DNA of 64,000 bases, taken from IMG/VR virus record IMGVR_UViG_3300049571_000258, positions 70,186 through 134,185 of that record; one strand, written 5' to 3'. Both the position numbers and the translations under genes were made by a program. Under the pieces are notes generated by a model. It ran no database searches and had not been told where the DNA came from. It saw nothing but the letters and a program-made list of their open reading frames with translations. Of the stretch, positions 1 through 64,000 are shown piece by piece (position 1 is the first letter of the stretch; each line of letters begins with the position of its first letter). The stretch comes from a virus. Its lineage: Duplodnaviria; Heunggongvirae; Uroviricota; Caudoviricetes.

Positions 1-102
1 GTCGACCTCTACGTTCCACGGGTCGACCCCGAAGCGCCGGAGGAGATCTTGGCGCTGGCGAAGGTCCACGGGGACATCGTCTCCCGCTTCGGCGTCCTCT
101 AA
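1..102 (+). CDS. 3' end of an upstream gene (partial, C-terminal 33 aa)
   Basis: Open frame from window edge to TAA at 100-102; high GC3. Confidence 0.3.
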   Translation, partial: VDLYVPRVDPEAPEEILALAKVHGDIVSRFGVL

Positions 103-158
103 CTAGCCCCGACCGCGCACAAGACGTGTGCGGTCGGGTCCGACGGCGCGTCTAGGCT

Positions 159-449
159 GTGCTGGTGGCCAGGCACATCACAGCGAACGAGGCGCGCGCG
201 GCCTACTCCCCGAAGCTGCGTCGGGACCTCGCACAGGAGGACGTCACGTGTCCAGCGGGTACCGAGGTGGGGGGTTGCGGAGTCCACTGCGGGATCGAAC
301 GGCGCGTCGTGTCCGCAGAACACGAACCTACGTCGCTGCTGCTCTGGTGCTGTGGCTCCTATGTCGACTGCCCGACCTGGCGCGCAGCCAAGCACGCTAC
401 CTGGGCACAGCGGCACAAGCACTTCGTGCGGGAGATCGAGGGTCGCTGA
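159..449 (+). CDS. Cys-rich small hypothetical protein
   Basis: ORF track 159..449; strong GC3 bias; CxxG...C..C...CC...C pattern suggests metal binding. Confidence 0.5.
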   Translation: MLVARHITANEARAAYSPKLRRDLAQEDVTCPAGTEVGGCGVHCGIERRVVSAEHEPTSLLLWCCGSYVDCPTWRAAKHATWAQRHKHFVREIEGR

Positions 450-673
450 TGGTCGACGGCGTTAATCCCGCTGACCTGATCCCGGCTGAGGCTGTCTACC
501 TCACGGATGGCAAGCGCCTTGTCGAGGTGCTGCTACACGAGGAGGACGGCGACGTACGCGTGCACGACTGCCGCGACGCCGATGGGGCGACGTTCTTCCT
601 GATCCAGAGGTCCGAGATGAAGAAGTGGAAGCCGGTCATCCCGGCACGGGAGGCTGTTGATGGCACGGCGTAG
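449..673 (+). CDS. hypothetical protein
   Basis: ATG at 449 overlaps the TGA of the previous gene; in-frame tail of ORF 128..673; good GC3. Confidence 0.45.
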   Translation: MVDGVNPADLIPAEAVYLTDGKRLVEVLLHEEDGDVRVHDCRDADGATFFLIQRSEMKKWKPVIPAREAVDGTA

Positions 674-2729
674 CGGCGGCCTGGTGGGGCGCCTACAGGA
701 GGCCGTCGAGTCGGCCACGGGGATGACGCTGGCTGACCGCAACCAGCTGGAGATCCTGGAGGCAACCTACCGCGACCATCGCACGCTGTCGCGCGACCTG
801 GAGCTTCTGGGCTGGAACGTGCTCGACTACATGTCGGGCAACCCGCAGGAGTTGGACGCCAAGACGCGCCGCGAGTGGGCGCAGAAGGCGCGCAACGTGT
901 GGCTCCAGGACCCGCAGGCGGGCGCCGCCGTCGACCTGATGAACGACTTCGTCTTCGGCCGCGGCGTGCCCAAGCCGCGCGCGAAGGACGAGGACGTCCA
1001 GGAGGTCATCGACGAGGCCTGGGACGACCCCGACAACCGGCTGATCCTCACGAGCTACGAGGCGCAGTGCGCGCTGGGCACAGACCTGTCGCTCCAGTCC
1101 AACCTGTTCCTCCTCATGTTCGAGGCCGAGGACGGCAAGGTCAAGCTCGGCATCCTCAACCACGACGAGGTCGAGAACGTCGTCCGCGACCCGGACTTCC
1201 GCCAGCGCGTCCTCTACTACACCGCGCGCCACCGTCGCCAGGAGTGGGACTTCGAGCACGACCGACCGAAGGTCGACATGGCGAACCTCGACCAGCTGAA
1301 GGTCACCTACTACGAGCACTGGTGCAACGTCGAGCAGGCCGAGGAGGAGGACGCCGACGTCCCGAAGGCCCCGAAGTCGCGCGTCGGCGACGGCAGGGTC
1401 TACCACATCGCGATCAACCGCACCTCGGAGATGGCGTTCGGCGTTCCGACGATGCGGCGCCTGCTGCGCTGGTACTCGGCCTACAACGACTTCATGGCTG
1501 CGCGCGTCGACATGGCGCAGGCGGCGGCGGCGTTCATCATGCGCCGCAAGATCAAGGGCACGTCCAACCAGGTCGCGAGGATGGCGGCCAAGGCGATCTC
1601 GCGCAACTCGGAGTTGGCGGGCTTCACCGGCACTGGCGACTCCCCACCGCAGATGCCCCCGCGCGGCGGCTCGATCCTCACCGAGAACGAGAACGTCTCG
1701 CACGAGAACCTGTCGCTGAACTCCAACGCGGGCGCCGCGGCGCAGGACGCGCAGATGATCCGGGCGAACATCTCGGCGGGCACACGCTTCCCGCAGTCCT
1801 ACTACGGCGACGCCTCCAACTCGAACCTGGCGACAGCGACGTCGCTAGAGCTTCCGGTGCTCAAGGCGGTCGAGGCGCGCCAGGAGGTCTTCGAGGGCGT
1901 CTTCCGGTGGTTCCTGGACCGCGTCATCGAGAACGCCGTCGACTCGGGGCGCATCTCGAAGATGAAGGCCAACGACAAGAAGGAGGGCGAGGGCGGCGGC
2001 GACGACACCGGTCCGTACGGGCCTCCGGCGCTAGAGGATCCCACCGCCGACCTGGAGCAGGCCTACGAGGAGCAGGGCGACGACGAGGACATGGTCGAGC
2101 GCGACTTGGGCTACGACCTCTCGATGCCGTCGCCGCTGAAGCGCACCGCGACGGACCTGTCGACGATCATCTCGACGACGGCCAAGACGTTCGACCCCAA
2201 CGGGACGAACATGGAACTGTCGCGCATGCTGCTCACGATCCTGTTGGGCGAGGCGCTGGAGATCGACGACCCGGCGGGCGCCGTCGAGAAGATCTTCCCG
2301 GAGGGCTACGAGGACCCGATGATGGCGCAGGCGATGGGCGGCGCGGGCGGCTTCGCGCAGGACCCGTCCTTCCCGCAGGCGCCCCCACCACCCCCGACGC
2401 CGCCGGGCGCGCCGGGTGCACCGGAGGCGCAGAACCCGTATGGCGCGCCGGGCATGTCCTCGAACTACCAGAAGAACCAGGGCCAGATCCAGCAGGCGGT
2501 GTTCGTGCCGTCGGGCCGCTTCGGGCAGCCGCTCGTGGCGCCGCGCGAGCCGAACGACGGCGACGTCATCCGCGCGCTCATCGAGGCGCGCCTGTCGGAG
2601 ACGCAGCAGGTCGGCGTCCGCAACCACATCACCGAGGACGAGCAGGCCTTCGAGGAGGAGATCCTGCCCGTCGTCACCGATGTCCTCGCCACCGAGTTGC
2701 ACAGGACATTCCCGGCAGACGCTGACTAG
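657..2729 (+). CDS. phage portal protein (SPP1 gp6-like)
   Basis: 690 aa, the size and composition of a portal; acidic Pro/Gly-rich C-terminus; immediately followed by a MuF-domain gene, the canonical portal-MuF order. Confidence 0.75.
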   Translation: MMARRSGGLVGRLQEAVESATGMTLADRNQLEILEATYRDHRTLSRDLELLGWNVLDYMSGNPQELDAKTRREWAQKARNVWLQDPQAGAAVDLMNDFVFGRGVPKPRAKDEDVQEVIDEAWDDPDNRLILTSYEAQCALGTDLSLQSNLFLLMFEAEDGKVKLGILNHDEVENVVRDPDFRQRVLYYTARHRRQEWDFEHDRPKVDMANLDQLKVTYYEHWCNVEQAEEEDADVPKAPKSRVGDGRVYHIAINRTSEMAFGVPTMRRLLRWYSAYNDFMAARVDMAQAAAAFIMRRKIKGTSNQVARMAAKAISRNSELAGFTGTGDSPPQMPPRGGSILTENENVSHENLSLNSNAGAAAQDAQMIRANISAGTRFPQSYYGDASNSNLATATSLELPVLKAVEARQEVFEGVFRWFLDRVIENAVDSGRISKMKANDKKEGEGGGDDTGPYGPPALEDPTADLEQAYEEQGDDEDMVERDLGYDLSMPSPLKRTATDLSTIISTTAKTFDPNGTNMELSRMLLTILLGEALEIDDPAGAVEKIFPEGYEDPMMAQAMGGAGGFAQDPSFPQAPPPPPTPPGAPGAPEAQNPYGAPGMSSNYQKNQGQIQQAVFVPSGRFGQPLVAPREPNDGDVIRALIEARLSETQQVGVRNHITEDEQAFEEEILPVVTDVLATELHRTFPADAD

Positions 2730-2746
2730 CGCCGTACCATGTTGCT

Positions 2747-5700
2747 GTGCCGACGAAGCGCGCACAGCGTCCGACGGGCGCCTCACGCATCATCGCCGCG
2801 TTCGGCCGGTACTACAAGCGGTCACGCGCAGGCGCGTCTCGGCGCGTCCTGGCGCTCCTGAGGCGCGAGCACCCTGAGCAGTCTCCCGCCGCCCTGCGAG
2901 CGCTGTTGGCGCGTGAGCAGGTCTACGAGGCGGAGTTCCAGCGCAAGATGACGGCGCGTCTGGAACGCGACATCCCGGGGATCCTGGCTCACGACGACCC
3001 GGATCACCGCAACCAGGCGATCGCTGACGTGCTCGCACGCGAGCGTCGGTTCGTCCAGATGCGCGAGCAGGCGATGGCCGAGCGCGCACTGGCCGCCGCC
3101 GAGATCGTGACCCTAGAGAAGATCTCGCCGCAGGGCGCGTTCTGGACGCTCTCGCCAGACGTCCAGAACCACACGCTGGACTGCCTGGCGATGGCCAACC
3201 AGTTCTGGCCCTACGAGGTGCTGCACAACATCCACCCACCACTGCACGTCGGGTGCCAGTGCCGCCTGATCCCGCTGCGCGACGCGATCGCACAGGGCCT
3301 CATGCGCGCCGACCAGATCCCCGACGCCCGCGACGCCGTCGTTCGTGCGCAGGCGGCTATCAAGGCGGCGCAGTCACTGGAGGAGGCCGACGCCAAGGCG
3401 CTGATCGAGGCGGCTTTCGATGATCGCCTGCATCCCCGCGGGCGTGACGGCCGGTTCATCCGCAAGTTCTCCAACCTGATCCACACGAAGCCTCCGGCGC
3501 AGAGCAACGGCGGGCGCTGGACGTGGGTCGCCGGGCATCGCGTCTTCGTGCCGGAGGGCCGCACCTTCCAGCGCACGTTCGGCGGGCGGACGTACGTCTC
3601 TCCGGCGCAGTCGACGAACATCTACGCCGACGGCAAGCTCGTGCCCCCCTCGCGACGCTTCGCCCCATTGACGATGCCGGACGGCAAGCTGGACACCGGC
3701 ACGATCGAGCGCATCCGCTCGGAGGTCGGCGACTTCGCCAAGCCTCCGACGTCGGAGCCGAAGCCGGGTGGTCAGCTGATCGACCACACGTGGGCGAACT
3801 GGGGCGAGTTCCAGCAGGAGACCAACGCGCTGTCGGCTGCACTGGGGCGCGAGTTCCACGTCGATGCGCAGCAGGGCAACGTCGACTTCGACACGAGGAT
3901 GTTCGACCACGCCGGGGCCACGGACTACAGCGGCAACACGACCTTCGGCCCCGACGTCTTCAACACGATCGAGAAGGAAGCGACGCGCCCGACCACGGGC
4001 CTGCCGCCGACCGATCAGGAGTTGGCCGACATCTACAACACGTACCGCGTGCAGGCGCACGAGGTCTCCCATCGAGTCAACTGGGCCAATCACCACGCGT
4101 ACTCGATGCCCGGCGGAGCGGTGCTAGAGGAGGCGCTGTCAGAGGAGGTCGCGCATGCGCTGCTGAAGGCCAACCTCCAGCGCCACGGTCGCGAGGACGT
4201 GTTGCGCTGGGGCGAGCAGCACCCGAACGCTGACGAGGTGCTGGGCACGTACCGCGCCTACCGGCTGGCCCTGAAGACGGCCCTGGACCAGATGGGCGTA
4301 CCGGAGCGCGACCGCATCCCGATCCTGTTCAAGTTGAAGTTCCAGACCGACCCGGAGGATCGTCTCAACGAGATGGTCCGCATCGGGCGCGGCTACCTCG
4401 GCGATGCGGCCCCCGACCTTGACGACCTGCGCGAGACCCTGGACCGCAGCGACTACGACGCGGCGAAGTACCGCTCGATCATTCCGGGCGACACGGGCCT
4501 ACCGGACCCCGGGACGCCGCTGACCGAGCGCTCGCTGGTCACCTCGATGCTCGACGGCGCGCAGCTGCTCTCGCGGCAGCACGCCAACGCGTCGGTCCAC
4601 TTCTCCGGCGTCGACTGGGCGTCACCGGAGATCGAGTACCCCTTCAACGCGCGCTACTTCCCCGGGCGCGGGCGCGTGGAGACCGGCGCGGGGATCTACC
4701 CGGCGATCAAGCGTGCATGGGAGGCCGACCACGGCGGCCCACCGCTGTCTGACGACGAGGCGCGCGATGGGTGGATGGCGCTGGCCAACCTCCAGCACGA
4801 GTTCCAGCATGCGGTCAACCCGACGCCCCAGCTTCAGTACGGCCAGGGTTGGAAGCGCGTCCTGGAGGAGGGCATCAACGAGGAGATCGCTCGGCAGGAG
4901 GCGGTTGCGACGGCGCGGCGCTTGGGCATGCACTCGGTCGTCGGCTGGGCGGAGCGCAACCGCGACGACTTCGCCGTGGCTGGCACCTACCAGTCCTACC
5001 GCCAGGCGGTGCGCCAGGTGCTGGAGGACGCCAAGGTGCCCAAGGAGAACTGGCGCGACCTGCTGTACCGGATGAAGTTCGAGATGACGCAGGACGAGCG
5101 CATGGCGCTGCTGCGCGATCACATGGCCAAGGCCAACGGCTGGGGGCCGGACTATGCGCGCGACCTGACGGCGCTGGCGCTCTCGCGCGGCGACCACCCG
5201 CGCGAACTCAAGATCGACGACTTCGAGCCGATGTTGGGCTGGCCGGAGTCGATCGTCCGGCCGCCGAAGCGCGTGGGTAAGGCCGACCCCGGCACGAAGC
5301 CGCTGGGCGGGAGGCTGACGCCGGAGACCGAGGAGACGTTGAGCAACCCGTCGTGGAGCTTCGAGATCGACCACACGCGCCGCAACGCCTACTACGGGGA
5401 CACGCACGTGCTGCGCGTCGCGCCGCGGTCGACGCCGGGCACGCGCCGCGTCGGCTCCGGCGACGTGTTCACCTACGACACGAAGGTGGCCGACGTCTCG
5501 ATCGAGGACGGTCGCCCGACTCCGGCCTTCAAGGGCGGCGACGGCTGGTCGCTGGATCTGCCCGACGAGCCGCAGCGGGGCATCGTGTTCCGGGGCATGT
5601 CCCACGGCGAGATGGAGACGCTGCGCAAGACCGGGCAGATCCACTCTCGCGGGCGCTTCAACCTCGGTGAGTCGCAGGTCGGTCTGACCTTCTACTCGAC

Positions 5701-6943
5701 GCAGCCCGACGAGGCCGTGGCCTACGCGGGCAACTACGCGCCGTGGCAGTTCCGCCCGACCTTCGATCGCCCAGCCTACCTGGTCGGTGTTCGTCGCCCT
5801 CCGGCGGAGCGCACCCGTCAGACACCCGGCTCGCCCTTCGAGGTCGGCGTGGAGGGCGCGATCCCCGCGTCCGACATCGTCTCGGTGACCGAGGTGCGCC
5901 CGTACGCGATCTCGGACGGCAGGGTGACCGCGGCGCCGGGCACCGAGTACGGGCTGGACACCTCCGACTACGTCATCGGCGGGGCCAAGGCGCCCCGCAC
6001 GTACCTGGCCTACCGGTCGCTGACGCCTTCCGACGTGCTGGAGGAGGCCTACCTAGAGTCCCAGCACCCGCGCTCGCGCACGGGCCAGTGGAAGCAGAAG
6101 AATCAGGGGCACCCGGCGAAGCCGCGCAGGCGCAAGAAGCGCACGGCGCCGAGGGGTCGAGACGGCGGCGCCATCACGCTGACGCCTTCGACGCCAGCCA
6201 CACCCAAGCTGCCGGAGGTCCACCTCCCATCGCTGGCGCCCGAGGTTGCGGCGATCGACGGGCCGGAGGCAATGGACGCCTATCTGGCGTCGTTGGGGAT
6301 CGAGGGCCGCATGTCGCCGACGGAGGGCATCTCGTGGGGTCCGTACTCCGCGGAGTGGTACCAGGAGATCGCACAGGCGGTGCACGACGCCGTTGCCGAG
6401 TTTCCGGTGCTGCGTGAGGGGCCTGTGCCCCTTGGGCTGATCTCGCTGCGCTCGAAGGCCGACGACATCTCGCTGTCGGACGTCTCGCGCGCGAAGGGCA
6501 TCTATGCGGTGACGACGTTCGCGCCCGCCCGCGGCCAGGTTGGCATCGTCTTCAACGACTTGACGGCCCAGTTGAACCAGAGGCACAGCGGGCAGGGCGT
6601 GAGTCCGGCGGGCGTGCTCGACTATGGCTTGGTGATGCACGAGCTTGGCCACGCGGTCGCGGACGCATCGGGCCTGTCGTGGGCGATGGGCAAGGAGGAT
6701 GTCAGCGCGTACGGCACGCGTCTGGCGTCGGCCCTCGATGCGGTGGGCCTGACACCGGATGTTGTCGGCCAGCTGTCGGAGTATGGTGCGACGTCGCCGG
6801 TGGAGGCGTGGGCCGAGATCTTCTCGACGTTGCACACGCCGGGCGCGATGGAGCGGGTGGAGGAGACGAATCCAACCCTCGCCGGGATGCTGCGTAGGCT
6901 TCAGGCAGAGCATGGCACCTACAACGGGTATCGAGTCCTGTGA
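2747..6943 (+). CDS. MuF-domain minor head protein with giant C-terminal extension ending in an HExxH zincin-like domain
   Basis: GTG start. N-terminal ~190 aa ends with the MuF signature ...HVGCQCRL. Carries a LHPRGRDGRF peptide. Internal RG...STQ...E stretch. C-terminus is HELGHAV...EAWAEIF (HExxH plus downstream Glu). Confidence 0.85.
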   Translation: MPTKRAQRPTGASRIIAAFGRYYKRSRAGASRRVLALLRREHPEQSPAALRALLAREQVYEAEFQRKMTARLERDIPGILAHDDPDHRNQAIADVLARERRFVQMREQAMAERALAAAEIVTLEKISPQGAFWTLSPDVQNHTLDCLAMANQFWPYEVLHNIHPPLHVGCQCRLIPLRDAIAQGLMRADQIPDARDAVVRAQAAIKAAQSLEEADAKALIEAAFDDRLHPRGRDGRFIRKFSNLIHTKPPAQSNGGRWTWVAGHRVFVPEGRTFQRTFGGRTYVSPAQSTNIYADGKLVPPSRRFAPLTMPDGKLDTGTIERIRSEVGDFAKPPTSEPKPGGQLIDHTWANWGEFQQETNALSAALGREFHVDAQQGNVDFDTRMFDHAGATDYSGNTTFGPDVFNTIEKEATRPTTGLPPTDQELADIYNTYRVQAHEVSHRVNWANHHAYSMPGGAVLEEALSEEVAHALLKANLQRHGREDVLRWGEQHPNADEVLGTYRAYRLALKTALDQMGVPERDRIPILFKLKFQTDPEDRLNEMVRIGRGYLGDAAPDLDDLRETLDRSDYDAAKYRSIIPGDTGLPDPGTPLTERSLVTSMLDGAQLLSRQHANASVHFSGVDWASPEIEYPFNARYFPGRGRVETGAGIYPAIKRAWEADHGGPPLSDDEARDGWMALANLQHEFQHAVNPTPQLQYGQGWKRVLEEGINEEIARQEAVATARRLGMHSVVGWAERNRDDFAVAGTYQSYRQAVRQVLEDAKVPKENWRDLLYRMKFEMTQDERMALLRDHMAKANGWGPDYARDLTALALSRGDHPRELKIDDFEPMLGWPESIVRPPKRVGKADPGTKPLGGRLTPETEETLSNPSWSFEIDHTRRNAYYGDTHVLRVAPRSTPGTRRVGSGDVFTYDTKVADVSIEDGRPTPAFKGGDGWSLDLPDEPQRGIVFRGMSHGEMETLRKTGQIHSRGRFNLGESQVGLTFYSTQPDEAVAYAGNYAPWQFRPTFDRPAYLVGVRRPPAERTRQTPGSPFEVGVEGAIPASDIVSVTEVRPYAISDGRVTAAPGTEYGLDTSDYVIGGAKAPRTYLAYRSLTPSDVLEEAYLESQHPRSRTGQWKQKNQGHPAKPRRRKKRTAPRGRDGGAITLTPSTPATPKLPEVHLPSLAPEVAAIDGPEAMDAYLASLGIEGRMSPTEGISWGPYSAEWYQEIAQAVHDAVAEFPVLREGPVPLGLISLRSKADDISLSDVSRAKGIYAVTTFAPARGQVGIVFNDLTAQLNQRHSGQGVSPAGVLDYGLVMHELGHAVADASGLSWAMGKEDVSAYGTRLASALDAVGLTPDVVGQLSEYGATSPVEAWAEIFSTLHTPGAMERVEETNPTLAGMLRRLQAEHGTYNGYRVL

Positions 6944-8178
6944 CGACGATCATTGACCCAGCCCTGATCGAACAGGCGAAGCGCGACGCGCGCGAGCGCG
7001 GGCAGACGGGGACGACCTGGGTGCCCGAGCCACTGCCGGGGGTACTCCAGGAGGCCTTCGTGGAGCGTCTGCACCCGCGCGATCGCCTGGGTCGCTGGAT
7101 CGACAAGCCGGGTGAGAAGCGGCCGACGCGGCTCATGTGGGATCTCGCCGCGTCGCTCGAAAAGACCTTCATGACGGGCAGGTTGAACACGGTGAGGGCG
7201 CGCAATGACGACGGCGAGATCGAGACGTTCGAGCACGTCTCGATTGACCCCCCGAGCGGCGCGGCGCTGGCCAAGGTTTGGGGTACCTACGTCAAGGACG
7301 GGCAGGTGCTGAAGACCGGCTGGGACATCGACGAGATCGTCGACCTGACGCCCGAGGAGTCCAAGTCCAAGAGGCCGTCCATCGCCGACATCAAGTTCTC
7401 GCCGGAGGTGCAGAAGATCGCGACCGCGGAGGACGCGAATCGCTATCTGCGTAAGCTGGGCCTGGAGGATGCCGACCTGCGTCCCGGGGATCGCGCCCTG
7501 TCTGACCCATCGCCGTCGTTTTACCGGGGGGTGGTGCAGGCGGTGGCAGACGTCGCCGAGAAGTTCCCGGCGCTCCTCAACGGCAGGTACACCAAGCTGG
7601 GCGGCGTCCGGCTGACGTCGCAGTTCCCGGAGGACAAGCTCGACTCGGGGATCGAGCAGGCGTGGGCGGTCACCGGCCCGCTGCCATCCGATCGCTGGCG
7701 CTGGGACATGGTCGACTACGACCTAGAGGCCGACGGGGAACCACCGCTGCCGCCCGAGGCGATGCAGTACGTCGTCATCAACGACACGGTCCAGACCCAG
7801 TACGGCTTCGACAACGACGACGTCGACATGGCGCGGGGTGCGTCTGGACTTGCGGTCGCCGACCGCACGGTCTATGGGCGCACGGTGCACGAGCTTGGTC
7901 ATGCGCTCGCCTGGGCGTCGGGCCAGGACCCGGAGAACTCAGATGACGAGGCTTGGGGTGGGACGGAGCAGGCTCTCAACGAGGCGCGAGTCCCGATGAG
8001 CGGCATGGCGAAGATCTCCGGCTATGGCACCTCGAATGTGGTCGAGGCGTGGGCCGAGATCTTCACGACGCTCCACACGCCCGGTGCCTACGATTGGGTG
8101 GTGGAGCACGCGCCGGAAACCAAGAAGCCGCTGGACCGCCTGCGCGGGCACAAGTACAAGGGCCAGGTGATCATGTGA
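6940..8178 (+). CDS. HPRDR-motif / HExxH zincin-like protein, paralog 2
   Basis: ERLHPRDRLGRWIDKPG near the N-terminus; C-terminal HELGHALAW...VEAWAEIFTTLHTPGA is alignable to the C-terminus of 2747..6943. Confidence 0.8.
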   Translation: MTTIIDPALIEQAKRDARERGQTGTTWVPEPLPGVLQEAFVERLHPRDRLGRWIDKPGEKRPTRLMWDLAASLEKTFMTGRLNTVRARNDDGEIETFEHVSIDPPSGAALAKVWGTYVKDGQVLKTGWDIDEIVDLTPEESKSKRPSIADIKFSPEVQKIATAEDANRYLRKLGLEDADLRPGDRALSDPSPSFYRGVVQAVADVAEKFPALLNGRYTKLGGVRLTSQFPEDKLDSGIEQAWAVTGPLPSDRWRWDMVDYDLEADGEPPLPPEAMQYVVINDTVQTQYGFDNDDVDMARGASGLAVADRTVYGRTVHELGHALAWASGQDPENSDDEAWGGTEQALNEARVPMSGMAKISGYGTSNVVEAWAEIFTTLHTPGAYDWVVEHAPETKKPLDRLRGHKYKGQVIM

Positions 8179-9230
8179 CCCTGCCGATCAGCGAGGAGCA
8201 GCTGGCGCGTGCGCTGGAGCAGGCGCGCGAGAACGTCGCGCGCGGGTCGTTCCCGAAGGTCAAGAAGTCGCAGCTGCGCGAGTCCTTCGCCGAGCGCCTA
8301 CATCCGCGCGATCGGCTGGGCCGGTTCATCGACAAGCCGAACTTCGATCGCTACGAGACGATCGGCGACATGCTGGCGAAGACCGACTGGCACCAGTACA
8401 TGCCGACGAAGTTCGACCCCGACGTGGAGGCGATCAACTCGCCCGAAGACGCGACAAGGTTCCTTCAGGGTCTCGGCTTCCAGAAGTCCAGCATGACGCC
8501 GCCGGAGGGCTACGACACCCCGTCGGCGCACTGGTATCGCGAGGTCGCACAGGCGGTCAAGGACGCGTCGACGAAGTTCCCGGCGCTCAAGAACGGGGAG
8601 CATCCCCTGGCGGGTGTTGTGATCTTCGACCCCGACCTGATTGATCCTGACGAGTTCGACGACGACGCGCGCGGGGGTGTGTGGGCGTTCACGGGCAGCG
8701 ATCCAGCGGAAGGCCACGTCACCGTGGATAGGGTGAGGGATGGCACATCGGGCCTGTTCGTCGGAATCAACCCGGACGGCGAACCCTATAAGCGGGAGAT
8801 GGACGTCTCCAGCTTCGCGGCCCCGGCGGGCGGTTCGATCTACGGGCGCATGATGCACGAGATGGGCCACGCCGTCTCGCAGGCAAACGGCTTCTCGTTC
8901 GACGAGAAGATCATGCCTCAGGTCTTCAACGGGGTGCCCGAGTTTCGTGAGGGGTACGCCAACATCCTGCGCGACTACGAGTTCAGCCTCACCGACCCGG
9001 AGATCGCAATGTTCACGCTGGCCGACATCCGCCCGTCGGAGTTGGCGGCGGTGTCGAACTACTCGCAGAAGAACCCGGCCGAGGCGTTCGCGGAACTCTT
9101 CACGACCATGAACACGCCACACGGTGCCGACTTCCTCGACCCATCCCTACGCGACCACCTCTTCAAGGCGCGGGACGCGATCAATGCCGCCTGGGAGCGT
9201 CTGCGGCCCGGCAAGGGGGATCTGCTGTGA
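8175..9230 (+). CDS. HPRDR-motif / HExxH zincin-like protein, paralog 3
   Basis: GTG at 8175 in an ATGTGA overlap; ERLHPRDRLGRFIDKPN; C-terminal HEMGHAVSQ...AEAFAELFTTMNTP. Confidence 0.8.
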   Translation: MTLPISEEQLARALEQARENVARGSFPKVKKSQLRESFAERLHPRDRLGRFIDKPNFDRYETIGDMLAKTDWHQYMPTKFDPDVEAINSPEDATRFLQGLGFQKSSMTPPEGYDTPSAHWYREVAQAVKDASTKFPALKNGEHPLAGVVIFDPDLIDPDEFDDDARGGVWAFTGSDPAEGHVTVDRVRDGTSGLFVGINPDGEPYKREMDVSSFAAPAGGSIYGRMMHEMGHAVSQANGFSFDEKIMPQVFNGVPEFREGYANILRDYEFSLTDPEIAMFTLADIRPSELAAVSNYSQKNPAEAFAELFTTMNTPHGADFLDPSLRDHLFKARDAINAAWERLRPGKGDLL

Positions 9231-10294
9231 CCTGGTACAAGCCGAAGACCCCGTTCGAGGTCGCGCCCGATTGGATGTCGTTCCGCGGCAAGACGAAGCG
9301 CCTGCCCGACTTCCCTCATCTCGAAGATGTCCAGGAGGCCTTCGTCGAGCGCCTGCATCCCCGCAATCGTCTCGGCCGGTTCGTCGACAAGCCCGACGTG
9401 CTGGACGTGACCGCGACGCAGTCGACCGGCGCGGCGCACGGGGACCTCACCTTCAAGTACGACGACGACATCGCGAAGATCCACGACGCCAGCACCGCCT
9501 TTCGCGCGCTGATCGACATGGGTCTACCAGCGTCCGACCTGCGCCTCCCCGACGAGGTCGCCCGCGACCGGGGTGAGTCGAGCGACTACTACTGGCCCGC
9601 GCAGCAGCCCGACCCGGACTGGTATCGCCAGATCGTCCAGGCGGTGCGCGATGCGCAGCGCAGGTACCCCGTCCTCAAGGACGGCCCGCGGCCCTTCCGG
9701 GGCGTCATCGTGGCGCAGCCAGAGGACCCGGGTATGGAGACTTTCCGGCGGGCTGGCGATACCACCTGGGCGGTGACCGGACCCGATCCGCACGCCAACG
9801 AGATCGTGGGCTTCGGCCGGGCGGATCGCAACAAGCACGATCCGATCTACGTCACGATCAACCCCGGCGCCGTCGCGCTCGACGCGGCCATGGGCGGCGC
9901 GGGCGACCTGATGCCATCGTCGCGCACGTCGATCTACGGCCGCATGATGCACGAACTCGGACACGCCGTCTCGCAGTCGTCGGGGTTTCTGCTCGGCGAA
10001 GCCGATGGCGAATGGGGCGGTCCGCTGAAGGGGCGTGTCCCCTTCCAGTGGGGCATGCCCGAGATCGAGATGCTGAGCCACACCGACCTCACGCTCGACG
10101 ACGTCGCAGCGATGTCGAAGTATGGCGCCTCGAACGTCGCCGAGGCGTGGGCCGAGACCTTCTCGATGCTCAACACGCCGGGCGCGATGGAGCGCGTCAC
10201 CGACCCGACGATCAAGCAGCACATGCTCGACGCACGCGATACGATCAACAGGCTATGGCAGACAAGGCACCCAGGAACCGGCCCCCTGATGTGA
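9227..10294 (+). CDS. HPRDR-motif / HExxH zincin-like protein, paralog 4
   Basis: GTG in a GTGA overlap; ERLHPRNRLGRFVDKPD; C-terminal HELGHAVSQ...AEAWAETFSMLNTPGAMERV. Confidence 0.8.
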   Translation: MTWYKPKTPFEVAPDWMSFRGKTKRLPDFPHLEDVQEAFVERLHPRNRLGRFVDKPDVLDVTATQSTGAAHGDLTFKYDDDIAKIHDASTAFRALIDMGLPASDLRLPDEVARDRGESSDYYWPAQQPDPDWYRQIVQAVRDAQRRYPVLKDGPRPFRGVIVAQPEDPGMETFRRAGDTTWAVTGPDPHANEIVGFGRADRNKHDPIYVTINPGAVALDAAMGGAGDLMPSSRTSIYGRMMHELGHAVSQSSGFLLGEADGEWGGPLKGRVPFQWGMPEIEMLSHTDLTLDDVAAMSKYGASNVAEAWAETFSMLNTPGAMERVTDPTIKQHMLDARDTINRLWQTRHPGTGPLM

Positions 10295-10419
10295 TCCCCG
10301 CGTGGCCCGAGCGGGCGCGCGAGAACATCGAGCGCGGCGAGTGGGTTCCGTACGAGGGCGAGATCTGGCCGCCCGAGGCCGACCCCCGCACCGAGAAGAC
10401 CGACAAGCCTTCCCTGTAG
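10291..10419 (+). CDS. small hypothetical protein (42 aa)
   Basis: GTG in an ATGTGA overlap; good GC3; no recognisable motif. Confidence 0.3.
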   Translation: MIPAWPERARENIERGEWVPYEGEIWPPEADPRTEKTDKPSL

Positions 10420-10520
10420 GCCGCCGGTCTGCTACGCTGCGCGTCGTGTTCCTCCGAGAGCGAAATCCCGAGTCGGAAGCCAAGTAGGCGCGGCTAGTCG
10501 CCGCTGCCCGCTTTCGATCG

Positions 10521-10593
10521 GGGGACGTAGCTCAGAGGCCAGAGCAGGACTCTCTTAAAGTCACGCGCGTGGGTTCGACTCCCACCGTCCCCA
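10521..10593 (+). tRNA. tRNA-Lys: tRNA-Lys (CTT)
   Basis: Hand-folded cloverleaf: acceptor ggggacg/cgtcccc, D gctc/gagc, anticodon loop ctCTTaa, T-arm gtggg-ttcgact-cccac. Confidence 0.7.
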
Positions 10594-10607
10594 CCTCGTA
10601 GTACCCC

Positions 10608-10679
10608 GGCGCGTTCGACTAATCGGTAGGTCACCAGGCCCTCACCCTGGAAGCGCAGGTTCAAGTCCTGTACGCGTCA
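10608..10679 (+). tRNA. tRNA-Glu: tRNA, probably Glu (CTC); anticodon loop has C at position 33
   Basis: Acceptor ggcgcgt/acgcgtc (one GU), anticodon stem ccagg/cctgg, loop ccCTCac, T-arm gcagg-ttcaagt-cctgt. Confidence 0.5.
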
Positions 10680-10752
10680 TGGCCAGTAGCTCAGTCGGCA
10701 GAGCCATCGCCTGTTAAGCGAGGGGTCGCAGGTTCGAGTCCTGCCTGGCCAG
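10680..10752 (+). tRNA. tRNA-Asn: tRNA-Asn (GTT)
   Basis: Acceptor tggccag/ctggcca, D gctc/gagc, loop ctGTTaa, T-arm gcagg-ttcgagt-cctgc. Confidence 0.65.
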
Positions 10753-10802
10753 TCGCAGTACGTACCCTCCTAGCGTCCATCTACGCCTGGAGGGTTCTTC
10801 CC

Positions 10803-11114
10803 ATGGCACTCACATCGGTCGGAACGGCGCTCGCTGCGTCGAACCGCAACTCGCAGGTCGAGGTGCGCGCAGCTGTCAAGGAGCTTCAGGGCCTCAAGCA
10901 GGCCGTCGTCTCCGGCGCCGCGGCGAACACGAACATCGCGATCACCGGCATCTCCACCGCCGACAAGCTCGTCGGCGTCATCGAGGTCCCGGCGGCCACG
11001 ACCACTCTCGTCGACCGCACGTCGGTCGCGTCGATCACCTCGGCTGGCAACATCCAGCTGACGCAGTCGACGTCGGGCAACCAGCTGCTCGTGACGTACT
11101 TCGACGTCGCCTAG
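10803..11114 (+). CDS. hypothetical protein (103 aa, Ala/Thr/Ser-rich)
   Basis: ORF track; SD ggaggg upstream; followed by a GC hairpin. Confidence 0.55.
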   Translation: MALTSVGTALAASNRNSQVEVRAAVKELQGLKQAVVSGAAANTNIAITGISTADKLVGVIEVPAATTTLVDRTSVASITSAGNIQLTQSTSGNQLLVTYFDVA

Positions 11115-11121
11115 TGCACAA

Positions 11122-11149
11122 GCGGGCGGATCCTGTGCGGTCCGCCCGC
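11122..11149. terminator. GC-rich hairpin, likely terminator
   Basis: gcgggcgga / tccgcccgc 9-bp perfect stem directly after the stop of 10803..11114; weak U tail, as usual at high GC. Confidence 0.45.
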
Positions 11150-11174
11150 AAAGTGCGATGTTCCGTCGTCCGGT

Positions 11175-12371
11175 ATGTCTGCCAGTCTGTGCGACGTGGA
11201 CCTCACGGATGCAGACATCATCCAGACGGTCAGGCGCCACCGGGGGCAGATCCAGCCTGCCGCTCGTGCGCTCGGAATCGCTCCGTCCACACTACGCAGC
11301 CGGATCAACAACCGACCTGACGTGGTCGCGGCCATCGAGGCGATCCGTGCGGAGCACGGCTTCGGCGGCACGCCCACCGCGGCTCCCCTTGAGCCGACCG
11401 GCGCGCAGCAGGACGCGGACGAGTTCCATCACCGTCTGCACACACTCCTGAAGAAGCGCGGCGGCACGGTCGAGGAGATCGCCGACGCGCTCGACGTCGC
11501 GCCACGGCGCGTGCGGGAGGGCATCGAGCAGCTACAGCACAGGGGCTTCCGTGTCGGCAGCCCCACCGGCAACGACGAGCAGATCGTTCTGCATCGCGTC
11601 GCGCCGGACAAGCTAAACCTGCACAAGTCGCTGCTGGACGGCGACCATCTGCGGATCGGCGTCGTCTCCGACACGCACCTCGGCTCCAACGAGGAGGCGC
11701 TGGGCGAGCTTCACCTCGCCTACGACCGCTTCCAGGAGGAGGGGATCACCGAGGTCTATCACGCGGGCGACTTCGTCTGCGGCCTCGGGATCTTCCCGAC
11801 GCAGGGGTCCGAGATCCACGAGCACACCTTCGAGGACCAGGTCGAGTACCTGGTCGAGAACTACCCCAAGCGCGACGGCATCATCACACGCGGGATCTCC
11901 GGCAACCACGACATCGAGGGCCAGTTCGGGCGCATCGGTGCCGACCCGGTCGCCGCGGCTGCGCACCGGCGCGACGACATCGACTACCTGGGCGCGTACT
12001 CGGCCTGGGTGGAGCTTCCCAACGGGGCGTGGATGCATCTGCTCCACGGCAAGGGCGGGATGTCCTACGCGTATAGTTACAAAGCTCAGAAGCTAGTGGA
12101 CGGCTACCCGTCGGGCCGCAAGCCCGCGATCCTGTGCGTCGGCCACTGGCACGTGTCGGGCCACATCGAGGCGCGCGGCGTGCAGGTCATCTGGCCGGGG
12201 GCGTTCGAGTGGAAGTCGAAGTTCATGGAGCGCCTGGGCCTCTCGCCCTCGGTGGGCTTCCAGATCCTGGACATCGCTCTGGGCGAGGACGGGTCCCTGG
12301 TGCAGTTCACCCGCAACTGGTTCAGGTTCTGGGAGGGCCGAACCGTCGTCTCCACCCCCGATGCCTCATAA
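11175..12371 (+). CDS. N-terminal HTH fused to a calcineurin-like metallophosphoesterase
   Basis: N-terminus ALGIAPSTLRSRI (Fis-type HTH); phosphoesterase motifs DTHLG, GDFV, GNHD, GHWH. Confidence 0.7.
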   Translation: MSASLCDVDLTDADIIQTVRRHRGQIQPAARALGIAPSTLRSRINNRPDVVAAIEAIRAEHGFGGTPTAAPLEPTGAQQDADEFHHRLHTLLKKRGGTVEEIADALDVAPRRVREGIEQLQHRGFRVGSPTGNDEQIVLHRVAPDKLNLHKSLLDGDHLRIGVVSDTHLGSNEEALGELHLAYDRFQEEGITEVYHAGDFVCGLGIFPTQGSEIHEHTFEDQVEYLVENYPKRDGIITRGISGNHDIEGQFGRIGADPVAAAAHRRDDIDYLGAYSAWVELPNGAWMHLLHGKGGMSYAYSYKAQKLVDGYPSGRKPAILCVGHWHVSGHIEARGVQVIWPGAFEWKSKFMERLGLSPSVGFQILDIALGEDGSLVQFTRNWFRFWEGRTVVSTPDAS

Positions 12372-12777
12372 GGATCCGGCGGCGCGCAAGGCGTACATGG
12401 ACGCCTACAACGCGCGGCGACGCGCCGAGATGCGCGAGTATTGCCGCGAGTGGCGGCGCGAGCACCCGGAGAGGGCGAAGGCGGCGCACGACGCCTGGAA
12501 GGCGAAGTACCCCGATCGCGCGCGTGACCTGTGGCGACGGATGGCCCACCGGCGCGCGGGGGACCTCACGTCCGAGACACAGGAGTACGACACGATCCTG
12601 CGCGGCGACCCGTGCTGCTACTGCGGCGCGCCGACGAAGGAGGTCGACCACATCGTGCCCCTGGCGAGCGGTGGCGATGGGGCGTGGGACAACCTCACGG
12701 CGGCGTGCAGGCACTGCAACCGCTCGAAGCACGGTGCGCCCCTCTTGCACTTCCTCCTGCGCCGCGCTACGGTGTAG
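12361..12777 (+). CDS. HNH endonuclease
   Basis: CCYCG...EVDHIVPLASGG...DNL..ACRHCNRSK, the classic HNH zinc-finger nuclease motif. Confidence 0.8.
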   Translation: MPHKDPAARKAYMDAYNARRRAEMREYCREWRREHPERAKAAHDAWKAKYPDRARDLWRRMAHRRAGDLTSETQEYDTILRGDPCCYCGAPTKEVDHIVPLASGGDGAWDNLTAACRHCNRSKHGAPLLHFLLRRATV

Positions 12778-12846
12778 CCATGCGTCGAACCCGAACGCAA
12801 ACGCGACAGACTCAGCAGCGCTAGGCGCTGCACGTCGTCGTTCTAT

Positions 12847-12919
12847 TGCGGGTTCGTCTATCTGGCAAAGACACCGGGTCCTGGCCCCGGGAAGGTGGGT
12901 TCGAGTCCTACGCCCGCAG
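12847..12919 (+). tRNA. tRNA-Gln: tRNA, probably Gln (CTG); C at position 33, anticodon uncertain
   Basis: Acceptor tgcgggt/gcccgca, D gtct/agac, anticodon stem ccggg/cccgg, loop tcCTGgc, T-arm gtggg-ttcgagt-cctac. Confidence 0.45.
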
Positions 12920-12926
12920 CCTTCAA

Positions 12927-13000
12927 GCCGAAGTAGCTCACGCTGGTAGAGCAGCGCTCTTGTAAAGCGACGGTCGCGGGTTCGATTCCTGTCTTCGGCT
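12927..13000 (+). tRNA. tRNA-Thr: tRNA-Thr (TGT)
   Basis: Acceptor gccgaag/cttcggc perfect; loop ctTGTaa; T-arm gcggg-ttcgatt-cctgt. Confidence 0.7.
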
Positions 13001-13045
13001 CCTAGTCTGTGCATGCCTGTGCGCCCGCCCGGGTATCCCAGAATC

Positions 13046-13123
13046 ATGTCCCTTGAGCGCGCCATCGTCATCGTCATCCTCGTCGCGTTGGCCGTGTGGC
13101 TGCTGACGAGGATCTTCGGCTAG
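13046..13123 (+). CDS. small membrane peptide (25 aa)
   Basis: ATG...TAG; hydrophobic (IVIVILVALAVWLL); below the ORF-track cutoff. Confidence 0.3.
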   Translation: MSLERAIVIVILVALAVWLLTRIFG

Positions 13124-13252
13124 ATGCCCGTGAAGATCCTGTGCAGCTGCGGCCACTCGGCCGCGGCGCACGTCTACCACGCCCTGACGGGGATGTTCCC
13201 GTGCAAGCGTTGTCCGTGCCCGGCGTTCCAGCCGACGTCGCCGACGACTTGA
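13124..13252 (+). CDS. small Cys/His-rich zinc-finger-like protein (42 aa)
   Basis: CSCGH...H..H...CKRCPCP; high GC3; abuts the previous stop. Confidence 0.45.
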   Translation: MPVKILCSCGHSAAAHVYHALTGMFPCKRCPCPAFQPTSPTT

Positions 13253-13277
13253 CGTAGCACACGTCATGCGCTTTAAT
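13249..13277 (+). promoter_or_regulatory. promoter: TTGACG, 17 bp spacer containing palindrome gcacacgtcatgcgc, -10 TTTAAT; leaderless ATG 6 nt later
   Basis: Classic -35/-10 spacing; the spacer is one copy of the recurring GCACAC-N3-GTGTGC operator. Confidence 0.55.
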
Positions 13278-13283
13278 GGGTGC

Positions 13284-13388
13284 ATGACAAAGACCACTCC
13301 CATCCCAACCCCTTACCCCGAAATGGCGAAGCTGGAAGCCGCACACAAGGTGCGCATGACCGCGCTCGGCGTGAAGGGGGCCTACTAG
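13284..13388 (+). CDS. small hypothetical protein (34 aa), leaderless
   Basis: ATG 6 nt after the -10 box; GC3 only moderate. Confidence 0.3.
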   Translation: MTKTTPIPTPYPEMAKLEAAHKVRMTALGVKGAY

Positions 13389-13547
13389 TCGGTGCTCTAC
13401 ACGATCCTCCTGATCGTCGTCTTCCTGGCCGCGGTCGCCTGGGGGTGGGGCTGCCAGTGCCCGTACTGCGGCCACTCCAATCGCTGGCCGAAGTGGCTGT
13501 TCCCGGTGTGCCAGCGCTGCCTGCGCGACCGCACGCGCCACTCGTAG
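13389..13547 (+). CDS. small membrane plus zinc-ribbon protein (52 aa)
   Basis: GTG start; TM helix followed by CQCPYCGH...CQRC; strong GC3. Confidence 0.5.
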   Translation, partial: SVLYTILLIVVFLAAVAWGWGCQCPYCGHSNRWPKWLFPVCQRCLRDRTRHS

Positions 13548-13583
13548 TTGCACTCGCCGGAGGGACCCGCTAGTCTCTCCGGC

Positions 13584-13657
13584 GGGCCTGTAGCTCAGCT
13601 GGCGAGAGCGCCGCCCTTGCAAGGCGGAGGTCGGGGGTTCGAAGCCCCCTAGGTCCA
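13584..13657 (+). tRNA. tRNA-Ala: tRNA-Ala (TGC)
   Basis: Acceptor gggcctg/taggtcc (2 GU), anticodon stem ccgcc/ggcgg, loop ctTGCaa, T-arm ggggg-ttcgaag-ccccc. Confidence 0.65.
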
Positions 13658-13900
13658 CCTCACATAGCTGCGGGCCGAAGGGCCATCGGTTCTCTGACAC
13701 CTCCCGGGAGGTGGGACGCGAGTCCACACACCGGGTCTACCCGGGGATTCACGCGAGAGCGCCCCGTTCCGATCCCACCACATGACCGCAGCGCCCTCTT
13801 GGGGACGCGGGCCGAAGGGTCTGTCGGTTACCTGCTATTGGATCAGACGGGGCCTCTGGCCCCTTTCCGACTCCCGCACCACGACCGCGTCTCCTACTTT

Positions 13901-13973
13901 GCGCCGGTAGCTCATCGGGTAGAGCGACAGCCCCCCAAGCTGTAGGCGGTCGGTTCGAGACCGACTCGGCGCT
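13901..13973 (+). tRNA. tRNA-Gly: tRNA, probably Gly (CCC); C at position 33
   Basis: Acceptor gcgccgg/tcggcgc, anticodon stem acagc/gctgt perfect, loop ccCCCaa, T-arm gtcgg-ttcgaga-ccgac. Confidence 0.5.
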
Positions 13974-14042
13974 CCTGTTCGGTGTGGGCCGCTCAACGAT
14001 CCGCACTTGCGTGCGCGGGGAGTACGCGATATCGTCGGAGGC

Positions 14043-14116
14043 GCGCTAGTAGCTCACGCTGGCAGAGCGCCACCTTGCCATGGTGGAGGTAGCCGGATCG
14101 TCGCCGGTCTAGCGCT
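14043..14116 (+). tRNA. tRNA-Gly: tRNA-Gly (GCC) with non-canonical T-loop (atcgtcg)
   Basis: Acceptor gcgctag/ctagcgc perfect, anticodon stem ccacc/ggtgg, loop ttGCCat; T-loop lacks TTC. Confidence 0.55.
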
Positions 14117-14171
14117 TCTGGACGGGACAGGGGAGAGGCACAGGGGTGGTCTTCGGGCCGCCCCTTTGTGT

Positions 14172-14192
14172 GCTCACGTCGTGTGCTACCGT
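14172..14192 (+). promoter_or_regulatory. promoter/operator: gctcacgtcgtgtgc + TACCGT; leaderless ATG at 14201
   Basis: Member of the recurring palindrome plus extended -10 motif. Confidence 0.5.
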
Positions 14193-14200
14193 GCGCAGCC

Positions 14201-14464
14201 ATGGCCAGCATGTACGAGACGCAGGAGTGCCCGAAGTGTGGAGCGAGCCTCCGCGGGGACCCGATCCCGGAGAGGTCGCAGAGCATCTACGGCTCGACGC
14301 ACTTCTCGAACGTCATCGGCGTGCAGTACGCGTGGGACGACCCCAACCACTACGACGGGGTGTCGGAGTGGCGATGCCCTCACTGTGGGTATCGGGAGGG
14401 CCGGTGGTCGGGGCGCGCACTGGGACCGAACGAGACCGAGCCGCCCTTCGGGAGATCGCGGTGA
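14201..14464 (+). CDS. zinc-ribbon protein
   Basis: CPKCG...CPHCG; in-frame part of ORF 14168..14464; leaderless from the promoter at 14172. Confidence 0.55.
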   Translation: MASMYETQECPKCGASLRGDPIPERSQSIYGSTHFSNVIGVQYAWDDPNHYDGVSEWRCPHCGYREGRWSGRALGPNETEPPFGRSR

Positions 14465-14637
14465 TCTTCAGGGTGCTCTGGCACATCGTGTGGATCATGC
14501 TCGCCTGCGTGGCGGGCCTGAACCTCGGCTACGTGGCCAGCGGCCAGTGGGTCTACGCGCCGTTCGCGGTCATGTGGATCGCGCTGCTGATCCGACATAT
14601 CAGGGTGGGTATCAAGGGGGTAGGAGATGGGCAGTGA
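14461..14637 (+). CDS. small membrane protein (58 aa)
   Basis: GTG in a GTGA overlap; two hydrophobic helices. Confidence 0.35.
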   Translation: MIFRVLWHIVWIMLACVAGLNLGYVASGQWVYAPFAVMWIALLIRHIRVGIKGVGDGQ

Positions 14638-15439
14638 ACTGACGGTGCGCAAGGCTCAGGCGCGAGGACCGGTGATCATCTCGCGCGAGTTGTTGGGCAA
14701 GTCGAAGTTGACGCTCGGCGAGTGGGTGTGGGCGCATCACTACGCAGCCCGGGGCGTCGGCAGTCTCGCCGCCCTCCTGCTCGGTGTCGGGATCACCATC
14801 TTCGGCCCCCTGGTGCTCGGCGCCCTCATCATCACCGCGAGCGTGGTGGCGGCTGTCGTCGTGTGCATCCAGGCCGTCGACGCGTCCGACAATGGGATCA
14901 AGCCCCAGCTGCGCGTCGATGCTGTTCGACGCACGAAGCAGGCGCTCGGCGCCCCGCACGCCGCTGAGCGCATTGGACGCGCCAGGGACGTGCGTTACAG
15001 CGTGTACGTGCCCTACGTCTATCGGGACGGGTCATCGATCCTGGTGGCGATCAAGCGCATGTGGAACGCCGACGCGCGTCGGTCGGGCGACTATGGCCCG
15101 GTCATCAAGGGGGCGAACTGGCCGTACTTCTCCCACGAGGAGACGGTGCGCTTCGACTTCGACTCGGCTACCGGATCGTTCGGCCAGTACGAGGGCAAGC
15201 GCATCCGCATCTCCGAGCCGACGCTGGGGCGGGTCGACGCGGCCTACAGGGAGGTCGCGGAGGTCGCCGCGGCGCTGGAGCAGGCCTCCTACAACGAAGC
15301 CCTGCGCGAGCGCGAGATCCAGCGCCTGGCGTTGCTGTACTCACACCCGGAGGGGCCGAAGAAGGAGCGCGAGCGCATCGCGGCCGAGGAGACGAAGATG
15401 GACAAGGGGCTGGCCGATATCCTGCGGGGCAGGACGTGA
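14627..15439 (+). CDS. membrane-anchored hypothetical protein
   Basis: ORF track 270 aa; N-terminal TM helices (LAALLLGVGITIFGPLVLGALIITASVVAAVVV). Confidence 0.6.
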   Translation: MGSELTVRKAQARGPVIISRELLGKSKLTLGEWVWAHHYAARGVGSLAALLLGVGITIFGPLVLGALIITASVVAAVVVCIQAVDASDNGIKPQLRVDAVRRTKQALGAPHAAERIGRARDVRYSVYVPYVYRDGSSILVAIKRMWNADARRSGDYGPVIKGANWPYFSHEETVRFDFDSATGSFGQYEGKRIRISEPTLGRVDAAYREVAEVAAALEQASYNEALREREIQRLALLYSHPEGPKKERERIAAEETKMDKGLADILRGRT

Positions 15440-15975
15440 CCGAGCGCTCCTCCTACGACTTCGACCGGCTGTCGGACATCATGCTGCGCGCGATGCGTGA
15501 CAAGCCGCGCACGATGATGAACGACCACGCCACGCTCCGCCTCGATGACGGCGCGTACGATGCTGTGCGCGAACTGGTCGGCAACAAGATCCTGCCACCA
15601 CAGGGGTCCCCGTTCCCCGACAGCAAGCGCGACATGTGGGGCGGTGAGATCGAGCCTGTGCCGATCGAGGGCGGCAAGTGCATGGTGATGGCGGAGTTGT
15701 ACGGGCCGTTCTCGGACATGTCGGGCATGCTCGTCGTCAAGTTCGTCTACGGGACGCCGTCGCCGACGCGGACGATCGACGTCGGCGTGACGCGCTATCT
15801 CGGCGACTTCGGCTTCGAGCATGTGCGCATGCACCGCGGCGTCTACTTCTCGGACTTCTTCGAGACCGGCTACGAAGGCCATGGTGGGCGCGAGGTGAAG
15901 GCCGACCCCGACAAGTTCGCCGCGATCATCATGGCGCACATGCCGGAGAAGGACTTGAAGCGCTGCCGGTGGTGA
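15436..15975 (+). CDS. hypothetical protein (179 aa)
   Basis: GTG in a GTGA overlap; in frame with ORF 15061..15975; good GC3. Confidence 0.5.
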   Translation: MTERSSYDFDRLSDIMLRAMRDKPRTMMNDHATLRLDDGAYDAVRELVGNKILPPQGSPFPDSKRDMWGGEIEPVPIEGGKCMVMAELYGPFSDMSGMLVVKFVYGTPSPTRTIDVGVTRYLGDFGFEHVRMHRGVYFSDFFETGYEGHGGREVKADPDKFAAIIMAHMPEKDLKRCRW

Positions 15976-15990
15976 GCTAGGCTCCGCAGT

Positions 15991-16064
15991 GCCCCCGTAG
16001 CTCAGTGGTATAGAGCGCGACGCTGATAACGTCGAGGTCGGTGGTTCAATCCCACCCGGGTGCA
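15991..16064 (+). tRNA. tRNA-Ile: tRNA-Ile (GAT)
   Basis: D gctc/gagc, anticodon stem cgacg/cgtcg, loop ctGATaa, T-arm ggtgg-ttcaatc-ccacc; one mismatch in the acceptor. Confidence 0.6.
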
Positions 16065-16072
16065 CTGCACAA

Positions 16073-16144
16073 GCCCGCCTAGCTCAGAGGCAGAGCGCCG
16101 GTTCGACATACCGGAGGTCGGAGTCTCGGAATCTCCGGCGGGTA
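16073..16144 (+). tRNA. tRNA-Val: tRNA, probably Val (GAC); C at position 33
   Basis: Acceptor gcccgcc/ggcgggt, anticodon stem ccggt/accgg perfect, loop tcGACat. Confidence 0.45.
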
Positions 16145-16155
16145 CTTCACCCCTT

Positions 16156-16230
16156 GGGCGGGTAGCTCAGTCGGGAGAGCGCCGTGTTCACACCGCGGGT
16201 CCGTCGGAGGTTCGATCCCTCCTCCGCCTA
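16156..16230 (+). tRNA. tRNA-Val: tRNA-Val (CAC)
   Basis: Acceptor gggcggg/tccgcct (GU at both ends), loop ttCACac, T-arm ggagg-ttcgatc-cctcc. Confidence 0.55.
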
Positions 16231-16270
16231 CTGCTTCCGCCGCCGCGCGTGCGAACCTCACGTCGTGCGC

Positions 16271-16642
16271 ATGGGCGAGCGTCTATCCACCACGCGCGGC
16301 GAGCAGCAGCGCGTCGCCAACCAGCAGCGGATCGAGCCGTGGCCTGACGACGTGCCCGTGAACGGTCGCAACGCGCAGGATCTGCCGCCGCGGGTGCACC
16401 TGGGGCTGGGCGAGGACGAGGAGCAGCGCGCCCTGGTCGACCTGCGCGCGACGCTCGGCCACGCGCTGCCCGAGGCGGGCAAGAAGGGCCTCGCGACGGT
16501 CCTGCGCGACTACGCCTCCAAGAAGGAGAAGGGGTCGATGATCCAGGAGCGCGACGCGTGCGTGCGCGCGGCTGCGTGGTTCCTGCGCGAGGCGGTCCGC
16601 GTCGATCGTGTGCGACTGGCGAAGAGGGCCGACACCGAGTAG
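16271..16642 (+). CDS. hypothetical protein (123 aa)
   Basis: ATG at 16271, chosen downstream of tRNA-Val; in-frame tail of ORF 16184..16642. Confidence 0.45.
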   Translation: MGERLSTTRGEQQRVANQQRIEPWPDDVPVNGRNAQDLPPRVHLGLGEDEEQRALVDLRATLGHALPEAGKKGLATVLRDYASKKEKGSMIQERDACVRAAAWFLREAVRVDRVRLAKRADTE

Positions 16643-16652
16643 TCTTCCTGGC

Positions 16653-16723
16653 GGCGTGGTGCCGGAGCGGCCACGGGGCGGCCTGCAAAGCCGCAGACGA
16701 GGGTTCGAATCCCTCCCACGCCT
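16653..16723 (+). tRNA. tRNA-Cys: tRNA-Cys (GCA)
   Basis: Acceptor ggcgtgg/ccacgcc perfect, anticodon stem gcggc/gccgc, loop ctGCAaa, T-arm gaggg-ttcgaat-ccctc. Confidence 0.65.
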
Positions 16724-16732
16724 CTAGCGCCC

Positions 16733-16753
16733 GCACACGTCGTGTGCTACGGT
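16733..16753 (+). promoter_or_regulatory. promoter/operator: gcacacgtcgtgtgc + TACGGT, upstream of the Y-RNA-like element
   Basis: Perfect-half-site palindrome immediately followed by a TAnnnT -10 box. Confidence 0.5.
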
Positions 16754-16795
16754 GCATCCCGCCGGTTCGGAGTGACCCGGCAGACATAGACCTTA

Positions 16796-16933
16796 AGGCG
16801 GAGCGGGCCGACGGGCTGTCGGTTATCTCCTGTTAAGAGAGCGTTCCAGGTTCGAGTCCTGGCCCCCGCGCTCGTGGGGGTGGTGTAACGGCAACACGCT
16901 AACGGTCGACTCCCATTCCACGACCGCTCCGCC
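16796..16933 (+). ncRNA. yrlA: Y RNA (YrlA-like: tRNA-like module closed by a long terminal helix), the Rsr partner RNA
   Basis: 10-bp perfect long-range helix ggcggagcgg (16796-16805) with ccgctccgcc (16924-16933). It encloses a T-arm ccagg-TTCGAGT-cctgg, a D-arm-like gtgt-aacggca-acac and a GTT-loop hairpin, none of which folds as a normal tRNA. Sits between a promoter and the Ro60 gene. Confidence 0.55.
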
Positions 16934-16968
16934 CTTCGTCTTCGCACGCACGAGAGAAGAGGCCAGCC

Positions 16969-18735
16969 ATGTCGTACCTACACCAGGTCAGCACACGCCG
17001 CACGCCGCAGCGTGAGCGCATCCCGGGGCGCACCGACCAGGTGCAGAACTCCGAGGGCGGCTTCGTCTGGGCGGTCGACAAGTGGACGCGCCTGGAGCGC
17101 TTCCTGATCCTCGGCGCGGAGGGCGGCACCTACTACATCGGCGAGGCCGACCTGACGAAGCAGAACGTCGGCGTGCTCGACGACTGCCTGACGGACGACC
17201 CGGCGCGCACGGTCTCCACGATCGTCGCCGTGTCGGCTGCTGGGCGCAACGCGAAGCAGGAGCCGGTCGTCTTCGCCCTGGCGTACGCCGCCGGGTTCCG
17301 CACCGAGGCCGCTCGTCAGGCGGCGCTGCGCGCGCTGCCTGACGTTGTGCGCACCGGCTCGCACATGGGCCTGTTCCTGTCCTACGTGCAGAACTTCCGC
17401 GGCTGGGGCCGCTCGCTGCGCCGCGCCGTCGGCCAGTGGTACGTCTCGCGCGACCGCATCACGGTCGACGAGGAGACCGGCGAGGCGGTCGTCGCCGAGC
17501 GCGCCGTCGACCGGGTCGCCTTCCAGATGGTCAAGTACCGCTCGCGCTACGGGTTCTCGCAGCGCGACGCCCTGCGCAAGGCGCACCCGGCCAACCGGGT
17601 GTCGTCGCGCAACCCGACGGTCGAGGGCCTGACGGAGGACCACGAGCGGCTGTACAACTGGGTCGTCAACGGTGGGGCCGACGAGCGTCTGCCGCAGGTC
17701 GTGCACGCCTTCGAGGCGGCGCAGGCGTCCGAGTCGCCTGCGCAGACGGCGAAGCTGATCGAGCGCTACGGCAACCTGCTGACGCGCGAGATGCTGCACA
17801 CCGAGCACCTGACCGACCGGGACGTCAACCGCGCCCTGGTCGAGGCAGGCATGCCGATGGGCGCGCTCGTGCGCAACCTGGCCAATCTGACGCGCTACGG
17901 CGTCTTCGAGGACCGCGCCTACGTCAAGCAGGTCGTCGCACAGCTGACCAACCCGGACGCGGTGCGCCGGTCGCGCCTGCACCCGTACGCGGTGCTGACG
18001 GCGCTGTGCACGTACGCGGCGGGCTACTCGATGACCAACCCCGAGCAGCGCTGGAACCCGGTCGCGCAGATCGTGGACGCGCTCGACGCAGCGTTCTACC
18101 TGTCGTTCGGCAACGCCGAGCCGACGGGGAAGCGCATCCGCCTGGCGCTGGACGTGTCCGGCTCGATGGGCCACCCGATCATCACCGGCTACCGCAAGGG
18201 CCGCTACGGCATGGAGGCGGTCCCGTCAGCCGTGTCGTGCGCGGCGGGCGCGGGGGCGATGGCGCTCGTGACGGCGAACATCGAGGACGACTACGACATC
18301 GTCGCGTTCTCGGACGGCCAGACCGGCGGCAGGTACATCGGCGGGTCGTGGGGCTACAACGGGGACGCGTCGGGCGCGGTGCTGGCACCGTGCACGATCT
18401 CGCCGCGCCAGCGTCTCGACGACGTCGTCGGGCAGATGAACCGGCTGAACTTCGGGCGCACCGACTGCGCGCTACCGATCCTGGACGCGGCGCAGCGAGG
18501 CCTGGAGTTCGACGCGTTCGTGGTCTACACCGACAACGAGACGTGGTTCGGCAAGGTCCACCCGACGCAGGCGCTCGCGGAGTACCGCCAGAAGACCGGG
18601 ATCCCGGCGAAGCTGGTCGTCGTGTCGATGGAGGCCAACCAGTTCTCGATCGCTCACCCCGACGACCCGGGCATGCTCGACGTCGTCGGGTTCGACCCGG
18701 CTGCCCCGGCGGTGATCGCGGACTTCCTGCGATGA
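16969..18735 (+). CDS. rsr: Ro60 ortholog Rsr (TROVE domain plus C-terminal vWA/MIDAS domain)
   Basis: SEGGFVWAVDKWTRLERFLILGAEGGTYYI and GRNAKQEPVVFALAY match the Ro60 N-terminal signature (human [29 protein letters not shown] / GRTTKQEPMLFALAI); C-terminal LALDVSGSM...T...D MIDAS motif. Confidence 0.9.
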   Translation: MSYLHQVSTRRTPQRERIPGRTDQVQNSEGGFVWAVDKWTRLERFLILGAEGGTYYIGEADLTKQNVGVLDDCLTDDPARTVSTIVAVSAAGRNAKQEPVVFALAYAAGFRTEAARQAALRALPDVVRTGSHMGLFLSYVQNFRGWGRSLRRAVGQWYVSRDRITVDEETGEAVVAERAVDRVAFQMVKYRSRYGFSQRDALRKAHPANRVSSRNPTVEGLTEDHERLYNWVVNGGADERLPQVVHAFEAAQASESPAQTAKLIERYGNLLTREMLHTEHLTDRDVNRALVEAGMPMGALVRNLANLTRYGVFEDRAYVKQVVAQLTNPDAVRRSRLHPYAVLTALCTYAAGYSMTNPEQRWNPVAQIVDALDAAFYLSFGNAEPTGKRIRLALDVSGSMGHPIITGYRKGRYGMEAVPSAVSCAAGAGAMALVTANIEDDYDIVAFSDGQTGGRYIGGSWGYNGDASGAVLAPCTISPRQRLDDVVGQMNRLNFGRTDCALPILDAAQRGLEFDAFVVYTDNETWFGKVHPTQALAEYRQKTGIPAKLVVVSMEANQFSIAHPDDPGMLDVVGFDPAAPAVIADFLR

Positions 18736-18860
18736 CCTCGCTGCGCCACATCATCATCTGTCGCCTGCGCGGCTTCGGGACTCGTCCGTGTCGATGCTGG
18801 ATCTGCGCCGGTACGGACGAGCCGGGCACGGTCTGCGATCGCTGCGGGGTGATCCTGTGA
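18732..18860 (+). CDS. small zinc-ribbon protein (42 aa)
   Basis: ATG overlaps the rsr stop; CRLRGFGTRPCRCWICAG...CDRCG. Confidence 0.35.
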   Translation: MTSLRHIIICRLRGFGTRPCRCWICAGTDEPGTVCDRCGVIL

Positions 18861-19102
18861 GCGGGCCGCAGAACGTCGAGCAGCAGCCTGGTGAGTCCGA
18901 GGTCGAGTTCAGCGCGCGTCGCGCGAAGGCGCACGGCGCGATGCTCGAAGCCCTGCACGCCGATGACCGCCCGGCGAAGGAGAAGCGCCTGGAGGCGCTG
19001 AGCCGGGCGGTCGCGGTGTGGGGCGACGCCGCACCCGAGCCGCCGTACAAGGCCCCGCCGCTGCGCCGCAAGCGCAAGGCCAAGCGCACCCGCAAGAAGT
19101 GA
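18857..19102 (+). CDS. small basic hypothetical protein
   Basis: GTG in a GTGA overlap; Lys/Arg-rich C-terminus. Confidence 0.4.
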   Translation: MSGPQNVEQQPGESEVEFSARRAKAHGAMLEALHADDRPAKEKRLEALSRAVAVWGDAAPEPPYKAPPLRRKRKAKRTRKK

Positions 19103-19653
19103 CCCCTGAGGTGGTCATCTGGACCGACGGCTCGTGCCCGAAGCCGGACGGTCCCGGCGGGTGGGCGGCGATCCTTCAGCGGCGCAGCGCCGACGGTGAG
19201 GTGTTGGCCGAGCGCGAGATCACCGGCGGCTCGTCGCGCACGACGAACAACCGTGCCGAGTTGATGGCGGTGATCGTCGGCCTGGAGGCGCTGAAGCGCC
19301 CATGTCGCGTGAGGATCGTCATCGACTCGCAGTACGTGATGCACGGCTTCACGCGCGGCTGGGTCCAGCAGTGGAAGCGCAACGGCTGGCGCACGAAGGG
19401 TGAGGCGAACCTGCTGACGCACGCAGGGGACCCGACGAACGTGGTGAAGAACCGCGACCTGTGGGAGCGCCTGGACGCGCTCGTGGCTGAGCATCAGGTC
19501 GAGTGGCATCACGTGAAGGGGCACCTGAAGCCGTCGCATGCCGACTGGACGGAGTGGCACGCCAACAACATCCGCTGCGACGAGCTAGCCGGTGCCGAGA
19601 CGAAGCGCATCAAGGAGGCGCTGACCTTGGTCGAAGCACAAGCTGTGTGCTAG
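19099..19653 (+). CDS. rnhA: ribonuclease HI
   Basis: IWTDGSC...GGWAA...TNNRAELMAV...HHVKGH...N..DELA, the canonical RNase H1 catalytic motifs; GTG in a GTGA overlap. Confidence 0.85.
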   Translation: MTPEVVIWTDGSCPKPDGPGGWAAILQRRSADGEVLAEREITGGSSRTTNNRAELMAVIVGLEALKRPCRVRIVIDSQYVMHGFTRGWVQQWKRNGWRTKGEANLLTHAGDPTNVVKNRDLWERLDALVAEHQVEWHHVKGHLKPSHADWTEWHANNIRCDELAGAETKRIKEALTLVEAQAVC

Positions 19654-19656
19654 GGT
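19636..19656 (+). promoter_or_regulatory. promoter/operator: gcacaagctgtgtgc + TAGGGT
   Basis: Palindrome plus -10 motif overlapping the end of rnhA; SD ggaggtagg and ATG 19684 downstream. Confidence 0.45.
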
Positions 19657-19683
19657 CTGGCGTCCAACGACCGGAGGTAGGAG

Positions 19684-20091
19684 ATGTCTGAGGAGCAGCA
19701 GGTCGAGGTCGAGGTGGAGGAGCCTGCGGGGGCCTACGGCACGGAGGAGGCGGTGAGCACCCGCACGCTGCTGGTCAACCGCACCGGTGGCGAGCCGTTC
19801 GTCATCGAGATCCCGAAGAAGTGGCGCGTGACGTTCGCCGCGGTGAACCCAGCCGCCACGCAGGGCTATCGCGAGGGCCACTGTCTGCGCGTGTACGCCG
19901 GATCGAAGCTCGTCGCGGTCTACAGCAACGTCACCGAGTTCCGCGACTTGGCGATCCCGTACGCGCGCAAGGTCTCCTCGGAGACGGGCAACGCGGAGTG
20001 GAAGCGCGACTCGAACGGCACGTTCACCGAGAAGCGCTCGGTCAGCGTCGAGACGGCGTTCCTGCCCGAGGACACGGAGACGCCGTTCTGA
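19684..20091 (+). CDS. hypothetical protein (135 aa, acidic N-terminus)
   Basis: ORF track; SD ggaggtaggag. Confidence 0.6.
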   Translation: MSEEQQVEVEVEEPAGAYGTEEAVSTRTLLVNRTGGEPFVIEIPKKWRVTFAAVNPAATQGYREGHCLRVYAGSKLVAVYSNVTEFRDLAIPYARKVSSETGNAEWKRDSNGTFTEKRSVSVETAFLPEDTETPF

Positions 20092-20765
20092 TGTTCGAGC
20101 GATTCACGACGCGCGCCCGGATGGTGGTCACCCTCGCGCAGCAGGAGGCGTGGGAGTGCAGCCACGACTACATCGGGACCGAGCACGTCCTGCTCGGCCT
20201 ACTGCGCGAGGAGGACGGCGTCGCCGCACAGGTTCTTACCGGTCTCGGCGTCACCGTCGAGGAGGCGCGCAGGCGCATGGAGCAAGTGGTCGGCAAGGGC
20301 GCGCAGTCGCCCCCGTACCGCACTCCCCCCTTCACGCCGCGCACGAAGACGGTCTTCGACCTGTCGCTGCGCGAGGCCCTGAGCCTCGGCCACAACTACA
20401 TCGGCACCGAGCACCTGCTGCTCGGGATCCTCCGCGAGGGCCAGGGGCTGGGCTGCCGGATCCTCCGCGACATCGCCGGAGACGACCTCGATGGCGTGCG
20501 CACGGAGATCGCGCGCCGGGTCTCTCCTGGCCAGCCACAGACACACATCGTGGTGCCGGTGTTCTCTGGCAACCAGATGCCTCCCGGCGGCAACAAGTTC
20601 TTCACCATCCGCACGACCAACACCGATCCGGCGAAGATCGTCGAGATCGCGATCGGAACGGCCTACCAGGCGGTCCCCCGCTTCTTCGTGATCGACGTCA
20701 AGTCGGGGACGTGTGTGACGGTGGTCCGCAAGCCGTCGGTCCTCGTCGTCGAGGAGGCGGCATGA
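20091..20765 (+). CDS. protein made of a double Clp N-terminal (Clp_N) repeat
   Basis: Two repeats of F(T/R)xRA..V..LAQ.EA......YIGTEH(V/L)LLG(L/I)LRE..G.(A/G), the ClpA/B/C N-domain signature; ATG in a TGATG overlap. Confidence 0.75.
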   Translation: MFERFTTRARMVVTLAQQEAWECSHDYIGTEHVLLGLLREEDGVAAQVLTGLGVTVEEARRRMEQVVGKGAQSPPYRTPPFTPRTKTVFDLSLREALSLGHNYIGTEHLLLGILREGQGLGCRILRDIAGDDLDGVRTEIARRVSPGQPQTHIVVPVFSGNQMPPGGNKFFTIRTTNTDPAKIVEIAIGTAYQAVPRFFVIDVKSGTCVTVVRKPSVLVVEEAA

Positions 20766-21058
20766 GCCTCCCGCCGAGCCTGAAGCGCGGGTCGGCGCGC
20801 TCGACGGCAAACCGCGAGTCGGCGCTGCTGGACAACTTCGAGATGGTCCGCGAGATCGAGGCCGGGTGCCTGTCTAACCCGTCGGCCTACGACCTGATCG
20901 ACTCGGCGAAGAAGCTGGGGATGGAGGCCCACACCCTCGCCGCAGACGCGGAGGCCAACAAGCGCGTGTGGGCGATCCAGAACGGCGACGTCGTCGTGGC
21001 GATCCTCGTCTCGGTCGGCGGGTGCAACGACCTGTACCCGTCGGAGAACGCCTGGTGA
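20762..21058 (+). CDS. hypothetical protein (98 aa)
   Basis: ATG overlaps the previous stop; good GC3. Confidence 0.45.
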   Translation: MSLPPSLKRGSARSTANRESALLDNFEMVREIEAGCLSNPSAYDLIDSAKKLGMEAHTLAADAEANKRVWAIQNGDVVVAILVSVGGCNDLYPSENAW

Positions 21059-21270
21059 GTCGCCTCGCCTCGAACCTGCTGAGGGCGGCGTCGCATTGGC
21101 GCTTCCTGGCCGAGCACGACGACGAGGACGTGCACGTGCTTCCCCTCACGCACACAGAGGCGCGGCGCCTGCGTGCCTTCCTGCACGCCCACACTTCGCC
21201 GAGCGACACCGGCTCGGCCCTACGACGAATCTACAACCGGCTGGAGGAGATGTGCGGATCCAAGACCTGA
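21055..21270 (+). CDS. hypothetical protein (71 aa)
   Basis: GTG in a GTGA overlap; in frame with ORF 20968..21270. Confidence 0.4.
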   Translation: MSRLASNLLRAASHWRFLAEHDDEDVHVLPLTHTEARRLRAFLHAHTSPSDTGSALRRIYNRLEEMCGSKT

Positions 21271-21434
21271 TAGGCAAGTCGATCGCCGACATCAGGCTCA
21301 ACGAGGAGGAGGTGGAGTTCGTCTTCCGCGAGGCGGGCAAGCGCGACATCATCCTTCAGGTCGAGGCCGACATCAGTCCCTGGCCGCTCGACGACCCACG
21401 CCTGGTCGTCCGGCTCGACGGCCTGGCGATCTAG
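21252..21434 (+). CDS. hypothetical protein (60 aa)
   Basis: GTG start in frame with ORF 21096..21434; good GC3. Confidence 0.4.
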   Translation: MRIQDLIGKSIADIRLNEEEVEFVFREAGKRDIILQVEADISPWPLDDPRLVVRLDGLAI

Positions 21435-21435
21435 G

Positions 21436-21612
21436 TGGGCAACATCATCATCTGTCCGTGCGGGAGGCCATGGGTCTTCGACCCCTACAACGGGAGGGTT
21501 CGATGCCCAACGTGCGGATGTGCGCCAACGGGAGGTAGGAAGGGTGAGCAAGCCACACGAGTTGTCGGTCCGCCGCGTGCTTCGCGGCGCGCTGGCGAAG
21601 ATCCAAGATGAC
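21436..21612 (+). CDS. small zinc-ribbon protein; the 3' half overlaps the next gene in another frame
   Basis: CPCG...CPTCGC; no earlier stop; true extent uncertain. Confidence 0.3.
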
Positions 21613-21930
21613 GGGTGGACGCAGTACGAGTTGATCGACGCCGACGGCCAGGTGTGCGTCAACGGCGCGCTACTGGTCGGCCTGTACGGCGACCTGCCGA
21701 CGGGCAGGCGGGCTGAGTGGCCGAAGCCGGGCACGACCAACGCCGAGATCCTGACGGAGGCCGCGCTCCGCGTCTCCGACGCCGTCGGCGACACGTGGGT
21801 TCGCGCGCGGCACGATCGCCAGATGCACCTGTCGACGTTCCACCTGGCGCAGTGGAATAACAACCCGGAGCGCACACGCGAGGACGTTGAGGGCGCGCTG
21901 ACGGCTGCCCTTGATGTCCGGGGCGCCTGA
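21544..21930 (+). CDS. member of the small paralog family GWxQ...C..GAL...WN(N/D)
   Basis: SD gggaggtagg plus GTG; RGALAKIQDDGWTQYEL.DADGQVCVNGAL...AQWNNNPERTREDV, alignable to the 61371-63808 array. Confidence 0.55.
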   Translation: MSKPHELSVRRVLRGALAKIQDDGWTQYELIDADGQVCVNGALLVGLYGDLPTGRRAEWPKPGTTNAEILTEAALRVSDAVGDTWVRARHDRQMHLSTFHLAQWNNNPERTREDVEGALTAALDVRGA

Positions 21931-21964
21931 GAAGGTCTGACGGAACGAGACCTGGAGGTAGGTC

Positions 21965-22426
21965 ATGAGCAAGAAGTTGATCGTGCTGCGCGGGGCGCGC
22001 GCCCTACTGGACGACCCGGAGCGTTGGACTTGCGGCGCCCTCGGCCGCGATGACGGGTTCTCGCGCTCCTACTGCCTGATGGGCGCGCTGTGGAGTTCGT
22101 CGGGCGCCGACGTTGGGCGCTGGCTCGGTGGCGCCACGCTCACCGTCCGAGGGGGGGACTACTCGCGCTTCAAGCACATCGTGCATGCTGCGTCCGATGA
22201 GATCGAGCGCACCCTGATGTACCGCGGCGATCCCGGCATGTCGGTTGCGCAGTTCAACGACAGCCACGCGACACACCGCAAGGTGCTCGAAGTCCTCGAC
22301 GAGACGATCGCGCGCGTGGAGCGCGACGAGCGCGAGTTGGAGGAGGTCGACGTCGAGGAGGAGATCGAGGAGGCACGCGAGATCGACGAGGACGTCGAGA
22401 TCGTGCGCGAGGGGGCGGTGTCGTGA
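21965..22426 (+). CDS. member of the same small paralog family, with acidic C-terminal tail
   Basis: LRGARALLDDPERWTCGALGRDDG...YCLMGAL...AQFNDSHATHRKVLEVLDETIARVE. Confidence 0.55.
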   Translation: MSKKLIVLRGARALLDDPERWTCGALGRDDGFSRSYCLMGALWSSSGADVGRWLGGATLTVRGGDYSRFKHIVHAASDEIERTLMYRGDPGMSVAQFNDSHATHRKVLEVLDETIARVERDERELEEVDVEEEIEEAREIDEDVEIVREGAVS

Positions 22427-22986
22427 GGCGCGCGCTCGTGATCGTGGACGTGCAGCGCGACTTCTACTCCCCGGAGGGCGCGCTCTACGTCCCCGAGGGC
22501 TACCAGATCATCCCGGAGATCCAGCGCCTGGCGGCCGAGGGCGACTACGACGTCGTCGTCACCACGCAGGACTGGCACCCGCCGGAGGCCGACCACTTCG
22601 AGAAGTGGCCGGTGCACTGCGTCGCGGGGACGCCCGGCGCGCAACTGCACCCGGTCGTCCAGGCGTTCAACGTCCCGGCGTTCTACAAGGGGGTCGCCGG
22701 GGATGACGCCTACTCCGGCTTCGACGCGATCAACGACGACGGCGAGACGCTGGGCGACTTCCTGATCGAGCGCGGCGTTACACACGTCGACATCGTCGGC
22801 CTGGCGCTCGACTACTGCGTGGTGGAGACCGCCCTGGACTCCGCGACGCACTTCCGCACGACGGTGATGCACGAGGCGGTCCGGCCGGTCAACTGGGGCA
22901 CTGGGCGGGCGGCGATCGACCGCCTGGACGCCGGTGGTGTCTGCTACAAGATCCAGCGCCAGTGGGCGACAACCGCAGCGAGCTAG
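22423..22986 (+). CDS. pncA: nicotinamidase / isochorismatase-family hydrolase (PncA-like)
   Basis: ALVIVDVQRDF...DWHP.EADHF..WPVHCV.GTPGA..H...YSGF...GETL..FL...GVTHVDIVGLALDYCV, the PncA catalytic Asp/Lys/Cys pattern. Confidence 0.8.
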   Translation: MRRALVIVDVQRDFYSPEGALYVPEGYQIIPEIQRLAAEGDYDVVVTTQDWHPPEADHFEKWPVHCVAGTPGAQLHPVVQAFNVPAFYKGVAGDDAYSGFDAINDDGETLGDFLIERGVTHVDIVGLALDYCVVETALDSATHFRTTVMHEAVRPVNWGTGRAAIDRLDAGGVCYKIQRQWATTAAS

Positions 22987-23180
22987 CCCGCCTGGCGCAC
23001 ATCGCGGCCGGGATGACCGACGCCGTCGGTCTGCGCGACATCGCGCGGATGATGCGCGACCAGGCGACCCTGCATCGAGAGCAGGCGCGCAAGTACGAGA
23101 GGTACGCGGAGACGTACGAACAGCGGGCGGCCGAGGCGGCGCGCGATGCGCAGCCGCGACTGCCAGGGGCCGAAGGGTGA
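22962..23180 (+). CDS. hypothetical protein (72 aa)
   Basis: GTG start overlapping the pncA 3' end; helical, charged. Confidence 0.4.
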   Translation: MGDNRSELARLAHIAAGMTDAVGLRDIARMMRDQATLHREQARKYERYAETYEQRAAEAARDAQPRLPGAEG

Positions 23181-23201
23181 ATCGACCAGGAGGTAGCACC
23201 G

Positions 23202-23309
23202 ATGTTCTCCGCTGAGCAGGGGATGTCCTGGCCAGACGCGCTCGTCACGGTCGCGTTTCTCGCGCTTGTGGCGTTCGTGATCTGGGCCACGTTCGTGAGG
23301 GGGAAGTGA
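23202..23309 (+). CDS. small membrane peptide (35 aa)
   Basis: SD caggaggtag; TM segment LVTVAFLALVAFVIWATFV. Confidence 0.35.
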   Translation: MFSAEQGMSWPDALVTVAFLALVAFVIWATFVRGK

Positions 23310-23701
23310 TGCTGCGAAGGTTCAGGTCGGCGATCACCGGTCGGTTCGTGTCCAAGGGGGAGGCCTCGGCCTCTCCCGGCACGACGGTGTCGGAGGAGGT
23401 GAAGGTCGACGAGTTGGTCGACTTCCTGTCGAACTTCGTCTTCATCTACCCCGACCTCAGCGACACCTTCTCTTACGCCACGGCGGACGTGGAGAAGATC
23501 TACTTGGACGACTGGGAGGACCCCGACGTCGAGTGGACGAACATGCGCATGCTCGTGCGCATGTACCGCAAGCACGGCCGGGCGGGCATCCTCGCCTACG
23601 TCGGCCGCATGCGCAACGCCGACCCGATCCCGCCCTTGTGCACGGACGCCTACTATGCCGCGAAGGCGGACTTGGGCGCCTGGGCCTACGACCTGGGATA
23701 G
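23306..23701 (+). CDS. hypothetical protein (131 aa)
   Basis: ORF track; GTG/ATG start overlapping the previous stop. Confidence 0.5.
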   Translation: MMLRRFRSAITGRFVSKGEASASPGTTVSEEVKVDELVDFLSNFVFIYPDLSDTFSYATADVEKIYLDDWEDPDVEWTNMRMLVRMYRKHGRAGILAYVGRMRNADPIPPLCTDAYYAAKADLGAWAYDLG

Positions 23702-23761
23702 TTCCGTCCGGCGCACCTGAGAGGGTCTGCGCCGTTCAACGATCGAGGTAGGAGGCAACCC

Positions 23762-24118
23762 ATGGCGCGGGCCAGCGCGAGGGTTCCGGTTCACACACTG
23801 ACGTCCTACGAGCACGACGCAGTCGCGCTCTCGGAGTCAACGCTCCTCTCGCACCTTCTCGGTCTCGGTGGCGAGGCCGGGGAGGTGCAGGAGATCTTCA
23901 AGAAGCTGATGCGCAACGACGGGTGGCGCGAGGGCGACCCGATCCCGGAGGAGCGGCGGCAGAGGATCAAGCTGGAGTTGGGCGACCTGCTCTGGTACCT
24001 GGCCGCCGTCGGCCACCTGTGCGGCTTCTCGCTGGAGGAGATCGCGAACGCGAACCTCGACAAGCTCTACGCGCGGCGGGCGGAGGGCACGATCGCCGCC
24101 TACCGGGAGGACCGATGA
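23762..24118 (+). CDS. MazG-like nucleotide pyrophosphohydrolase
   Basis: GEAGEV.EI.KK......E...ELGDLLWYLA...L.G.SLEE....NL.KL, the MazG EExxE/D signature helices. Confidence 0.75.
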   Translation: MARASARVPVHTLTSYEHDAVALSESTLLSHLLGLGGEAGEVQEIFKKLMRNDGWREGDPIPEERRQRIKLELGDLLWYLAAVGHLCGFSLEEIANANLDKLYARRAEGTIAAYREDR

Positions 24119-24339
24119 TTGCACCGGCGATCGCGCGCGGCACGCTGTGGCGCGACGAAGGCTTCGGCGACGAGGACGTCGTCTTCGAGGTCGAGGCTGA
24201 CAACGGCCTGATCCATTTGCACGCGACGGTGGTCGGCAGGGAGAACGACGTTGTCACCTTCACGTTCCCCTGGCCCCAGGCGGCCGAGATGATGGCCCTG
24301 CGTCTACTGCGCGAGGCGTACCGCGGAGGCGAGGATTAG
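24115..24339 (+). CDS. hypothetical protein (74 aa)
   Basis: ATG in an ATGA overlap; good GC3. Confidence 0.45.
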   Translation: MIAPAIARGTLWRDEGFGDEDVVFEVEADNGLIHLHATVVGRENDVVTFTFPWPQAAEMMALRLLREAYRGGED

Positions 24340-24701
24340 TGCCGCATCCCGTAGTCACGACCTGCGTGAACGGCCATGTGATCGCCGAGGTCGGGCGCTA
24401 TCGCTCCGATCGGGACAGGTATGGCCCCTGCAAGGCGTGCAATCGGGAAGCTGTCCGCAAGCATCGCCGTCGTCGCGCCGACTACGTGCGCGCCCTGAAG
24501 CTAGAGCGGGGCTGCATGCGGTGTGGTTACGCGCGGTCTGCTGCGGCGCTCGATTTTCACCACCGCGATCCGTCGCTCAAGAAGTTCTCGATCAGCCAGG
24601 CGATCACGCGCCCGTGGGACGCGGTGCTCTCGGAGATCGAAAAGTGCGATGTCATTTGCCGTAACTGCCACGCCGAACTCCACGAAGGGGAGGATCGATG
24701 A
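24339..24701 (+). CDS. HNH-type zinc-finger nuclease-like protein
   Basis: C..GH...C..C...H..RC.YC...LDFHH.D...K....CRNCHAELH. Confidence 0.55.
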   Translation: MPHPVVTTCVNGHVIAEVGRYRSDRDRYGPCKACNREAVRKHRRRRADYVRALKLERGCMRCGYARSAAALDFHHRDPSLKKFSISQAITRPWDAVLSEIEKCDVICRNCHAELHEGEDR

Positions 24702-25483
24702 AGGTCTATGTCGCTGGCCCCATGTCGCATGTTCCACGTTTCAACTTCCCCGCCTTCGACGCCGCTGCGGCGGACCTGCGCGCGCGCGGCTACGACGTCG
24801 TCTCCCCGGCGGAGATCGACGACCCCGAGATCCGTGAGATGGCGCTCGCGTCGCCAGATGGCAACCCGACGGGCACGCGCGGCACGTGGGGCGACTTCCT
24901 CGCGCGCGACGTGAAGCTGATCGCCGACTCGGGTGTGGAGGCGGTCGTCGTGCTGCCGGGCTGGGATGGGTCGAAGGGCGCGCGCCTGGAGACGTTCATC
25001 GCGAAGCTGACGCAGCTGGGCGTCTACCACTACGGCCCGGACGACCCGTTGGCCGAGGTGCCCTACCGTGACCTCGTCAACGCGTGGGCCGAGGGCGAGC
25101 AGGTTCCCGCGGTCGACATGGGCGAGGTCCGGGTCGTCAACGAGAAGACCGGCGGGGCGAAGGGCCAGAAGATGATCCGCTGGTCGCTCGTGCCCGACGA
25201 GCAGATGGCGAAGGTCGCGCAGCTGTACGCCGTCGGCGCGATGAAGTACGCCGCACATAACTGGCGCAAAGGCTACGACTGGAGCCTGTCCTACGACGCG
25301 CTCCGGCGTCACCTGAGCGCGTTCTGGAACAACGGCGAGTCGCTGGACACCGAGCACGCCGACGGCATGACGACGCATCACCTCGCCGCGGTGATCTTCC
25401 ACGCGCTGGCGTTGATGCACTTCGAGGACCACTACCCGGAGGGCGACGACCGTCCGAAGCCGGGCCTGAATACGGAGGGCTGA
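24698..25483 (+). CDS. DUF4406-like (nucleoside 2-deoxyribosyltransferase-like) domain fused to a C-terminal domain resembling the N-terminal domain of dATP/dGTP diphosphohydrolases
   Basis: N-terminus MKVYVAGPMS..P.FNFP.F......L...GY.V.SPAE...LPGW..S.GA..E (DUF4406 pattern); C-terminus KYAAHNWRKG...THHLAAV.FHALALMHF. The C-terminal assignment is tentative. Confidence 0.6.
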   Translation: MKVYVAGPMSHVPRFNFPAFDAAAADLRARGYDVVSPAEIDDPEIREMALASPDGNPTGTRGTWGDFLARDVKLIADSGVEAVVVLPGWDGSKGARLETFIAKLTQLGVYHYGPDDPLAEVPYRDLVNAWAEGEQVPAVDMGEVRVVNEKTGGAKGQKMIRWSLVPDEQMAKVAQLYAVGAMKYAAHNWRKGYDWSLSYDALRRHLSAFWNNGESLDTEHADGMTTHHLAAVIFHALALMHFEDHYPEGDDRPKPGLNTEG

Positions 25484-25484
25484 G

Positions 25485-25739
25485 ATGATCAGGACATACC
25501 GCAAGAAGCCGGTCGTGATCCAGGCGGTGCAGTTCACCGGCACCAACGACGCGGAGGTGTTGGCGTTCACCGGCGATCACGCGTTCGATCCGCGCGACAA
25601 CCGACCGACGATCGTTGTGCGCGCACTGGGGGGCGACGTGACGGCGGAGGTCGGCGACTTCATCATCAAGGGGGTCGAGGGCGAGTTCTACCCGTGCAAG
25701 GCAGACGTCTTCTCCCGCACGTATGAGGCGGCGTCGTGA
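25485..25739 (+). CDS. hypothetical protein (84 aa)
   Basis: ORF track; ATG overlaps the previous stop. Confidence 0.5.
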   Translation: MIRTYRKKPVVIQAVQFTGTNDAEVLAFTGDHAFDPRDNRPTIVVRALGGDVTAEVGDFIIKGVEGEFYPCKADVFSRTYEAAS

Positions 25740-26002
25740 GCGACAACGTCGAGCACTACCTGTCGGCCGAGCAGGTCGTGGCGCTGTACACGATGATGAC
25801 GAAGGCGAACTGCCGGGGCGTGTACGTCGGCGAGGGTGTCGTCGGCCTCGCGCGCCTTCGCCTCGCGCACAGAGAGCACGAGAGCCTTTTCACCGGCGAG
25901 TACACCAGGAACGCCGCCTACACGACACACCTCTTCAACCGTGACGGCTTCGAGGTCCATCGACTGGGCGACAACCCGGCGCTGCCGGAGCGATCACGAT
26001 GA
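25736..26002 (+). CDS. hypothetical protein (88 aa)
   Basis: ORF track; overlap-coupled start. Confidence 0.5.
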   Translation: MSDNVEHYLSAEQVVALYTMMTKANCRGVYVGEGVVGLARLRLAHREHESLFTGEYTRNAAYTTHLFNRDGFEVHRLGDNPALPERSR

Positions 26003-26379
26003 TCGGCCCGCTGCTGGAGTGCGGTCACTTCTGCCACCAGGGCGATCAGTGTGACCCGCTCGACGAGCGTGAGGAAGCCTTCCTGCTGTGGTTGGGCGAG
26101 CACTGCCTGCGCGACGACCTGCGCGCGCCCTTCAGCGCCCACTCGACACACCGGGCCGACCAGGAGCCGTTCATGCGCGACGCGCCCAACCGGCGCCAGG
26201 ACGGCAACGCGTGGTTGATGCTGGACAAGAAGGGCGTCATAACCTGGGCCTACGACCACAAGGGCAAGGGCAACGCGACGATGCGCTACCGGCTGACGGC
26301 GCGCGGGGAGCAGCTGCTGCGTGCGCTGCGGCCGGAGCCGCCGGAGCAGCTGACGATCGAGGAGGGTGTTGATGGCTGA
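25999..26379 (+). CDS. hypothetical protein (126 aa)
   Basis: ORF track; overlap-coupled start. Confidence 0.5.
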   Translation: MIGPLLECGHFCHQGDQCDPLDEREEAFLLWLGEHCLRDDLRAPFSAHSTHRADQEPFMRDAPNRRQDGNAWLMLDKKGVITWAYDHKGKGNATMRYRLTARGEQLLRALRPEPPEQLTIEEGVDG

Positions 26380-26899
26380 CTGGGATGGGCGCTACCTGGC
26401 GATGGCGAAGCTCGTCGCCTCGTTCTCGAAGGATCCGAGCACGCAGTGCGGCGCGGTGATCGTGCGGCCAGACCGCACGCTGGCGAGCGTCGGCTTCAAC
26501 GGGTTCCCGATCGGTTGCGACGACGACGAAGCGCTGTACGCCGACCGCGAGACGAAGTACAGCCGGGTGGTGCACGCGGAGGTCAACGCTGTGCTGCTGG
26601 CGCGCGAGCCGGTGCACGGCTACACGCTGTACACGTACCCGGAGGGGTTCGGCCCGACGTGCGATCGCTGCGCGACGGTCGTGATCCAGGCGGGCATCAA
26701 GAGGGTCGTCCACGTCTTCGCTGACTCGCCGTTCGCGTCGCGCTGGCGCGAGGCCAACGAGCGCGGCCTGGCGATGTACGAGGAGGCGGGCGTCGAGGTT
26801 GTGCGCTACTGCTGGCACGACTACCAGATGCACCCCGGCTCCGACGACTTCGGCGTCTGCTCCCTGTGCGGCACGGAACGTTACGGGGACGAGCAGTAG
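26372..26899 (+). CDS. dCMP / cytidine deaminase-family zinc enzyme
   Basis: VHAEVNA (H-A-E zinc motif) and PTCDRCA (PCxxC) at canonical spacing; SD gaggag 8 nt upstream of ATG 26372. Confidence 0.8.
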   Translation: MADWDGRYLAMAKLVASFSKDPSTQCGAVIVRPDRTLASVGFNGFPIGCDDDEALYADRETKYSRVVHAEVNAVLLAREPVHGYTLYTYPEGFGPTCDRCATVVIQAGIKRVVHVFADSPFASRWREANERGLAMYEEAGVEVVRYCWHDYQMHPGSDDFGVCSLCGTERYGDEQ

Positions 26900-26945
26900 A
26901 TCAACCGGGTGCCGCGGATGGCGCGCCCAACGGGAGGTGGGACAC

Positions 26946-27077
26946 ATGAAGGTCACGAAGCCGGTCGCGGAGAAGTTCAAGGCGATGTTGGAGGAGTCCA
27001 CCGACAAGCGTCGCGACGAGTGGCTGACGGAGATGCTGACGATCTGCTACCCGAAGACGTCGATCCAGAACTCCTGA
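26946..27077 (+). CDS. small hypothetical protein (43 aa)
   Basis: SD gggaggtggg plus ATG; good GC3. Confidence 0.4.
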   Translation: MKVTKPVAEKFKAMLEESTDKRRDEWLTEMLTICYPKTSIQNS

Positions 27078-27490
27078 TGCTCTACCACAAGCAGTCCATC
27101 TGCAATGGGGAGACCGGCGACTGCCTGCGCACGGCAGTCGAGTGCATCCTGGAGCTTCCCCTGGCCACGCTGCGCAACTACACCGAGCCGGAGTACCGCG
27201 CCTTGTGGTTTTCGTACCTGTGCAACGACCTGTGGCGCCTGGGGAAGATCCGGACGTACACCTTCGAGGGCGGCGCCTTGTGGTGGCCCGAGGGGTATTG
27301 GGTCGCCACGGTGCCGTCGCTCAACGTGCCCAAGTCCCACCATGCCGTCGTGATGTACGGTGACCAGCTGGCGTGGGACGTGTCCCCCAACAAGCGCTAC
27401 GAGATGGTGCCGATGTGGCTCGTGTGCGACGGGATCGTCCTGCACGGCTACGAGGCCTACCTGGACAGTCGCTACCAGGAGGCGGCGTAG
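27077..27490 (+). CDS. hypothetical protein, possible papain-like Cys/His fold
   Basis: TGATG overlap start; CNGETGDC...HHAVVMYGD gives a Cys...His spacing typical of C39-like peptidases; weak. Confidence 0.45.
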   Translation: MLYHKQSICNGETGDCLRTAVECILELPLATLRNYTEPEYRALWFSYLCNDLWRLGKIRTYTFEGGALWWPEGYWVATVPSLNVPKSHHAVVMYGDQLAWDVSPNKRYEMVPMWLVCDGIVLHGYEAYLDSRYQEAA

Positions 27491-27545
27491 TTGGTAACGA
27501 TTTGTGCTAGCGTGGCGCGCGCAAATCCGTCCAGGAGGTAGAACC

Positions 27546-28175
27546 TTGCGAAAGACCATCGTCGCGTGTGCGGCGACGGCGGCGCTGCTGTTGGCCCCGG
27601 GCACCGCGTTGGCGGGTTGGGGCTACGGTCATCATCACGACTCGGGCGGGCACGAGTGCCATCCGACGCCGCCTCCGCCTCCTCCGCCACCCCCTCCGCC
27701 GCCACCGCCGCCGCCACCGCCCCCTCCGCCTCCTCCGCCGCCACCGCCGCCTCCTCCGGCTCCCCCGGAGACGCCGCCCGCGCCGCCGGAGACGCCACCG
27801 GTGTCGCCGGAGCAGCCTCCGGCTCTCCCGGAGGCCCCGCAGCCGCCACAGGCGCCGCCCGCGCCCCCGCAGAAGCCGAAGCAGCCCAAGGCCAAGCCGA
27901 AGCCCCCGAAGCGGCCGAAGTTCGTCGCTCGCGCGAACTGCGCGACGGCGACGTCGACCGTGAGGGTGCGCGGCACCGGCATCAAGTCGGTCCGGTTCTC
28001 AGTGAAGGGCAAGACGATCCAGTCCGGCAAGCGGCACACGCTGCGCATGTCGGCGCGGGACTTCGCCGACGGGTGGTACAAGGTCAAGGCCCACGTCCGG
28101 TTCGACGGCGGCCAGACCCGCACCTACACCGTGGACGTCTACGTGTGCGAGAAGTTCTGGCCCGGCACGGGCTAG
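27546..28175 (+). CDS. secreted protein with ~50-residue polyproline tract and a C-terminal beta-rich domain
   Basis: SD caggaggtag plus TTG; signal peptide KTIVACAATAALLLAPGTALA; His/Cys patch GHHHDSGGHECH; ccgcc/ccncc repeats 27661-27770 encode poly-Pro. Confidence 0.6.
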   Translation: MRKTIVACAATAALLLAPGTALAGWGYGHHHDSGGHECHPTPPPPPPPPPPPPPPPPPPPPPPPPPPPPPPAPPETPPAPPETPPVSPEQPPALPEAPQPPQAPPAPPQKPKQPKAKPKPPKRPKFVARANCATATSTVRVRGTGIKSVRFSVKGKTIQSGKRHTLRMSARDFADGWYKVKAHVRFDGGQTRTYTVDVYVCEKFWPGTG

Positions 28176-28222
28176 GTGCCAGACGTATCCAGAGGCCCGC
28201 TTCGGCGGGCCTCTCTCGTAAG

Positions 28223-28243
28223 CGCACGTCGTGCGCTAGCATG
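28223..28243 (+). promoter_or_regulatory. promoter/operator: gcgcacgtcgtgcgc + TAGCAT; leaderless ATG at 28249
   Basis: Perfect palindrome GCGCAC-gtc-GTGCGC abutting the -10 box; ATG 5 nt after the -10. Confidence 0.5.
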
Positions 28244-28248
28244 CGGGC

Positions 28249-28473
28249 ATGACGATCTGGAATACTACGAAGACGACATCCGCGGTGCTGCTCGGCGAGA
28301 AGGAGATCGCCTCCGCCGTCGCCTCCGCCAAGAAGGTATGCGCGAAGATCGCGCTCGACCAGAAGCTGACCGACGAGCAGCGCGCGATCCTGTTCGGGCG
28401 CGCGCTGGACGAGTGCCTGGGCCACGAGCGGCTGCGCATGCTCCGGGAGCAGGAGCACCGTGACGAGTCCTGA
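28249..28473 (+). CDS. hypothetical protein (74 aa)
   Basis: Leaderless ORF from the promoter at 28223; ORF track. Confidence 0.5.
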   Translation: MTIWNTTKTTSAVLLGEKEIASAVASAKKVCAKIALDQKLTDEQRAILFGRALDECLGHERLRMLREQEHRDES

Positions 28474-28804
28474 GGCGTACCTGACTCCTCGTGGCGTGGA
28501 GACGTTCGAGCGCGAGTTGAACGGGGTGCAGCAGCGCGCCCTCCTGCGCTACTTCGAGCAGCTGCACGGCTTCGCGTCGTACGAGGCGACGTACTACGAC
28601 GGGGTGCTCTACGCGGTTGTCGACCACAGCTACGAGGCGCCGGGCACGGCGGGCGCGCGGGCGAAGTTCTTCCGCAACTTCCTCGCCGTCTGCCAGGAGC
28701 GCCACCTGGATCCGAGCGACCCGAAGGTGCCGCTGGCGCTCCTCTATGACGCGGCGCTCGACATCACGCTCGACATCGTGCACGAGGCAGACGGCGGCGA
28801 GTGA
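28460..28804 (+). CDS. hypothetical protein (114 aa)
   Basis: ORF track; overlap-coupled. Confidence 0.5.
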   Translation: MTSPEAYLTPRGVETFERELNGVQQRALLRYFEQLHGFASYEATYYDGVLYAVVDHSYEAPGTAGARAKFFRNFLAVCQERHLDPSDPKVPLALLYDAALDITLDIVHEADGGE

Positions 28805-29106
28805 GCGAGTGGGAGTGCCCCAACTGTGGCCAGGGCCAGGGTGACCACCACTACGCCTGCGTGGTCGAACGAGTCCTCGCCGAACTGGAGGCGATGGGCC
28901 AGGGGCGGCCGACGTCGATCGTGGGCGAGGCGCAGGCCTATCACGAACACCTCATCCGCAAGATGATGATCCAGATGGGCTACGACACCGGCGAGGTCGT
29001 CAGGGCGACGTCGTCCGTCGTGGTTCGATCGTGCGACGGCGACCGGATCACGTGGGCCGCCGACCTGCCGCCCGCGGTGCAGGCGCGCATTCGTCGCTTG
29101 CAGTAG
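28801..29106 (+). CDS. hypothetical protein with N-terminal CPNCG zinc knuckle
   Basis: GTG in a GTGA overlap; ORF track. Confidence 0.5.
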   Translation: MSEWECPNCGQGQGDHHYACVVERVLAELEAMGQGRPTSIVGEAQAYHEHLIRKMMIQMGYDTGEVVRATSSVVVRSCDGDRITWAADLPPAVQARIRRLQ

Positions 29107-29136
29107 TTGACACAGCTGACAACGGTCGGCTAGGCT
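29107..29136 (+). promoter_or_regulatory. sigma70-like promoter TTGACA, 18 bp spacer, TAGGCT
   Basis: Consensus -35 and a TAnnnT -10 at near-canonical spacing, directly after a stop; 5'UTR hairpin gcgaggc/gcctcgc, then SD ggaggtagg. Confidence 0.5.
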
Positions 29137-29185
29137 GGCGACCGTGCGAGGCATGCACGCCTCGCTTCCGACCAGGAGGTAGGAG

Positions 29186-29419
29186 ATGTTGGATCGCGGC
29201 GAGTATGTGGACGCCCTCGCCGAGGCGTTCGAGACCGTCAAGGCCGCGCGGGAGAAGCCGGGTGCCGCGCTCTCCCCCGACATGGAGACGGCCGCCTTCG
29301 AGCGGATCTTGAACGACCTGCTCATGGAGAGGATCGTGCTGGCGGAGTCGCCACCCCCCCCGCCACCGACACAGGCGGACATCGTCGCGCAGCGCTTGCA
29401 GACCGGCTCCGTCCGCTAG
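29186..29419 (+). CDS. hypothetical protein (77 aa)
   Basis: SD ggaggtaggag plus ATG. Confidence 0.5.
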   Translation: MLDRGEYVDALAEAFETVKAAREKPGAALSPDMETAAFERILNDLLMERIVLAESPPPPPPTQADIVAQRLQTGSVR

Positions 29420-29427
29420 GTGTCGCC

Positions 29428-29631
29428 ATGCTCGACAACAAGGTGCTGCGGACGCCGTCCGGGCTGCTCGTGTACGACGACGAGCAGCTGGCCATTCGTC
29501 TCGCGCGGTCGCGCAACCTGACCATCACGGTCATCGACGCCAACATGCGCGTGTGCCCTCCGCCGGACTGGGATCGTCTCTACTGGTGCCATCCGAAGCG
29601 CGAGGCACACATCATGAGCGAAGTCTGCTAA
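29428..29631 (+). CDS. hypothetical protein (67 aa)
   Basis: ORF track. Confidence 0.45.
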   Translation: MLDNKVLRTPSGLLVYDDEQLAIRLARSRNLTITVIDANMRVCPPPDWDRLYWCHPKREAHIMSEVC

Positions 29632-29642
29632 CGTCTTGAGCT

Positions 29643-29840
29643 ATGGAGAGCGTGATCGACACGTCCAGCCCCTCGAAGGTGGCGAAGCTGATCGAGCAGT
29701 CCATCAACGACGGGCCGACGCTGCTGCGCCTGAGGCGTGCGATCACGAACTCCGGCGACCTGACGAGCGGGCAGAAGAACCTGCTGCTGAGCCGCGTTCA
29801 GCGGTTCCTGGACGACATCGACATCGAGGAGGTGTCCTAG
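29643..29840 (+). CDS. hypothetical protein (65 aa)
   Basis: ORF track; lower GC3 than neighbours. Confidence 0.4.
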   Translation: MESVIDTSSPSKVAKLIEQSINDGPTLLRLRRAITNSGDLTSGQKNLLLSRVQRFLDDIDIEEVS

Positions 29841-30080
29841 ATGGTGACGACAGCCGAGAACATCGCGCCGTACTTCCGGACCTGGGGCACCCTTCACGAG
29901 GGTCAGCGCCACCAGGTGGAGCGCATCTGGCGCGCCCTGCCGGGCACGCCGGAGGACAAGCGCGCGTGGTTCCTCGTGCGCAACGACGAGGGCATGACGC
30001 GCATCGGCCGGGTTGCGTCCGGCGAGGGCGATGCCGTCCTCGGTGACGCGATGACCGAGTTCGAGCTTCCGCGCGCCTGA
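29841..30080 (+). CDS. hypothetical protein (79 aa)
   Basis: ORF track; SD ggagg in the previous gene's tail. Confidence 0.45.
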   Translation: MVTTAENIAPYFRTWGTLHEGQRHQVERIWRALPGTPEDKRAWFLVRNDEGMTRIGRVASGEGDAVLGDAMTEFELPRA

Positions 30081-30328
30081 TGGCCTACTGCCGGTTCCTC
30101 GACGCCGACGCCTACTTCTACCTGGACGTCAACGGCTACTACACGTGCTGCGCGTGCACGATGGCCGAGGACCAGCGGTTCTACACGACCGACTCGGCCA
30201 TCGCGCACCTGCGCGCGCACGAGGCCGCGGGCGACCGCATCCCCGACTACGCGTTCTCCCGCCTGGAGGGCGACCGCGCCGAGAACGACCGGTGGATCGA
30301 GGAGCAGTCCATCCGGCCAGCCACGTAG
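30080..30328 (+). CDS. hypothetical protein with CCAC cluster (82 aa)
   Basis: ORF track; TGATG overlap. Confidence 0.45.
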   Translation: MAYCRFLDADAYFYLDVNGYYTCCACTMAEDQRFYTTDSAIAHLRAHEAAGDRIPDYAFSRLEGDRAENDRWIEEQSIRPAT

Positions 30329-30494
30329 GCTCACGACATGCGATTGGTAGAAGGGAGTTCCCCTTCGTAGCTGGCGGCCCGACGGCCTTAGACCGGCGGC
30401 GGCGTCGGGGACGGATCGGAGCTTCACGCACGCGACCTCGTGCCGATCCGGTAGTGACCACGCCAGCCGGTTCCCCTACTACCCCTACACGCAC

Positions 30495-30668
30495 ATGAGC
30501 AACGGCGTCCCCAACTGGTTCGCGAACGAGACCGACCAGCGCGGCTTCGAGCAGTTCCTGCGCGACCGCAACGAGCACCCTGAGCAGCTGAAGGCGCGCC
30601 GGGAGAAGAAGCGCGCGAAGCGACGCGCGGCGAAGAAGGCGCGCAAGACCACCGGGAGGAACCGATGA
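30495..30668 (+). CDS. small basic protein (57 aa)
   Basis: ATG...TGA; Lys/Arg-rich C-terminus; below the ORF-track cutoff. Confidence 0.35.
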   Translation: MSNGVPNWFANETDQRGFEQFLRDRNEHPEQLKARREKKRAKRRAAKKARKTTGRNR

Positions 30669-30952
30669 GCCGTGACGCATCGCAGGATCCGAGCAGCCCG
30701 GAGTTCGGGCGCACGTGGGCGGAGCCGACAGTGGAGGCGAACCTCTCCGACGTCCAGGATCTCGTGCACCAGATCAAGACGCTGACGGGGCGCGTGAGGC
30801 GCTATCAGGCGCAGATCGACGACCAGAATCAGGCGATCGCAGCGAAGAACGCGCGCATCGCCGAACTGGAGAAGACGATGGCCGCGATCGCCGACGGCGC
30901 GAACCACTCGATCGCCGCGGGCCTCGCCGCCGAGGCGCTGGAGACGCGATGA
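30665..30952 (+). CDS. coiled-coil hypothetical protein (95 aa)
   Basis: ATGA overlap; heptad-like QAQIDDQNQAIAAKNARIAELEK. Confidence 0.5.
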   Translation: MSRDASQDPSSPEFGRTWAEPTVEANLSDVQDLVHQIKTLTGRVRRYQAQIDDQNQAIAAKNARIAELEKTMAAIADGANHSIAAGLAAEALETR

Positions 30953-31233
30953 ACCCGGATGTCGACATCTTTGCGGTCGCGCGGGATCTGCGCGAGCAGA
31001 ACCGCAAGCACAACATCTGGCACGGCGAGCTTCAGGCGCAGATCGCGCGGCGCGATGGGGCGCTGTCGGCGATCAAGTCGGCGCTCTACCGGATCTTCGA
31101 CTTGGACGGCGTGAAGGGGTCGCCGGAGGAGGTCGAGGCGGCGATCGCCGACTGCATGCTTGCGCTCGGCGAGGTCGAGTTGGCGGAGATGTCCGACGCG
31201 CAGATCACCGCGGCGATCGAGAAGCACTCCTAG
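30949..31233 (+). CDS. hypothetical protein (94 aa)
   Basis: ATGA overlap; in frame with ORF 30715..31233. Confidence 0.45.
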   Translation: MNPDVDIFAVARDLREQNRKHNIWHGELQAQIARRDGALSAIKSALYRIFDLDGVKGSPEEVEAAIADCMLALGEVELAEMSDAQITAAIEKHS

Positions 31234-31242
31234 CGGATCCGC

Positions 31243-31282
31243 CATAGACTGTCATGGGGATGTGCTATGGTCTTTCCCCATG
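31243..31282 (+). promoter_or_regulatory. nested inverted repeats plus extended -10 TGcTATGGT overlapping the leaderless start of the XRE regulator gene
   Basis: ccatag...ctatgg and catgggga...tccccatg inverted repeats; TATGGT -10 lies 8 nt before ATG 31280. Confidence 0.45.
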
Positions 31283-31624
31283 AGCGATGAGTTCACAGAC
31301 CGCATCTCCGAGGCGCTGAAGCGCGCTCGCGAGACGGCGGGCATCTCTCAGACGGAGGCGGCGAAGCGGTCTGGCATCCACCAGACCACGATCTCCGACT
31401 ACGAGAACGGCCACTCCGAGCCACGGCTGCGGAACCTGGCCAGCCTCGCCGCTGCGTACGGCGCGAAGACCGGTGACCTGGTCGACGCGCTCAACCTCGA
31501 CCACACCTCCCTCGCGTCGGTCGCTGCGCGCATCGCGCCGGTCGCGTCGACCGAGGGGATGTCGCTGGAGGAGCGCTTGCGCTCCCTGGAGGCGCGCGTG
31601 GCCGACCTAGAGAACCGGAGGTAG
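31280..31624 (+). CDS. XRE-family HTH transcriptional regulator
   Basis: ISQTEAAKRSGIHQTTISDYENG, a Cro/C1-type HTH; C-terminal coiled coil. Confidence 0.7.
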   Translation: MSDEFTDRISEALKRARETAGISQTEAAKRSGIHQTTISDYENGHSEPRLRNLASLAAAYGAKTGDLVDALNLDHTSLASVAARIAPVASTEGMSLEERLRSLEARVADLENRR

Positions 31625-31628
31625 GCAC

Positions 31629-32441
31629 ATGTCCACCACCACCCGACGTCGCCCGAGCAAGGCGACAGGCAAGGGCCAGTCGTTCTACACGCTGGTCACG
31701 TTCGACACGTCAAGCAACCGCCCGAACGTGCGCTTTCTGCGCGAGGGCATCGCATTCGACGACGCGCCGGTGCTGACGTACGCCGACTACGCGCCGCACG
31801 GCGGCACGCCGCTGTACGACGCCACGAAGGCGACGATCTACGCGCTCGACAAGGCGGTCACCGAGAAGCCCGACGGCGTGCACTTCGCGATCGTGCTGGA
31901 CGAGTCCGGCTCGATGGGCCACCTGCGCCAGTCGGTCATCGATGGCGCGAACGAGTTCGTCAACGCCCTGCGTGGCCAGAAGCCCGAGGGCGAGGGCCGC
32001 GTGATGATGGTCCTGTTCACCGACGGCTACGAGAACGCCTCCGAGACGACCGCCGAGGAGATCCAGGGCCTCATCAAGGAGCGCGAGGCGATCGGCTGGG
32101 ACATCGTCTACATGGGGGCCAACCAGGACGCGCAGCAGGCGGCGCGCGGCATGGGGATCGACGTCTCCAAGCCGGGGTCCTACTTCAACTACACGGCGAC
32201 GCGCCGCGGGACGCAGGTGGCCAACGCCGCGATCTCCAGCCTGAGCGTCGGCTACCTGGCCGAGGACGGCAAGGCCAACCTGCGCTCGCAGGCGTCGGCG
32301 CTTGGCGACACGCTCGGTGGGGAGCCGGACATCCCGGTGGCGCCGTCGAACGTGGCGGCGGCCCCACGCGAGCAGGCCGGGTCGGCGTATGACCTCTCCG
32401 ACGTCCTGAAGAAGGCTCGCGGGGAGGGCGACAAGTCGTGA
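31629..32441 (+). CDS. von Willebrand factor A (vWA) domain protein
   Basis: MIDAS motif VLDESGSM...TPL...FTDGYEN; SD ggaggtagg. Confidence 0.7.
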   Translation: MSTTTRRRPSKATGKGQSFYTLVTFDTSSNRPNVRFLREGIAFDDAPVLTYADYAPHGGTPLYDATKATIYALDKAVTEKPDGVHFAIVLDESGSMGHLRQSVIDGANEFVNALRGQKPEGEGRVMMVLFTDGYENASETTAEEIQGLIKEREAIGWDIVYMGANQDAQQAARGMGIDVSKPGSYFNYTATRRGTQVANAAISSLSVGYLAEDGKANLRSQASALGDTLGGEPDIPVAPSNVAAAPREQAGSAYDLSDVLKKARGEGDKS

Positions 32442-32592
32442 CCTGTCCGAACTGCGGCTACTGCCCGGCGTGCGGCCGGGTCGGCTGGCCATACGCGCGA
32501 GACTGGCGTGTGCGGCCCTGCCTGCCTCCGAGGCCCTGGTATTGGGAGGCGCGCGACCGAGATTTCATGCCGGTCGGCGGAGCCATCGCTAG
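32438..32592 (+). CDS. small zinc-ribbon protein (51 aa)
   Basis: GTGA overlap; CPNCGYCPACG. Confidence 0.3.
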
Positions 32593-32618
32593 GGCACAAG
32601 AAGCCCTTCGGAGCTAAA

Positions 32619-32641
32619 AGCCCCGGAAACGGGCTGTTTGG
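32619..32641. terminator. hairpin plus U-rich tail (intrinsic terminator)
   Basis: agccc-cggaaac-gggct followed by gtttgg. Confidence 0.45.
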
Positions 32642-32901
32642 AAAGTGGGGGTTTGACCCTCAGCGAAGTGGGGTAGTGCGCGTGCATCACCATCCCTACT
32701 TCGCTAGCGTGGTGTGCGAAGCCGGAGCGTGCTGGCCCACCTTCCGGCTTCGCAGGAACACCGAACAGGGTTCCTACCTCCCCTGTTCGTGTGCGTGCAT
32801 AGGGCGGGGCGGCTCCAGGAAGGAGTCGTCCCCCCTCCTATCTCTCCTAACGTTCTCCTCCCGTATCGACACTCCTGCTCAGAACCTTGAGCGGGAGTTG
32901 T

Positions 32902-32922
32902 AGCACATGACATGTGCTACAG
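32902..32922 (+). promoter_or_regulatory. promoter/operator: gcacatgacatgtgc + TACAGT, upstream of the SPFH gene
   Basis: Palindrome GCACAT-gac-ATGTGC abutting a TAnnnT box; SD gaggaggg and TTG 32962 downstream. Confidence 0.5.
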
Positions 32923-32961
32923 TGCGCGCCGCACGCAACCTAATCCCAACGAGGAGGGACA

Positions 32962-33945
32962 TTGTCTAGCGGTGCGCAGCCTCTCAAGTGGCTCGGTGTA
33001 GCAATCGGCGCGCTCGTCGCGATCTTCGTCGTCATCTGGTTCTTCAGCTGGGTGACGGCCTTCAAGGGGACGGACGTCGGCCAGATCTGCGTCGTGCGCG
33101 AGGGCGGCCTTTTCGACGGGCGAGACATCGCCTACGTCCGCCAGCCGGGCGAGGGCGTGAAGAACATCGGCACCTGGAACCACCAGGACTGCCTGCCAGC
33201 CACGGAGCGCGACTCCAACGACGTGCTGGAGAAGGACCCGCAGTTCCCGACTCGTGACGGCGTGCTGCTGACCGCAGACGCTCAGGTGCTGTTCTCCCTG
33301 ACACGAGACGAGAGCAAGGTCAAGCAGTTCTACAAGTCGTACGGCCGTCGCAAGTGGGGTGACGCCCAGATGACGACCGACGCCGGGTGGCTCAACTTCC
33401 TGCGCGAGCGCTTCGCGCCGGTCGTGCTGGACGCCTACCGCGAGACGATCGGCGAGTACGACTGCGTCCAGCTGAACAACCTCTGCCAGTACGTGCTCGA
33501 CCCGACGAGGGTCGCGACCGAGGGCAAGGTCGACGAGGCCAACAACGACCAGAACCTCGCCGAGGCGCAGACGAAGATCCAGGAGACGCTGAAGGCGCGC
33601 CTGCGCGCCGCGTTCGGCGACGACTACTTCGAGAACGTCCGGGTGCAGAACCTCCGGGTGCGATTCGAGCCGGACGTCCAGGCGCAGATCACGCAGGCGC
33701 AGGCCAAGCGTGCCGAGGTCGCCAAGGCCAAGCTGGAGGCCGACCGGCAGGTCGAGGTGGCCGAGGGCCAGCGTCGCGCGGCGAAGGAACTCGCCGAGGC
33801 CCGCATCGAGGCCAAGCGCGGCTACGACAACAACCCCGTCCAGGCCGACATCGACAAGATCAAGGCCTTCTGCGGCGACGACGGGTGCGACCCGAAGGTC
33901 GTCGGCGGCGGGGACGTCATCACCTCCATCACGGGAGGCAAGTAG
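32962..33945 (+). CDS. SPFH/Band-7 (stomatin/prohibitin/HflK-like) domain protein
   Basis: N-terminal TM helix; SPFH core ...YVRQPGE...TRDGVLLTADAQVLFSL...; long Ala/Glu/Lys coiled coil. Confidence 0.7.
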   Translation: MSSGAQPLKWLGVAIGALVAIFVVIWFFSWVTAFKGTDVGQICVVREGGLFDGRDIAYVRQPGEGVKNIGTWNHQDCLPATERDSNDVLEKDPQFPTRDGVLLTADAQVLFSLTRDESKVKQFYKSYGRRKWGDAQMTTDAGWLNFLRERFAPVVLDAYRETIGEYDCVQLNNLCQYVLDPTRVATEGKVDEANNDQNLAEAQTKIQETLKARLRAAFGDDYFENVRVQNLRVRFEPDVQAQITQAQAKRAEVAKAKLEADRQVEVAEGQRRAAKELAEARIEAKRGYDNNPVQADIDKIKAFCGDDGCDPKVVGGGDVITSITGGK

Positions 33946-33948
33946 GAC

Positions 33949-34242
33949 ATGCGCGTCATCGGCCCCCTGATCCTCCTGTTGGTCGTCCTCGTGGTCGCCT
34001 TCGTGATCGTCTGGGTGCGTGGCGCCTGGCGAGAGTTCCGTCGGCGGCGCTACCAGGTCACGACGTTCGTGGATGGCGGGGGGTCGATGATCGTCGCCGT
34101 GGAGAAGGAGTTGCCCGGCGGCACCGCGCGACGCGTGGTGAAGACGCTGCCGCCCGGCATGGAGCCGATCGACTTCAAGGTCGAGCTACAGGAAGCTCTC
34201 GCTGAGGCGACGCAAGTCCGCGACAGTCTGAACGAGAGGTAG
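33949..34242 (+). CDS. small membrane protein following the SPFH gene (possible NfeD-like partner)
   Basis: N-terminal TM (LILLLVVLVVAFVIVWV), then a short soluble domain; the SPFH-partner position is the only argument. Confidence 0.45.
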   Translation: MRVIGPLILLLVVLVVAFVIVWVRGAWREFRRRRYQVTTFVDGGGSMIVAVEKELPGGTARRVVKTLPPGMEPIDFKVELQEALAEATQVRDSLNER

Positions 34243-34245
34243 GCC

Positions 34246-34731
34246 ATGAGGCTGCTGAAGGTCGAGCACACGCGCTGCGGCGAGGCCGCAGGCCACACCT
34301 ACGTGTGGATCGATGACGACGTCGATGCGCTGGCCGTTGTGGATGCCGCGAAGAGGGACTACTTGCGGGCGATCGCCGACCTGGCGGCGCAGCGCAAGCC
34401 GCCGAACGACTACCGCCCCTACGGTAGCCCGCCCTACGACAAGTTCCCCGACAAGACGGTGGCCGAGGTCAAGGCGGAGTGGGAGGCCAAGAAGGTCGAG
34501 TGGACGGCGTGGAACGAGAAGAGGATGGGGGCGAGGCTCGCCTTCGAGGACTTCCTCGCGCGCCAGGAGGGCGTTAAGACGTGGGCGTGGCACGAGAGCG
34601 AGGTCGTCGCCCTCGATTGGGGTCACCTCCACGGCACGAGCATTGACTACAGCCTGACCGACGTCGACACGATCCCCCGACCGGACGAGGTGCTGGGACT
34701 CGCCGAGGACGAGGACGAGTACCGCTTCTAG
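34246..34731 (+). CDS. hypothetical protein (161 aa)
   Basis: ORF track. Confidence 0.55.
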   Translation: MRLLKVEHTRCGEAAGHTYVWIDDDVDALAVVDAAKRDYLRAIADLAAQRKPPNDYRPYGSPPYDKFPDKTVAEVKAEWEAKKVEWTAWNEKRMGARLAFEDFLARQEGVKTWAWHESEVVALDWGHLHGTSIDYSLTDVDTIPRPDEVLGLAEDEDEYRF

Positions 34732-34785
34732 CCGTCCGGCGGCGGAGGTAGGTTTCCGCCGCTACCAACCCCCCGGAGGCCAGTC

Positions 34786-35775
34786 ATGGGGCTGAGCGAC
34801 GCGCTCACGCAGGTCGAGAAGACGTTCGGCAAGAACACCGTCATCCGCATGGGCGACAACTATGCGGACATGGAGATCCAGCGGAACCCGACCGGGGCAC
34901 TGTCGCTCGATCTTGCGCTCGGCGGCGGTGTCCCTCGCGGACGCATCGTCGAGATCTACGGGCCGCAGTCGGCGGGCAAGACGACGCTGCTGTACCACAT
35001 CATCGCCGAGGGCCAGCGACTCGGCGGCACGTGCGCGTTCGTTGACGCCGAGCACGCGATCGACCCGGTCTACGCGCGGGCGATCGGCGTGGACATCGAC
35101 GAGATGTTGGTCTGCCAGCCCGACTACGGCGAGCAGGGCCTGGAGGTTGCCGACATCCTGATCCGCTCCGGCGACGTCGGGATCGTCGTCGTCGACTCTG
35201 TCGCCGCCCTGACGCCGCGCGCCGAGCTTGAGGGCGCGATGGGTGACCAGACGGTCGGCCTCCAGGCGCGGATGATGTCGCAGGCCATGCGCAAGCTGGC
35301 GGGCAACACGCGCAAGGCGGGCACGCTGCTCGTGTTCACCAACCAGATCCGCGAGAAGGTCGGCGTGATCTATGGCTCGCCGGAGACGCAGCCGGGCGGG
35401 CGCGCGCTGCCGTTCTACGCGTCGCAGCGCATCGACATCCGGCGCAAGGAGACGCTGAAGGACGGCGCCGACAGCGTCGGCATCCGGGTGAAGGCGAAGG
35501 TCGTCAAGAACAAGACGGCCGCCCCCTACAAGGAGGCGGAGTTCGACATCGAGTTCGGCAAGGGCATCTCGAAGTCGGGCTGCCTGTTGGACATCGGCCT
35601 GGACCGCGACCTCGTGCAGAAGTCTGGCTCGTTCTACTCGTTCGCGGGCGATCGCCTGGGGCAGGGCCGCGGGAACGCGAAGGCCTACCTGGACGAGAAT
35701 CCCGAGGTGGCCCAGAAGCTGGAGGGGTGCATCCGGACCGGCGAGGTCCCGGCGGTCGAGGCCAAGGCGGCATGA
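34786..35775 (+). CDS. recA: RecA recombinase
   Basis: [10 protein letters not shown] (Walker A), [10 protein letters not shown]1/L2 loop regions and 329 aa length are all canonical RecA. Confidence 0.9.
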
Positions 35776-35776
35776 C

Positions 35777-36001
35777 GTGTACGCGCACCACTACGGCATG
35801 TGGTGCGAGCCGTGGATCCGCGAGGTCTGTCGGCGCGCCGGAGTCGAAGAGGTGTTTGTGAGTACGCCGGCACCCTTCGAGACGCACGTGCGCCTGTTCA
35901 CGCGCGACCTGGATCCAGTGCACCCGGCACTATGCCTGAAGGTGGAGCGTGTCCTGGACGCCTACCGGCCGGTCAACTTCTCGCTCACGGTGGAGACGTG
36001 A
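35777..36001 (+). CDS. hypothetical protein (74 aa)
   Basis: GTG 2 nt after the recA stop; ORF track. Confidence 0.45.
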   Translation: MYAHHYGMWCEPWIREVCRRAGVEEVFVSTPAPFETHVRLFTRDLDPVHPALCLKVERVLDAYRPVNFSLTVET

Positions 36002-36348
36002 GGGAGACCGACGGCCGACGCTTCCTGCTGCTGTACCCGGACGGCAGCGAGAAGTCCCTGCGCGACTTCCTGGCCGAGGCCGCGGAGGCGCACGGGCTGC
36101 CGCTTCAGGAGGGGTTCGAGATCGACGTGACCGACCTCTCTCACGACGGGACACTGCACGTCAAGGTCGATGGTCATCTGGCTCACACGATCGAGTGGGC
36201 GGACATGAAGGTGGTGAAGGTCGATGGGGTGGGCCGATCTCACGGTGAGGCAGCTACAGGACGGGATGGCGGTGACGTTGAGGCCGCCGGGCCGCTCGAT
36301 GGAGCCGACGATCAGGCACCGCGGCCTGGTTCACCTGGAGCCGTGTAG
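35998..36348 (+). CDS. hypothetical protein; 3' end uncertain (overlaps the next gene out of frame)
   Basis: GTG in a GTGA overlap; the first ~75 codons look real, the tail looks like read-through. Confidence 0.35.
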   Translation: MRETDGRRFLLLYPDGSEKSLRDFLAEAAEAHGLPLQEGFEIDVTDLSHDGTLHVKVDGHLAHTIEWADMKVVKVDGVGRSHGEAATGRDGGDVEAAGPLDGADDQAPRPGSPGAV

Positions 36349-36526
36349 TGCCGACGACGTCCAGAAGGGCGACATCGTCCTGTGCCGGGTGCACGGCACG
36401 ACGTTCCTACACCGCGTGAAGGGGCGCGACGCGCGCACTGGGCGTGTGCTGATCGGCTCAGACCGTGGGAGCATCAACGGGTGGACGAAGATGGTCTTCG
36501 GTCGAGTCACACGGGTGGAGAACTGA
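36224..36526 (+). CDS. S24 LexA/UmuD-like peptidase domain protein
   Basis: GRSMEPTI (Ser-nucleophile GDSMxP motif) and downstream KGDIVL...HRVKG (Lys general base region). Confidence 0.65.
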   Translation: MGWADLTVRQLQDGMAVTLRPPGRSMEPTIRHRGLVHLEPCSADDVQKGDIVLCRVHGTTFLHRVKGRDARTGRVLIGSDRGSINGWTKMVFGRVTRVEN

Positions 36527-36529
36527 GCG

Positions 36530-36715
36530 GTGACGCACTGGGTCTGCGTGTTCTGTCGCAACCGCCTGGACGACGTCGAGATCCGACCGACGGCTCAGGG
36601 GTCGAAGCGCGTCGTGGTCCTGCGTCAGCAGCCGGTGTGCACCTGTCGCCCGAACGGCTCGACCATGCGGCGTGTCACCGCGGGGGATCGGAATGCTGAA
36701 GCGCATCAAGCGTGA
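36530..36715 (+). CDS. small zinc-ribbon protein (61 aa)
   Basis: GTG start; CVFC...CTC. Confidence 0.4.
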   Translation: MTHWVCVFCRNRLDDVEIRPTAQGSKRVVVLRQQPVCTCRPNGSTMRRVTAGDRNAEAHQA

Positions 36716-36905
36716 CCCACGCCCGGCGCTGATCGGCGCGCTGGCGCGCCAGTATTGGATGACGGCCGACCAGGTCGCGTCCATCACCGGCTACCCGCCG
36801 ACCTTCGTCTCTGCGCAGCTGCGCATGCTGTGGAAGGACGGCAAGGTCGAGCGCATGAACGGGGACGGCAACAAGCTCGTCTACCGGAGGGTGAGGGCGA
36901 AGTGA
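36693..36905 (+). CDS. small winged-helix DNA-binding protein
   Basis: TADQVASITGYPPTFVSAQLRMLWKDGKVER, a MarR/wHTH-like recognition helix plus wing. Confidence 0.5.
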   Translation: MLKRIKRDPRPALIGALARQYWMTADQVASITGYPPTFVSAQLRMLWKDGKVERMNGDGNKLVYRRVRAK

Positions 36906-37105
36906 AGACGGCCCTCTCCGCTCGCTGTCGCCATTGCGGCGTCTCGAACCACCTATTCATGGTGGACCGCGAGCTTCGCCATGGCACCCCCTTCACGGAC
37001 GCCGAGCGCGAGATGGTCTTGGATCACGCCGACGACTCGTGCGTCGGCTGTGGCTACTCCCTGTGGGGCGCGACGATCGAGGCGGACATTCTGTCCGACG
37101 GGTAG
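36902..37105 (+). CDS. small zinc-ribbon protein (67 aa)
   Basis: GTGA overlap; CRHCG...CVGCG. Confidence 0.4.
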   Translation: MKTALSARCRHCGVSNHLFMVDRELRHGTPFTDAEREMVLDHADDSCVGCGYSLWGATIEADILSDG

Positions 37106-37153
37106 CGCACCATCCGCTGTGCCATCACCCGCAAACGACCGAGGAGGTTGGGG

Positions 37154-37537
37154 ATGAGCATCTACGACGAAGGCTCCCTTGCGGAGCAGAAGGTCCGGCG
37201 TCCGAACGTGACGGCCGCCGAGGAGCACCTGTTCTCCACCGACATGGCACCGGTAGTCCGGCTCGCGGGGAACGCGGTGGTCGAACTGCGGTCGGCGCTG
37301 AAGCTGCTGGCCGACATGGTCAACGAGTCGCGGGCGAACCGCACGGACGGCGCAGAGCTTCCCCTGTGGGCGAAGGAGTGGCTGGGCGCGTTCAGCGCGC
37401 TGTCCGAGCCACACGACAGGCTCATGGATGCCTACCGTGAGGTCGCGAAGATCGCGATGGACCAGGCCGAGGCGCAGACGGCGAACCCAAGGGTCGGCGA
37501 CGGGCGCGTCGGCTTCGTCCTGAGCCTGGACTCCTGA
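37154..37537 (+). CDS. hypothetical protein (127 aa)
   Basis: SD gaggagg plus ATG; helical. Confidence 0.5.
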   Translation: MSIYDEGSLAEQKVRRPNVTAAEEHLFSTDMAPVVRLAGNAVVELRSALKLLADMVNESRANRTDGAELPLWAKEWLGAFSALSEPHDRLMDAYREVAKIAMDQAEAQTANPRVGDGRVGFVLSLDS

Positions 37538-38064
37538 TGAGGTGGCGCATCCTCGCCGCGATCGCGTTGGTCGCGCTGCTGGCGGGCATCGTCGTCGCCA
37601 AGGCGCAGGCGCGCACGATGATCGTGGGCGACTCGCTTGCGGTGGGGATGTCGCCCTACCTGAAGGCACGGTTGCCGGGCCGGGTGGACGTGGACGCGCG
37701 CGTCGGCCGCCCGTTGCGCGAGGGCATGTGGCGCCTGGACTCGCTCGGCCGGGTGCGCGTCCTCGTGGTCTCGCTGTTCACCAACGACGATCCACACAAC
37801 ACGGCCGACCTGCGTCGGGCGATCGCCAACGCCAAGGGGCACGCTGACTGCGTCGTGTGGGGCACGGTGTCGCGCCCGCCGGTTGGCGGGAAGTCCTATG
37901 AGGCCGCCAACAGGATCATCCGGCGCAACACACACGAGGTGCGTTGGGCGCGCTACGTCCAGCGCCATCCCGGCGTTCTCGGGACGGATCGAGTGCACCC
38001 TGGCCCGTCCGGCTACCGGCAGCTGGCGAAGCTGTACCGCGCCGCCGTGCGCACTTGTGCGTAG
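37537..38064 (+). CDS. secreted SGNH/GDSL-family hydrolase
   Basis: Signal peptide; block I IVGDSLAVG (GDS); block V DRVHPGPSGY (DxxH). Confidence 0.7.
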   Translation: MRWRILAAIALVALLAGIVVAKAQARTMIVGDSLAVGMSPYLKARLPGRVDVDARVGRPLREGMWRLDSLGRVRVLVVSLFTNDDPHNTADLRRAIANAKGHADCVVWGTVSRPPVGGKSYEAANRIIRRNTHEVRWARYVQRHPGVLGTDRVHPGPSGYRQLAKLYRAAVRTCA

Positions 38065-38085
38065 CGCATGTCGTGTGCTATAGTC
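38065..38085 (+). promoter_or_regulatory. promoter/operator: gcgcatgtcgtgtgc + TATAGT
   Basis: Starts 1 nt after the SGNH stop; a hairpin terminator follows ~55 nt downstream. Confidence 0.5.
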
Positions 38086-38139
38086 CCTCGTGCGCATATA
38101 GCGCTCGTCCCTATCAACCGGGGCGGGGCACCAGAGAGA

Positions 38140-38167
38140 GACCCCGCTGAGATGCGGGGTCTTTCCA
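38140..38167 (+). terminator. intrinsic terminator (8-bp GC stem plus TTTCC)
   Basis: gaccccgc-tgagat-gcggggtc-tttcc. Confidence 0.55.
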
Positions 38168-38266
38168 CGACCATGACCGTTCGCTGATCGACACCTCATC
38201 CGCTGGTCGCCCGTGCGACCCGGCCAGCACAGCACTCCGTCCCTACGACCGGAGGCTCGATGAGCC

Positions 38267-38476
38267 ATGTCTGGAAGCAAGAACCGCTCTGCCGCCCGGC
38301 AGGCGGTCAAGACGGCGCGCCGGATCAAGCGCAAGGGCCGTCGCCGGTGGATGCAGGGTGACGACCTCGCCGAGGCGTCCAAGCTGCTGACCTACTCCGG
38401 CAACGGCGGCACCGACAAGTCCGGCTCGAAGAAGAAGTCGATCGTCTACTACAGCGACAAGCCCGCGCGGAAGTAG
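38267..38476 (+). CDS. small basic protein (69 aa)
   Basis: ORF track; Lys/Arg-rich. Confidence 0.45.
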   Translation: MSGSKNRSAARQAVKTARRIKRKGRRRWMQGDDLAEASKLLTYSGNGGTDKSGSKKKSIVYYSDKPARK

Positions 38477-38578
38477 TAGGATCACCGCAGGACGCCGACC
38501 CCTCTGACTCAAGTCGGCTTCAGCAAGTTGTGGACCCCCGAGCGGAGGGGTAGGGGGTTCACTCCGAGAGGTAGGAAC

Positions 38579-39874
38579 TTGGCCAGGGTTCGCGAGTCGT
38601 GCAAGGAGCGCATCCGCGAGGCTGTCGACTTCGCCGAGTTGGTCGGCAAGAAGGTGGAGCTTCGCCGGGTGTCGGCGCGCAACTACATCGGCCGGTGCCC
38701 GATCCACGAGGAGCGCACCGGGTCGTTCTCGATCGACATCGAGAAGAAGGTCTTCAACTGCTTCGGCTGCGGGGCGTCGGGAGACGTCTTCCGCTACATC
38801 GAGTTGACGGAGGGCGTCGACTTCAGGACGGCCATGGAGTTGCTGGCCGAGCGTCACGGCATCGAGTTGGAGTTGGAGGAGGAGGACCCGAGGGAGAAGG
38901 AGCGGCGCGAGCGCCACGGTCGCCTGACGGGCCTGCTGGAGCGCGCCGCGGAGTTCTACGTGCGCTGCCTGTGGTCGATGCCGGAGGCCGAACCGGCGCG
39001 GCGCTACCTGCTGGAGGAGCGCGGCTTCACCGAGGAGACGCTGCGGACGTTCCGCGTCGGGTGGTCGCCGTCGGGCTGGACGACGATGGTCGACGGCGCG
39101 ACCCGCTCCGGCTATAGCCCACAGGACTTGTACGCGGTCGGCCTGGCGGCGCGGCGCGACGACGGCCGCACCTACGACCGCTTCCGCGAGCGGATCATGT
39201 TCCCACTGGCGGAGGCGCGCGGGCGCATCGTCGGCTTCGGCGCTCGCGTGCTCGGCGACGCCAAGCCGAAGTACATCAACACCCGCGAGAGCGAGATCTT
39301 CCATAAGGGTCAGATCCTCTACGGCGCGCACCTGGCCCGCGAGGTCGCGGCCAAGCGCGACCAGGTGATCGTCTGCGAGGGCTACACCGACGTCCTCGCG
39401 CTACACCAGGCGGGCATCGTCGAGGTGGTCGCGTGCATGGGTACGTCGCTGACGGAGGAGCAGGTCCAGGCGCTGGCGAAGATGGCCCACACGGCGCACC
39501 TCGCATTCGACGCCGACGCCGCCGGGGCCGAGGCGATGATCCGCGCGCAGCGGATCGCGGCCGATGTCGGCGTGAACCTCAAGGTCATGCGCATGCCCGA
39601 GGGCAAGGACCCGGCCGACGTCGCGCAGGACGGCACGATCTCCGGGATCGCCTCGATGCCCTTCGCACGCTTCCACGTGGAGCACATCCTGGCGTCAGCG
39701 GACCTGTCGACGCCGGAGGGCTGTGACGCGGCGCTCGACGAGTTGAGGCCGGTCTTCAAGGTGTTGCGCCCTGGCGCGACGTGGGACGACCTGTTGCGCA
39801 AGGTCGCGGACGCGACGAACATCTCGCCGCGACTGGCACAGCTTGTGCTGTCCGGTGACCAGGTCTGGGCGTAG
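38579..39874 (+). CDS. DnaG-type DNA primase (CHC2 zinc finger plus TOPRIM)
   Basis: CPIHEERTGSFSID...CFGCGASGDVFRYI (CHC2 finger); VIVCEGYTDVLALHQAG (TOPRIM); start set at TTG 38579 after SD gagaggtagg (the ORF track allows ATG 38528). Confidence 0.8.
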   Translation: MARVRESCKERIREAVDFAELVGKKVELRRVSARNYIGRCPIHEERTGSFSIDIEKKVFNCFGCGASGDVFRYIELTEGVDFRTAMELLAERHGIELELEEEDPREKERRERHGRLTGLLERAAEFYVRCLWSMPEAEPARRYLLEERGFTEETLRTFRVGWSPSGWTTMVDGATRSGYSPQDLYAVGLAARRDDGRTYDRFRERIMFPLAEARGRIVGFGARVLGDAKPKYINTRESEIFHKGQILYGAHLAREVAAKRDQVIVCEGYTDVLALHQAGIVEVVACMGTSLTEEQVQALAKMAHTAHLAFDADAAGAEAMIRAQRIAADVGVNLKVMRMPEGKDPADVAQDGTISGIASMPFARFHVEHILASADLSTPEGCDAALDELRPVFKVLRPGATWDDLLRKVADATNISPRLAQLVLSGDQVWA

Positions 39875-39886
39875 TAGTCTTCGGCC

Positions 39887-40228
39887 ATGCACATCAAGGT
39901 GGGTGCCAGCGACGAGGTCACGACCGGCAACGAGGCGGTCGATCTGGGCCAGGTCATCGACGTGCGCAACATCGACCGCGGCGCGGTGATGGTCGAGAAC
40001 ACCGGCGACACGAACACCGCGAGCTTCACGGCGCTCGGCAGCTTCGACCGTGAGACCTGGAGCCAGATCGGCGACGCGGTCGAGGTCGACGCCGGGGAGA
40101 CGGGGGTCATCGAACTCGTCGGCAGCGGGATGACCCCGTTCGCGTTCGCGAAGGTGCAGGTGGCCAGCGCGGTCGAGGACTCCGACACCGACGCCCGCAT
40201 CGTCGGTGGCGGCCTCTCCAGCTTCTGA
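39887..40228 (+). CDS. hypothetical protein (113 aa)
   Basis: ORF track. Confidence 0.5.
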   Translation: MHIKVGASDEVTTGNEAVDLGQVIDVRNIDRGAVMVENTGDTNTASFTALGSFDRETWSQIGDAVEVDAGETGVIELVGSGMTPFAFAKVQVASAVEDSDTDARIVGGGLSSF

Positions 40229-40260
40229 GGATACGTCCGCGAGTGCCGTAGACTTGTGCC

Positions 40261-41814
40261 GTGGCCACCGGCACAGCTAACGCGCTGCGTGACGAGATCG
40301 AGAACGCCGCACAGGATGAGTCCATCGACCCGTCCGCGCGCCTGCGCATGCTCTCCGCGCTTCGCGGCGACCTCGTGTCTGTGCTCGGAGCGTGCGACCA
40401 GTACATCGGCGCGCTAGAGCGCCACGCACAGTCCCTCGCCGCGGCGCAGCGCGAGAACGTGGAGATCGCGCGCCGGTTCGCCTCGCTGCGCGAGGGCATG
40501 ATCGAGGAGGGTGTCGCGACGGGCGACGAACTCGATCTCGTGGGCATCCTCTCCGAGGCCGAGCTAGACCAGCTGGAGGAGGAGGGCCTGCTCCTGGAGG
40601 CCGTTGGATACCTGCGCAAGAAGTGGGATGAGGCGCTGCACCCGCGTGGTCGTGGCGGCCAGTTCGTTGCCAAGCCGGGGGCGCCCGAGGCGCCGAAGAT
40701 CCGCAAGTCCACCTACGGCACCGACTACCAGGCGGTCGGGCCGGGCGGCGAGATCGCGGTTCGTGGCACGCGCAAGGAGGCCGAGGACGCGCTGAAGGGG
40801 ATCCGCTCGACGCAAGTCAAGCGCGATCCGGGCACGGGCAAGGGCGACACGGGCACGAAGCCTTATCAGGACCCGACCACCACCGAACTGCTCACGGACC
40901 CGGAGACGGTGCGCGAGGCGCGCAAGATGATCCTGTCCGGCAACCCGACTACGCGTGACCGCTACGCCACGGTGAAGGACGGGAAGGTCGTCTACGACAG
41001 GTCTCGCCAGAAGCTGCACAAGGAGATCATCGAGAAGTTGCTCACCGAGGACGGCGAGCACCAGGCGCAGGAGCATCCGGTGGCGTTCTTCACCGGCGGC
41101 GGAATGGCCAGCGGCAAGGGTGGCGTCGTGGACGCCATGAACGGCGGCAAGGGTCACGAGTGGAAGCCGCAGGACGCCGTCACGATCGACCCCGACAAGG
41201 TCAAGGCGCTGATGCCCGAGTTCGCGCAGCTGACCAACGCGGGCGACCCGGAGGCCAACATTCGCGTCTCTGATGAGGCGTGGGACATCTCGCAGGCGCT
41301 GGCCGCGGAGGTCCGCAAGCGCAAGTACAACGTGATCGTGGACGGCGTCGGCAACACATCGGCCGACATGGTGAGGAAGCGCGTCGACTCCTACGTGAGC
41401 GCCGGGTACACCCCACGCGCGGTGTATGTTGCGACGCCCGCGCCGGTCGCGGTCCGCAACGCGCGGATGCGCATGCAGAAGGCGATCAAGGCCGGGAAGC
41501 TGGAGTCGATCCGCTACATCCCCGACGAGATCATGTACGACACGCACGCGCGCGTGTCGAAGGTGTTCCCCGACATCTTGAAGATGTGGCCCGGCGAGAT
41601 CGAGTTGTACGACACGAACACGTGGGATGAGGAGAAGAAGGTCTTCCACACCCCGCGCCTGCTGTTGAAGAAGTCGGGCAAGGGGGAGGAGCCGGAGATC
41701 TTGGACAACGACACCTACGAGAAGTTCCTGGAGAAGGCGCGCAACCCGTACGTCGAGTGGTTCGTGCCTCCGCCGGAGGGTTCTGACGACGAGGGTTCGG
41801 AGGTCGCGGTCTGA
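40261..41814 (+). CDS. HPR-motif protein with degenerate P-loop kinase-like domain (zeta-toxin / polynucleotide-kinase-like)
   Basis: WDEALHPRGRGGQFVAKPG peptide; FFTGGGMASGKGGV (Walker-A-like GxxxxGKG); ...IVDGVGNT...R....GY...VYVATP...R...R, as in the zeta/UNAG-kinase fold. GTG at 40261 preceded by TAGACT. Confidence 0.55.
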   Translation: MATGTANALRDEIENAAQDESIDPSARLRMLSALRGDLVSVLGACDQYIGALERHAQSLAAAQRENVEIARRFASLREGMIEEGVATGDELDLVGILSEAELDQLEEEGLLLEAVGYLRKKWDEALHPRGRGGQFVAKPGAPEAPKIRKSTYGTDYQAVGPGGEIAVRGTRKEAEDALKGIRSTQVKRDPGTGKGDTGTKPYQDPTTTELLTDPETVREARKMILSGNPTTRDRYATVKDGKVVYDRSRQKLHKEIIEKLLTEDGEHQAQEHPVAFFTGGGMASGKGGVVDAMNGGKGHEWKPQDAVTIDPDKVKALMPEFAQLTNAGDPEANIRVSDEAWDISQALAAEVRKRKYNVIVDGVGNTSADMVRKRVDSYVSAGYTPRAVYVATPAPVAVRNARMRMQKAIKAGKLESIRYIPDEIMYDTHARVSKVFPDILKMWPGEIELYDTNTWDEEKKVFHTPRLLLKKSGKGEEPEILDNDTYEKFLEKARNPYVEWFVPPPEGSDDEGSEVAV

Positions 41815-42080
41815 TGGCGTACGAGGACGACTATCCCGAGGCCCCCGACGGCACCGAGGAGAGCTTCCCGGCGCCGGACAACATGCGAGCACTGTGGGGC
41901 GAGGGCCTGGTGCTGGACACCGGCGACGAGTTCGCCGGTGCTGAGGAGATCACCTACGACGACCTGGGTGACGAGAAGCAGTACCACGAGGGAGATGAGG
42001 TAGAGGCGCAGTCCTTCGACGACGAGGATGACGCCGACGAGGATGGCGACGAGGGCGACGACGAGGAGGTCGACGCGTAG
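41814..42080 (+). CDS. highly acidic small protein (88 aa, ~40% Asp/Glu)
   Basis: ATG in a TGATG overlap; composition reminiscent of DNA-mimic anti-restriction proteins. Confidence 0.5.
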   Translation: MAYEDDYPEAPDGTEESFPAPDNMRALWGEGLVLDTGDEFAGAEEITYDDLGDEKQYHEGDEVEAQSFDDEDDADEDGDEGDDEEVDA

Positions 42081-42122
42081 GCCGGGTGTGTGCTCCGACC
42101 ATGACCACATCAAGGAGCACCC

Positions 42123-42488
42123 ATGGTCCCAGCGACGCTCGAAGCGGCACCCGCTGCCGTTGATCCCCCCGTTCAGGCGGCGGTCCCGCGCAAGAAGGCC
42201 TGCCCCGTCTGTCGTGCTATCCCCAACTGCAACCACACGCCCCCGCATCAACTGCGCGTGATGCTGGCGATCTCCCGGCGCCACGGGATCGTGTTCGACG
42301 ACGCCTGGGAGAAGGCGTGGATCCGCGTGCGCTGGCCGCACGACACCGAGCACCGGCGCGACTACAAGAAGATCCTGCTGGAGCAGTTGGACGTCTGGCG
42401 CAGTGCCTACGCCCGCATGGGCGCCGTGAACGAACGACTCAACGCCGTCTACTCGCTGCTGATCTACGCGTCGGGCGAGGGCGGCTGA
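42123..42488 (+). CDS. hypothetical protein (121 aa)
   Basis: ORF track. Confidence 0.5.
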   Translation: MVPATLEAAPAAVDPPVQAAVPRKKACPVCRAIPNCNHTPPHQLRVMLAISRRHGIVFDDAWEKAWIRVRWPHDTEHRRDYKKILLEQLDVWRSAYARMGAVNERLNAVYSLLIYASGEGG

Positions 42489-42862
42489 CCGGCGGGGTAC
42501 CACCGCAGCGGCGCGTGCGGTAGGGGGGCGTGACTCTCTAGCTCGCCGCGGTCGCGCAGTCGGCTGAGCGTCACGCGGGTGCTCTGCGCCGGGAAGCCGA
42601 GCGCCGCGGAGATGTCAGACGCGAGCGCACCGGGGTTGGCGGTGACGTAGTCGCGGATCGCGAGGGTCTTCTGGCCGGTCGACCGACCAGCCCCGCCGAC
42701 AGGACGCTTCTCGTCATTGCCTCGCAGCGCGCTCATGGCGGCGCGCACCTGGCGAGCCTGTGCGTGGAGGTCGGTCAAGGTCTTCTCGTGTGCCTTGATC
42801 TCCGCTTCGATCTCGGTGAGGTTGTCGGCGAGGTCTTGGACGTGCTCGGCGATGGTCTTCAC
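42464..42862 (-). CDS. winged-HTH regulator, candidate repressor; the only minus-strand gene in the window
   Basis: High GC3 in the minus frame; GTG at 42862; C-terminal KTLAIRDYVTANPGALASDISAALGFPAQSTRVTLSRLRDRGELE (wHTH); transcribed divergently from the shared operator at 42878-42892. Confidence 0.65.
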   Translation of the reverse strand: MKTIAEHVQDLADNLTEIEAEIKAHEKTLTDLHAQARQVRAAMSALRGNDEKRPVGGAGRSTGQKTLAIRDYVTANPGALASDISAALGFPAQSTRVTLSRLRDRGELESHAPLPHAPLRWYPAGQPPSPDA

Positions 42863-42870
42863 GCCGGTGC

Positions 42871-42898
42871 AGAGTAGCGCATGACGTGTGTTAGGATC
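42871..42898. promoter_or_regulatory. bidirectional promoter pair sharing one palindromic operator (TAGGAT on +, TACTCT on -)
   Basis: The + strand reads gcgcatgacgtgtgt-TAGGAT then GTG 42904. The - strand reads acacacgtcatgcgc-TACTCT then GTG 42862. Both are leaderless. Confidence 0.55.
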
Positions 42899-42903
42899 CC
42901 CCC

Positions 42904-43332
42904 GTGAGCGTGATCCCCCTTCGCCTGCGCCACGCGCTGACGTTCTACCACCTCCGCGCGAACCGCAGTCCCTCGTCGAAGTTGGCCATCTGCTCGTGCG
43001 GGTGGCGCTGCTGGCCGTTCCGCAAGACGAGGTGGAAGACACGCGTGCGCTCGCTCGTGTGCGCTGTGCACTTCGGGCACGTGTGGGACGAGCCGTCTCC
43101 GGTGATGGTCGGGCCGGTCGGCTTCGAGGCGACGCTGGAGAGCATCGTTGGCCTGCACAAGCAGTGCGAGCGCTGCTGGACGGTCGTCGAGGTCTCGGTC
43201 GACGACGCGGTCGAGCAGTGGGTCGACGAGCACACCGGGCAGCCGGGCTACTGGCAGCAGATCAGGGTCGGCGATGAGATGGCCGATCACTGGCGGCAGC
43301 TGTGGCTGGACCACGTCACGGAGGACGACTGA
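42904..43332 (+). CDS. Cys-rich hypothetical protein (142 aa)
   Basis: Leaderless GTG 5 nt after the -10; CSCGWRC...C..H...C..C; good GC3. Confidence 0.6.
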   Translation: MSVIPLRLRHALTFYHLRANRSPSSKLAICSCGWRCWPFRKTRWKTRVRSLVCAVHFGHVWDEPSPVMVGPVGFEATLESIVGLHKQCERCWTVVEVSVDDAVEQWVDEHTGQPGYWQQIRVGDEMADHWRQLWLDHVTEDD

Positions 43333-43461
43333 CGGTGCGGGTCGGCGAACGGCTTGATGTGCTGCGAGCGCCGAAGTACGACGTCGAGAAGCATGCGGCG
43401 TGGGACACTGCACGATCTGTGGCGAGGCGGGGCACAACAAGCGGACCTGTGGGAGGTCACG

Positions 43462-43878
43462 ATGACCGTCAAGCAGCGCAAGAAGAAGGCCCGGCGCGTC
43501 TACCGAGCGTGCAAGACCATGACGAAGATGAACCGCCCGTACGTCTACGGCGGCGGGCACAAGCCGTGGCGCTTCTGGCGAGCGCACGAGGGGGTCGACT
43601 GCTCGGCCTCTGTCTGCCGGGTGCTCGACAAGACGGGGATCATCAACATCGACATGCCCGCGACGTCCGGCGCGATGATGTCGTGGTTCGAGCCGGGGCC
43701 GGGCAGGTGGGTGACGATGTACGCGTCGCCGGAGCACGTGTGGCTGAAGTTCCGCGGCCTGGGGATCTACGTCCGCTTCGACACGTCGCCGTGGGGCTGG
43801 GGTCGACCGGGGCCGCGGCTGCGCATGGGCTGGCGCTCGACGGCGGGGTTCGTCGCACGACACCCGAAGGGGCTGTGA
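43462..43878 (+). CDS. NlpC/P60-family cysteine peptidase (cell-wall hydrolase-like)
   Basis: YVYGGG-x6-GVDCSASVCRVL (YxxGG...DCSG.V motif) and downstream His (PEHVW); SD gggagg plus ATG. Confidence 0.7.
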   Translation: MTVKQRKKKARRVYRACKTMTKMNRPYVYGGGHKPWRFWRAHEGVDCSASVCRVLDKTGIINIDMPATSGAMMSWFEPGPGRWVTMYASPEHVWLKFRGLGIYVRFDTSPWGWGRPGPRLRMGWRSTAGFVARHPKGL

Positions 43879-44207
43879 TGTCGGACATCGAGACCGAAGT
43901 TCTCGTACGTGCTCGGGAGATCTTCGAGGCGCGCCCATCCCACCACACGTCACAGCGCCACGCGCCCGGTGCCTATGGAGAGACCCCTCAAGAGGTCACG
44001 CCCGAGTGGGCGCTTGGGATGGCCGTGACAGAGGTCGACGGTGATCTGGACCTTCACGAGCGCGTTTTCAGGGACGCCTACCGACGCCTCATGAACGCGC
44101 TGCCGACCGATCCGCCCCATCGCGTGTGTCCGATCAACACCTACTGTGCCGCCCACACGACGGACGAGATGTTGCGGGTGTTCGACGTCGCGATCTCGAA
44201 GATCTAG
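43878..44207 (+). CDS. hypothetical protein (110 aa)
   Basis: ATG in a GTGATG overlap; in frame with ORF 43302..44207. Confidence 0.45.
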   Translation: MSDIETEVLVRAREIFEARPSHHTSQRHAPGAYGETPQEVTPEWALGMAVTEVDGDLDLHERVFRDAYRRLMNALPTDPPHRVCPINTYCAAHTTDEMLRVFDVAISKI

Positions 44208-44228
44208 CGCACGACATGTGCTAGAGTG
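44208..44228 (+). promoter_or_regulatory. promoter/operator: gcgcacgacatgtgc + TAGAGT
   Basis: Directly after a stop codon; SD agagaggtagag plus ATG 44297 downstream. Confidence 0.5.
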
Positions 44229-44296
44229 ATCGCGCGCGGCCAGAGCTTGAACCCACACCCAATGACGGTTCGCCGCGCACGACTAGAGAGGTAGAG

Positions 44297-44776
44297 ATGA
44301 CCCTACGAGAGCGAGTGCGTCAGTTCCTCGGCGAGACACGCATCCCCGATCCAGTGGACTGCGCCGAAGCGTTTCTAGAGACGCTGACCACCGAAGACTT
44401 GCGCGAGGCGCTACGCGAGTCCCTGCCGGATGTCTTCCGTGCGGAGATGAGCAAGGATCGCATGCGACCCGAGCCGCGCAACAGGAGCGCGAAGTGGAAG
44501 ATGGTCACACGCGGGTGGCTGGAGCGCCAGCACCTCCTCGCCGGTGGTGAGGCCGTGATGCTGTTGGACGCGACCGCTGAGCGCCTGCGCGCCGCGGCGG
44601 CCTACCACTTCGAGAAGGCCGCCCGCGAGGCGTCCACCGGTGACGCCTACGCCGAGATCGCCTCCGAGATGGAGTCGCGCGGCGTCAACACCGTGCGCGA
44701 CTTCGTGGAAGTCGTCGGCGAGGACGCGTTCATCGCCCTCTACAAGCCGCGCGTCGAGATGGAGGCCGCGGCATGA
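44297..44776 (+). CDS. hypothetical protein (159 aa)
   Basis: ORF track. Confidence 0.55.
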   Translation: MTLRERVRQFLGETRIPDPVDCAEAFLETLTTEDLREALRESLPDVFRAEMSKDRMRPEPRNRSAKWKMVTRGWLERQHLLAGGEAVMLLDATAERLRAAAAYHFEKAAREASTGDAYAEIASEMESRGVNTVRDFVEVVGEDAFIALYKPRVEMEAAA

Positions 44777-45699
44777 CCGCCTTGCTCGACCAGAAGCGAC
44801 GCGACACCCAAACGTCCGTTGTCGAGCGCGTCGCCGACCAAGGATCCCACGACGCCCCTGGAAGGATCGTCGGCGGCGCAAAATCTTCCCCCGGCCAGAC
44901 GCTGAGCGACACCCAATCACTTCCCGCCGGGGACCATCTTGGCGTCGGCCATGCTCACACCGACATCCAAAATTCGTTCGCCGACGCCTCGTACGCAGAC
45001 CTCCTGTTCTGGGCCGCCACGGTCGACGATCTGGAGAAGGCGCGCATCGCGGCCGAGAACCGCTTGCGCAGTTGGGAGGCCGAGCCGTCCAACGAGTTCG
45101 ACACCGCGAAGGCGCTCGCCGGTGACCCGAAGCTCGCTGCCGCGCAAGCAACGGTCGACGGCCTCCGTCTCCTGGAGGTCGACGCGATCAAGTCGCTGGA
45201 GAAGGCGATGAAGCAACACCCGCTCGGCGCGTTCGTGAAGGCGACGCCCGGCCTGGGGTTGAAGCAGACCGCCCGCCTCCTCGCTGCGATCGGGCCGGTC
45301 ACGCACTACGAGGACGACGAGGGCATCTACGAGCGCACCGTCGGCGGCTTGTGGCGCTACTGCGGGATGGACGTGCGCGACGGCGAAGCCCCGCGGCATC
45401 GCAAGGGCGAGTTCGGGGGCTGGAACGACGAGGCGCGCATGCGTGTCCGCCTGGTGGCCGAGTCGTGCATCAAGGCGCGCACTAGCCCCTACCGCGACGC
45501 CTACGACCGGGCGCGCGAGAAGTACGCCGACGCGAAGCACAAGGTCCCGTGCGTGCGCTGCGGTCCGGCCGGGAAGCCCGCGCAGCCGGGGTCTGACCTG
45601 AGCGATGGGCACAAGCACGCCCGCGCCCTGCGGATCGTCGCGAAGTCCGTCCTGCGTGACCTGTGGCGTGTGGCGAACGGGTACCCGCCGAAGTTCTGA
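44773..45699 (+). CDS. protein resembling the C-terminal Tnp domain of IS110-family recombinases, but lacking a recognisable RuvC/DEDD N-terminal domain and the SG catalytic serine
   Basis: Coiled coil, then HPLGAFVKATPGLGLKQTARLLAAIG...RTVGGLWRYCGM...RHRKGE...EARMRVRLVAESCIK, which follows the hP..l.siPGiG...aGl.P...G...R..l.. pattern of the IS110 C-terminal domain. Confidence 0.4.
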   Translation: MTALLDQKRRDTQTSVVERVADQGSHDAPGRIVGGAKSSPGQTLSDTQSLPAGDHLGVGHAHTDIQNSFADASYADLLFWAATVDDLEKARIAAENRLRSWEAEPSNEFDTAKALAGDPKLAAAQATVDGLRLLEVDAIKSLEKAMKQHPLGAFVKATPGLGLKQTARLLAAIGPVTHYEDDEGIYERTVGGLWRYCGMDVRDGEAPRHRKGEFGGWNDEARMRVRLVAESCIKARTSPYRDAYDRAREKYADAKHKVPCVRCGPAGKPAQPGSDLSDGHKHARALRIVAKSVLRDLWRVANGYPPKF

Positions 45700-45749
45700 A
45701 AGACCTGACCGCGACACCCAGATTCGCGCCGCCCCACCGTAGGGCACCG

Positions 45750-45778
45750 TTGACATCTCGTCGGCGGTGCCCTACACT
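45750..45778 (+). promoter_or_regulatory. sigma70-like promoter TTGACA, 17 bp spacer, TACACT, heading the second tRNA island
   Basis: Consensus -35/-10 at canonical spacing; followed by a leader hairpin and tRNA-Ser at 45934. Confidence 0.5.
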
Positions 45779-45812
45779 GCCGTCCCATGCGTGACCCGCG
45801 CCGATTTTATTC

Positions 45813-45853
45813 ATCCCCGCTGAGCTTGCTACTGCTTCGGTAGCGGCGGGGAT
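45813..45853 (+). other. long imperfect hairpin in the tRNA-operon leader
   Basis: atccccgc...gcggggat outer 8-bp stem with inner gctac-tgcttcg-gtagc stem-loop. Confidence 0.4.
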
Positions 45854-45933
45854 CGCGCACGGTCACATACTCACCGTCCCCCGCCGCCTAGCTCAGCGGG
45901 TGTCGTGCTTCGGCCAAGGCACTCGCTCTTCTC

Positions 45934-46021
45934 GGAGGGTGACCCTGGGCGACGGGCCTGGGACCGGATTCGAAACCCGGTGGTCTCTCACGAGGCAGGG
46001 GTTCGATTCCTCCGCCCTCCG
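45934..46021 (+). tRNA. tRNA-Ser: tRNA-Ser (CGA), type II (long variable arm)
   Basis: Acceptor ggagggt/gccctcc, anticodon loop ttCGAaa, 17-nt variable arm, T-loop ttcgatt. Confidence 0.55.
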
Positions 46022-46036
46022 CTTGCAGTACCTCAT

Positions 46037-46120
46037 GCCGAGGTGGCTGGAACGGTAGACGCGGGAGGCTCAGACCCTCCTGGGGGAGACCCCGTGCAGG
46101 TTCGACTCCTGTCCTCGGTA
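46037..46120 (+). tRNA. tRNA-Leu: tRNA-Leu (CAG), type II
   Basis: Resembles bacterial tRNA-Leu: gccgagg-tg-gc...ggtagacgc; anticodon stem ggagg/cctcc, loop ctCAGac; variable hairpin ggggg-aga-ccccg; T-arm gcagg-ttcgact-cctgt. Confidence 0.7.
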
Positions 46121-46124
46121 CTTC

Positions 46125-46214
46125 GGGCGGTGTCCGTGGTGGCACGAGGGGCGGCGTTGCTAGCGCCGTAGCGCCGGTCCTCCGGCGTCCAGGGTTCGAA
46201 GCCCTGACCGCCCG
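46125..46214 (+). tRNA. tRNA-Ser: tRNA-Ser (GCT), type II
   Basis: Acceptor gggcggt/accgccc perfect; anticodon stem cggcg/cgccg, loop ttGCTag; variable hairpin gccgg-tcct-ccggc; T-arm caggg-ttcgaag-ccctg. Confidence 0.65.
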
Positions 46215-46273
46215 CTCCAGCGGAGGACCCGTGGGTGTCGCCGCTCTCCTGGCTGAAGCGGGCGGTCTTTCTC

Positions 46274-46348
46274 GGAACGGTAGCTCAGTCGTGGTCAGAG
46301 CGCGGGCTTGAAACACCCGAGGTCGTCGGTTCAACTCCGACCCGTTCC
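46274..46348 (+). tRNA. tRNA-Phe: tRNA-Phe (GAA)
   Basis: Acceptor ggaacgg/ccgttcc perfect, D gctc/gagc, loop ttGAAac, T-arm gtcgg-ttcaact-ccgac. Confidence 0.65.
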
Positions 46349-46354
46349 GCTCGT

Positions 46355-46435
46355 GTCGGGGATGCCCCCTGGGAGGTGGCAGCTGCCTGTAAAGCAGTGG
46401 CCTCGTGCGTGTGGGTTCGAATCCCTCCCCCGGCA
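46355..46435 (+). tRNA. tRNA-Tyr: tRNA-Tyr (GTA), long variable region
   Basis: Acceptor gtcgggg/ccccggc, anticodon stem gctgc/gcagt, loop ctGTAaa, T-loop ttcgaat. Confidence 0.55.
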
Positions 46436-46439
46436 CCTA

Positions 46440-46460
46440 GCTCACAACGTGTGCTATAGT
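46440..46460 (+). promoter_or_regulatory. promoter/operator: gctcacaacgtgtgc + TATAGT
   Basis: Immediately after tRNA-Tyr; followed ~80 nt later by a strong terminator; no ORF in between. Confidence 0.5.
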
Positions 46461-46544
46461 GCCCGGCACATACTGATCCTCGTGATGTAGCCCATCGCGG
46501 GCGGAGGTCAGGCACGAGAGCACAGCCGCATCTGAGTAGGCTGA

Positions 46545-46576
46545 GCGCCCCGGCATCCGTCGGGGCGCTTCTTGTT
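46545..46576 (+). terminator. intrinsic terminator (8-bp GC stem plus TTCTTGTT)
   Basis: gcgccccg-gcatccgt-cggggcgc-ttcttgtt. Confidence 0.6.
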
Positions 46577-46593
46577 GAGCGCCGAGAAGATCT

Positions 46594-46602
46594 CTGCTAC
46601 GC
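46594..46602 (+). promoter_or_regulatory. extended -10 TGcTACGCT placing the TSS at the 5' end of the tRNA (CAT)
   Basis: The -10 ends 7 nt before the first tRNA nucleotide. Confidence 0.4.
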
Positions 46603-46609
46603 TCTCGCG

Positions 46610-46683
46610 AGCGCGGTGGAGCAGTCCGGTAGCTCGTCTGGCTCATAACCAGAAGGTCGCGGGTTCGAATCCCGCTCGCGCCA
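46610..46683 (+). tRNA. tRNA-Met: tRNA with CAT anticodon (Met; initiator-like 1:72 mismatch, or Ile2)
   Basis: Closely resembles E. coli tRNA-fMet (tggagcag.c.ggtagctcgtc.ggctcataacc.gaaggtcg.gggttcaaatcc); A1/C72 unpaired; only 2 GC pairs at anticodon stem 29-31. Confidence 0.65.
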
Positions 46684-46830
46684 CCTCTCATGCAGAAGCG
46701 ACCCGACACCTCGGCCGTCCTGACGGCTGCGCGACGACCGCGCAGGCGACGGCCAGTTGTGCTCTAGGGTCGCTCCCACCTCACGGGAGCCATCCCCGCC
46801 GTCGACCGTAGGGTCCATGGGCGGGCGCTC

Positions 46831-46902
46831 CCGGGTGTAGCTCAATGGCAGAGCGCGTGGTTTGGGACCACGAGGCCGCAGGATCGGTACCTGCCTCCCG
46901 GA
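46831..46902 (+). tRNA. tRNA-Pro: tRNA-Pro (TGG), non-canonical T-loop
   Basis: D gctc/gagc, anticodon stem cgtgg/ccacg, loop ttTGGga, T-arm gcagg-atcggta-cctgc; one T-T mismatch in the acceptor. Confidence 0.55.
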
Positions 46903-46909
46903 CTGACTT

Positions 46910-47116
46910 GCCCTCTCCGCGGGATTGCGGCTCCGGGTCTACGAAGCCTGGCAGGGTGGTTCGACTCCATCAGGGGGTACTCCCTCATCGGCGGTCCGAC
47001 GCCGGGTGTCCGAAGCCTGGACGGGCGGTTCAACTCCGCCTGGGGGCATGCCCTGCGGATGGATCCCGGCTGGCCTCCTAAGCTGGCAACGCGTCGTTCG
47101 ACTCGGCGGCGGGGTA
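46910..47116 (+). repeat. three tandem ~68-70 nt tRNA-like units, each with a T-arm and acceptor-like closing stem but no canonical D/anticodon arms
   Basis: R1 46910-46979, R2 46981-47048, R3 47050-47116. Each carries a stem-TTCGACT/TTCAACT-stem T-arm followed by a 7-nt 3' strand complementary to its own 5' end, and shares ..cgaagcctgg.. in the middle. Confidence 0.4.
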
Positions 47117-47119
47117 CCT

Positions 47120-47140
47120 GCTCACGATGTGTGCTACGGT
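47120..47140 (+). promoter_or_regulatory. promoter/operator: gctcacgatgtgtgc + TACGGT
   Basis: Followed by SD ggagaggtaggtag plus ATG 47181. Confidence 0.5.
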
Positions 47141-47180
47141 GTCCGGCGTGTGTAGTGCCAACGACCGGAGAGGTAGGTAG

Positions 47181-47522
47181 ATGGAAACCATGACGGAGTC
47201 GCCGACGGGGACCTACAAGCTGATCCCCGACTTCGACGCGGCGATCCTGGCCCGGCTTCAGGACGAGGGCGCGAAGGTCGGCTTCCGGCCGCGCGCGAAG
47301 CAGGTCCGGCAGCTGGTCAAGGAGCTTCAGCCGTTCGACCCGGAGATCACGTCGGCGGAGGTGCAGACGCGTCTGCGCGTCATGCATCACCACAAGCTCG
47401 TGACGAAGGTCGTCGTGCAGCCGGTGTCGCACGGCGCGGGCTGGCAGCGGACGGCCGATGGTCGCCAGTTCGCCATCGACAACGGAGCGCTGACCGAGTC
47501 CGGCGCGCTCCCCAACGCGTAG
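47181..47522 (+). CDS. hypothetical protein (113 aa)
   Basis: ORF track; strong SD. Confidence 0.55.
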   Translation: METMTESPTGTYKLIPDFDAAILARLQDEGAKVGFRPRAKQVRQLVKELQPFDPEITSAEVQTRLRVMHHHKLVTKVVVQPVSHGAGWQRTADGRQFAIDNGALTESGALPNA

Positions 47523-47535
47523 GAGGTAGGTACGC

Positions 47536-48465
47536 ATGGCTACCGCAGCAGCGGAGACCACTCAGGGTCCGAACGTGTCCGGCCTGGGTGACGCGCCGCA
47601 GTACGACACGGATCTGATCGGCGAGGTCGTCGGGTACGGCAAGATCGAGGTGGTGCGCTGCGCCGACCTCAACGTCGACCCGAAGTACCAGCGCGAACTC
47701 TCGCGTGCCCTGGTCGACCGCATCAAGGACGACTGGAACACCGCGGGCGCGGGCTACATCACCGTGTCGAGGCGTTCCAACGGCGCGCTGTACATCGTCA
47801 ACGGCCAGCACCGCGTCGCGGCCCGCATGGACCTGGCGCTGGAGCAGGGCGACGAGACCGGCGGCGAGATCGTCGCGCAGGTCTTCGAGGGCCTGACGCC
47901 GCAGCAGGAGGCGCAGCTGCGCCTTATCGGCAACACGAAGCGCACGGACTCCTCGCAGGAGCGGTTCCGCGCGCAGCTGGCGGCCGGTGACCCGACGTCG
48001 GTCGCGATCCAGTCGACGCTGCGCGAGTTCGGCACTCGGATCAACCCGGCACCCGACGTCAACACCGGCATCAACGCGGTGTCGGCGGTCGAGGCGATCT
48101 ACGAGATCGACAACGGGCGCACCCTCCAGCGCGTGCTGGAGACGCTGAAGGACGCGTTCGGGGAGATCGGCGGCAAGTCGGCCACGGTCGGCATGCTCAA
48201 GGGGGCGACGTGGTTCGTCGCCCGCCATGCCCGCGAGGCGGACATCCGCCGGTTCGTTGACCGTCTGGCCGCGGTCGGCGAGGATCACATCGAACGCTTG
48301 GCGCGCAACTACAAGGCTGCCGCCGGTGGCGCGCTGTGGCTCAACTACTACCGGGCCATGATCGAGGTCTACAACTACCGACTGGGCGACGGCGCCAAGC
48401 TGGAGCCGCGCGCTGGCGGCTGGTCGAAGTCGAGCCTCCGCACCGGCGACGGCGGCACCTGGTAG
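47536..48465 (+). CDS. ParB-like nuclease domain protein
   Basis: DPKYQRELS...IKDDWN...GYITVSRRSNGALYIVNGQHRVAA (ParB/Srx N-domain with DGxHR-like NGQHR); SD ggaggtagg. Confidence 0.65.
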   Translation: MATAAAETTQGPNVSGLGDAPQYDTDLIGEVVGYGKIEVVRCADLNVDPKYQRELSRALVDRIKDDWNTAGAGYITVSRRSNGALYIVNGQHRVAARMDLALEQGDETGGEIVAQVFEGLTPQQEAQLRLIGNTKRTDSSQERFRAQLAAGDPTSVAIQSTLREFGTRINPAPDVNTGINAVSAVEAIYEIDNGRTLQRVLETLKDAFGEIGGKSATVGMLKGATWFVARHAREADIRRFVDRLAAVGEDHIERLARNYKAAAGGALWLNYYRAMIEVYNYRLGDGAKLEPRAGGWSKSSLRTGDGGTW

Positions 48466-48479
48466 TTCAATCAAGCTGG

Positions 48480-48507
48480 GGGGCCGAGGACTGGGAGGCT
48501 CGGCCCC
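48480..48507. terminator. 9-bp GC hairpin after the ParB-like gene
   Basis: ggggccgag-gactgggagg-ctcggcccc. Confidence 0.4.
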
Positions 48508-48536
48508 TCACCCATTCATCGACTAGGGGTAGGACG

Positions 48537-48926
48537 ATGCTGAGCAGGAAAGAGATCGAGGAGATCGTCGCGCGCGTCGAGTTCGACGGCTTCAACTTCC
48601 GGGTCCACGAGGAAGTGACCTTCGTCAACGAGGCGCAGGAGATGACCACGGGCCTGTACCTCCAGCTGCACTGGCGCGCGCCAGACAACGTCACCGGCGA
48701 GCCGGATACGTACCAGTCGTCGCGCAAGTGGCGGCTGTCGCCGTTCATGACCCGCAGCGAGATCGTGTCGACTTGCTTCAAGGCGGTCATGACCGCGATC
48801 GAGCACGAGGCCCGCGAGCAGTTCACCTACCGGGGGGCTGCGATCTACGGGCCGCACTTCGACGTCGAGGCGCTGGTCGACCTGGCGACCACCGGTCACG
48901 AGGACGTGCGGGAGGTGGCCGCGTGA
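48537..48926 (+). CDS. hypothetical protein (129 aa)
   Basis: SD ggggtagg plus ATG; in frame with ORF 48336..48926. Confidence 0.5.
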   Translation: MLSRKEIEEIVARVEFDGFNFRVHEEVTFVNEAQEMTTGLYLQLHWRAPDNVTGEPDTYQSSRKWRLSPFMTRSEIVSTCFKAVMTAIEHEAREQFTYRGAAIYGPHFDVEALVDLATTGHEDVREVAA

Positions 48927-49210
48927 ACGGGATCGTCGCGGTCGCAGCACTTGCGTCGCTGGGCGTCCTGATCTTCATCGCGACGAAGCTGACGGTCCGC
49001 CCGGCCCCTGAGCATGAGCCGGAGGCGCGCTTGCGGGTGCGCCGGGAGCCGGAACTGTTCGTCGAGGGCGATCTGGAGGCGATCGAGCACCTGCGCCTGA
49101 TCGTGCATACCGCCGACCAGATGCGCGCCGAGTTGGGGATGGTGCATCGCTCGTCGTTCGCGGCGCGCGCGTACGACCGGATCCGTGGCGAGCGGGAGAC
49201 GTCGACATGA
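48923..49210 (+). CDS. membrane-anchored hypothetical protein (95 aa)
   Basis: GTGA overlap; N-terminal TM helix. Confidence 0.45.
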   Translation: MNGIVAVAALASLGVLIFIATKLTVRPAPEHEPEARLRVRREPELFVEGDLEAIEHLRLIVHTADQMRAELGMVHRSSFAARAYDRIRGERETST

Positions 49211-49416
49211 CCGGCTACGAGCGCCAGTGGGACTGCCTTGTGTGCGGCCGGTCGCAGCGATCCATCGACCGCCCGAAGGTCGAGGTCTGCGATACATGCG
49301 TCGGGGCCGAGAACATCCTTCTGAACCAGTACCCGTCGCTGACCGACGCGCTGCGCAGGGTCGCCACACGCGCCTATGAGCGTGGATTCGAGCACGGCCG
49401 GAGGGTCCAGCGATGA
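49207..49416 (+). CDS. zinc-ribbon protein (69 aa)
   Basis: ORF track; CLVCG...CDTC. Confidence 0.5.
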   Translation: MTGYERQWDCLVCGRSQRSIDRPKVEVCDTCVGAENILLNQYPSLTDALRRVATRAYERGFEHGRRVQR

Positions 49417-49967
49417 AGATGGCCGAGCGCATCGAGCAGCTGAAGCGCAGCCGCGCGATCGCCGCCCAAATGAAGCCGAAGGGCGCTGCGGCGGCCAGGC
49501 GCCGAGCGCAGGCCGAGCGACGCGCGGAGCGCGAGGCGGAGATCGTCGCGGCGCGCGCCCGACTGACTCCCGAGGATCGGCTGTTGGCGGCGACGTTCCG
49601 CTGCCCGGACGACCCCATGGGGAAGCGGCGCGTCGCGCACGAGTTGCTGGCCGGGCCGGGCGGTCGCCGACGTCGCCAGTGGGAGATCGCGGCGATCATG
49701 GGCGTGCCGGTCGGCAGCGTCTCGTTCTACATGAGGGACCCCGACGGCACCTATCACGACGAGTTGCGGGCGCGACGCGTCGACCAGGAGCCTCATCCAG
49801 ACATGCCGTTCGCCGAATGGGTGAAGCGGCAGCGGCGCACGCACGGCCTGTCGCAGGCGGCGTTCGATCGCAAGCTGGGCTGGGAGTCGGGCACGACGAA
49901 GCGCCTAGAGGCACGTAAGCGGTGGGACTTCGCGAAGGCTGACGAGGTCCGCCGGGCGCTGGCCTAG
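49413..49967 (+). CDS. putative DNA-binding regulator with two HTH-like segments
   Basis: QWEIAAIMGVPVGSVSFYM (sigma-region-4-like HTH) and THGLSQAAFDRKLGWESGTTKRLE (XRE-like HTH). Confidence 0.5.
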   Translation: MKMAERIEQLKRSRAIAAQMKPKGAAAARRRAQAERRAEREAEIVAARARLTPEDRLLAATFRCPDDPMGKRRVAHELLAGPGGRRRRQWEIAAIMGVPVGSVSFYMRDPDGTYHDELRARRVDQEPHPDMPFAEWVKRQRRTHGLSQAAFDRKLGWESGTTKRLEARKRWDFAKADEVRRALA

Positions 49968-50020
49968 CACGGGACAAGCTCGGCTGCGGAGGCGACGGGC
50001 ATCGCCGGTACCCTTCGCGC

Positions 50021-53000
50021 ATGCCTGGGGCCTCCATTCGCCTACGCCACGACGCGGGTGCCACCGGCACGGGGCTTGTCGTCGCCGAAGGCCTCCTCCT
50101 CACGCTCACCGACCCGCGCTCGAAGAAGCAGCACATCACTCGCGCGGCCGACACGGCACGCCAGCTGCTGAGTCTCGACGAAGCAGACACGACGAAGGTC
50201 GCGCGCGCCCTGGCGGAGCACATCGAGAAGATCCGCCCGGCGGTCCAGGAGGCGGCCACGATGCCGTCGATCTCGGTCAAGAAGGGCGGGGGCCAGGTCG
50301 GCGCCGCAACCGGCGCACAGGGCGCGCAGGTGCGCATGGAGACCAAGTCGAAGGCCAAGCCGAAGACGCGCGGTGGCGTGGCGGGCGAGGTCGGCGCGAA
50401 GGGCGCGCCAGCGGCCAGCAACCCCAACTTCGAGAAGCTGCACCCACGCGATCGCACCGGCCGGTGGGTCAAGGCGGGCGACGGCTACGATCAGCCCAAC
50501 CCGACGGTCTCGCAGCTTCAGCGTCGCCTGGCGCAGCTGGGCTACGGTCCCGGCGCGCCGGACGGCAAGTTCGGCCCGTTGACACAGCAGGCGCTCGCCA
50601 AGTTCCAGGCCGACTACGGCCTCCAGGGCGACGGTTCGCACGTCGACCCCGCTACGCTCCAGGTGCTCCAGAACCCTCCGGCGCAGAAGCTGCGCCAGAT
50701 CCAGGCCGAGCAGCAGGCGCTGGCCAACGTGCCGGACGCCAACGGCAAGGTGGCTGGCGCCACCGGCGGATCTACTGGCGGTACGGGTAGCAGCACTAGC
50801 GCGGGTGCCAGCGGGTCGGCCACGACGACGCTGGATACCACCGATCCCGAGGCGGTCAAGAAGTTCCAGCAGGCGCACGGCCTGAAGCCGGACGGCGTCG
50901 TCGGCCCCAACACCGAGGCACTGATGAAGGGGCTTGGCGTCCACCCCAAGGGCGACTACGTCAACCCGGACGGCACGGTGACGAGCGTCGATCACGCGGC
51001 CGAGGAGAGGGACAATGCGAAGAAGGACTCCTCCAAGTCGTCGTCCTCCTCGTCGGGCACTGGCAGCGCCAGCGGCAGCGCGAGCGGGGCGGCGTCGAAG
51101 GGCGCGAACTCCGAGACGCTGGCGCCGGGTGACGGGCTGAAGGAGCCGAGCGCCGACGTCAAGGCGCTTCAGCAGGTGCTCGACGCGCTGGGCTATGACC
51201 TGGGTGAGAGCGGCATCGACGGCCGCTACGGCAGCGATACCGAGAAGGCGATCCGCAAGCTCCAGAAGCGCTACGGCCTGAAGGTCGACGGTGTTGCCGG
51301 ACCGCGCACGATGCGCCTGCTCAAGCGGCTGGGCGAGCAGGCCAAGAAGAAGGCCAAGGACGACGACATCAAGTCGGGTGACGAGGTCACCGAGGCGCAG
51401 ATCGTCGCGGCGGTCGAGAAGCGCAAGCTGGCCGAGGCCGCGGGCGACGTGGACGCGTTCATTGCGGCGCGCGCCGCGGAGGTTCACCTGCGCGAGAACT
51501 TCATCGAGCGCCTGCATCCACGTGACCGACTGGGCAAGTTCGCGGACGTGCCGGGTGGCTCGAAGGGTTCCTCGTTCAAGTACGGCCCCGGCGACCGGGT
51601 CGTCATCGAGCCTGCGACGAGGCACTACGGCGACCGGGTGCACCCTGGTCGGGTCCACGATCGCTACGTCGACAAGTTCGGCGGGCGCTGGTACACGGTC
51701 GCGACCGGCAACGGCAACGAGGATGTGCTGGAGGATCAGCTGCGCAGGCCTTCCGAGCGCGAGGGTGTGAAGATGGACCCGGGCACGGGGTCGAAGCCGA
51801 AGAAGTCGCGCATCATCCTCACCGACGAGGATCGCGCGTTCCCCGAGACGGCGATGTGGCCCGAGGCGATCGCCGAGCGTCGCCGGGCGCAGGGCAAGCG
51901 GAGGTTCGGCATGAGGTCTGTTCTGGATCGGCTCACCGAGGCGGCAGAGATCCGTGAGTCCGCGACGCCGGGCACGCCCGAGCACATCGAGGCGCGTGCC
52001 CGTGAGGTCGAACTGGCTCGCCAGGTCATGGAGGAGGGCGTGCTGAACGCCGCGGCGCGCAAGGCGTCGGCGACGGTCGTGCGCCAGAAGGGCGGCAAGA
52101 CCGAGTACAAGTTCCCGATCCCCGACAAGGCGCACGCGAAGGCGGCGCTGGCCTACCTGAACTCCAGCGACCTGACGCCCGAGGAGAAGGCGAAGGTGCG
52201 CGCGCGGGCGATGGCGGTGCTGGCCGAGGCGCGGCGCGCCGAGCGCGAGGCGGAGATGGTCGCGGCGCTCGACGAGGCCGAGGTGCTGATGATCGCCGAG
52301 GCGGTGGACTCCCTGCGCAAGGCGTCCACGCACAAGCACGGGCTGGAGTCCAAGAAGGGGCCGAACGACAACTGGATCGAGCGCTCCAGCGCCGACGGGC
52401 GTGGCCAGCTGCCCGCCTACATTCAGCACATCGCACTGGCGCTCGTGCGCAAGCGCGGGATGCCGAAGTCACGCGCGATCGCCATCGCGATCGGCACGGT
52501 CAAGCGCTGGGCGCGCGGTGGCGGCGACGTGGACGCCAACACGCGTGCGGCGGCGGCCAAGGCGGTCGCCGAGTGGGAGGCGCTGAAGGCCAAGAACAAG
52601 GCCAAGAAGGTCACCGAGGCGTGGGACTCCGACTTGATCGACACGGTGTTCGAGTGCGGCCTGATGGAGGCCGACACGAAGGCCGACTACGACGACATGA
52701 CCTGCACGGCGCACGGGCGCAAGAAGTGCAAGTCCTGCCTGATGGAGGCGGTGTTCGAGGATCGCCTGCACCCGCGCAACCGCTTCGGTCGGTTCATCCA
52801 CAGCTTCGGCGGGCGCCGCAACGGCGGCGGTGCTATGGATGGGTTCGTGCACAACGGCAAGCGGGAGCGGATCGACAGCCGCATCGGCGACGGCGGGTCC
52901 TTCGAGGCGCGTACGCGGCGCACGCAGCGCTACGCCGAGCACATGGCTCGCGTGCCCGAGACGCCGCAGGAGCGGGGCCAGCGCGAGGCGGATGAGCGCT

Positions 53001-53503
53001 ATCAGGCCGCGCTGCTGGGCAAGCGCGACCCCGGCACAGCGTCGCCGCAGGCGGTGCAGCGAGTCGCCTACAGCGCCTTCACCGGCGAACCAGCCGAACG
53101 TCGAGCGTCCTTCGATGCGATGGACCTGATGACCAACGATCAGCTGAACACGCTCGACGACACGAACCTCATCACGATCCACACGGCCACCCTGCCCGGC
53201 GGGGAGCGCGGCGCCTATTCGTCGCTGCACAGCCGCGTGGCGCAGATCCTCAAGGGTCGCGACAGCGATCAGGCCTCGCGCTACATGCGTGGGCTGAACA
53301 TCTTCGAGTCGTTGACCGACGCGGCGCTGGCGTTGCGCGAGTCCTGGACGCCGACGTTCGAGGCGCGCCCGTACGTGGACGCGCTGGCCGAGGGCGTGAC
53401 CGACGCTGTGATCGTGCGCGCGCTGCTGAGCGCGATGGGGCAGGCGAGCGGCCCCGACGTCGCGAAGGTCCGCCGCACGCTGCGCGCCCACCTGGAGGGC
53501 TAG
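50021..53503 (+). CDS. very large (1160 aa) protein with three peptidoglycan-binding (PG_binding_1-like) repeats and three HPRDR peptide motifs
   Basis: PG-binding repeats LQRRLAQLGYGPGAPDGKFGPLTQQALAKFQ, VKKFQQAHGLKPDGVVGPNTEALMKGLG and LQKRYGLKVDGVAGPRTMRLLKRLG; motifs FEKLHPRDRTGRW, FIERLHPRDRLGKF and FEDRLHPRNRFGRF; Ser/Gly-rich linkers. N-terminal start uncertain. Confidence 0.65.
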   Translation: MPGASIRLRHDAGATGTGLVVAEGLLLTLTDPRSKKQHITRAADTARQLLSLDEADTTKVARALAEHIEKIRPAVQEAATMPSISVKKGGGQVGAATGAQGAQVRMETKSKAKPKTRGGVAGEVGAKGAPAASNPNFEKLHPRDRTGRWVKAGDGYDQPNPTVSQLQRRLAQLGYGPGAPDGKFGPLTQQALAKFQADYGLQGDGSHVDPATLQVLQNPPAQKLRQIQAEQQALANVPDANGKVAGATGGSTGGTGSSTSAGASGSATTTLDTTDPEAVKKFQQAHGLKPDGVVGPNTEALMKGLGVHPKGDYVNPDGTVTSVDHAAEERDNAKKDSSKSSSSSSGTGSASGSASGAASKGANSETLAPGDGLKEPSADVKALQQVLDALGYDLGESGIDGRYGSDTEKAIRKLQKRYGLKVDGVAGPRTMRLLKRLGEQAKKKAKDDDIKSGDEVTEAQIVAAVEKRKLAEAAGDVDAFIAARAAEVHLRENFIERLHPRDRLGKFADVPGGSKGSSFKYGPGDRVVIEPATRHYGDRVHPGRVHDRYVDKFGGRWYTVATGNGNEDVLEDQLRRPSEREGVKMDPGTGSKPKKSRIILTDEDRAFPETAMWPEAIAERRRAQGKRRFGMRSVLDRLTEAAEIRESATPGTPEHIEARAREVELARQVMEEGVLNAAARKASATVVRQKGGKTEYKFPIPDKAHAKAALAYLNSSDLTPEEKAKVRARAMAVLAEARRAEREAEMVAALDEAEVLMIAEAVDSLRKASTHKHGLESKKGPNDNWIERSSADGRGQLPAYIQHIALALVRKRGMPKSRAIAIAIGTVKRWARGGGDVDANTRAAAAKAVAEWEALKAKNKAKKVTEAWDSDLIDTVFECGLMEADTKADYDDMTCTAHGRKKCKSCLMEAVFEDRLHPRNRFGRFIHSFGGRRNGGGAMDGFVHNGKRERIDSRIGDGGSFEARTRRTQRYAEHMARVPETPQERGQREADERYQAALLGKRDPGTASPQAVQRVAYSAFTGEPAERRASFDAMDLMTNDQLNTLDDTNLITIHTATLPGGERGAYSSLHSRVAQILKGRDSDQASRYMRGLNIFESLTDAALALRESWTPTFEARPYVDALAEGVTDAVIVRALLSAMGQASGPDVAKVRRTLRAHLEG

Positions 53504-55999
53504 GTGTCGCTGGAGGGGATGGCAGCCGGGCGCCGCATGGCCGCGGCGCTGATCTTGCAGGAGGCCAAGGGAGCCATCCCCGAGGGCTACTTTGTCACGC
53601 GCCTGGTGGACGCTGGCGCCACCGAGGAGCAGGCGCAGGAGATCGCCGACAAGTTCATCGAGATCGGCAAGGTCATCCCCGACAAGAAGTTCAACAAGGT
53701 GGCCAAGAAGATCACCGAGAAGGACCGCGACGCGCAGCACTTCATCAACATCGAGGAGGGGGTCATCGCCGACTTCCTCGCGCCCGGCGCGCTGGCTGTC
53801 CACGCCAACATGAAGGCCTACAAGGAGTGGGAGCCAGACAAGCACCCTCGCGATCGAGAGGGCAAGTTCCTCAAGGTGCTCAAGTCGCTCGACGTCGGCC
53901 AGGCCGAGACCCATGAGGGCGTGACGATCACGCGCAACTCGCGCAAGGAGTTCCACCTCAGCGGCGGCGTCGACCGCGGTGAGCGGACGATCGTCGGGCA
54001 CCGGGCCGCCGCGCGCGACGCGGCCGAGCGCGCGGAAGTGGCGGCCAAGGCGAAGGCCAGCGGCGTCAAGATGGATCCTGGCACCTTCCCGAAGGAGGAG
54101 GGGAAGTCGACGCACTTCTCGCGCGCAAAGGCGATGGCCTACACCGTGGGCGTCCCCGGGTTCGTCGCCTGGGATCACGACGAGGTCGATACGTGGTTCC
54201 CCTTCAACGGCTACGGCGACACACACGGCGTGCTGTGGGCGCCGGTGACCGACAAGATCGAGCACGCGTCTGTCGACCTGGCCACGACGCTGATCTCGCA
54301 GCTGCACCTGATCCCTCAGGTGGCCGAGTCGCTGCTGCATCTCATCGCCGCGCGCGAGGACCGGCGTGCGGCGCAGCTGGCCAACGACCCTGACGCGCTG
54401 GTACGTGCACACGCACTAGAGACCGCCCTGATCTCGCATCTGCGCGCCGCCGGACTGCACGACGACACGCTGCGCGAGGCGGTCAGCTACGCGGAGGCAC
54501 TGCACCCGCGTGACCGCAACGGCAAGTGGATCCGCAAGCTAACCGGCGGGAACTCCAAGGGTCTGCGCGCGCTGCCTCAGGGCAAGCGCGTCCAGGTGCC
54601 CGGCACGCACGTCAACGTGACGCGCGTCGGGCGCGACGAGTACGACATCGCCGACTCGCGGTCGGGGCGCGGCAAGCGCCGGATCCAGGGCCACGAGCAC
54701 GCGGCCAACGAGATCCACGAGCGTGCCCGCACGAGCGACGTCGCCAAGCGCGACCCGGGCATCGACAGCGACGCCTACGAGAAGGGCTTCACCCCGAAGG
54801 AGACACACGAGCGCACGCGCTGGTTCAGGCGCAAGGAGCGCAACGAGGCGGCCGAGAGGTTCGAGGAGGTGCTGCCTGGCCACGTCGCGGACGCCATCGG
54901 CTACAGCGCCCTGAAGGTGTCCAGCGAGACACCCGGCCTCAACAAGCTGGGCAAGCCTGCCTACAACGCCTACGAGTGGATCATCAACGGTGGCAAGATC
55001 CCCGACGAGCACGCCACGGCTGCGACTGGGCACGCGTCGCAGCACATCACGTCGGCGGCCGACCACCTAGCCGCCGCGGCGCCGCAACTTGATGATCGGG
55101 TGGCGCACGCCGCGATCAGTGTCGCTGACACCCTCGTGAACTTCATCTCCAGTGGTGGTGGCGACGTCGCACAGGCGCTGATCCACCTGATTGCGTCGCG
55201 CTGGGATGGGGCGCGGGCCGCACGCATCGAGGCCGAGCGCACCGGCGACACGACGGCATGGGCGCGCGCTCGCGCGATCGAGGAGGCGGCGCTGGCGCAG
55301 CTGCTGGAGGTCAAGTACGACCCGCGCAAGCACCCGCGCGACCGGAACGGCAAGTGGATCGACACGCCGGACATCACGCACGCGATCAAGGCGATGATCT
55401 CCGGCGAGTTCCACGGCGACGACCCGAGGCCCCAGACGCCGACGAAGCTGGGCGTCACGCCGTACTACAAGACGAACGACCCCAACTACCCGCAGCGCAC
55501 GTACGCGTCGGCCAAGGCGCTGTTCAACGAGCCGGACTGGCGCAAGACGTTCCGCGAGTTCGAGCGTGACGTCCACCGGCTGGCCAAGGAGCACAACGTC
55601 GAGGTCGTGCACAGCGAGCGCGGCGTGGGCGTGTTCGAGGGCGAGTTCGAGCCGAGCTACAGCATCGACGTCACGGGCGACCCGAAGGACATCTCGGCCT
55701 ACAACACGGCGCTGGGCAAGAAGTGGAAGCAGGACGCCGTGGTGTCCTTCAAGCGCGACAAGCGAGGCAAGGACACCGAGGTGCACGTGCCGGTGAAGAA
55801 TCCGGAGGCGTTCCTGGCGGCGCTGCGCAAGCGCTCCAAGGGCGAGGTCGGCGCGACCTTCGAGGACGGGATGGCGCGCGTGTTCGTGTACGCCTCCGAC
55901 GCGGCGGGCATCAAGGCGGTGGCCAAGGCGGCGGAGGACGTCGGCGCGAAGGCGCGCGCGTTCCGCGGCACCGGTGAGTACATCGAGACGAAGGCCTAG
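53504..55999 (+). CDS. large (831 aa) hypothetical protein with three HPRDR peptide motifs
   Basis: GTG after TAG; DKHPRDREGKF, EALHPRDRNGKW and RKHPRDRNGKW; otherwise no recognisable domain. Confidence 0.6.
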   Translation: MSLEGMAAGRRMAAALILQEAKGAIPEGYFVTRLVDAGATEEQAQEIADKFIEIGKVIPDKKFNKVAKKITEKDRDAQHFINIEEGVIADFLAPGALAVHANMKAYKEWEPDKHPRDREGKFLKVLKSLDVGQAETHEGVTITRNSRKEFHLSGGVDRGERTIVGHRAAARDAAERAEVAAKAKASGVKMDPGTFPKEEGKSTHFSRAKAMAYTVGVPGFVAWDHDEVDTWFPFNGYGDTHGVLWAPVTDKIEHASVDLATTLISQLHLIPQVAESLLHLIAAREDRRAAQLANDPDALVRAHALETALISHLRAAGLHDDTLREAVSYAEALHPRDRNGKWIRKLTGGNSKGLRALPQGKRVQVPGTHVNVTRVGRDEYDIADSRSGRGKRRIQGHEHAANEIHERARTSDVAKRDPGIDSDAYEKGFTPKETHERTRWFRRKERNEAAERFEEVLPGHVADAIGYSALKVSSETPGLNKLGKPAYNAYEWIINGGKIPDEHATAATGHASQHITSAADHLAAAAPQLDDRVAHAAISVADTLVNFISSGGGDVAQALIHLIASRWDGARAARIEAERTGDTTAWARARAIEEAALAQLLEVKYDPRKHPRDRNGKWIDTPDITHAIKAMISGEFHGDDPRPQTPTKLGVTPYYKTNDPNYPQRTYASAKALFNEPDWRKTFREFERDVHRLAKEHNVEVVHSERGVGVFEGEFEPSYSIDVTGDPKDISAYNTALGKKWKQDAVVSFKRDKRGKDTEVHVPVKNPEAFLAALRKRSKGEVGATFEDGMARVFVYASDAAGIKAVAKAAEDVGAKARAFRGTGEYIETKA

Positions 56000-56014
56000 T
56001 AGACTGGCCCGGTC

Positions 56015-56179
56015 ATGACCTTCTCGCGCGACCCCAAGGACTTCGAGGACGGCTTCCTGGAGAAGCTGTCGCCGTCGCAGCGTGCTGCGTGGGAAGCGGG
56101 CATCCCGTTCGCGACCGACGACGAGTACACCGACGAGGTCACGACTCTGGTCTTCACACCGAAGCCGCAGAAGAAGTGA
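56015..56179 (+). CDS. small hypothetical protein (54 aa)
   Basis: ATG...TGA; below the ORF-track cutoff; good GC3. Confidence 0.35.
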   Translation: MTFSRDPKDFEDGFLEKLSPSQRAAWEAGIPFATDDEYTDEVTTLVFTPKPQKK

Positions 56180-56239
56180 AGCCCCCCGGCTCCGTCGTCA
56201 CGCTCAGGTACGGTCCTACCCCAGGGGATCAACGGTCAG

Positions 56240-56914
56240 ATGCAGAGCACAGTTGAACTAGAGTTCTGTTCGCGTACTGATCCGCGTTACGTGGAGATGC
56301 GCGATCGACACTACATTCCCAATCGAGGCTCCCAGGGACAGCAGCTGCACTTCATCGTATGGGATGGTCCTATCCGTGCGGGCATCATCTCGGCTGGCTC
56401 TGGCGTCTACGCAGTCAAGAGCCGGGACGAGTTCTTTGGCATTCCCAGCGACAAGCGCGAGCGCGAAACGCTGTGGCTGCCAGCGATCGTGAACAACACG
56501 GTGTTTCGGCTAGAGAAGACTCGTCCCAACCTCGGGACTCAAGTGCTGTCACGCTGGCAGCGCGTGACTCGAAAGCTCTGGCCGCTGCTGTACAACGTGG
56601 ATGTGATCGGGTTCGAGACGTTCATCGTCGAGAACCCTACGCGTCGAGGAGCGCTGTACAAGGCGGCGAACTGGACCCATGTCGGCACAACTGTGGGGCG
56701 CACCAAGTCGCACTCGACCGCAGGAGGCATGAAGGACAAGCGCGATCATCTTGACACGGAGCCAAAGATGGTCTACTGCGCTGTGGCAGGCAAGAAGTTG
56801 CGCGTTCCTTCGCGGGAGTACGTTTCTAGCTGGAGGCGGTCTACTCCCGAGGAGCGTGCGGCAGACAAGCGGCTACGCGATCTGCGTAGCGAACTCAACG
56901 GTAGGAGGTTCTGA
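56240..56914 (+). CDS. hypothetical protein on a low-GC (~55%) island
   Basis: ORF track 224 aa; base composition clearly differs from its flanks; no confident motif. Confidence 0.55.
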   Translation: MQSTVELEFCSRTDPRYVEMRDRHYIPNRGSQGQQLHFIVWDGPIRAGIISAGSGVYAVKSRDEFFGIPSDKRERETLWLPAIVNNTVFRLEKTRPNLGTQVLSRWQRVTRKLWPLLYNVDVIGFETFIVENPTRRGALYKAANWTHVGTTVGRTKSHSTAGGMKDKRDHLDTEPKMVYCAVAGKKLRVPSREYVSSWRRSTPEERAADKRLRDLRSELNGRRF

Positions 56915-56960
56915 GCCACGTCACGCGCTCCAGCAGGTAGCGATGGTTCTGGACACCGCG

Positions 56961-56989
56961 TTGACGCAGCACACGACGTTAGCTATACT
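56961..56989 (+). promoter_or_regulatory. promoter TTGACG, 17 bp spacer with gcacacgacgttagc, TATACT
   Basis: Canonical -35/-10; the spacer carries the left half-site GCACAC of the recurring operator. Confidence 0.5.
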
Positions 56990-57047
56990 TCTCTCTGTGC
57001 AAGGGACCCGACACCGGTCCCCAGACCAAAGAGAGGTAGAGGTAGGA

Positions 57048-57365
57048 ATGGCTGCTGTTTATGGGCGGTTGCAGGGCAATCGCGGCGAGGTGACCCGCAC
57101 GGGTTCCTCTTCGAGCGGCGTGAGCACGAGCGCGGAGATGTGGCGCTCCAGCGTCAAGACGATGATGGAGGCGGACGGCACGGCGACGGTGCGCCTGGGC
57201 GAGAAGGGCTACGCCAACACGCTCAAGTTCACGGTCAACGCCGACGATCTGGTGGCCCACCGGGATCACCCGACCGTGGCCGAGGCCGTGCTGGACGTGG
57301 AGGCCGCGGTCAAGGCGCTCCAGGACGCCCTGGACAGGCTCAGCGCTGAGGCGGTGGTCGCGTGA
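57048..57365 (+). CDS. hypothetical protein (105 aa)
   Basis: SD gagaggtagaggtagg plus ATG. Confidence 0.5.
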   Translation: MAAVYGRLQGNRGEVTRTGSSSSGVSTSAEMWRSSVKTMMEADGTATVRLGEKGYANTLKFTVNADDLVAHRDHPTVAEAVLDVEAAVKALQDALDRLSAEAVVA

Positions 57366-57784
57366 CCCCCGACTGCGATTGCGGGCGCTGTAGGCACCGC
57401 GGCAACGGTCCCCAGTTCCGGGGGATCGTCAACAGGAAGGAGTTCCGTCGGCTGTGCAACCGGCTGGGCGTGACCCTGCCGGTGAAGGTGTACCTCGGAA
57501 GCGAGGTGGAGACCGCAGTCGGTCACCACCGCTTCAACTACGCCGAGGCGTGCCACGAGATCCACCTGATCGACAACGACTGCACGTGCGCCGGTGCGAA
57601 CGAGGTGCTGATCCACGAACTCACGCACGCGGCGCAGTTCGAGCAGATCGACGACTTCTCCAACGCCTACTGGGAGGAGAACGAGCGCGTCGGCTACCGC
57701 AACAACCGCTACGAGCATGAGGCCAACCGCAACGCACTCACGCTCGGCCCGCTGTTCGACATCTGCCCGGCGGTGGCCGCATGA
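57362..57784 (+). CDS. small HExxH metallopeptidase-like protein with N-terminal Cys cluster
   Basis: CDCGRCRHRG... then VLIHELTHAAQFEQ (HExxH plus downstream E). Confidence 0.6.
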   Translation: MTPDCDCGRCRHRGNGPQFRGIVNRKEFRRLCNRLGVTLPVKVYLGSEVETAVGHHRFNYAEACHEIHLIDNDCTCAGANEVLIHELTHAAQFEQIDDFSNAYWEENERVGYRNNRYEHEANRNALTLGPLFDICPAVAA

Positions 57785-57966
57785 CGACTGTGACGATCGA
57801 CCACGAGGCGGTCCTGGCGGCGGCGGCAACCGGGAAGCGGTCGAGGCGGTCGAGTGTGCGCTGTCGGTCCAGTCCATCTGGGCGGAGGTCGGACAGGGGC
57901 TACGCGCTCGCGACTGGTACCTGCCTGCACCCGAGGTCGTGCCAGACACACCACAGGAGGAGCACC

Positions 57967-58227
57967 ATGCCTGACCCGGCGATGGCCAAGCACTACCTGC
58001 CCGGCCCGACGCGGTCCCTGATGGCCGTCGAGTCGTCGGCCTACCTGATGAACCGCGTCAAGTGGCTCAGCACGTGGATCGGCGACGAGCGACCGGCGCC
58101 GGAGCCGCCTGAGAGCCTGTCGCGCGACATCATCACGATGCTCGACGACATCGCGCAGAACATCTGCGAGCACTCGCCGACGCTGGCCCAGGAGGAAGCG
58201 CTGCTGCGTGCGGCGCGCCCCTCGTGA
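57967..58227 (+). CDS. hypothetical protein (86 aa)
   Basis: SD caggaggagcacc plus ATG; same frame as ORF 57781..58227, whose upstream part has poor GC3. Confidence 0.45.
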   Translation: MPDPAMAKHYLPGPTRSLMAVESSAYLMNRVKWLSTWIGDERPAPEPPESLSRDIITMLDDIAQNICEHSPTLAQEEALLRAARPS

Positions 58228-58442
58228 GTACATCCGACGGCGGCGAGAGGATGCCCAGCATGCACGGCAGTGAGCGCCCGATGGATCGGCTCGACGCTGA
58301 GGCCGCCGACGCGGTCACCGAGGGCCTGGACATGGACGACGTCGACATGTGGTCGGGCATGGCCATGACGATCGAGGACTACCTGAAGATGCGCGCCGAC
58401 CTGGCGGGCATGACCGTGGAGGAGTACCTAGATGCCTCGTGA
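58224..58442 (+). CDS. hypothetical acidic protein (72 aa)
   Basis: GTGA overlap; ORF track. Confidence 0.45.
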   Translation: MSTSDGGERMPSMHGSERPMDRLDAEAADAVTEGLDMDDVDMWSGMAMTIEDYLKMRADLAGMTVEEYLDAS

Positions 58443-58896
58443 GGCGTTGCCCTGCATTGTGTGCGGGCGCGAGCTACGCAACATCTTCGACGACGCGACC
58501 AACCAGCCGGGTGACGGCACCACGTTCGAGACGCACGGCCACTACGGCTCGACGGCGTTCGACCCGATGGACGGCACCTACCTGGAGATCAACGTCTGCG
58601 ACCCATGCCTGACCGCCGCGCGCGAGAGGGGCGTGGTGCTGCACGGCATGGACCGCAAGGTGGTCGTCTGTGAGGGGGTCGGCGTGGGCTGGACGAAGGC
58701 GCTGCGACCCCTGTTGCCGTGGACGGGCGACGAGCCGGAGCAGGACTACCAGCGCCCCGGCGAGAACGTCCTGGAGGTCGACCTAGACGACGTCGGCAAC
58801 CATACGTTGTATCCCGAGATCGAGTGGCATCACGGCGCGGTCATCTGGGCGCAAGACGAGCGCAAGGCGCGCGCCGGAGAGGATGAGGGCGAATGA
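58432..58896 (+). CDS. zinc-ribbon hypothetical protein (154 aa)
   Basis: ORF track; CIVCG...CDPC. Confidence 0.5.
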   Translation: MPREALPCIVCGRELRNIFDDATNQPGDGTTFETHGHYGSTAFDPMDGTYLEINVCDPCLTAARERGVVLHGMDRKVVVCEGVGVGWTKALRPLLPWTGDEPEQDYQRPGENVLEVDLDDVGNHTLYPEIEWHHGAVIWAQDERKARAGEDEGE

Positions 58897-59140
58897 GGAC
58901 GGCTGGCGCGACGCCAGTCCTGCGGCGGAACCCGAGGAGGACGATGTGCCCGAGGACATGAAGATGATCGCGATGCACCCGGCGCTCGTGCCAGCGTTCG
59001 AGGAGTGGCTGGCGTCGCGTCACCTGCACTTGTTTCGGATCCCTGGCGGGTTCGAGGCCGATCCCGTGTTCGCCGTCGGCATCTCCGACAGCCACCCTGT
59101 CCTGCGTCTCGCTGACGCGCTCGACCCGGACATCGACTGA
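58883..59140 (+). CDS. hypothetical protein (85 aa)
   Basis: ORF track. Confidence 0.45.
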   Translation: MRANEDGWRDASPAAEPEEDDVPEDMKMIAMHPALVPAFEEWLASRHLHLFRIPGGFEADPVFAVGISDSHPVLRLADALDPDID

Positions 59141-59210
59141 TGCTGAAGCTGTACTGGGCGATCCGGTGGTGGTGGTGGGACCGGCGAGAGGCGATCGAGG
59201 AGGCGATGCG

Positions 59211-59513
59211 GTGAGCCTGCACTACGAGATGCGCGAGCCGCGCCCAAGGCCCCAGGAGCACGTCCTGACCGGCGCGACATGCGACGCCTGCGGTGGCGAC
59301 GCGTACTACCCGGCGCACCGAAGCCCGGACGCCACCCTGACCTACGTGCGGGACGACGGCAAGTCCAACATGGACATCTGGCAGCTAGACCTGTGCACGA
59401 CTTGCAAAGACGCCGTGATGCAGCTGCTGGCTTCGATCGCCAAGCGCGAGGGACACGACATGCCGATGACGCGCAGGGAGACCTTCGCGGCAACGCTGGA
59501 GATCGACGGATGA
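59211..59513 (+). CDS. hypothetical protein with CxxC...CxxC (100 aa)
   Basis: GTG start in frame with ORF 59166..59513. Confidence 0.45.
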   Translation: MSLHYEMREPRPRPQEHVLTGATCDACGGDAYYPAHRSPDATLTYVRDDGKSNMDIWQLDLCTTCKDAVMQLLASIAKREGHDMPMTRRETFAATLEIDG

Positions 59514-59646
59514 CCGCCTGGGAGATCGTGCCGCGCGACAAGGGCAAGGTCCAGGTCATCATGGAGGCCACCACCTGGATCCTGGACGTCGACTGGTACC
59601 TCGTGACGGTGCGCGAGAGGTGCGGGCGCTGTGGGGCGTCGCGATG
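59510..59646 (+). CDS. small hypothetical protein (45 aa)
   Basis: ATGA overlap; ends CGRCG. Confidence 0.35.
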
Positions 59647-59886
59647 AGGTCCACCTACCGCGGCTACGACATCAACGTGGAGCGCGCGCGGTGCCTGGGT
59701 GGCTGGGATCTCATCTACTACCAGATCGTGCGCAAGTCCGACGGGTGGTTCGCGCTCGACGCGTTCACGGACTCCGACGAGACGGTGCGCGAGGTCATGC
59801 GCTCGATGAAGATCCGCATCGACAACGAGCACAACGAGGAGGACCCATGGGGCGAGAGGGCGGAAGCCGAGGAGTGGGGTCGGTGA
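59644..59886 (+). CDS. hypothetical protein (80 aa)
   Basis: ATGA overlap; in frame with ORF 59620..59886. Confidence 0.45.
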   Translation: MRSTYRGYDINVERARCLGGWDLIYYQIVRKSDGWFALDAFTDSDETVREVMRSMKIRIDNEHNEEDPWGERAEAEEWGR

Positions 59887-59890
59887 AGCG

Positions 59891-60115
59891 ATGAGCGACC
59901 GGACGATCCATGCCACGACGCCAGACGGCGGCATGATCGTGCGCTACGAGAGGGCGGGCAAGTGGTACGTCGAGTGGCCCGCCGACCGGATGGTCCCGCG
60001 GCGCGCGATCTCGCTGAACGAGGCGGTGCGCCTGGCGACGCAGCGGGGCGCGTACGTGTATCTCGGCCAGCCCGGCGGGAGGGCGTTCGACGCCAAGGTC
60101 AGGGCGGCAGCGTGA
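59891..60115 (+). CDS. hypothetical protein (74 aa)
   Basis: ORF track. Confidence 0.45.
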   Translation: MSDRTIHATTPDGGMIVRYERAGKWYVEWPADRMVPRRAISLNEAVRLATQRGAYVYLGQPGGRAFDAKVRAAA

Positions 60116-60351
60116 GCGCGCTAGACGATGCGCGTCGCCTGATGGCGAGACGCGCACAACGCAAGGTGGCGATCCGGCGACTGGAGGAGGTCGCCTCGAT
60201 CGTGCACACGCTTCACGACAACCCGGTGTCCAAGGCCACCTTCGGCACAGAGCTAGACGAGGATGTGCGCGAGCGTCTGCGTGCGGTGGAGGATGAGGTG
60301 CGCGCGATCGCTCTCACGCTCGACAGCTACAACGAGGGCGAGGCCGTTTGA
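60112..60351 (+). CDS. hypothetical protein (79 aa)
   Basis: GTGA overlap; helical. Confidence 0.45.
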   Translation: MSALDDARRLMARRAQRKVAIRRLEEVASIVHTLHDNPVSKATFGTELDEDVRERLRAVEDEVRAIALTLDSYNEGEAV

Positions 60352-60373
60352 AGCACACGACGTGTGCTATCAT
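60348..60373 (+). promoter_or_regulatory. promoter/operator: TTGAAG ... gcacacgacgtgtgc + TATCAT
   Basis: Perfect half-sites GCACAC/GTGTGC; SD gagaggtag plus ATG 60433 downstream. Confidence 0.5.
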
Positions 60374-60432
60374 GCATCTCAGCAAATGACCCACGACCAG
60401 GGTCACGACCAAACAACCGAGAGAGGTAGACG

Positions 60433-61050
60433 ATGGACGTCATGGAGCAGGTGGCACAGACCGGCACCGACGAGCAGAAGAACGCGCTCGTGCAGGCCGC
60501 GCGCACCGTGCTGCGCGAGAAGCGCAAGCGCGACACGCTGGAGCAGCTGGCGGTCGACGAGTTCGAGAAGGACCAGACGCCCGACACCGCGCGACGACTG
60601 ATCGACGAGATCATCGAGACCAACGCCAACTACGCCGACAAGGTCAAGGCGGCGTACGTGGGTTTCCAGAAGGAGATCACCGGCCTGGACCCCGAGGAGA
60701 CCGAGCGCCGGTTCGCGATGGCGATCATGCAGTCCGGCATCACCGGCTTCACGATGACCCCCGACGGCGTGCGCCCGCTGGGCCAGGACGGCGAGCCGAT
60801 GGAGGCCGACGCGCTGGGCACCGACCTCCTCGCGGCGATGCGCGACATGATCGCCTCGCACCCCGGGGCGCTGCCCGACGAGATCGCCGAGGCGATCCAG
60901 ACCCTGATCGACGAACGGCTCGGCGACGAGATCGCGCCGCTGGCCGAGGCCGACCTGACCGGCGCGTTCGACGACCTGCCGGTCATGGAGAAGCCGTCCG
61001 ACGCGCACGAGGCGTTCGAGCGCTACCTGGACGACACCGGGAGGCGGTAG
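60433..61050 (+). CDS. hypothetical acidic protein (205 aa)
   Basis: ORF track. Confidence 0.55.
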   Translation: MDVMEQVAQTGTDEQKNALVQAARTVLREKRKRDTLEQLAVDEFEKDQTPDTARRLIDEIIETNANYADKVKAAYVGFQKEITGLDPEETERRFAMAIMQSGITGFTMTPDGVRPLGQDGEPMEADALGTDLLAAMRDMIASHPGALPDEIAEAIQTLIDERLGDEIAPLAEADLTGAFDDLPVMEKPSDAHEAFERYLDDTGRR

Positions 61051-61052
61051 AC

Positions 61053-61367
61053 GTGGATCACGGCAACGTCCGTGTCAAGGCGACCCGTAGCGAGGTGCTG
61101 CGGGTCGCCAGTGAGGTGACGAAGCTCCACCCGCTCCCACCCGAGGCGGAGCGTCAGCTGGAGGAGTACCTGACGACCGCGCCGCGGGTGGCGCGCGGCG
61201 CCACGAGGGCCTGGGCCGGGCCGGGCCTCACGTGCATGTGCCCGATGCGCGCCGTGTTCGGCGACGACTGGACCGACTACGAGAAGTGGGCGCACGAGTG
61301 GGACCGGGAGACGCGCTACGCGTTCCGCTCCATGCTCGCGACCATCATCGAGATCGAGGAGGACTGA
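61053..61367 (+). CDS. hypothetical protein, possibly a distant member of the small paralog family
   Basis: GTG start; ...WAGPGLTCMCPMRAVFGDDWTDYEKW... Confidence 0.45.
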   Translation: MDHGNVRVKATRSEVLRVASEVTKLHPLPPEAERQLEEYLTTAPRVARGATRAWAGPGLTCMCPMRAVFGDDWTDYEKWAHEWDRETRYAFRSMLATIIEIEED

Positions 61368-61370
61368 AGG

Positions 61371-61661
61371 GTGAAGACGTCAGAGGTCCTGCGCGCCGCG
61401 CGCGAGCAGCTGTCAGACCCGGCGAAGTGGTGGAAGGGCGAGCGCCCGCAGGCGGAGGGGACCGAGTGCGCGTTCACGGTGATGTACGGCGGCGGCCACG
61501 GCCTGGAGGCGTCACGGCATCTGCGTGACGCACTGGGCGTGACGAGCCTCGGTGCCCTGTTTCGCTGGAACGACGACCCGGCGACCACGCACGACGACCT
61601 GATGGCGCTCTACGATCGAGCCATCGAGATCGCCGAGGCCGAGGAGGGGGTGGCGGCATGA
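61371..61661 (+). CDS. small paralog family member (GWxQ...C..GAL...WND)
   Basis: VLRAAREQLSDPAKWWKGE...TECAFTVMYGG...RWNDDPATTHDDLMALYDRAIEIAE. Confidence 0.55.
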   Translation: MKTSEVLRAAREQLSDPAKWWKGERPQAEGTECAFTVMYGGGHGLEASRHLRDALGVTSLGALFRWNDDPATTHDDLMALYDRAIEIAEAEEGVAA

Positions 61662-61930
61662 AGACGGCGCGCGAGATCTTGCGCGAGGCGGCGGACCTGA
61701 TCGAGCGGGACGGCTGGGTGCAGGGCGTCTACCACTCCGAAGACGGGCGTCACTGCGCGGCCGGTGCGCTGAGTCGCGCACTGGCCGACGTGGACGACCC
61801 CGTCGCCTACGAGACGTACTCACTGCTGCTGGACGAGATCGGGTGGGTGGGCGTCCCGATGTGGAACGACACGGTCGCGACGTCGGGCCAGCAGGTGGTC
61901 GACACTCTGCGCAGGGCGGCGGAGCGATGA
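61658..61930 (+). CDS. small paralog family member
   Basis: AREILREAADLIERDGWVQGVYHSEDGRHCAAGALSRAL...MWNDTVATSGQQVVDTLRRAAE. Confidence 0.6.
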   Translation: MKTAREILREAADLIERDGWVQGVYHSEDGRHCAAGALSRALADVDDPVAYETYSLLLDEIGWVGVPMWNDTVATSGQQVVDTLRRAAER

Positions 61931-62337
61931 TCGACCTGCTGAGGGCGCGACGCGACGCGAGGAGGGCGCAGCGACAGGCGCGCGAGGCGCAAGCTACTGC
62001 GCGCCTCGCGGAGATCGCTGCCGACGAGGCGGAGGAGGCCCGTGACCGGGCGCTCGACGCAGCGGCTCGGACGGCGCTGCTGCTGGCGGCTGAGTACATC
62101 GAGCGCCACGGCTGGATCCAGGGCAGGATGGCGTCTCCCGAGGGCCTGTGCGCGATCGGGGCGCTGTCGAAGGCGTGCGACTCTTCAGCGCTCCGCAACG
62201 ACATCTACTTCGCGGCGGTGCGGCGTCTGCGCGGCGAGATCGACGAGGGCAACGTCGGGCAGTGGAACGACCAGCCGGGCATGCGCAAGGAGTTTGTGGT
62301 GGCGGCGCTGCGCAAGGCCGCCAGACTCACGACGTGA
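61927..62337 (+). CDS. small paralog family member with N-terminal coiled-coil extension
   Basis: ATGA overlap; ...AAEYIERHGWIQGRMASPEGLCAIGALSKA...QWNDQPGMRKEFVVAALRKAA. Confidence 0.55.
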   Translation: MIDLLRARRDARRAQRQAREAQATARLAEIAADEAEEARDRALDAAARTALLLAAEYIERHGWIQGRMASPEGLCAIGALSKACDSSALRNDIYFAAVRRLRGEIDEGNVGQWNDQPGMRKEFVVAALRKAARLTT

Positions 62338-62373
62338 GCTAGACTGCCTGAACGAAACGACTAGGAGGTAGGC

Positions 62374-62697
62374 ATGAGCATGAGGGAGTTGGACGAGGCC
62401 GAGAAGGTTCGCTCCGGGCGTCGGCTGCTCTCCGACGCAGCCGACGCGATCGAGCGCAACGGCTGGACGCAAGGCGAGACGATCAGTTCGACGGGCGGGG
62501 TGTGTGCGCTCGGCGCGATCGGTCTGGCGGCGGCCGAGCTGCCCGACCGCGACGCGCGATGCTGGGCGATCGTCGTCACGGCCAAGCGCATACTGCGCAA
62601 CGCGCTGCATGGGCCGATCGCCGAGTGGAACGACGCGCCGCGCCGCACGAAGGACGAGGTCGTGGCGAAGCTGCGGGAGGTGGCACAGAGTGGCTGA
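62374..62697 (+). CDS. small paralog family member
   Basis: SD ctaggaggtagg; ...DAADAIERNGWTQGETISSTGGVCALGAIGLA...EWNDAPRRTKDEVVAKLREVA. Confidence 0.6.
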   Translation: MSMRELDEAEKVRSGRRLLSDAADAIERNGWTQGETISSTGGVCALGAIGLAAAELPDRDARCWAIVVTAKRILRNALHGPIAEWNDAPRRTKDEVVAKLREVAQSG

Positions 62698-63133
62698 GAC
62701 GAAGAAGGCGCGTCGGTTGCGCTGGGCGCGCGCGCTGGAGTCGGGTGAGTTCCAGCAGGGCCGGTCGGCGCTGTCGGAGGATGACCGCTACTGCTGCCTA
62801 GGGGTAGCGTGCGAACTCATGGCGCGCGACGGTCTCCTGGAGCGCGAGGTGTCGTCGTGGGGCGGCGTGACGTACACGGACCCCAACGACCCGAACGACT
62901 ACGAAGTCGCGAACCTGCCGAAGGTCGTACAGGACTACTATGGGCTGAGCGGCGAGGACCCACGGGTCGACCTGCTCCATCTGCCCGAGGGCGCGATCCA
63001 CCCACGCTCGTCCGTGGACCGGAGGCTGCGCAACGCCAATTCGCTCGTGTCGCTCAACGACGGCTATGAGGCCTCGTTCGCGACGATCGCGCGCGTCATC
63101 CGCCTGGAGCCGGAAGGGATGGTGAAGCGATGA
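62690..63133 (+). CDS. small paralog family member (divergent)
   Basis: GTG start; ...GEFQQGRSALSEDDRYCCLGVACEL... Confidence 0.5.
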   Translation: MAETKKARRLRWARALESGEFQQGRSALSEDDRYCCLGVACELMARDGLLEREVSSWGGVTYTDPNDPNDYEVANLPKVVQDYYGLSGEDPRVDLLHLPEGAIHPRSSVDRRLRNANSLVSLNDGYEASFATIARVIRLEPEGMVKR

Positions 63134-63450
63134 GGGCGCGCGAGATCCTGAATGGCGCCGCCGACGTCCTGGAGAGCGCCGGGTGGTGCCAGCACGCGTA
63201 CGCGCGCACGGCGGATGGCGTGCCGGTCGCCTCCGGTCACGACGAGGCGGTCGAGTTCTGCGCCGTCGGCGCGATGAACCGCACCATCAAGGACACGTCG
63301 CCCGACGCTGGCGAGTACGGCGTCGCGCTCGACATGCTGGAGATCGCGATCGGCGGCTCGTACACGATCACGGAGTGGAACGACCGCGAAGGTCAGACCG
63401 CGCGGAACGTGATCTCGACGCTGAGGAGGGCGGCGGGGTGGCCGTCGTGA
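63130..63450 (+). CDS. small paralog family member
   Basis: AREILNGAADVLESAGWCQHAYARTADG...EFCAVGAMNRT...TEWNDREGQTARNVISTLRRAAG. Confidence 0.6.
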   Translation: MRAREILNGAADVLESAGWCQHAYARTADGVPVASGHDEAVEFCAVGAMNRTIKDTSPDAGEYGVALDMLEIAIGGSYTITEWNDREGQTARNVISTLRRAAGWPS

Positions 63451-63490
63451 CGAAGATGCATCAGACGGCCGAGTGGTTGGAGTTGAAGTC

Positions 63491-63808
63491 ATGACCCGCC
63501 GGACGATCACGCGCGAGCAGGCGATCGCGATGATGGAGCAGGCGCTCGAACTGACCTGGGTGAAGTACGGGGTGTGGTTGCCGCCGGAGGTGGCCGAGGC
63601 GCTGCGCGAGCATGCGCGCACCGCGCCGGTGCTCCTGCGCTCGATGTGGCAGGCGACCGACCCGAAGACGGGCGAGAAGTGCTACTGCCCGGCGGGGTCG
63701 ATCGGCGCCCCGATGGCCGCGAGGACGATGTTCGCGTGGGCGTGGGACGACGTGACGCCGTACGTGGAGCGGGGCGACATCGTGAGGCTGCTCGATGTCG
63801 TCGACTGA
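63491..63808 (+). CDS. small paralog family member (divergent)
   Basis: ...GEKCYCPAGSIGAPMAA...WAWDDVTP... Confidence 0.5.
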   Translation: MTRRTITREQAIAMMEQALELTWVKYGVWLPPEVAEALREHARTAPVLLRSMWQATDPKTGEKCYCPAGSIGAPMAARTMFAWAWDDVTPYVERGDIVRLLDVVD

Positions 63809-64000
63809 GCCGACGTACACCCTGCTGTACGACCCGGTGCAGCGGCGGCCGGGCTGCGTGTTGCTCCAGGCGGTGGCCGGGGCCGACATGGCGTTCTTCA
63901 ACGAGGTGTTCGGCGGCGCCGACAACTGGATCATCAACATGACCCCGGGCCTGCGTCGCGGGACCGCGACGCGCGCGGAGTGGGAAGCGGCGATAAGAGA
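63795..64000 (+). CDS. hypothetical protein, 5' part (runs off the window end)
   Basis: ATG 63795, open to the last base. Confidence 0.4.
   Translation, partial: MSSTEPTYTLLYDPVQRRPGCVLLQAVAGADMAFFNEVFGGADNWIINMTPGLRRGTATRAEWEAAIR

What the first reader, a model, noticed from the sequence alone, without database searches (positions are those of the whole stretch)
46910..47116. Three tandem 67-70-nt tRNA-like units that have a T-arm and acceptor closure but no D/anticodon arms
Each unit (46910-46979, 46981-47048, 47050-47116) starts with a C-rich 7-mer (gccctct, tccctca, gccctgc). Each ends with a complementary G-rich 7-mer (agggggt, tgggggc, gcggggt) directly preceded by a canonical T-arm (ggtgg-TTCGACT-ccatc, ggcgg-TTCAACT-ccgcc, cgtcg-TTCGACT-cggcg). 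A shared ..cgaagcctgg.. core sits in the middle. They cannot be folded as normal cloverleafs. They could be armless tRNAs, tRNA-mimicking RNAs that act as decoys for tRNA-targeting defences or nucleotidyltransferases, or a repeat family derived from a tRNA 3' half. The plus-strand ORF 46925..47155 over them is almost certainly spurious.
Basis: seen in the sequence. Interest (0 to 1): 0.55.

Follow-up and report, generated by a model that had tools for sequence, protein, structure and literature searches.

The report
Three compact phage arginine tRNA genes
The three "armless tRNA-like" repeats are very probably working arginine tRNA genes of an uncultured phage, built on an unusually shrunken core that standard tRNA detectors miss and that recurs, only in arginine tRNAs, in the unrelated phage contigs sampled here.

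Summary
The three tandem units are real: 46910-46979, 46981-47048 and 47050-47116, on the + strand.

Each unit has:
- a 7-bp acceptor stem and a canonical T-arm;
- a 6-bp anticodon stem with a 7-nt loop;
- an arginine anticodon: ACG, CCG or CCT;
- a short D hairpin that starts directly at nucleotide 8.

The units end a phage tRNA operon. Two related phage contigs carry three tRNA-Arg genes with the same three anticodons at the same place, and five of those six are canonical. The three anticodons cover 99.9% of the arginine codons in the window's genes.

The core is non-canonical: no acceptor/D connector, a 3-4 bp D stem, a 2-6 nt D loop that keeps GG, a 2-nt connector, a 6-bp anticodon stem and a 3-4 nt variable loop. 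It resembles mitochondrial tRNA-Ser(UCN) and tRNA-Pyl. The Rfam tRNA model does not detect the units, and ARAGORN at default calls only one.

The same plan appears in tRNA-Arg genes of two unrelated phage lineages and covaries strongly. I found no description of it in the literature I could search.

Verdict: real tRNA-Arg genes and a new structural variant. Function has not been tested experimentally.

The parts
46910..46979 (+). Unit 1 = tRNA-Arg(ACG), 70 nt including discriminator A. Acceptor 5' strand 46910-46916. D hairpin CCGC-GGGATT-GCGG 46917-46930. Connector CT 46931-46932. 6-bp anticodon stem 46933-46938 with 46946-46951. Loop CTACGAA 46939-46945, anticodon 46941-46943. Variable loop CAG 46952-46954. 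T-arm 46955-46971. Acceptor 3' strand 46972-46978.
   Evidence: ARAGORN default call and its drawn structure. All helices verified. The compact fold is essentially the minimum-free-energy fold. 76% and 69% identical over 49 structural nt to the canonical Arg(ACG) genes of L024 and L036.
46981..47048 (+). Unit 2 = tRNA-Arg(CCG), 68 nt. Acceptor 5' strand 46981-46987, with a T1xC72 mismatch. D hairpin TCGG-CGGT-CCGA 46988-46999. Connector CG 47000-47001. 6-bp anticodon stem 47002-47007 with 47015-47020. Loop GTCCGAA, anticodon 47010-47012. Variable loop ACG 47021-47023. T-arm 47024-47040. Acceptor 3' strand 47041-47047. Discriminator A 47048.
   Evidence: ARAGORN calls it at 97% of default thresholds. 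Its best Rfam hit is tRNA-Sec at 26 bits, below the gathering score. 80% identical to unit 1, with an identical anticodon stem, so it is probably a duplicate of unit 1 with A34->C34. The compact fold lies 4.4 kcal/mol above an alternative minimum-free-energy fold.
47050..47116 (+). Unit 3 = tRNA-Arg(CCT), 67 nt. Acceptor 5' strand 47050-47056. D hairpin GGA-TGGA-TCC 47057-47066. Connector CG 47067-47068. 6-bp anticodon stem 47069-47074 with 47082-47087. Loop CTCCTAA, anticodon 47077-47079. Variable loop AACG 47088-47091. T-arm 47092-47108. Acceptor 3' strand 47109-47115. Discriminator A 47116.
   Evidence: ARAGORN calls it at 98% of default thresholds, but only by shifting the acceptor register. 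The compact fold is the minimum-free-energy fold. It has the same plan as L036 Arg(CCT) 1653-1723.
46037..46903 (+). Upstream part of the same tRNA cluster: Leu(CAG), Ser(GCT), Phe(GAA), Tyr(GTA), initiator-type Met(CAT) and Pro(TGG). All are canonical.
   Evidence: ARAGORN and Rfam calls. Core-geometry table. The same order is found in L024 and L036.
45750..45778 (+). Sigma-70-like promoter (TTGACA-17-TACACT) upstream of the tRNA cluster. It is the candidate start of the polycistronic tRNA precursor.
   Evidence: Consensus scan: 1 found against 0.0 expected in shuffles. Function is inferred, not shown.
46925..47155 (+). Mechanical ORF overlapping the three tRNA genes. It is spurious.
   Evidence: Flat GC by codon position, 0.70/0.68/0.65, against real genes. 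No gene was called here on the identical contig L023.

Best explanation
The three units are the arginine tRNA set of an uncultured, high-GC, actinophage-like virus: tRNA-Arg(ACG), tRNA-Arg(CCG) and tRNA-Arg(CCT). They form the 3' end of a co-oriented tRNA operon.

Inferred mechanism:
- They are transcribed as one precursor, probably from the promoter-like site at 45750.
- Host RNase P and 3'-processing enzymes cut them apart. Only 1 nt separates each discriminator base from the next tRNA, and no CCA is encoded, so the host CCA-adding enzyme must complete them.
- Host ArgRS charges them. C35, G36/U36 and A73 are present in all three. An A follows the D-loop GG at the A20 position in units 1 and 3.
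- They then decode the phage's own arginine codons: ACG (after deamination of A34 to inosine) reads CGU/CGC/CGA, CCG reads CGG, and CCT reads AGG.

The unusual feature is the core.
- The D stem (3-4 bp) starts at nucleotide 8, with no U8/N9 connector.
- The D loop is only 2-6 nt but keeps GG.
- Two nucleotides link the D stem to an anticodon stem lengthened to 6 bp, by a Watson-Crick pair at the 26-44 position.
- The variable loop is 3-4 nt.

This is the compact-core solution known from mammalian mitochondrial tRNA-Ser(UCN), which keeps G18G19 and the T-loop motif, and from tRNA-Pyl. I infer that it still gives an L-shape.

Unit 2 appears to be a duplicate of unit 1 that changed its anticodon and replaced the ancestral canonical Arg(CCG) gene.
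For: Shown:
- All four helices are intact in each unit.
- Anticodon loops are 7 nt with T33 and A37-A38. Unit 1's loop is CTACGAA, which from my own knowledge is the classic TadA substrate loop.
- ARAGORN assigns Arg to all three at 97% of default thresholds or higher, where the shuffle false-positive rate is 0.1-0.2 per 64 kb.
- Synteny. L024 and L036 encode a neighbouring DUF6551 protein that is 60% and 56% identical. Both have the cluster Met-Pro-Arg(ACG)-Arg(CCT)-Arg(CCG), followed by a small ORF and then DUF6551.
- Codon match. Of 811 Arg codons in 24 window genes, CGC is 65%, CGG 15%, CGT 9%, AGG 6%, CGA 4% and AGA 0.1%. The three anticodons therefore cover 99.9%.
- Core geometry. All other class-I tRNAs of the three genomes have an 18-22 nt D region, and almost all lack a Watson-Crick 26-44 pair. 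The exceptions are the relatives' odd tRNA-Met (15 nt, with a 26-44 pair) and the window's tRNA-Asn 10680-10752, which has a C-G at 26-44 but a canonical 19-nt D region. The three units have 17, 15 and 13 nt and C-G, C-G and G-C at 26-44.
- Covariation. A hand-padded alignment of 7 compact tRNA-Arg from three lineages shows 98.6% of 147 cells paired. 18 of 21 pairs change on both sides. All 3 D-helix pairs covary. The sixth anticodon-stem pair is CG x2, GC x2, AU, UA and one unpaired. Controls with the partner slid by 1-3 columns pair in 35-51% of cells (the 4-sequence version is).
- A 4-bp Watson-Crick D helix in this exact register has P of about 0.007-0.013 per sequence in shuffles.
- Recurrence. 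Among 250 distinct tRNAs from 50 unrelated phage loci, the three shortest D regions (14 nt) are all tRNA-Arg with the same plan: 3 of 27 Arg against 0 of 223 others.
- Identity rules for bacterial ArgRS (A20, C35, U/G36, A/G73) are taken from PMC9976931.
- The compact-core precedent is described in PMC7609411.
Against: - There are no expression, processing or aminoacylation data.
- The Rfam tRNA model gives no hit to any unit at E<=10, and ARAGORN at default calls only unit 1.
- Unit 2 has a T1xC72 mismatch and a T instead of A after the D-loop GG. Its thermodynamic optimum is a different D helix (6 bp, loop GUCCGA), 4.4 kcal/mol better than the compact fold.
- Both covariation alignments were padded by hand to fit the proposed structure. 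They hold few sequences, and some of these are paralogues: units 1 and 2, and the two L084 genes share a D hairpin.
- The host, and therefore its ArgRS, is unknown.
- Only 64 kb of a 134-kb contig was seen, so canonical Arg tRNAs could exist elsewhere in the genome.
Confidence: 0.8

Rival explanations
1. Decaying tRNA-Arg pseudogenes. The units are former canonical Arg tRNAs that lost parts of their D arms by deletion and are no longer used. The phage relies on host tRNA-Arg instead.
For: - The relatives L024 and L036 have canonical versions at the same place.
- The units fail the Rfam model.
- Unit 2 has a 1-72 mismatch and lacks A at the A20 position.
- Other degenerate-looking tRNAs occur in the cluster.
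Against: - All helices remain fully paired, with compensatory changes.
- The loss of D-arm length comes with a gained Watson-Crick 26-44 pair in all three units. This reads as a coordinated redesign, not random decay.
- T-loops and anticodon loops are canonical.
- Unit 2 looks like a duplicate of the compact unit 1 that took over the CCG role.
- The same architecture recurs in Arg tRNAs of unrelated phages.
- The anticodon set fits the phage's codon usage.
Confidence: 0.1
2. tRNA mimics or decoys. The units are processed into tRNA-shaped RNAs whose main role is not decoding. They might soak up or evade a host tRNA-Arg-directed nuclease, modification enzyme or other defence factor, or serve as a ligand for the phage's own Ro60 protein.
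For: - The abnormal elbow and core could change recognition by tRNA-binding proteins.
- Compaction is restricted to Arg tRNAs in three phage lineages, which suggests an Arg-specific pressure.
- The same window encodes a Ro60/TROVE orthologue, a family that binds tRNA-like Y RNAs (my own knowledge).
Against: - Three different anticodons that exactly complement the phage's Arg codon usage are unnecessary for a decoy.
- The anticodon loops are unaltered, so they show no sign of anticodon-loop evasion.
- There is no Rfam YrlA/Y RNA hit.
- The Ro60 gene lies 30 kb away.
- No tRNA-targeting system or counter-defence gene was seen among the neighbouring ORFs that were scanned.
Confidence: 0.07
3. A local repeat family derived from a tRNA 3' half (att-site-like duplication debris), or a protein-coding ORF (46925-47155).
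For: - Units 1 and 2 are 80% identical over the structural positions.
- Real att-site fragments of tRNA-Arg(CCT) with non-tRNA 5' halves do occur in viral contigs (L118 and L121).
- A 76-codon ORF spans the region.
Against: - Each unit has its own complementary 5' acceptor strand, a D hairpin and a complete anticodon arm.
- Unit 3 is only 63-67% identical to units 1 and 2 and carries a different anticodon.
- The ORF has no codon-position GC signature and was not called on the identical contig.
Confidence: 0.02

Closest known systems
Canonical bacterial or phage tRNA-Arg (Rfam RF00005 tRNA; for example the Arg(ACG/CCG/CCT) genes of the related contigs L024 and L036)
   Same: - 7-bp acceptor stem and 5-bp T stem with a TTCRAnT loop.
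- 7-nt anticodon loop with U33 and A37.
- Arg anticodons, discriminator A73, and GG in the D loop.
- The same position in the same tRNA operon.
   Different: - No 2-nt U8/N9 connector.
- D region of 13-17 nt instead of 18-22 nt.
- D loop of 2-6 nt.
- 6-bp rather than 5-bp anticodon stem.
- 3-4 nt variable loop.
- Not detected by RF00005, whereas the canonical neighbours and orthologues score 55-64 bits.
Mammalian mitochondrial tRNA-Ser(UCN) ('type I' mt-tRNA), as described in PMC7609411
   Same: - Reduced acceptor/D connector and a small D loop.
- Anticodon stem extended to 6 bp.
- About 3-nt variable loop.
- G18G19 and the T-loop motif are retained, so a D/T-loop elbow is still possible (for the description; for the units).
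   Different: - Organellar, AT-rich and serine-specific, and read by dedicated mitochondrial factors.
- It has one connector nucleotide, where the phage units have none if the first D pair forms.
- The phage units are GC-rich and arginine-specific, and presumably use an ordinary bacterial translation apparatus.
- No common ancestry is implied.
tRNA-Pyl (Methanosarcina, Desulfitobacterium, and especially Ca. Methanomethylophilus alvus), as described in PMC7609411
   Same: - Compact core: 0 nt (M. alvus) or 1 nt between the acceptor and D stems.
- 4-5 nt D loop, 6-bp anticodon stem and 3-nt variable loop.
   Different: - tRNA-Pyl lacks G18G19 and the T-psi-C motif, reads UAG, and pairs with a dedicated synthetase, PylRS.
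- The phage units keep GG and TTCRA and carry Arg anticodons.
- No dedicated synthetase was seen in the window.
D-armless tRNAs (mt-tRNA-Ser(AGY); nematode and mite mt-tRNAs; the engineered 'mini HisT' of PMC11551756)
   Same: They are shorter than normal tRNAs because of a reduced D region.
   Different: Those tRNAs have no D helix at all, only a 4-5 nt connector, and they fold into a Y shape. Here a covarying 3-4 bp D hairpin with a GG loop is present.
Compact tRNA-Arg genes in unrelated phage contigs found here: L084/L081-type Arg(TCG) and Arg(CCT), and L110 Arg(TCG)
   Same: - The same plan: 7-bp acceptor, a D hairpin starting at nt 8 with an (A)TGGA loop, and a 2-nt connector.
- 6-bp anticodon stem (5 bp in L110) and 3-4 nt variable loop.
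- 67-68 nt long.
- Arg anticodons only.
- Also missed by the Rfam tRNA model.
   Different: - Different phages (about 54-61% GC) with no sequence similarity beyond tRNA-generic positions.
- ARAGORN calls them at default settings.
- The anticodons include TCG.

Membership tests
tRNA (generic; Rfam RF00005 / ARAGORN model) | 7-bp acceptor stem closed by the 5' and 3' ends, followed by a discriminator base | tested here: met
   7 of 7 pairs, including G-U, in units 1 and 3. 6 of 7 in unit 2, which has a T1xC72 mismatch. Discriminator A in all three.
tRNA (generic; Rfam RF00005 / ARAGORN model) | T-arm: 5-bp stem plus a 7-nt loop with the T54-psi55-C56-R57-A58 motif, abutting the acceptor 3' strand | tested here: met
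   GGTGG-TTCGACT-CCATC, GGCGG-TTCAACT-CCGCC and CGTCG-TTCGACT-CGGCG.
tRNA (generic; Rfam RF00005 / ARAGORN model) | Anticodon arm with a 7-nt loop, U33 and a purine at 37 | tested here: met
   Loops CTACGAA, GTCCGAA and CTCCTAA. The stems are fully paired.
tRNA (generic; Rfam RF00005 / ARAGORN model) | Canonical core: 2-nt connector (U8, N9), 3-4 bp D stem at positions 10-13/22-25, D loop of 7 nt or more, unpaired N26, 5-bp anticodon stem | tested here: not met
   The D region is 17, 15 and 13 nt, against 18-22 nt in the canonical class-I tRNAs of the same genomes. The helix starts at nt 8. The 26-44 position is Watson-Crick. A D helix in the shifted register 10-13/18-21 pairs in only 31% of cells.
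tRNA (generic; Rfam RF00005 / ARAGORN model) | Score at or above the detector's threshold | tested here: not met
   No RF00005 hit at E<=10. ARAGORN at default calls only unit 1. Units 3 and 2 need 98% and 97% of the default thresholds, where the false-positive rate is still 0.1-0.2 per 64 kb. tRNAscan-SE was not available.
Bacterial tRNA-Arg identity set (PMC9976931) | C35 and G36 or U36 in the anticodon | tested here: met
   The anticodons are ACG, CCG and CCT.
Bacterial tRNA-Arg identity set (PMC9976931) | A or G at discriminator position 73 | tested here: met
   A in all three units.
Bacterial tRNA-Arg identity set (PMC9976931) | A20 in the D loop, directly after G18 G19 | tested here: inconclusive
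   Unit 1 has GGGA and unit 3 has TGGA, so an A follows the GG. Unit 2 has CGGT, with T there instead. Numbering in such a small loop is by analogy only. The compact Arg tRNAs of L036, L084 and L110 all have GGA.
Bacterial tRNA-Arg identity set (PMC9976931) | Actual arginylation by ArgRS | not testable with these tools
   This needs an in vitro charging assay or an acid-gel/tRNA-seq assay.
Compact-core tRNA fold (mt-tRNA-Ser(UCN) / tRNA-Pyl type, PMC7609411) | 0-1 nt between the acceptor stem and the D stem | tested here: met
   A Watson-Crick pair involves nt 8 in all three units, and in L036 Arg(CCT), L084 and L110. That pair covaries: CG x5, GC x1, UA x1.
Compact-core tRNA fold (mt-tRNA-Ser(UCN) / tRNA-Pyl type, PMC7609411) | Small D loop (about 4-5 nt) | tested here: met
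   The loops are GGGATT (6 nt), CGGT (4 nt) and TGGA (4 nt, or GG if the fourth pair forms).
Compact-core tRNA fold (mt-tRNA-Ser(UCN) / tRNA-Pyl type, PMC7609411) | 6-bp anticodon stem | tested here: met
   The sixth pair is C-G, C-G and G-C in units 1-3. Across 7 sequences it is CG x2, GC x2, AU, UA and one unpaired.
Compact-core tRNA fold (mt-tRNA-Ser(UCN) / tRNA-Pyl type, PMC7609411) | 3-nt variable loop | tested here: inconclusive
   Units 1 and 2 have 3 nt (CAG, ACG). Unit 3 has 4 nt (AACG).
Compact-core tRNA fold (mt-tRNA-Ser(UCN) / tRNA-Pyl type, PMC7609411) | L-shaped tertiary structure despite the compact core | not testable with these tools
   This needs structure probing, crystallography or cryo-EM.
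   A 3-4 bp D hairpin is present in every unit and covaries.
Bacterial Y RNA tRNA-like module (YrlA, RF02553) | A tRNA-like domain embedded in a Ro-binding helix, with no anticodon loop, and a match to the YrlA model | tested here: not met
   There is no YrlA hit on the units at E<=10 or in the window at gathering score. The units have closed 7-nt anticodon loops.

The most novel reading that the evidence does not exclude
Compact-core tRNA-Arg is a distinct structural class of phage-encoded tRNA that has arisen or spread repeatedly. It is a natural tRNA working in bacterial cytoplasmic translation with an mt-tRNA-Ser(UCN)/tRNA-Pyl-like core. On present evidence it is restricted to arginine acceptors, and covariance-model annotation misses it systematically.

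The Arg restriction would then reflect a specific selective cause. One candidate is that ArgRS needs only G18-G19-A20 of the D arm. Another is that a remodelled elbow lets the phage tRNA escape a host factor that targets or degrades tRNA-Arg during infection.
Probability: 0.45. Interest if true: 0.65.

Novelty: new variant of a known kind. Interest (0 to 1): 0.5.

Why it matters
If these tRNAs are functional, they show that ordinary bacterial translation accepts a natural tRNA with a strongly compacted core. That covers RNase P, the CCA-adding enzyme, ArgRS, probably TadA, EF-Tu and the ribosome. Such a core has so far been described for organellar tRNAs and for tRNA-Pyl. [quoted passage not shown]

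In the sample examined here, the compaction occurs only in arginine tRNAs, in three unrelated phage lineages. That points to an Arg-specific rule or pressure that can be tested directly.

There is also a practical consequence. The Rfam tRNA model gave no hit to any of the six compact genes it was run on. Phage tRNA complements, and the codon-usage or host-independence analyses built on them, may therefore under-count tRNA-Arg.

Such small natural tRNAs could also be useful scaffolds for engineering orthogonal tRNAs.

Tried and rejected
1. An exact or degenerate search for the unit 1/2 anticodon arm in IMG/VR gave 22 loci. All were chance matches inside coding sequence, plus one unrelated tRNA.
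2. The adjacent 113-aa ORF is an orphan, found only on this contig and on identical copies, so it gave no relatives.
3. Relatives were fetched through the DUF6551 neighbour: single-protein and profile scans of IMG/VR and JGI metagenomes, plus 9 contig look-ups for its homologues. Only L024/L025 and L036 carried the tRNA cluster.
4. The conserved hairpin between tRNA-Met and tRNA-Pro, used as a search pattern, gave no IMG/VR match.
5. The tRNA-Pro anticodon-arm pattern returned unrelated phages. These were useless as relatives, but they later served as an unbiased background set.
6. ARAGORN at -ps80 is uninformative, giving about 120 false calls per shuffled 64 kb. I replaced it with a threshold titration.
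7. Automatic MAFFT/RNAalifold alignment misaligned the 5' halves and missed the D helix. I used alignments padded by hand with N instead, which biases them towards the proposed structure.
8. My first 'canonical register' control string mis-specified the anticodon stem. Only its D-helix row is usable.
9. BLAST of the units and of L084 Arg(TCG) against 50,697 phage records found nothing.
10. A link to Y RNA/Ro60 found no YrlA support.
11. The phage deaminase ORF 26366-26899 is dCMP/dCTP-deaminase-like, not TadA.
12. Six literature searches found no description of compact phage tRNA-Arg. This shows absence in the held library only.
Full report
**What is at the coordinates**

The window is a 67-69% GC stretch in which nearly all plausible genes lie on the + strand. 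It carries two tRNA clusters: 13 ARAGORN calls at 10.5-16.9 kb and 7 at 46.0-47.0 kb. Its proteins include RecA, DnaG primase, RNase H, a Ro60 orthologue, an HNH endonuclease and a large peptidoglycan-binding, endolysin-domain protein. The nearest matches, all distant, are to Mycobacterium and Gordonia phages. The window belongs to a 134-kb JGI metagenome contig, and an identical 20.5-kb Logan contig exists. No cultured phage is close. I read it as an uncultured actinophage-like virus.

The complementary C-rich and G-rich 7-mers and the T-arms are as described.

Each unit folds into a four-way junction, not an armless hairpin. The middle of each unit is an anticodon arm:
- CCGGGT-CTACGAA-GCCTGG (unit 1)
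- CCGGGT-GTCCGAA-GCCTGG (unit 2)
- GCTGGC-CTCCTAA-GCTGGC (unit 3)

The loops are 7 nt with T33 and A37-A38, and the anticodons are ACG, CCG and CCT, all arginine.

ARAGORN calls unit 1 as tRNA-Arg(ACG) at default settings. It calls unit 3 at 98% and unit 2 at 97% of its default thresholds. At those settings, dinucleotide shuffles of the whole window give 0.1-0.2 calls per 64 kb. A much looser setting is meaningless, with about 120 false calls.

The Rfam tRNA model finds none of the three even at E<=10. Unit 2's best hit is tRNA-Sec at 26 bits, below the gathering score.

The overlapping ORF 46925-47155 has no codon-position GC signature. It was not called as a gene on the identical contig.

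**Relatives**

The adjacent 113-aa ORF is an orphan. The next gene, a DUF6551/ParB-like protein, has about 46 relatives. Two contigs with 60% and 56% identical proteins, L024 and L036, are syntenic.
- Both have a tRNA cluster ending Met-Pro-Arg(ACG)-Arg(CCT)-Arg(CCG), then a small ORF, then DUF6551.
- Five of their six Arg genes are canonical. The three that fell within the Rfam scan of L036 or the R1 search scored accordingly: L036 Arg(ACG) and Arg(CCG) reach 63 and 55 bits with Rfam.
- So the window's units occupy the arginine slot of a conserved phage tRNA operon and carry the same three anticodons.
- More distant DUF6551 loci have no tRNAs nearby.

**Fit to codon usage**

In 24 confidently coding window genes (10,132 codons, 8.0% Arg), the Arg codons are CGC 65%, CGG 15%, CGT 9%, AGG 6%, CGA 4% and AGA 0.1%. 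ACG, read as inosine-CG, together with CCG and CCT covers 810 of 811 Arg codons. A decoy or a pseudogene set has no reason to show this match.

**The unusual core**

I tabulated every ARAGORN tRNA of the window, L024 and L036.
- Canonical class-I tRNAs have 18-22 nt between the acceptor 5' strand and the 5-bp anticodon stem. The stretch usually starts with T8, and almost all have no Watson-Crick 26-44 pair. One canonical tRNA, tRNA-Asn 10680-10752, does have C-G there.
- The three units have 17, 15 and 13 nt, and C-G, C-G and G-C at 26-44. Their anticodon stems are therefore 6 bp.
- In all three, a Watson-Crick helix begins at nucleotide 8, with no connector. It ends exactly 2 nt before the 6-bp stem.
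- The D loop is 2-6 nt but keeps GG. The variable loop is 3-4 nt.
- L036's Arg(CCT) at 1653-1723 has the same plan. Rfam misses it too, and ARAGORN finds it only by breaking acceptor pairs to force a 2-nt connector.
- In a background of 132 pattern-matched tRNA-Arg(CCT) genes from bacterial genomes and viral contigs, every D region is at least 18 nt. The only exceptions are two att-site fragments.

**Covariation**

On a hand-padded alignment of the four compact genes, the proposed structure pairs in 98.9% of cells. All four D-helix pairs change on both sides. A D helix shifted to the canonical register pairs in 31% of cells.

A 4-bp Watson-Crick D helix in this exact register has a shuffle probability of about 0.007-0.013 per sequence.

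These alignments were fitted to the structure by hand. Units 1 and 2 are paralogues. The numbers are therefore supportive, not decisive.

**Evolution inside the window**

- Unit 1 is 76% and 69% identical, over 49 structural positions, to the canonical Arg(ACG) genes of L024 and L036.
- Unit 2 is 80% identical to unit 1, with an identical anticodon stem. It is only 59% and 55% identical to the Arg(CCG) genes.
- The gene order is ACG-CCG-CCT here and ACG-CCT-CCG in the relatives.
- The simplest reading is that unit 2 is a tandem duplicate of the already compact unit 1 that changed A34 to C34 and replaced the ancestral canonical CCG gene. That is hard to reconcile with the compact form being non-functional.

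**Recurrence elsewhere**

I built a covariance model from the four compact genes (R1). I searched it against about 0.5 Mb of unrelated phage loci that had been fetched for other reasons.
- It scored a 68-nt element, identical in six contigs of about 54% GC (L081, L084 and others), at 50.7 bits. That is above every canonical tRNA in the search.
- ARAGORN calls this element tRNA-Arg(TCG) with the anticodon at position 29. It also finds an Arg(CCT) of the same kind in the same phage and an Arg(TCG) in L110.
- All three share the plan: a hairpin starting at nt 8 with an (A)TGGA loop, a 2-nt connector, and a 6-bp (5 bp in L110) anticodon stem.
- The two L084 genes were scanned with Rfam, and the tRNA model misses both while detecting their neighbours.
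- Among 250 distinct tRNAs of these 50 loci, the three shortest D regions (14 nt) are exactly these three Arg genes: 3 of 27 Arg against 0 of 223 others.
- With all seven compact Arg genes from three lineages, 98.6% of 147 cells pair and 18 of 21 pairs change on both sides. All D-helix pairs covary. The sixth anticodon-stem pair is CG, GC, AU or UA in six of seven sequences. Slid controls pair in 35-51% of cells.

**How it most likely works**

Shown: gene structure, synteny, anticodon set, codon fit, covariation and recurrence.

Inferred:
- The units are transcribed with the upstream tRNAs, perhaps from the TTGACA-17-TACACT site at 45750-45778.
- RNase P and 3' trimming separate them. Only 1 nt lies between each discriminator and the next gene.
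- The host adds CCA, since none is encoded.
- ArgRS charges them. All three have C35, G36/U36 and A73. Units 1 and 3, and all four compact genes in other contigs, have A directly after the D-loop GG, which is the A20 position that dominates bacterial arginine identity (PMC9976931). Unit 2 has T there.
- From my own knowledge, unit 1's loop CUACGAA is the TadA substrate loop. The window's own deaminase ORF is dCMP-deaminase-like, not TadA, so host TadA would be needed.

**Comparison with what is known**

The architecture is the compact-core solution described for mammalian mt-tRNA-Ser(UCN) and tRNA-Pyl. That solution has a 0-1 nt acceptor/D connector, a small D loop, a 6-bp anticodon stem and a 3-nt variable loop. 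mt-tRNA-Ser(UCN) keeps G18G19 and T-psi-C, as these units do. M. alvus tRNA-Pyl has no connector and a 4-nt D loop (PMC7609411).

The units are not D-armless tRNAs of the mt-Ser(AGY) or mini-HisT kind. They are not a Y RNA module either.

I file the units as tRNA-Arg genes by function and position. They fail the canonical-core features of the generic tRNA model.

A 2024 paper states that all known bacterial tRNAs have the canonical fold (PMC11551756). Six literature searches found no description of compact phage tRNA-Arg. That shows absence in the held library only.

**Verdict**

The finding is real, and its interpretation needs correcting. These are three tRNA-Arg genes (confidence 0.8 that they are functional decoders) with a non-canonical compact core. 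In the sample examined, that core recurs specifically in phage arginine tRNAs and escapes standard covariance-model annotation. It is a new structural variant of a known kind. Interest is moderate (0.5), and would be higher if a census and biochemistry confirm an Arg-specific phage tRNA class.

Noticed in passing
window 16969-18735 (+), with 16798-16871 and 16742-16753: A Ro60/Rsr orthologue (TROVE 2e-32 plus Ro60 vWA 4e-54) lies directly after tRNA cluster 1. About 100 nt upstream is a 'tRNA-Asn(GTT)' that only ARAGORN calls: it has one acceptor mismatch and no Rfam tRNA or YrlA hit at E<=5. That element is preceded by the promoter-like motif GTGTGCTACGGT. It could be a tRNA-like partner RNA of Ro60 or simply another atypical tRNA.
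   Followed up: partly
L024 4852-4934, L036 1290-1372, L113 (80-nt tRNA-Met call): An odd 79-83-nt 'tRNA-Met(CAT)' in the two relatives and in an unrelated 107-kb phage contig. It has a hairpin starting at nt 8 (GCCC-AGGTTC-GGGC). Its anticodon stem can extend to 8 bp, with three compensatory changes between L024 and L036. It has a 15-nt variable region and scores only 25 bits with Rfam tRNA. The window has a canonical initiator-type tRNA-fMet at the equivalent place (46610-46685), 95% identical to one annotated as fMet in Caulobacter phage CcrSC.
   Followed up: partly
window about 46713-46755; L024 about 4970-5008; L036 about 1403-1445: A conserved nested hairpin lies between tRNA-Met and tRNA-Pro: GCCGTC...GCTGCGCGA(0-4 nt)CCGCGCAGGCGACGGC. 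It is present in all three related contigs, although the flanking spacer sequence diverges. An exact-pattern scan of IMG/VR found no other copy. It may be a processing or terminator-like element, or a small RNA.
   Followed up: partly
window 45938-46022 (+); L036 199-281; L024 about 3340-3420: A possible additional degenerate tRNA-Ser(CGA) lies just upstream of tRNA-Leu. ARAGORN calls it only at 95% thresholds, with several acceptor mismatches. It is conserved in position and sequence in both relatives.
   Followed up: no
window 14181, 16742, 19645, 26801, 45553, 47129 (+) and 45736-45747 (-): The motif GTGYGCTACKGT occurs 7 times, against 1.07 expected. Copies lie just upstream of the Ro60 region and just downstream of unit 3, before the next gene. 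Similar GTGCGCTACGGT/TATAGT motifs precede tRNA-Met and the downstream gene in L024 and L036. It is probably the -10 region of a phage promoter class.
   Followed up: partly
window 24698-25483 and 26366-26899 (+): One ORF combines DUF4406 with the N-domain of dATP/dGTP diphosphohydrolase (MazZ/DatZ-like). Nearby is a dCMP/dCTP-deaminase-like ORF. Together they suggest nucleotide-pool remodelling and possibly modified DNA bases. No PurZ-like gene was seen among the ORFs scanned.
   Followed up: no
window 12361-12777 (+): An HNH endonuclease ORF is embedded inside tRNA cluster 1, and L036 has a small ORF directly upstream of its tRNA cluster. Homing-endonuclease-type genes seem to be associated with the tRNA arrays.
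   Followed up: no
L074 8192-8264, L082 5420-5492, L113, L016 7894-7967: Unrelated phage contigs fetched as background carry suppressor-type tRNAs with anticodons CTA (amber) or TTA (ochre). This is consistent with stop-codon recoding in those phages.
   Followed up: no
L118 and L121 (IMG/VR UViGs from isolate genomes): Two 'tRNA-Arg(CCT)' pattern matches have a genuine 3' half but a non-tRNA 5' half. They are typical of prophage att sites formed by integration into a tRNA-Arg gene, and they show what true tRNA 3'-half debris looks like.
   Followed up: no

Follow-up and report, generated by a model that had tools for sequence, protein, structure and literature searches.

Two abutting genes of an uncultured phage of ~134 kb encode giant modular proteins, here called P1 and P2, that carry three copies each of a short leader peptide. 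A sequence-only reading had treated the motif as a peculiarity of these two proteins, which is wrong, as we have found it to be a widespread tag of phage polyvalent proteins. The leader is most likely a signal for packaging into the capsid and/or for cutting the proteins apart. Our best explanation, to which we give a little less than an even chance, is that P1 and P2 are coupled polyvalent proteins and that the leader is the address or processing tag of each module of a cargo that would be packaged and ejected.

Results

Gene arrangement of P1 and P2

The window analysed (the whole stretch of 64,000 nucleotides) is phage-like, with a portal gene, a primase, 20 tRNAs and all its genes on one strand. 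The two ORFs previously delimited from the letters of the sequence, of 1160 and 831 aa, lie exactly where they had been placed (Table 1). Their GC content by codon position is that expected of real genes (GC3 of 0.91 and 0.92, GC2 of 0.50 and 0.45 for P1 and P2, respectively, in a genome of 68% GC), and an IMG gene call on a JGI/IMG contig encodes a protein identical to P1. Both are in one frame with a single TAG between them, the P2 start codon standing directly 3' of the P1 stop and a GGAGGG Shine-Dalgarno sequence falling within the final P1 codons; an abutting gene pair of the same type is also present in a relative. The best reading of this arrangement is that P1 and P2 would be a translationally coupled pair of polyvalent cargo proteins. 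The pair is ~47 kb away from the portal cluster, amid replication-type genes (primase, DUF6551), and its neighbours are DUF6551, small ORFs and a DruA-like gene.

P1 has homologues in P0029, P0078 and P0100, and P2 has partial ones in P0087, P0014 and P0126, the homology being mosaic, with separate parts of P1 and P2 matching different proteins. Neither megablast of the region nor tblastn of P2 against 50,697 phage records gave close relatives, and IMG/VR scans with P2 and the portal as queries gave no match. A word-indexed protein search with P2, a 45-aa motif alignment and the Q1 N-terminal domain (see below) also returned no match; it was too insensitive here, since an exhaustive HMM search did recover relatives.

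Table 1. Features of the window, with nucleotide positions counted from its first letter
Feature	Position	Strand	Remarks
Portal protein	657..2729	+	phrog_10963 portal, E 3.7e-35; a public gene call from another sample (668 aa) would start at 723
Q1	2747..6943	+	1398 aa, multi-domain, directly 3' of portal
Q1 leader	3416-3457	+	aa 231
Q1 degenerate leader	6050-6091	+	aa 1107
Q1 KADPGT	5279-5296	+	
Q2	6940..8178	+	putative lethal-factor-like (M34-type) zinc peptidase; N-terminal leader at nt 7057-7098
Q3	8175..9230	+	Q2 paralogue, identical to public protein P0104; N-terminal leader at nt 8286-8327
Q4	9227..10294	+	Q2/Q3 paralogue; N-terminal leader at nt 9341-9382
Z	40261..41814	+	517 aa; Pfam Zeta_toxin kinase domain, E 9.3e-25
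Z leader	40624-40665	+	
Z KRDPGT	40819-40836	+	
P1	50021..53503	+	ORF with ATG start, 1160 aa, modular
P1 leader 1	50426..50467	+	NFEKLHPRDRTGRW
PG_binding_1 repeat 1	50498..50686	+	complete; P1 aa ~160-222
PG_binding_1 repeat 2	50822..50938	+	C-terminal half only; P1 aa ~268-306
PG_binding_1 repeat 3	51149..51328	+	complete; P1 aa ~377-436
P1 leader 2	51500..51541	+	NFIERLHPRDRLGKF
P1 KMDPGT	51770..51787	+	87 aa past leader 2
P1 leader 3	52754..52795	+	VFEDRLHPRNRFGRF; core HPRNR, not HPRDR
P1 KRDPGT	53021..53038	+	86 aa past leader 3
P2	53504..55999	+	ORF with GTG start, 831 aa, modular
P2 leader 1	53828..53869	+	EWEPDKHPRDREGKF
P2 KMDPGT	54068..54085	+	77 aa past leader 1
P2 leader 2	54488..54529	+	SYAEALHPRDRNGKW
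P2 KRDPGI	54746..54763	+	83 aa past leader 2
P2 leader 3	55316..55357	+	KYDPRKHPRDRNGKW

Domains of P1 and P2

Both proteins are multi-module, with three leaders each, linkers and mosaic homology, and PG_binding_1 is their sole identifiable domain. The order in P1 is an N-terminal region, leader 1, the PG_binding_1 repeats with their Ser/Gly linkers, leader 2, a small beta module, a K-x-DPGT motif, helical modules, leader 3, another K-x-DPGT and a C-terminal module; P2 has three leaders and two K-x-DPG[TI] motifs and is without recognisable domain. The Pfam family PG_binding_1 (PF01471) matches P1 in three stretches with 152.5 bits against a cut-off of 23 (E 3.4e-45), the best of them (P1 aa 377-434) covering profile positions 2-57 of 57. 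Three well-formed repeats had been described in P1, which is right for repeats 1 and 3, but the middle one is a half domain; the long Ser/Gly linkers described between them are present. PHROG endolysin families match P1 through this region. P1 is thus like the PG_binding_1 endolysins in its full PF01471 repeats 1 and 3 but differs from them in having no catalytic lysin domain, the matches being limited to the binding repeats; a catalytic murein hydrolase or lysin domain was looked for in P1 and none was found beside the predicted binding repeats.

The absence of any tape-measure, capsid or tail-fibre family from P1 and P2, noted before, holds in Pfam, PHROGs and NCBIfam. Compared one by one with these three collections, the modules of P1, P2 and Q1 gave no significant match, and beyond peptidoglycan binding no recognised effector or enzymatic domain was found in P1 or P2. 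A candidate S-AdoMet_lyase in the P2 C-terminus was rejected (17 bits against a cut-off of 28, E 0.0055), and the AlphaFold model of P2 has a mean pLDDT of 46, which makes the Foldseek result obtained from it meaningless.

The leader peptide

HPRDR is the core of a longer leader of 14 or more residues, [FWY]-x-E-x-[LK]-H-P-R-[DNG]-R-x-G-[KR]-[FW]. The window has 12 copies, all of them within seven proteins, and its other ORFs are free of the leader; the six copies beyond P1 and P2 are spread over five further proteins (Q1-Q4 and Z). Three HPRDR copies had been attributed to each giant protein; this is true of P2 (aa 114, 334 and 610) but in P1 only of aa 141 and 499, as the copy at aa 917 reads HPRNR. 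Their spacing, described as roughly regular, is only loosely so (successive copies are 358 and 418 aa apart in P1, and 220 and 276 aa apart in P2). Six HPR[DN]R matches were observed against 0.0019 per residue shuffle of P1 plus P2, and a chance origin of the copies is excluded. The P1 homologues also keep the motif at the corresponding positions, contrary to the lack of conservation that the sequence-only reading had named as refuting it.

Across the 12 copies, 41% of identical residues are encoded by different codons and the mean nucleotide identity of the core is 64%. Judged by this codon variation, selection acts on the leader peptide rather than on the DNA, and recent DNA duplication or gene conversion was rejected as the source of the identity. 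H-P-R and G are invariant, together with two aromatic anchors, and the Glu at position -3 is conserved in 77% of 446 copies.

The view of P1 and P2 as modular, motif-delimited proteins is borne out by 150 related proteins, in which the leader comes after helix-rich sequence and before a Gly/Ser/Pro-rich linker, the copies being a median of 268 aa apart. Upstream of it there is an excess of helix formers, and over the ~40 aa downstream Gly, Ser, Pro, Thr and Asn are enriched and hydrophobic residues depleted, which shows that the leader is placed at module or domain boundaries. The leader is of low AlphaFold confidence in both models (P2 and Q3).

We have found this motif described neither in Pfam or the PDB nor in the literature that could be searched: motif strings (LHPRD, HPRDR, KHPRD and others) retrieved no relevant paper, and the only solved structures containing the motif were spurious WD40 matches. 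Three known types of peptide were considered and rejected, namely an AT-hook (there is an acidic residue within the basic core of the leader), a twin-arginine signal (it has no hydrophobic h-region) and a 2A-like skipping peptide (it has no N-P-G-P).

Leader carriers among other viral proteins

Searching 1.84 billion representatives with a leader profile yielded 523 clusters at E<=1e-3, of which 91 reached E<=1e-10. Of the 523 representatives, the best 150 were analysed as carriers and 35 of these were scanned for domains. Among the best 150, carriers are mostly of 800-7334 aa and all but one have 2-17 leader copies; those looked up are all on contigs of 14-410 kb, mostly 35-134 kb. The 35 scanned carriers contain PG_binding_1, PolyA_pol, ART-PolyVal, Zeta_toxin, HicA, NUDIX, 2H, HD, GNAT, InPase, RelA_SpoT and Topo IB domains, which shows that their repertoire is of the polyvalent type. 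Amino-acid composition points to both high-GC and low-GC organisms.

In the same 150 of 523, the first leader begins before residue 24 in 25% of carriers, and in nearly all of them ~100 aa or more come after the last one (median 317). The N-terminal domain of Q1 is common to 23 of them, the first leader usually coming ~100 aa or less after it. Two cultured phages have carriers directly 3' of the portal gene, Gordonia phage GodonK (gp67, 1479 aa) and Streptomyces phage Gilgamesh (gp48, 4624 aa), each with one N-terminal leader copy near residues 30-50. The leader travels together with its downstream module, an observation in favour of our best explanation: besides the positions of the first and last copies just given, P0087 begins at a leader that lies inside P2, and a lethal-factor-like peptidase domain occurs either fused (Q1 C-terminus) or free (Q2-Q4), always behind a leader. 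Modules behind the leader are swapped between homologues, the insert that follows leader 2 being a different one in P0078.

The portal cluster and Z

Q1 starts directly downstream of the portal gene (2747 against a portal end at 2729), as in MuF/SPP1 gp7 genes. Its N-terminal domain is MuF-like (PPLHVGCQCRLIP), an identity that is not statistically established: the match to phrog_241 'head morphogenesis' is weak (E 0.048 using the family consensus), hhalign aligned the P..H..C.C signature with the portal-MuF fusion of Gilgamesh at E 0.13, and Pfam, including Phage_Mu_F, gave no match. One Q1 domain matches a cyanophage protein annotated 'large polyvalent protein'. Q1 contains three HExxH sites and a lethal-factor-like peptidase domain at its C-terminus. 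This domain and Q2-Q4 have the features of M34 peptidases, that is HExxH, a downstream Tyr and an E-x-x-A-E zinc ligand, and residues H228, E229, H232, Y296, E303 and E307 are invariant in 8 sequences. As the peptidase profile also matches the catalytic domain of lethal factor in the PDB (E 1.1e-7), all four are putative zinc peptidases of the anthrax-lethal-factor-like (M34) type; Pfam, including MPTase-PolyVal, gave no match on them. In the AlphaFold model of Q3 the peptidase domain is mostly of moderate to high confidence, and the leader is not confident and not docked on it; the top Foldseek results with this model were lethal factor and PPEP-3 (a Pro-Pro endopeptidase), not significant (E 0.1-0.6). 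The peptidase is detectable in only six of the best 150 of 523 carriers and in no cultured phage. Z, which has a Zeta_toxin kinase domain, matches phrog_16619 'minor head protein'.

A second short motif, K-x-D-P-G-[TI], is present in only four of the seven leader-bearing proteins, P1 and P2 included. As a general motif it was rejected, DPG not being enriched across carriers (80 observed against 82 expected), and it is lineage-specific.

Discussion

Polyvalent proteins of phages and conjugative elements combine 2-15 unrelated effector domains in one polypeptide, and ART, GNAT, NUDIX, 2H, InPase, RelA/SpoT, zeta-toxin-like kinase and peptidoglycan-targeting domains have been discussed for them (Iyer, Burroughs, Anand, de Souza and Aravind 2017; PMC5512222). 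The leader carriers are likewise giant single chains of unrelated effector domains with the same repertoire, and they share the phage context, polyvalent genes being often beside portal or MuF genes, as Q1 abuts the portal here; zincin hub domains (Q1 C-terminus, Q2-Q4), a Zeta toxin (Z) and, in other carriers, ART-PolyVal are also found. However, no HPR-type punctuation motif occurs in the text of PMC5512222 (0 occurrences), the annotated polyvalent protein of Planktothrix phage Pag-Yong1 has no leader motif, P1 and P2 differ in having no recognised enzymatic domain, and the peptidase found here is lethal-factor-like and does not match Pfam MPTase-PolyVal.

Several observations link the leader to the head: Q1 and the GodonK and Gilgamesh proteins follow portal genes, Z matches a 'minor head protein' PHROG, and 23 of the best 150 of 523 carriers have the N-terminal domain of Q1. 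MuF polymorphic toxins of the SPP1 gp7 type are also encoded next to the portal and carry a head-associated N-terminal domain followed by variable toxins or effectors (Jamet et al. 2017; PMC5576092), and their typical passengers, Zeta-toxin kinase and ART, are found among the leader carriers. The N-terminal domain of Q1 differs in going unrecognised by Pfam Phage_Mu_F, with weak PHROG and hhalign signals only, and the words linker, cleavage, cleaved and conserved motif are absent from the text of PMC5576092, which does not mention the leader either. A precedent for an address is offered by capsid targeting sequences, in which a short N-terminal peptide packages diverse cargo: the N-terminal 30 residues of the 250-kDa DarB of phage P1, a polyvalent protein, and the targeting sequence of T4 IPIII, which is removed by the gp21 prohead protease, take cargo into capsids (PMC9024508). 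The leader is likewise near the N-terminus in single-module carriers, and it is N-terminal in Q2-Q4, in GodonK gp67, in Gilgamesh gp48 and in a quarter of the best 150 of 523. P1, P2 and most giant carriers have it at internal places and more than once (up to 17 copies per protein). A further difference is that the T4 and P1 signals are phage-specific, the Dar proteins of P1 having no shared consensus (PMC9024508), whereas the leader, whose function is putative, is conserved over hundreds of protein clusters.

We suggest the following scheme, in which P1 and P2 would be strings of unrelated modules, each headed by a leader of ~14 residues. A conserved component of head assembly would recognise the leader and thereby bring the modules into the procapsid, where they may be cut apart at or near it; the lineage-specific K-x-DPG-T, 60-90 aa further downstream, would be a second candidate cut site. 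The modules would then be ejected along with the DNA at infection; P1, with its two and a half PG_binding_1 repeats, would keep its cargo close to the murein layer as it enters. As to precedents for processing, zincin peptidases have been proposed to process polyvalent proteins (PMC5512222), and a capsid protein of phage P1 is cut at E120/S121 (PMC9024508). The Glu at position -3 of the leader resembles the sites at which prohead proteases of the T4 type cut after Glu. The rule of the T4 enzyme is L/I-x-E, and inner-body and head proteins of the phiKZ type, paralogue families included, are cut by the prohead protease at S/A/G-x-E. The latter consensus, short and ending in Glu, recalls the leader Glu but has three residues only and no HPR...G-K-F block, and we found no sequence relationship between the two.

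Several facts count against this scheme. With ~47 kb between them and the portal cluster, P1 and P2 are in a neighbourhood of replication-type genes, and they have no recognised effector domain beyond peptidoglycan binding. The low AlphaFold confidence of the leader gives the scheme no structural backing, and the MuF identity of the Q1 N-terminal domain is not secured by statistics. Regarding cleavage in particular, an information-rich motif of 14 residues exceeds what a protease site usually needs, the single N-terminal leader of GodonK and Gilgamesh requires no cleavage, and the rarity of the lethal-factor-like peptidase among carriers means that it cannot be the general partner. A wider version of the scheme, which we regard as possible but doubtful, is that the leader, in the form [WFY]-D/x-E-x-[KL]-H-P-R-x-x-x-G-[KR]-[FW], is a portable and widely conserved capsid-cargo address, possibly plus a processing site, by which tailed viruses of compositionally diverse hosts would package chains of anti-host enzymes in the head.

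If P1 and P2 were instead unpackaged polyproteins for intracellular host takeover, the peptidases of the Q1 C-terminus and Q2-Q4 would cut them at the leader as their recognition site. We consider this unlikely. The window does contain four such peptidase domains, each behind a leader, the leader is located in linkers, and P1 and P2 are surrounded by non-structural genes. M34-family peptidases recognise extended linear sequences, and the top folds, not significant, were lethal factor and a Pro-Pro endopeptidase. However, the peptidase was found in only six of the best 150 of 523 carriers and in none of the cultured phages, GodonK and Gilgamesh with their leaders included, and that the leader is its specific substrate was rejected as a general rule; furthermore, many carriers have the leader at the extreme N-terminus, where cutting frees nothing useful, and the motif is strongly tied to portal-adjacent genes. 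This last association would also go unexplained if the leader worked after delivery, without a role in assembly, by binding some conserved partner, either in the host cell or on the DNA that is injected (a nucleic acid, a ribosome or a chaperone, for example) and so localising each enzyme, which we judge distinctly unlikely. Such a tag would account for one copy per module, for conservation in carriers of high-GC-type and low-GC-type composition, and for an invariant H-P-R and G with two aromatic anchors, too information-rich for a mere cut site, but no similarity of the leader to a solved structure or known binding motif was found, and it has an acidic residue where nucleic-acid hooks have none.

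The sequence-only reading had proposed virion-associated proteins, for example of ejection or bound to murein at the tail. The ejection or cargo part of it fits the context, as the leader heads the portal-adjacent Q1, GodonK and Gilgamesh proteins, but nothing tail-associated was found. That P1 and P2 are murein-binding structural proteins of the tail or ejection apparatus, with the motifs as structural repeats, is very unlikely in our view: their size, their long linkers and the PG_binding_1 repeats of P1 would suit it, but there is no match to a tail, tape-measure or fibre family, no tail gene is nearby, P2 has no PG-binding domain, and the motif also heads zinc peptidases, a Zeta kinase and, elsewhere, ART, NUDIX and RelA/SpoT domains, which are not tail parts. 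Polymorphic toxins of bacteria have boundary motifs, VENN in CdiA and DPxGL in Rhs, that occur once per protein in secreted toxins. They are similar to the leader as short conserved peptides at the junction before variable modules, and DPxGL has a superficial likeness to K-x-DPG-T, but the leader belongs to viral proteins and is repeated before every module. A function of this kind, mainly as a recombination cassette boundary offering microhomology for module shuffling, would agree with the mosaic architectures of carriers and with the swap of modules between homologues seen in the P0078 insert; we hold it to be most unlikely, as conservation is at the amino-acid level and 41% codon differences with 64% nucleotide identity leave little usable DNA homology.

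Polyvalent proteins are regarded as the weapons that a phage injects first, and the leader, read as their cargo tag, provides a concrete and mutable handle on how chains of 1,000-7,000 residues are recruited into the head and on whether, and at which places, they are cut. It predicts the cargo proteins of a phage (seven here, including two without other annotation), suggests sites of processing and brings together giant viral ORFs, unannotated so far and numbering in the hundreds, from metagenomes, and it could serve to load chosen proteins into phages of Streptomyces, Gordonia and related hosts. If the leader is a cargo address, the ejected 'cargo proteome' would be readable directly from sequence, and 14-30 added residues could load foreign proteins into actinophage capsids; if it is instead a peptide that binds something in the host, this would suggest that many unrelated phage effectors have a target in common.

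Results

Leader copies in the window

The window is a phage-like genome segment (68% GC) that has nearly all of its genes on the plus strand and that encodes, besides a portal gene, a DnaG-type primase and a Ro60/TROVE gene; no capsid gene was recognised in it. It has no close sequenced phage, as both megablast and tblastn of P2 gave no match and the best portal identity to any phage record was only ∼25%. The two giant ORFs described in the sequence-only reading (P1, 1160 aa, and P2, 831 aa) are present exactly as reported, and both have a GC3 above 0.9, a signature of real genes. Furthermore, a gene call on a 134,185-bp JGI/IMG metagenome contig gives a protein identical to P1. That reading also assigned three HPRDR pentapeptides to each protein, which holds for P2 (residues 114, 334, and 610), while P1 has HPRDR at 141 and 499 but HPRNR at 917. 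The three peptidoglycan-binding repeats claimed for P1 were recovered as three Pfam PG_binding_1 matches (E 3.4e-45), although alignment showed that one of the three is only a C-terminal half, the other two being complete. The observation was therefore essentially right and slightly overstated; residue shuffles give an expectation of 0.0019 such pentapeptides versus the six observed.

The pentapeptide is the core of a longer motif, [FWY]-x-E-x-[LK]-H-P-R-[DNG]-R-x-G-[KR]-[FW], that we call the leader. A profile search found 12 copies in seven proteins, all on the plus strand (P1, P2, and the proteins Q1 to Q4 and Z; see table), and none elsewhere in the window. Different codons are used at 41% of the identical residues across these copies, which places selection on the peptide. 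In both AlphaFold models the leader forms a helix followed by a tight turn across D-R-x-G-K-F, at low confidence. None of the PDB chains contains the motif, nor is it covered by a model of Pfam, PHROGs, or NCBIfam. Protein Z also matches a 'minor head protein' PHROG.

Coordinates of leader-bearing proteins, second-motif copies, and other features of the window
Feature	Position	Strand	Observation
Portal gene			phrog_10963, E 3.7e-35
Q1	2747-6943	+	Two leader copies; immediately downstream of portal
Q2, Q3, Q4	6940-10294	+	One N-terminal leader copy each
tRNA cluster, first	10521-16871
HTH + calcineurin-like metallophosphatase gene	11175-12371		Downstream of Q1-Q4 cluster
Ro60/TROVE + vWA gene	16969-18735
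Z	40261-41814	+	One leader copy; Zeta-toxin kinase domain (Pfam E 9.3e-25)
tRNA cluster, second	46037-46980
DUF6551 protein	47536-48465		E 6.3e-17
P1	50021-53503	+	Three leader copies
P1-P2 junction	53493-53506	+	CTG GAG GGC TAG, then GTG
P2	53504-55999	+	Three leader copies
DruA-like protein (224 aa)	56240-56914		PF14236, E 3e-9; directly 3' of P2
K-x-D-P-G-[TI]	5279-5296; 40819-40836; 51770-51787; 53021-53038; 54068-54085; 54746-54763		Q1, one; Z, one; P1, two; P2, two

The window has six copies of a second motif, K-x-D-P-G-[TI] (0.008 expected from shuffles), none of them in a protein that lacks the leader. Five of the six copies follow a leader at a distance of 62-87 aa, and the stretch between the two encloses a small beta-rich segment and a helix. 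This motif is rare in other carriers of the leader and specific to this lineage; it is a candidate cleavage site.

P1 and P2 share a reading frame with a single TAG between them, the GTG start of P2 being the very next codon. The predicted Shine-Dalgarno sequence of P2 (GGAGGG) lies within the last codons of P1, which encode a conserved L-E-G end. The P1 homologue P0029 likewise ends in L-E-G, and a 762-aa gene abuts it on its contig, starting at the next nucleotide and in the same frame. Translational coupling is the simplest reading of this arrangement, and read-through of the TAG codon, joining P1 and P2, could be an alternative.

Several other features of the window were recorded. The 20 tRNA genes form two clusters and comprise 18 different anticodons, with tRNA-Asn(gtt) present twice; the first cluster stops just short of the Ro60/TROVE gene, and no Y-RNA family scored above the Rfam threshold. 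On the related contig, too, a DUF6551 gene precedes the P1 homologue, so that this neighbourhood is conserved. The DruA-like gene (Druantia defence) falls within a stretch at 56-58 kb that is the only one of the window with a clearly reduced GC content (0.637 vs ∼0.68) and, for this reason, could have been acquired recently.

Predicted zinc peptidases in the portal region

Each gene from Q2 to Q4 overlaps the preceding one by 4 nt. Q2, Q3, and Q4 are paralogous to one another and to the C-terminus of Q1; in all four, HExxH, a Tyr, and E-x-x-A-E are invariant, and their profile matches the anthrax lethal factor catalytic domain (E 1.1e-7). The best fold matches of an AlphaFold model (pTM 0.70) were lethal factor and a Pro-Pro endopeptidase, both of the M34 family, although they were not significant. 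Q2-Q4 are three tandem paralogous genes next to the portal for predicted lethal-factor-like zinc peptidases; tblastn of Q3 against 50,697 phage records gave no match. The N-terminal domain of Q1 bears a MuF-like signature, P-P-L-H-x-G-C-x-C, and another Q1 domain shares 48% identity with a segment of a cyanophage protein that has the annotation 'large polyvalent protein'. Just as a metallophosphatase gene comes after Q1-Q4 here, the portal gene of Gordonia phage GodonK is followed by a giant protein with the leader, several ORFs, a metallophosphoesterase, and then the major capsid protein, so that the order is the same.

Carriers of the leader elsewhere

An exhaustive HMM search of 1.84 billion representative proteins with a 33-column motif profile gave 523 matches at E<=1e-3, of which 91 reached E<=1e-10. 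Of these 523 carriers we examined the 150 best: most have a length of 800-7334 aa and, with one exception, they have 2-17 leader copies; the contigs looked up ranged from 14 to 410 kb, most of them between 35 and 134 kb. Across 446 copies the consensus reads [WFY]-D-E-x-[LK]-H-P-R-[DG]-x-x-G-[RK]-[FW], with Gly-rich sequence after it. The highest copy number among the carriers examined was that of P0020 (NCBI, 7334 aa, 409,570-bp contig), with at least 15 copies of D-W-D-E-x-K-H-P-R-G-E-H-G-K-F ∼200-1200 aa apart. A Pfam scan of 35 carriers revealed PG_binding_1, PolyA_pol, ART-PolyVal, Zeta_toxin, HicA, NUDIX, 2H, HD, GNAT, InPase, RelA_SpoT, and Topo IB, and nearly all of these domains have been discussed for 'polyvalent proteins' (Iyer et al. 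2017; PMC5512222).

Two giant proteins of cultured phages have the leader close to the N-terminus: GodonK gp67 (1479 aa), directly 3' of the portal, and Streptomyces phage Gilgamesh gp48 (4624 aa), separated from the portal-MuF fusion gp46 by only the small gp47. Searched with a degenerate DNA pattern, IMG/VR yielded 14 loci, several of them with 2-4 copies in a single ORF, and 596 Gb of cellular genomes yielded only 23 single matches. Of the latter, the convincing ones are N-terminal copies in giant ORFs from Nonomuraea, Planomonospora, and Streptosporangium. The giant ORFs at six such loci (L022, L024, L026, L039, L041, and L042; 452 to >2434 aa within the fetched stretch) begin K-F-D-D-D-L-H-P-R-D-R-K-G-R-F-I-E-T, much like the N-terminus of Gilgamesh gp48, and are probably prophage or integrated-element copies. 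P0021, a low-GC-type carrier of 1848 aa, has four copies of E-S-F-V-E-D-D-H-P-R-D-G-D-G-Q-F and shows 34% identity across ∼290 aa with the region just past the portal gene of the thaumarchaeal Nitrososphaera provirus Pro-Nvie1 (L043, 5759-6608), which itself has no leader copy.

Discussion

Copy positions and flanking composition in the carriers indicate that the peptide behaves as a leader of its downstream module. Among the best 150 carriers, the first copy lies at residue 77 in the median (before residue 24 in a quarter), neighbouring copies are separated by a median of 268 aa, and 95% have at least ∼100 aa beyond the last leader (median 317). Helix formers are enriched upstream, and in the 40 residues downstream Gly, Ser, Pro, Thr, and Asn are enriched and hydrophobic residues depleted. 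This reading fits the peptidase domain, fused or free yet always behind a leader, the P2 homologue P0087, which begins at a leader that is internal in P2, and the P1 homologues, which keep the leaders and exchange the modules between them.

We favour a role of the leader as a signal for capsid targeting and/or processing, because it is tied to portal-adjacent genes and, like the T4 targeting sequence, marks otherwise unrelated proteins of one phage. The Glu three residues before the leader His, conserved in 77% of copies, recalls the T4-type prohead proteases, which cut after Glu. The same role is favoured by two precedents: an N-terminal 30-residue signal directs the polyvalent protein DarB into the heads of phage P1 (PMC9024508), and zincin-mediated processing has been proposed for polyvalent proteins (PMC5512222). 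As to cutting after Glu, the capsid protein of phage P1 is cut at E120/S121 (PMC9024508). A rival is that the carriers are intracellular polyproteins cut by the phage's own lethal-factor-like peptidases; however, such a peptidase is detectable in only 6 of the 150 best carriers and in no cultured phage, so it cannot be the general partner of the leader. Other rivals to a targeting or processing signal are that the leader is a host-directed binding peptide or a recombination boundary, or that P1 and P2 are tail or murein structural proteins.

Because P0021 resembles the post-portal region of Pro-Nvie1, the range of the leader may include tailed viruses of archaea. Among 8 million searchable full texts, where subscription journals are partly covered, we found no description of the motif, including in PMC5512222 and the MuF-toxin paper. 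We place P1 and P2 among the polyvalent proteins, a class that is already known; what appears to be new is the motif that punctuates them.
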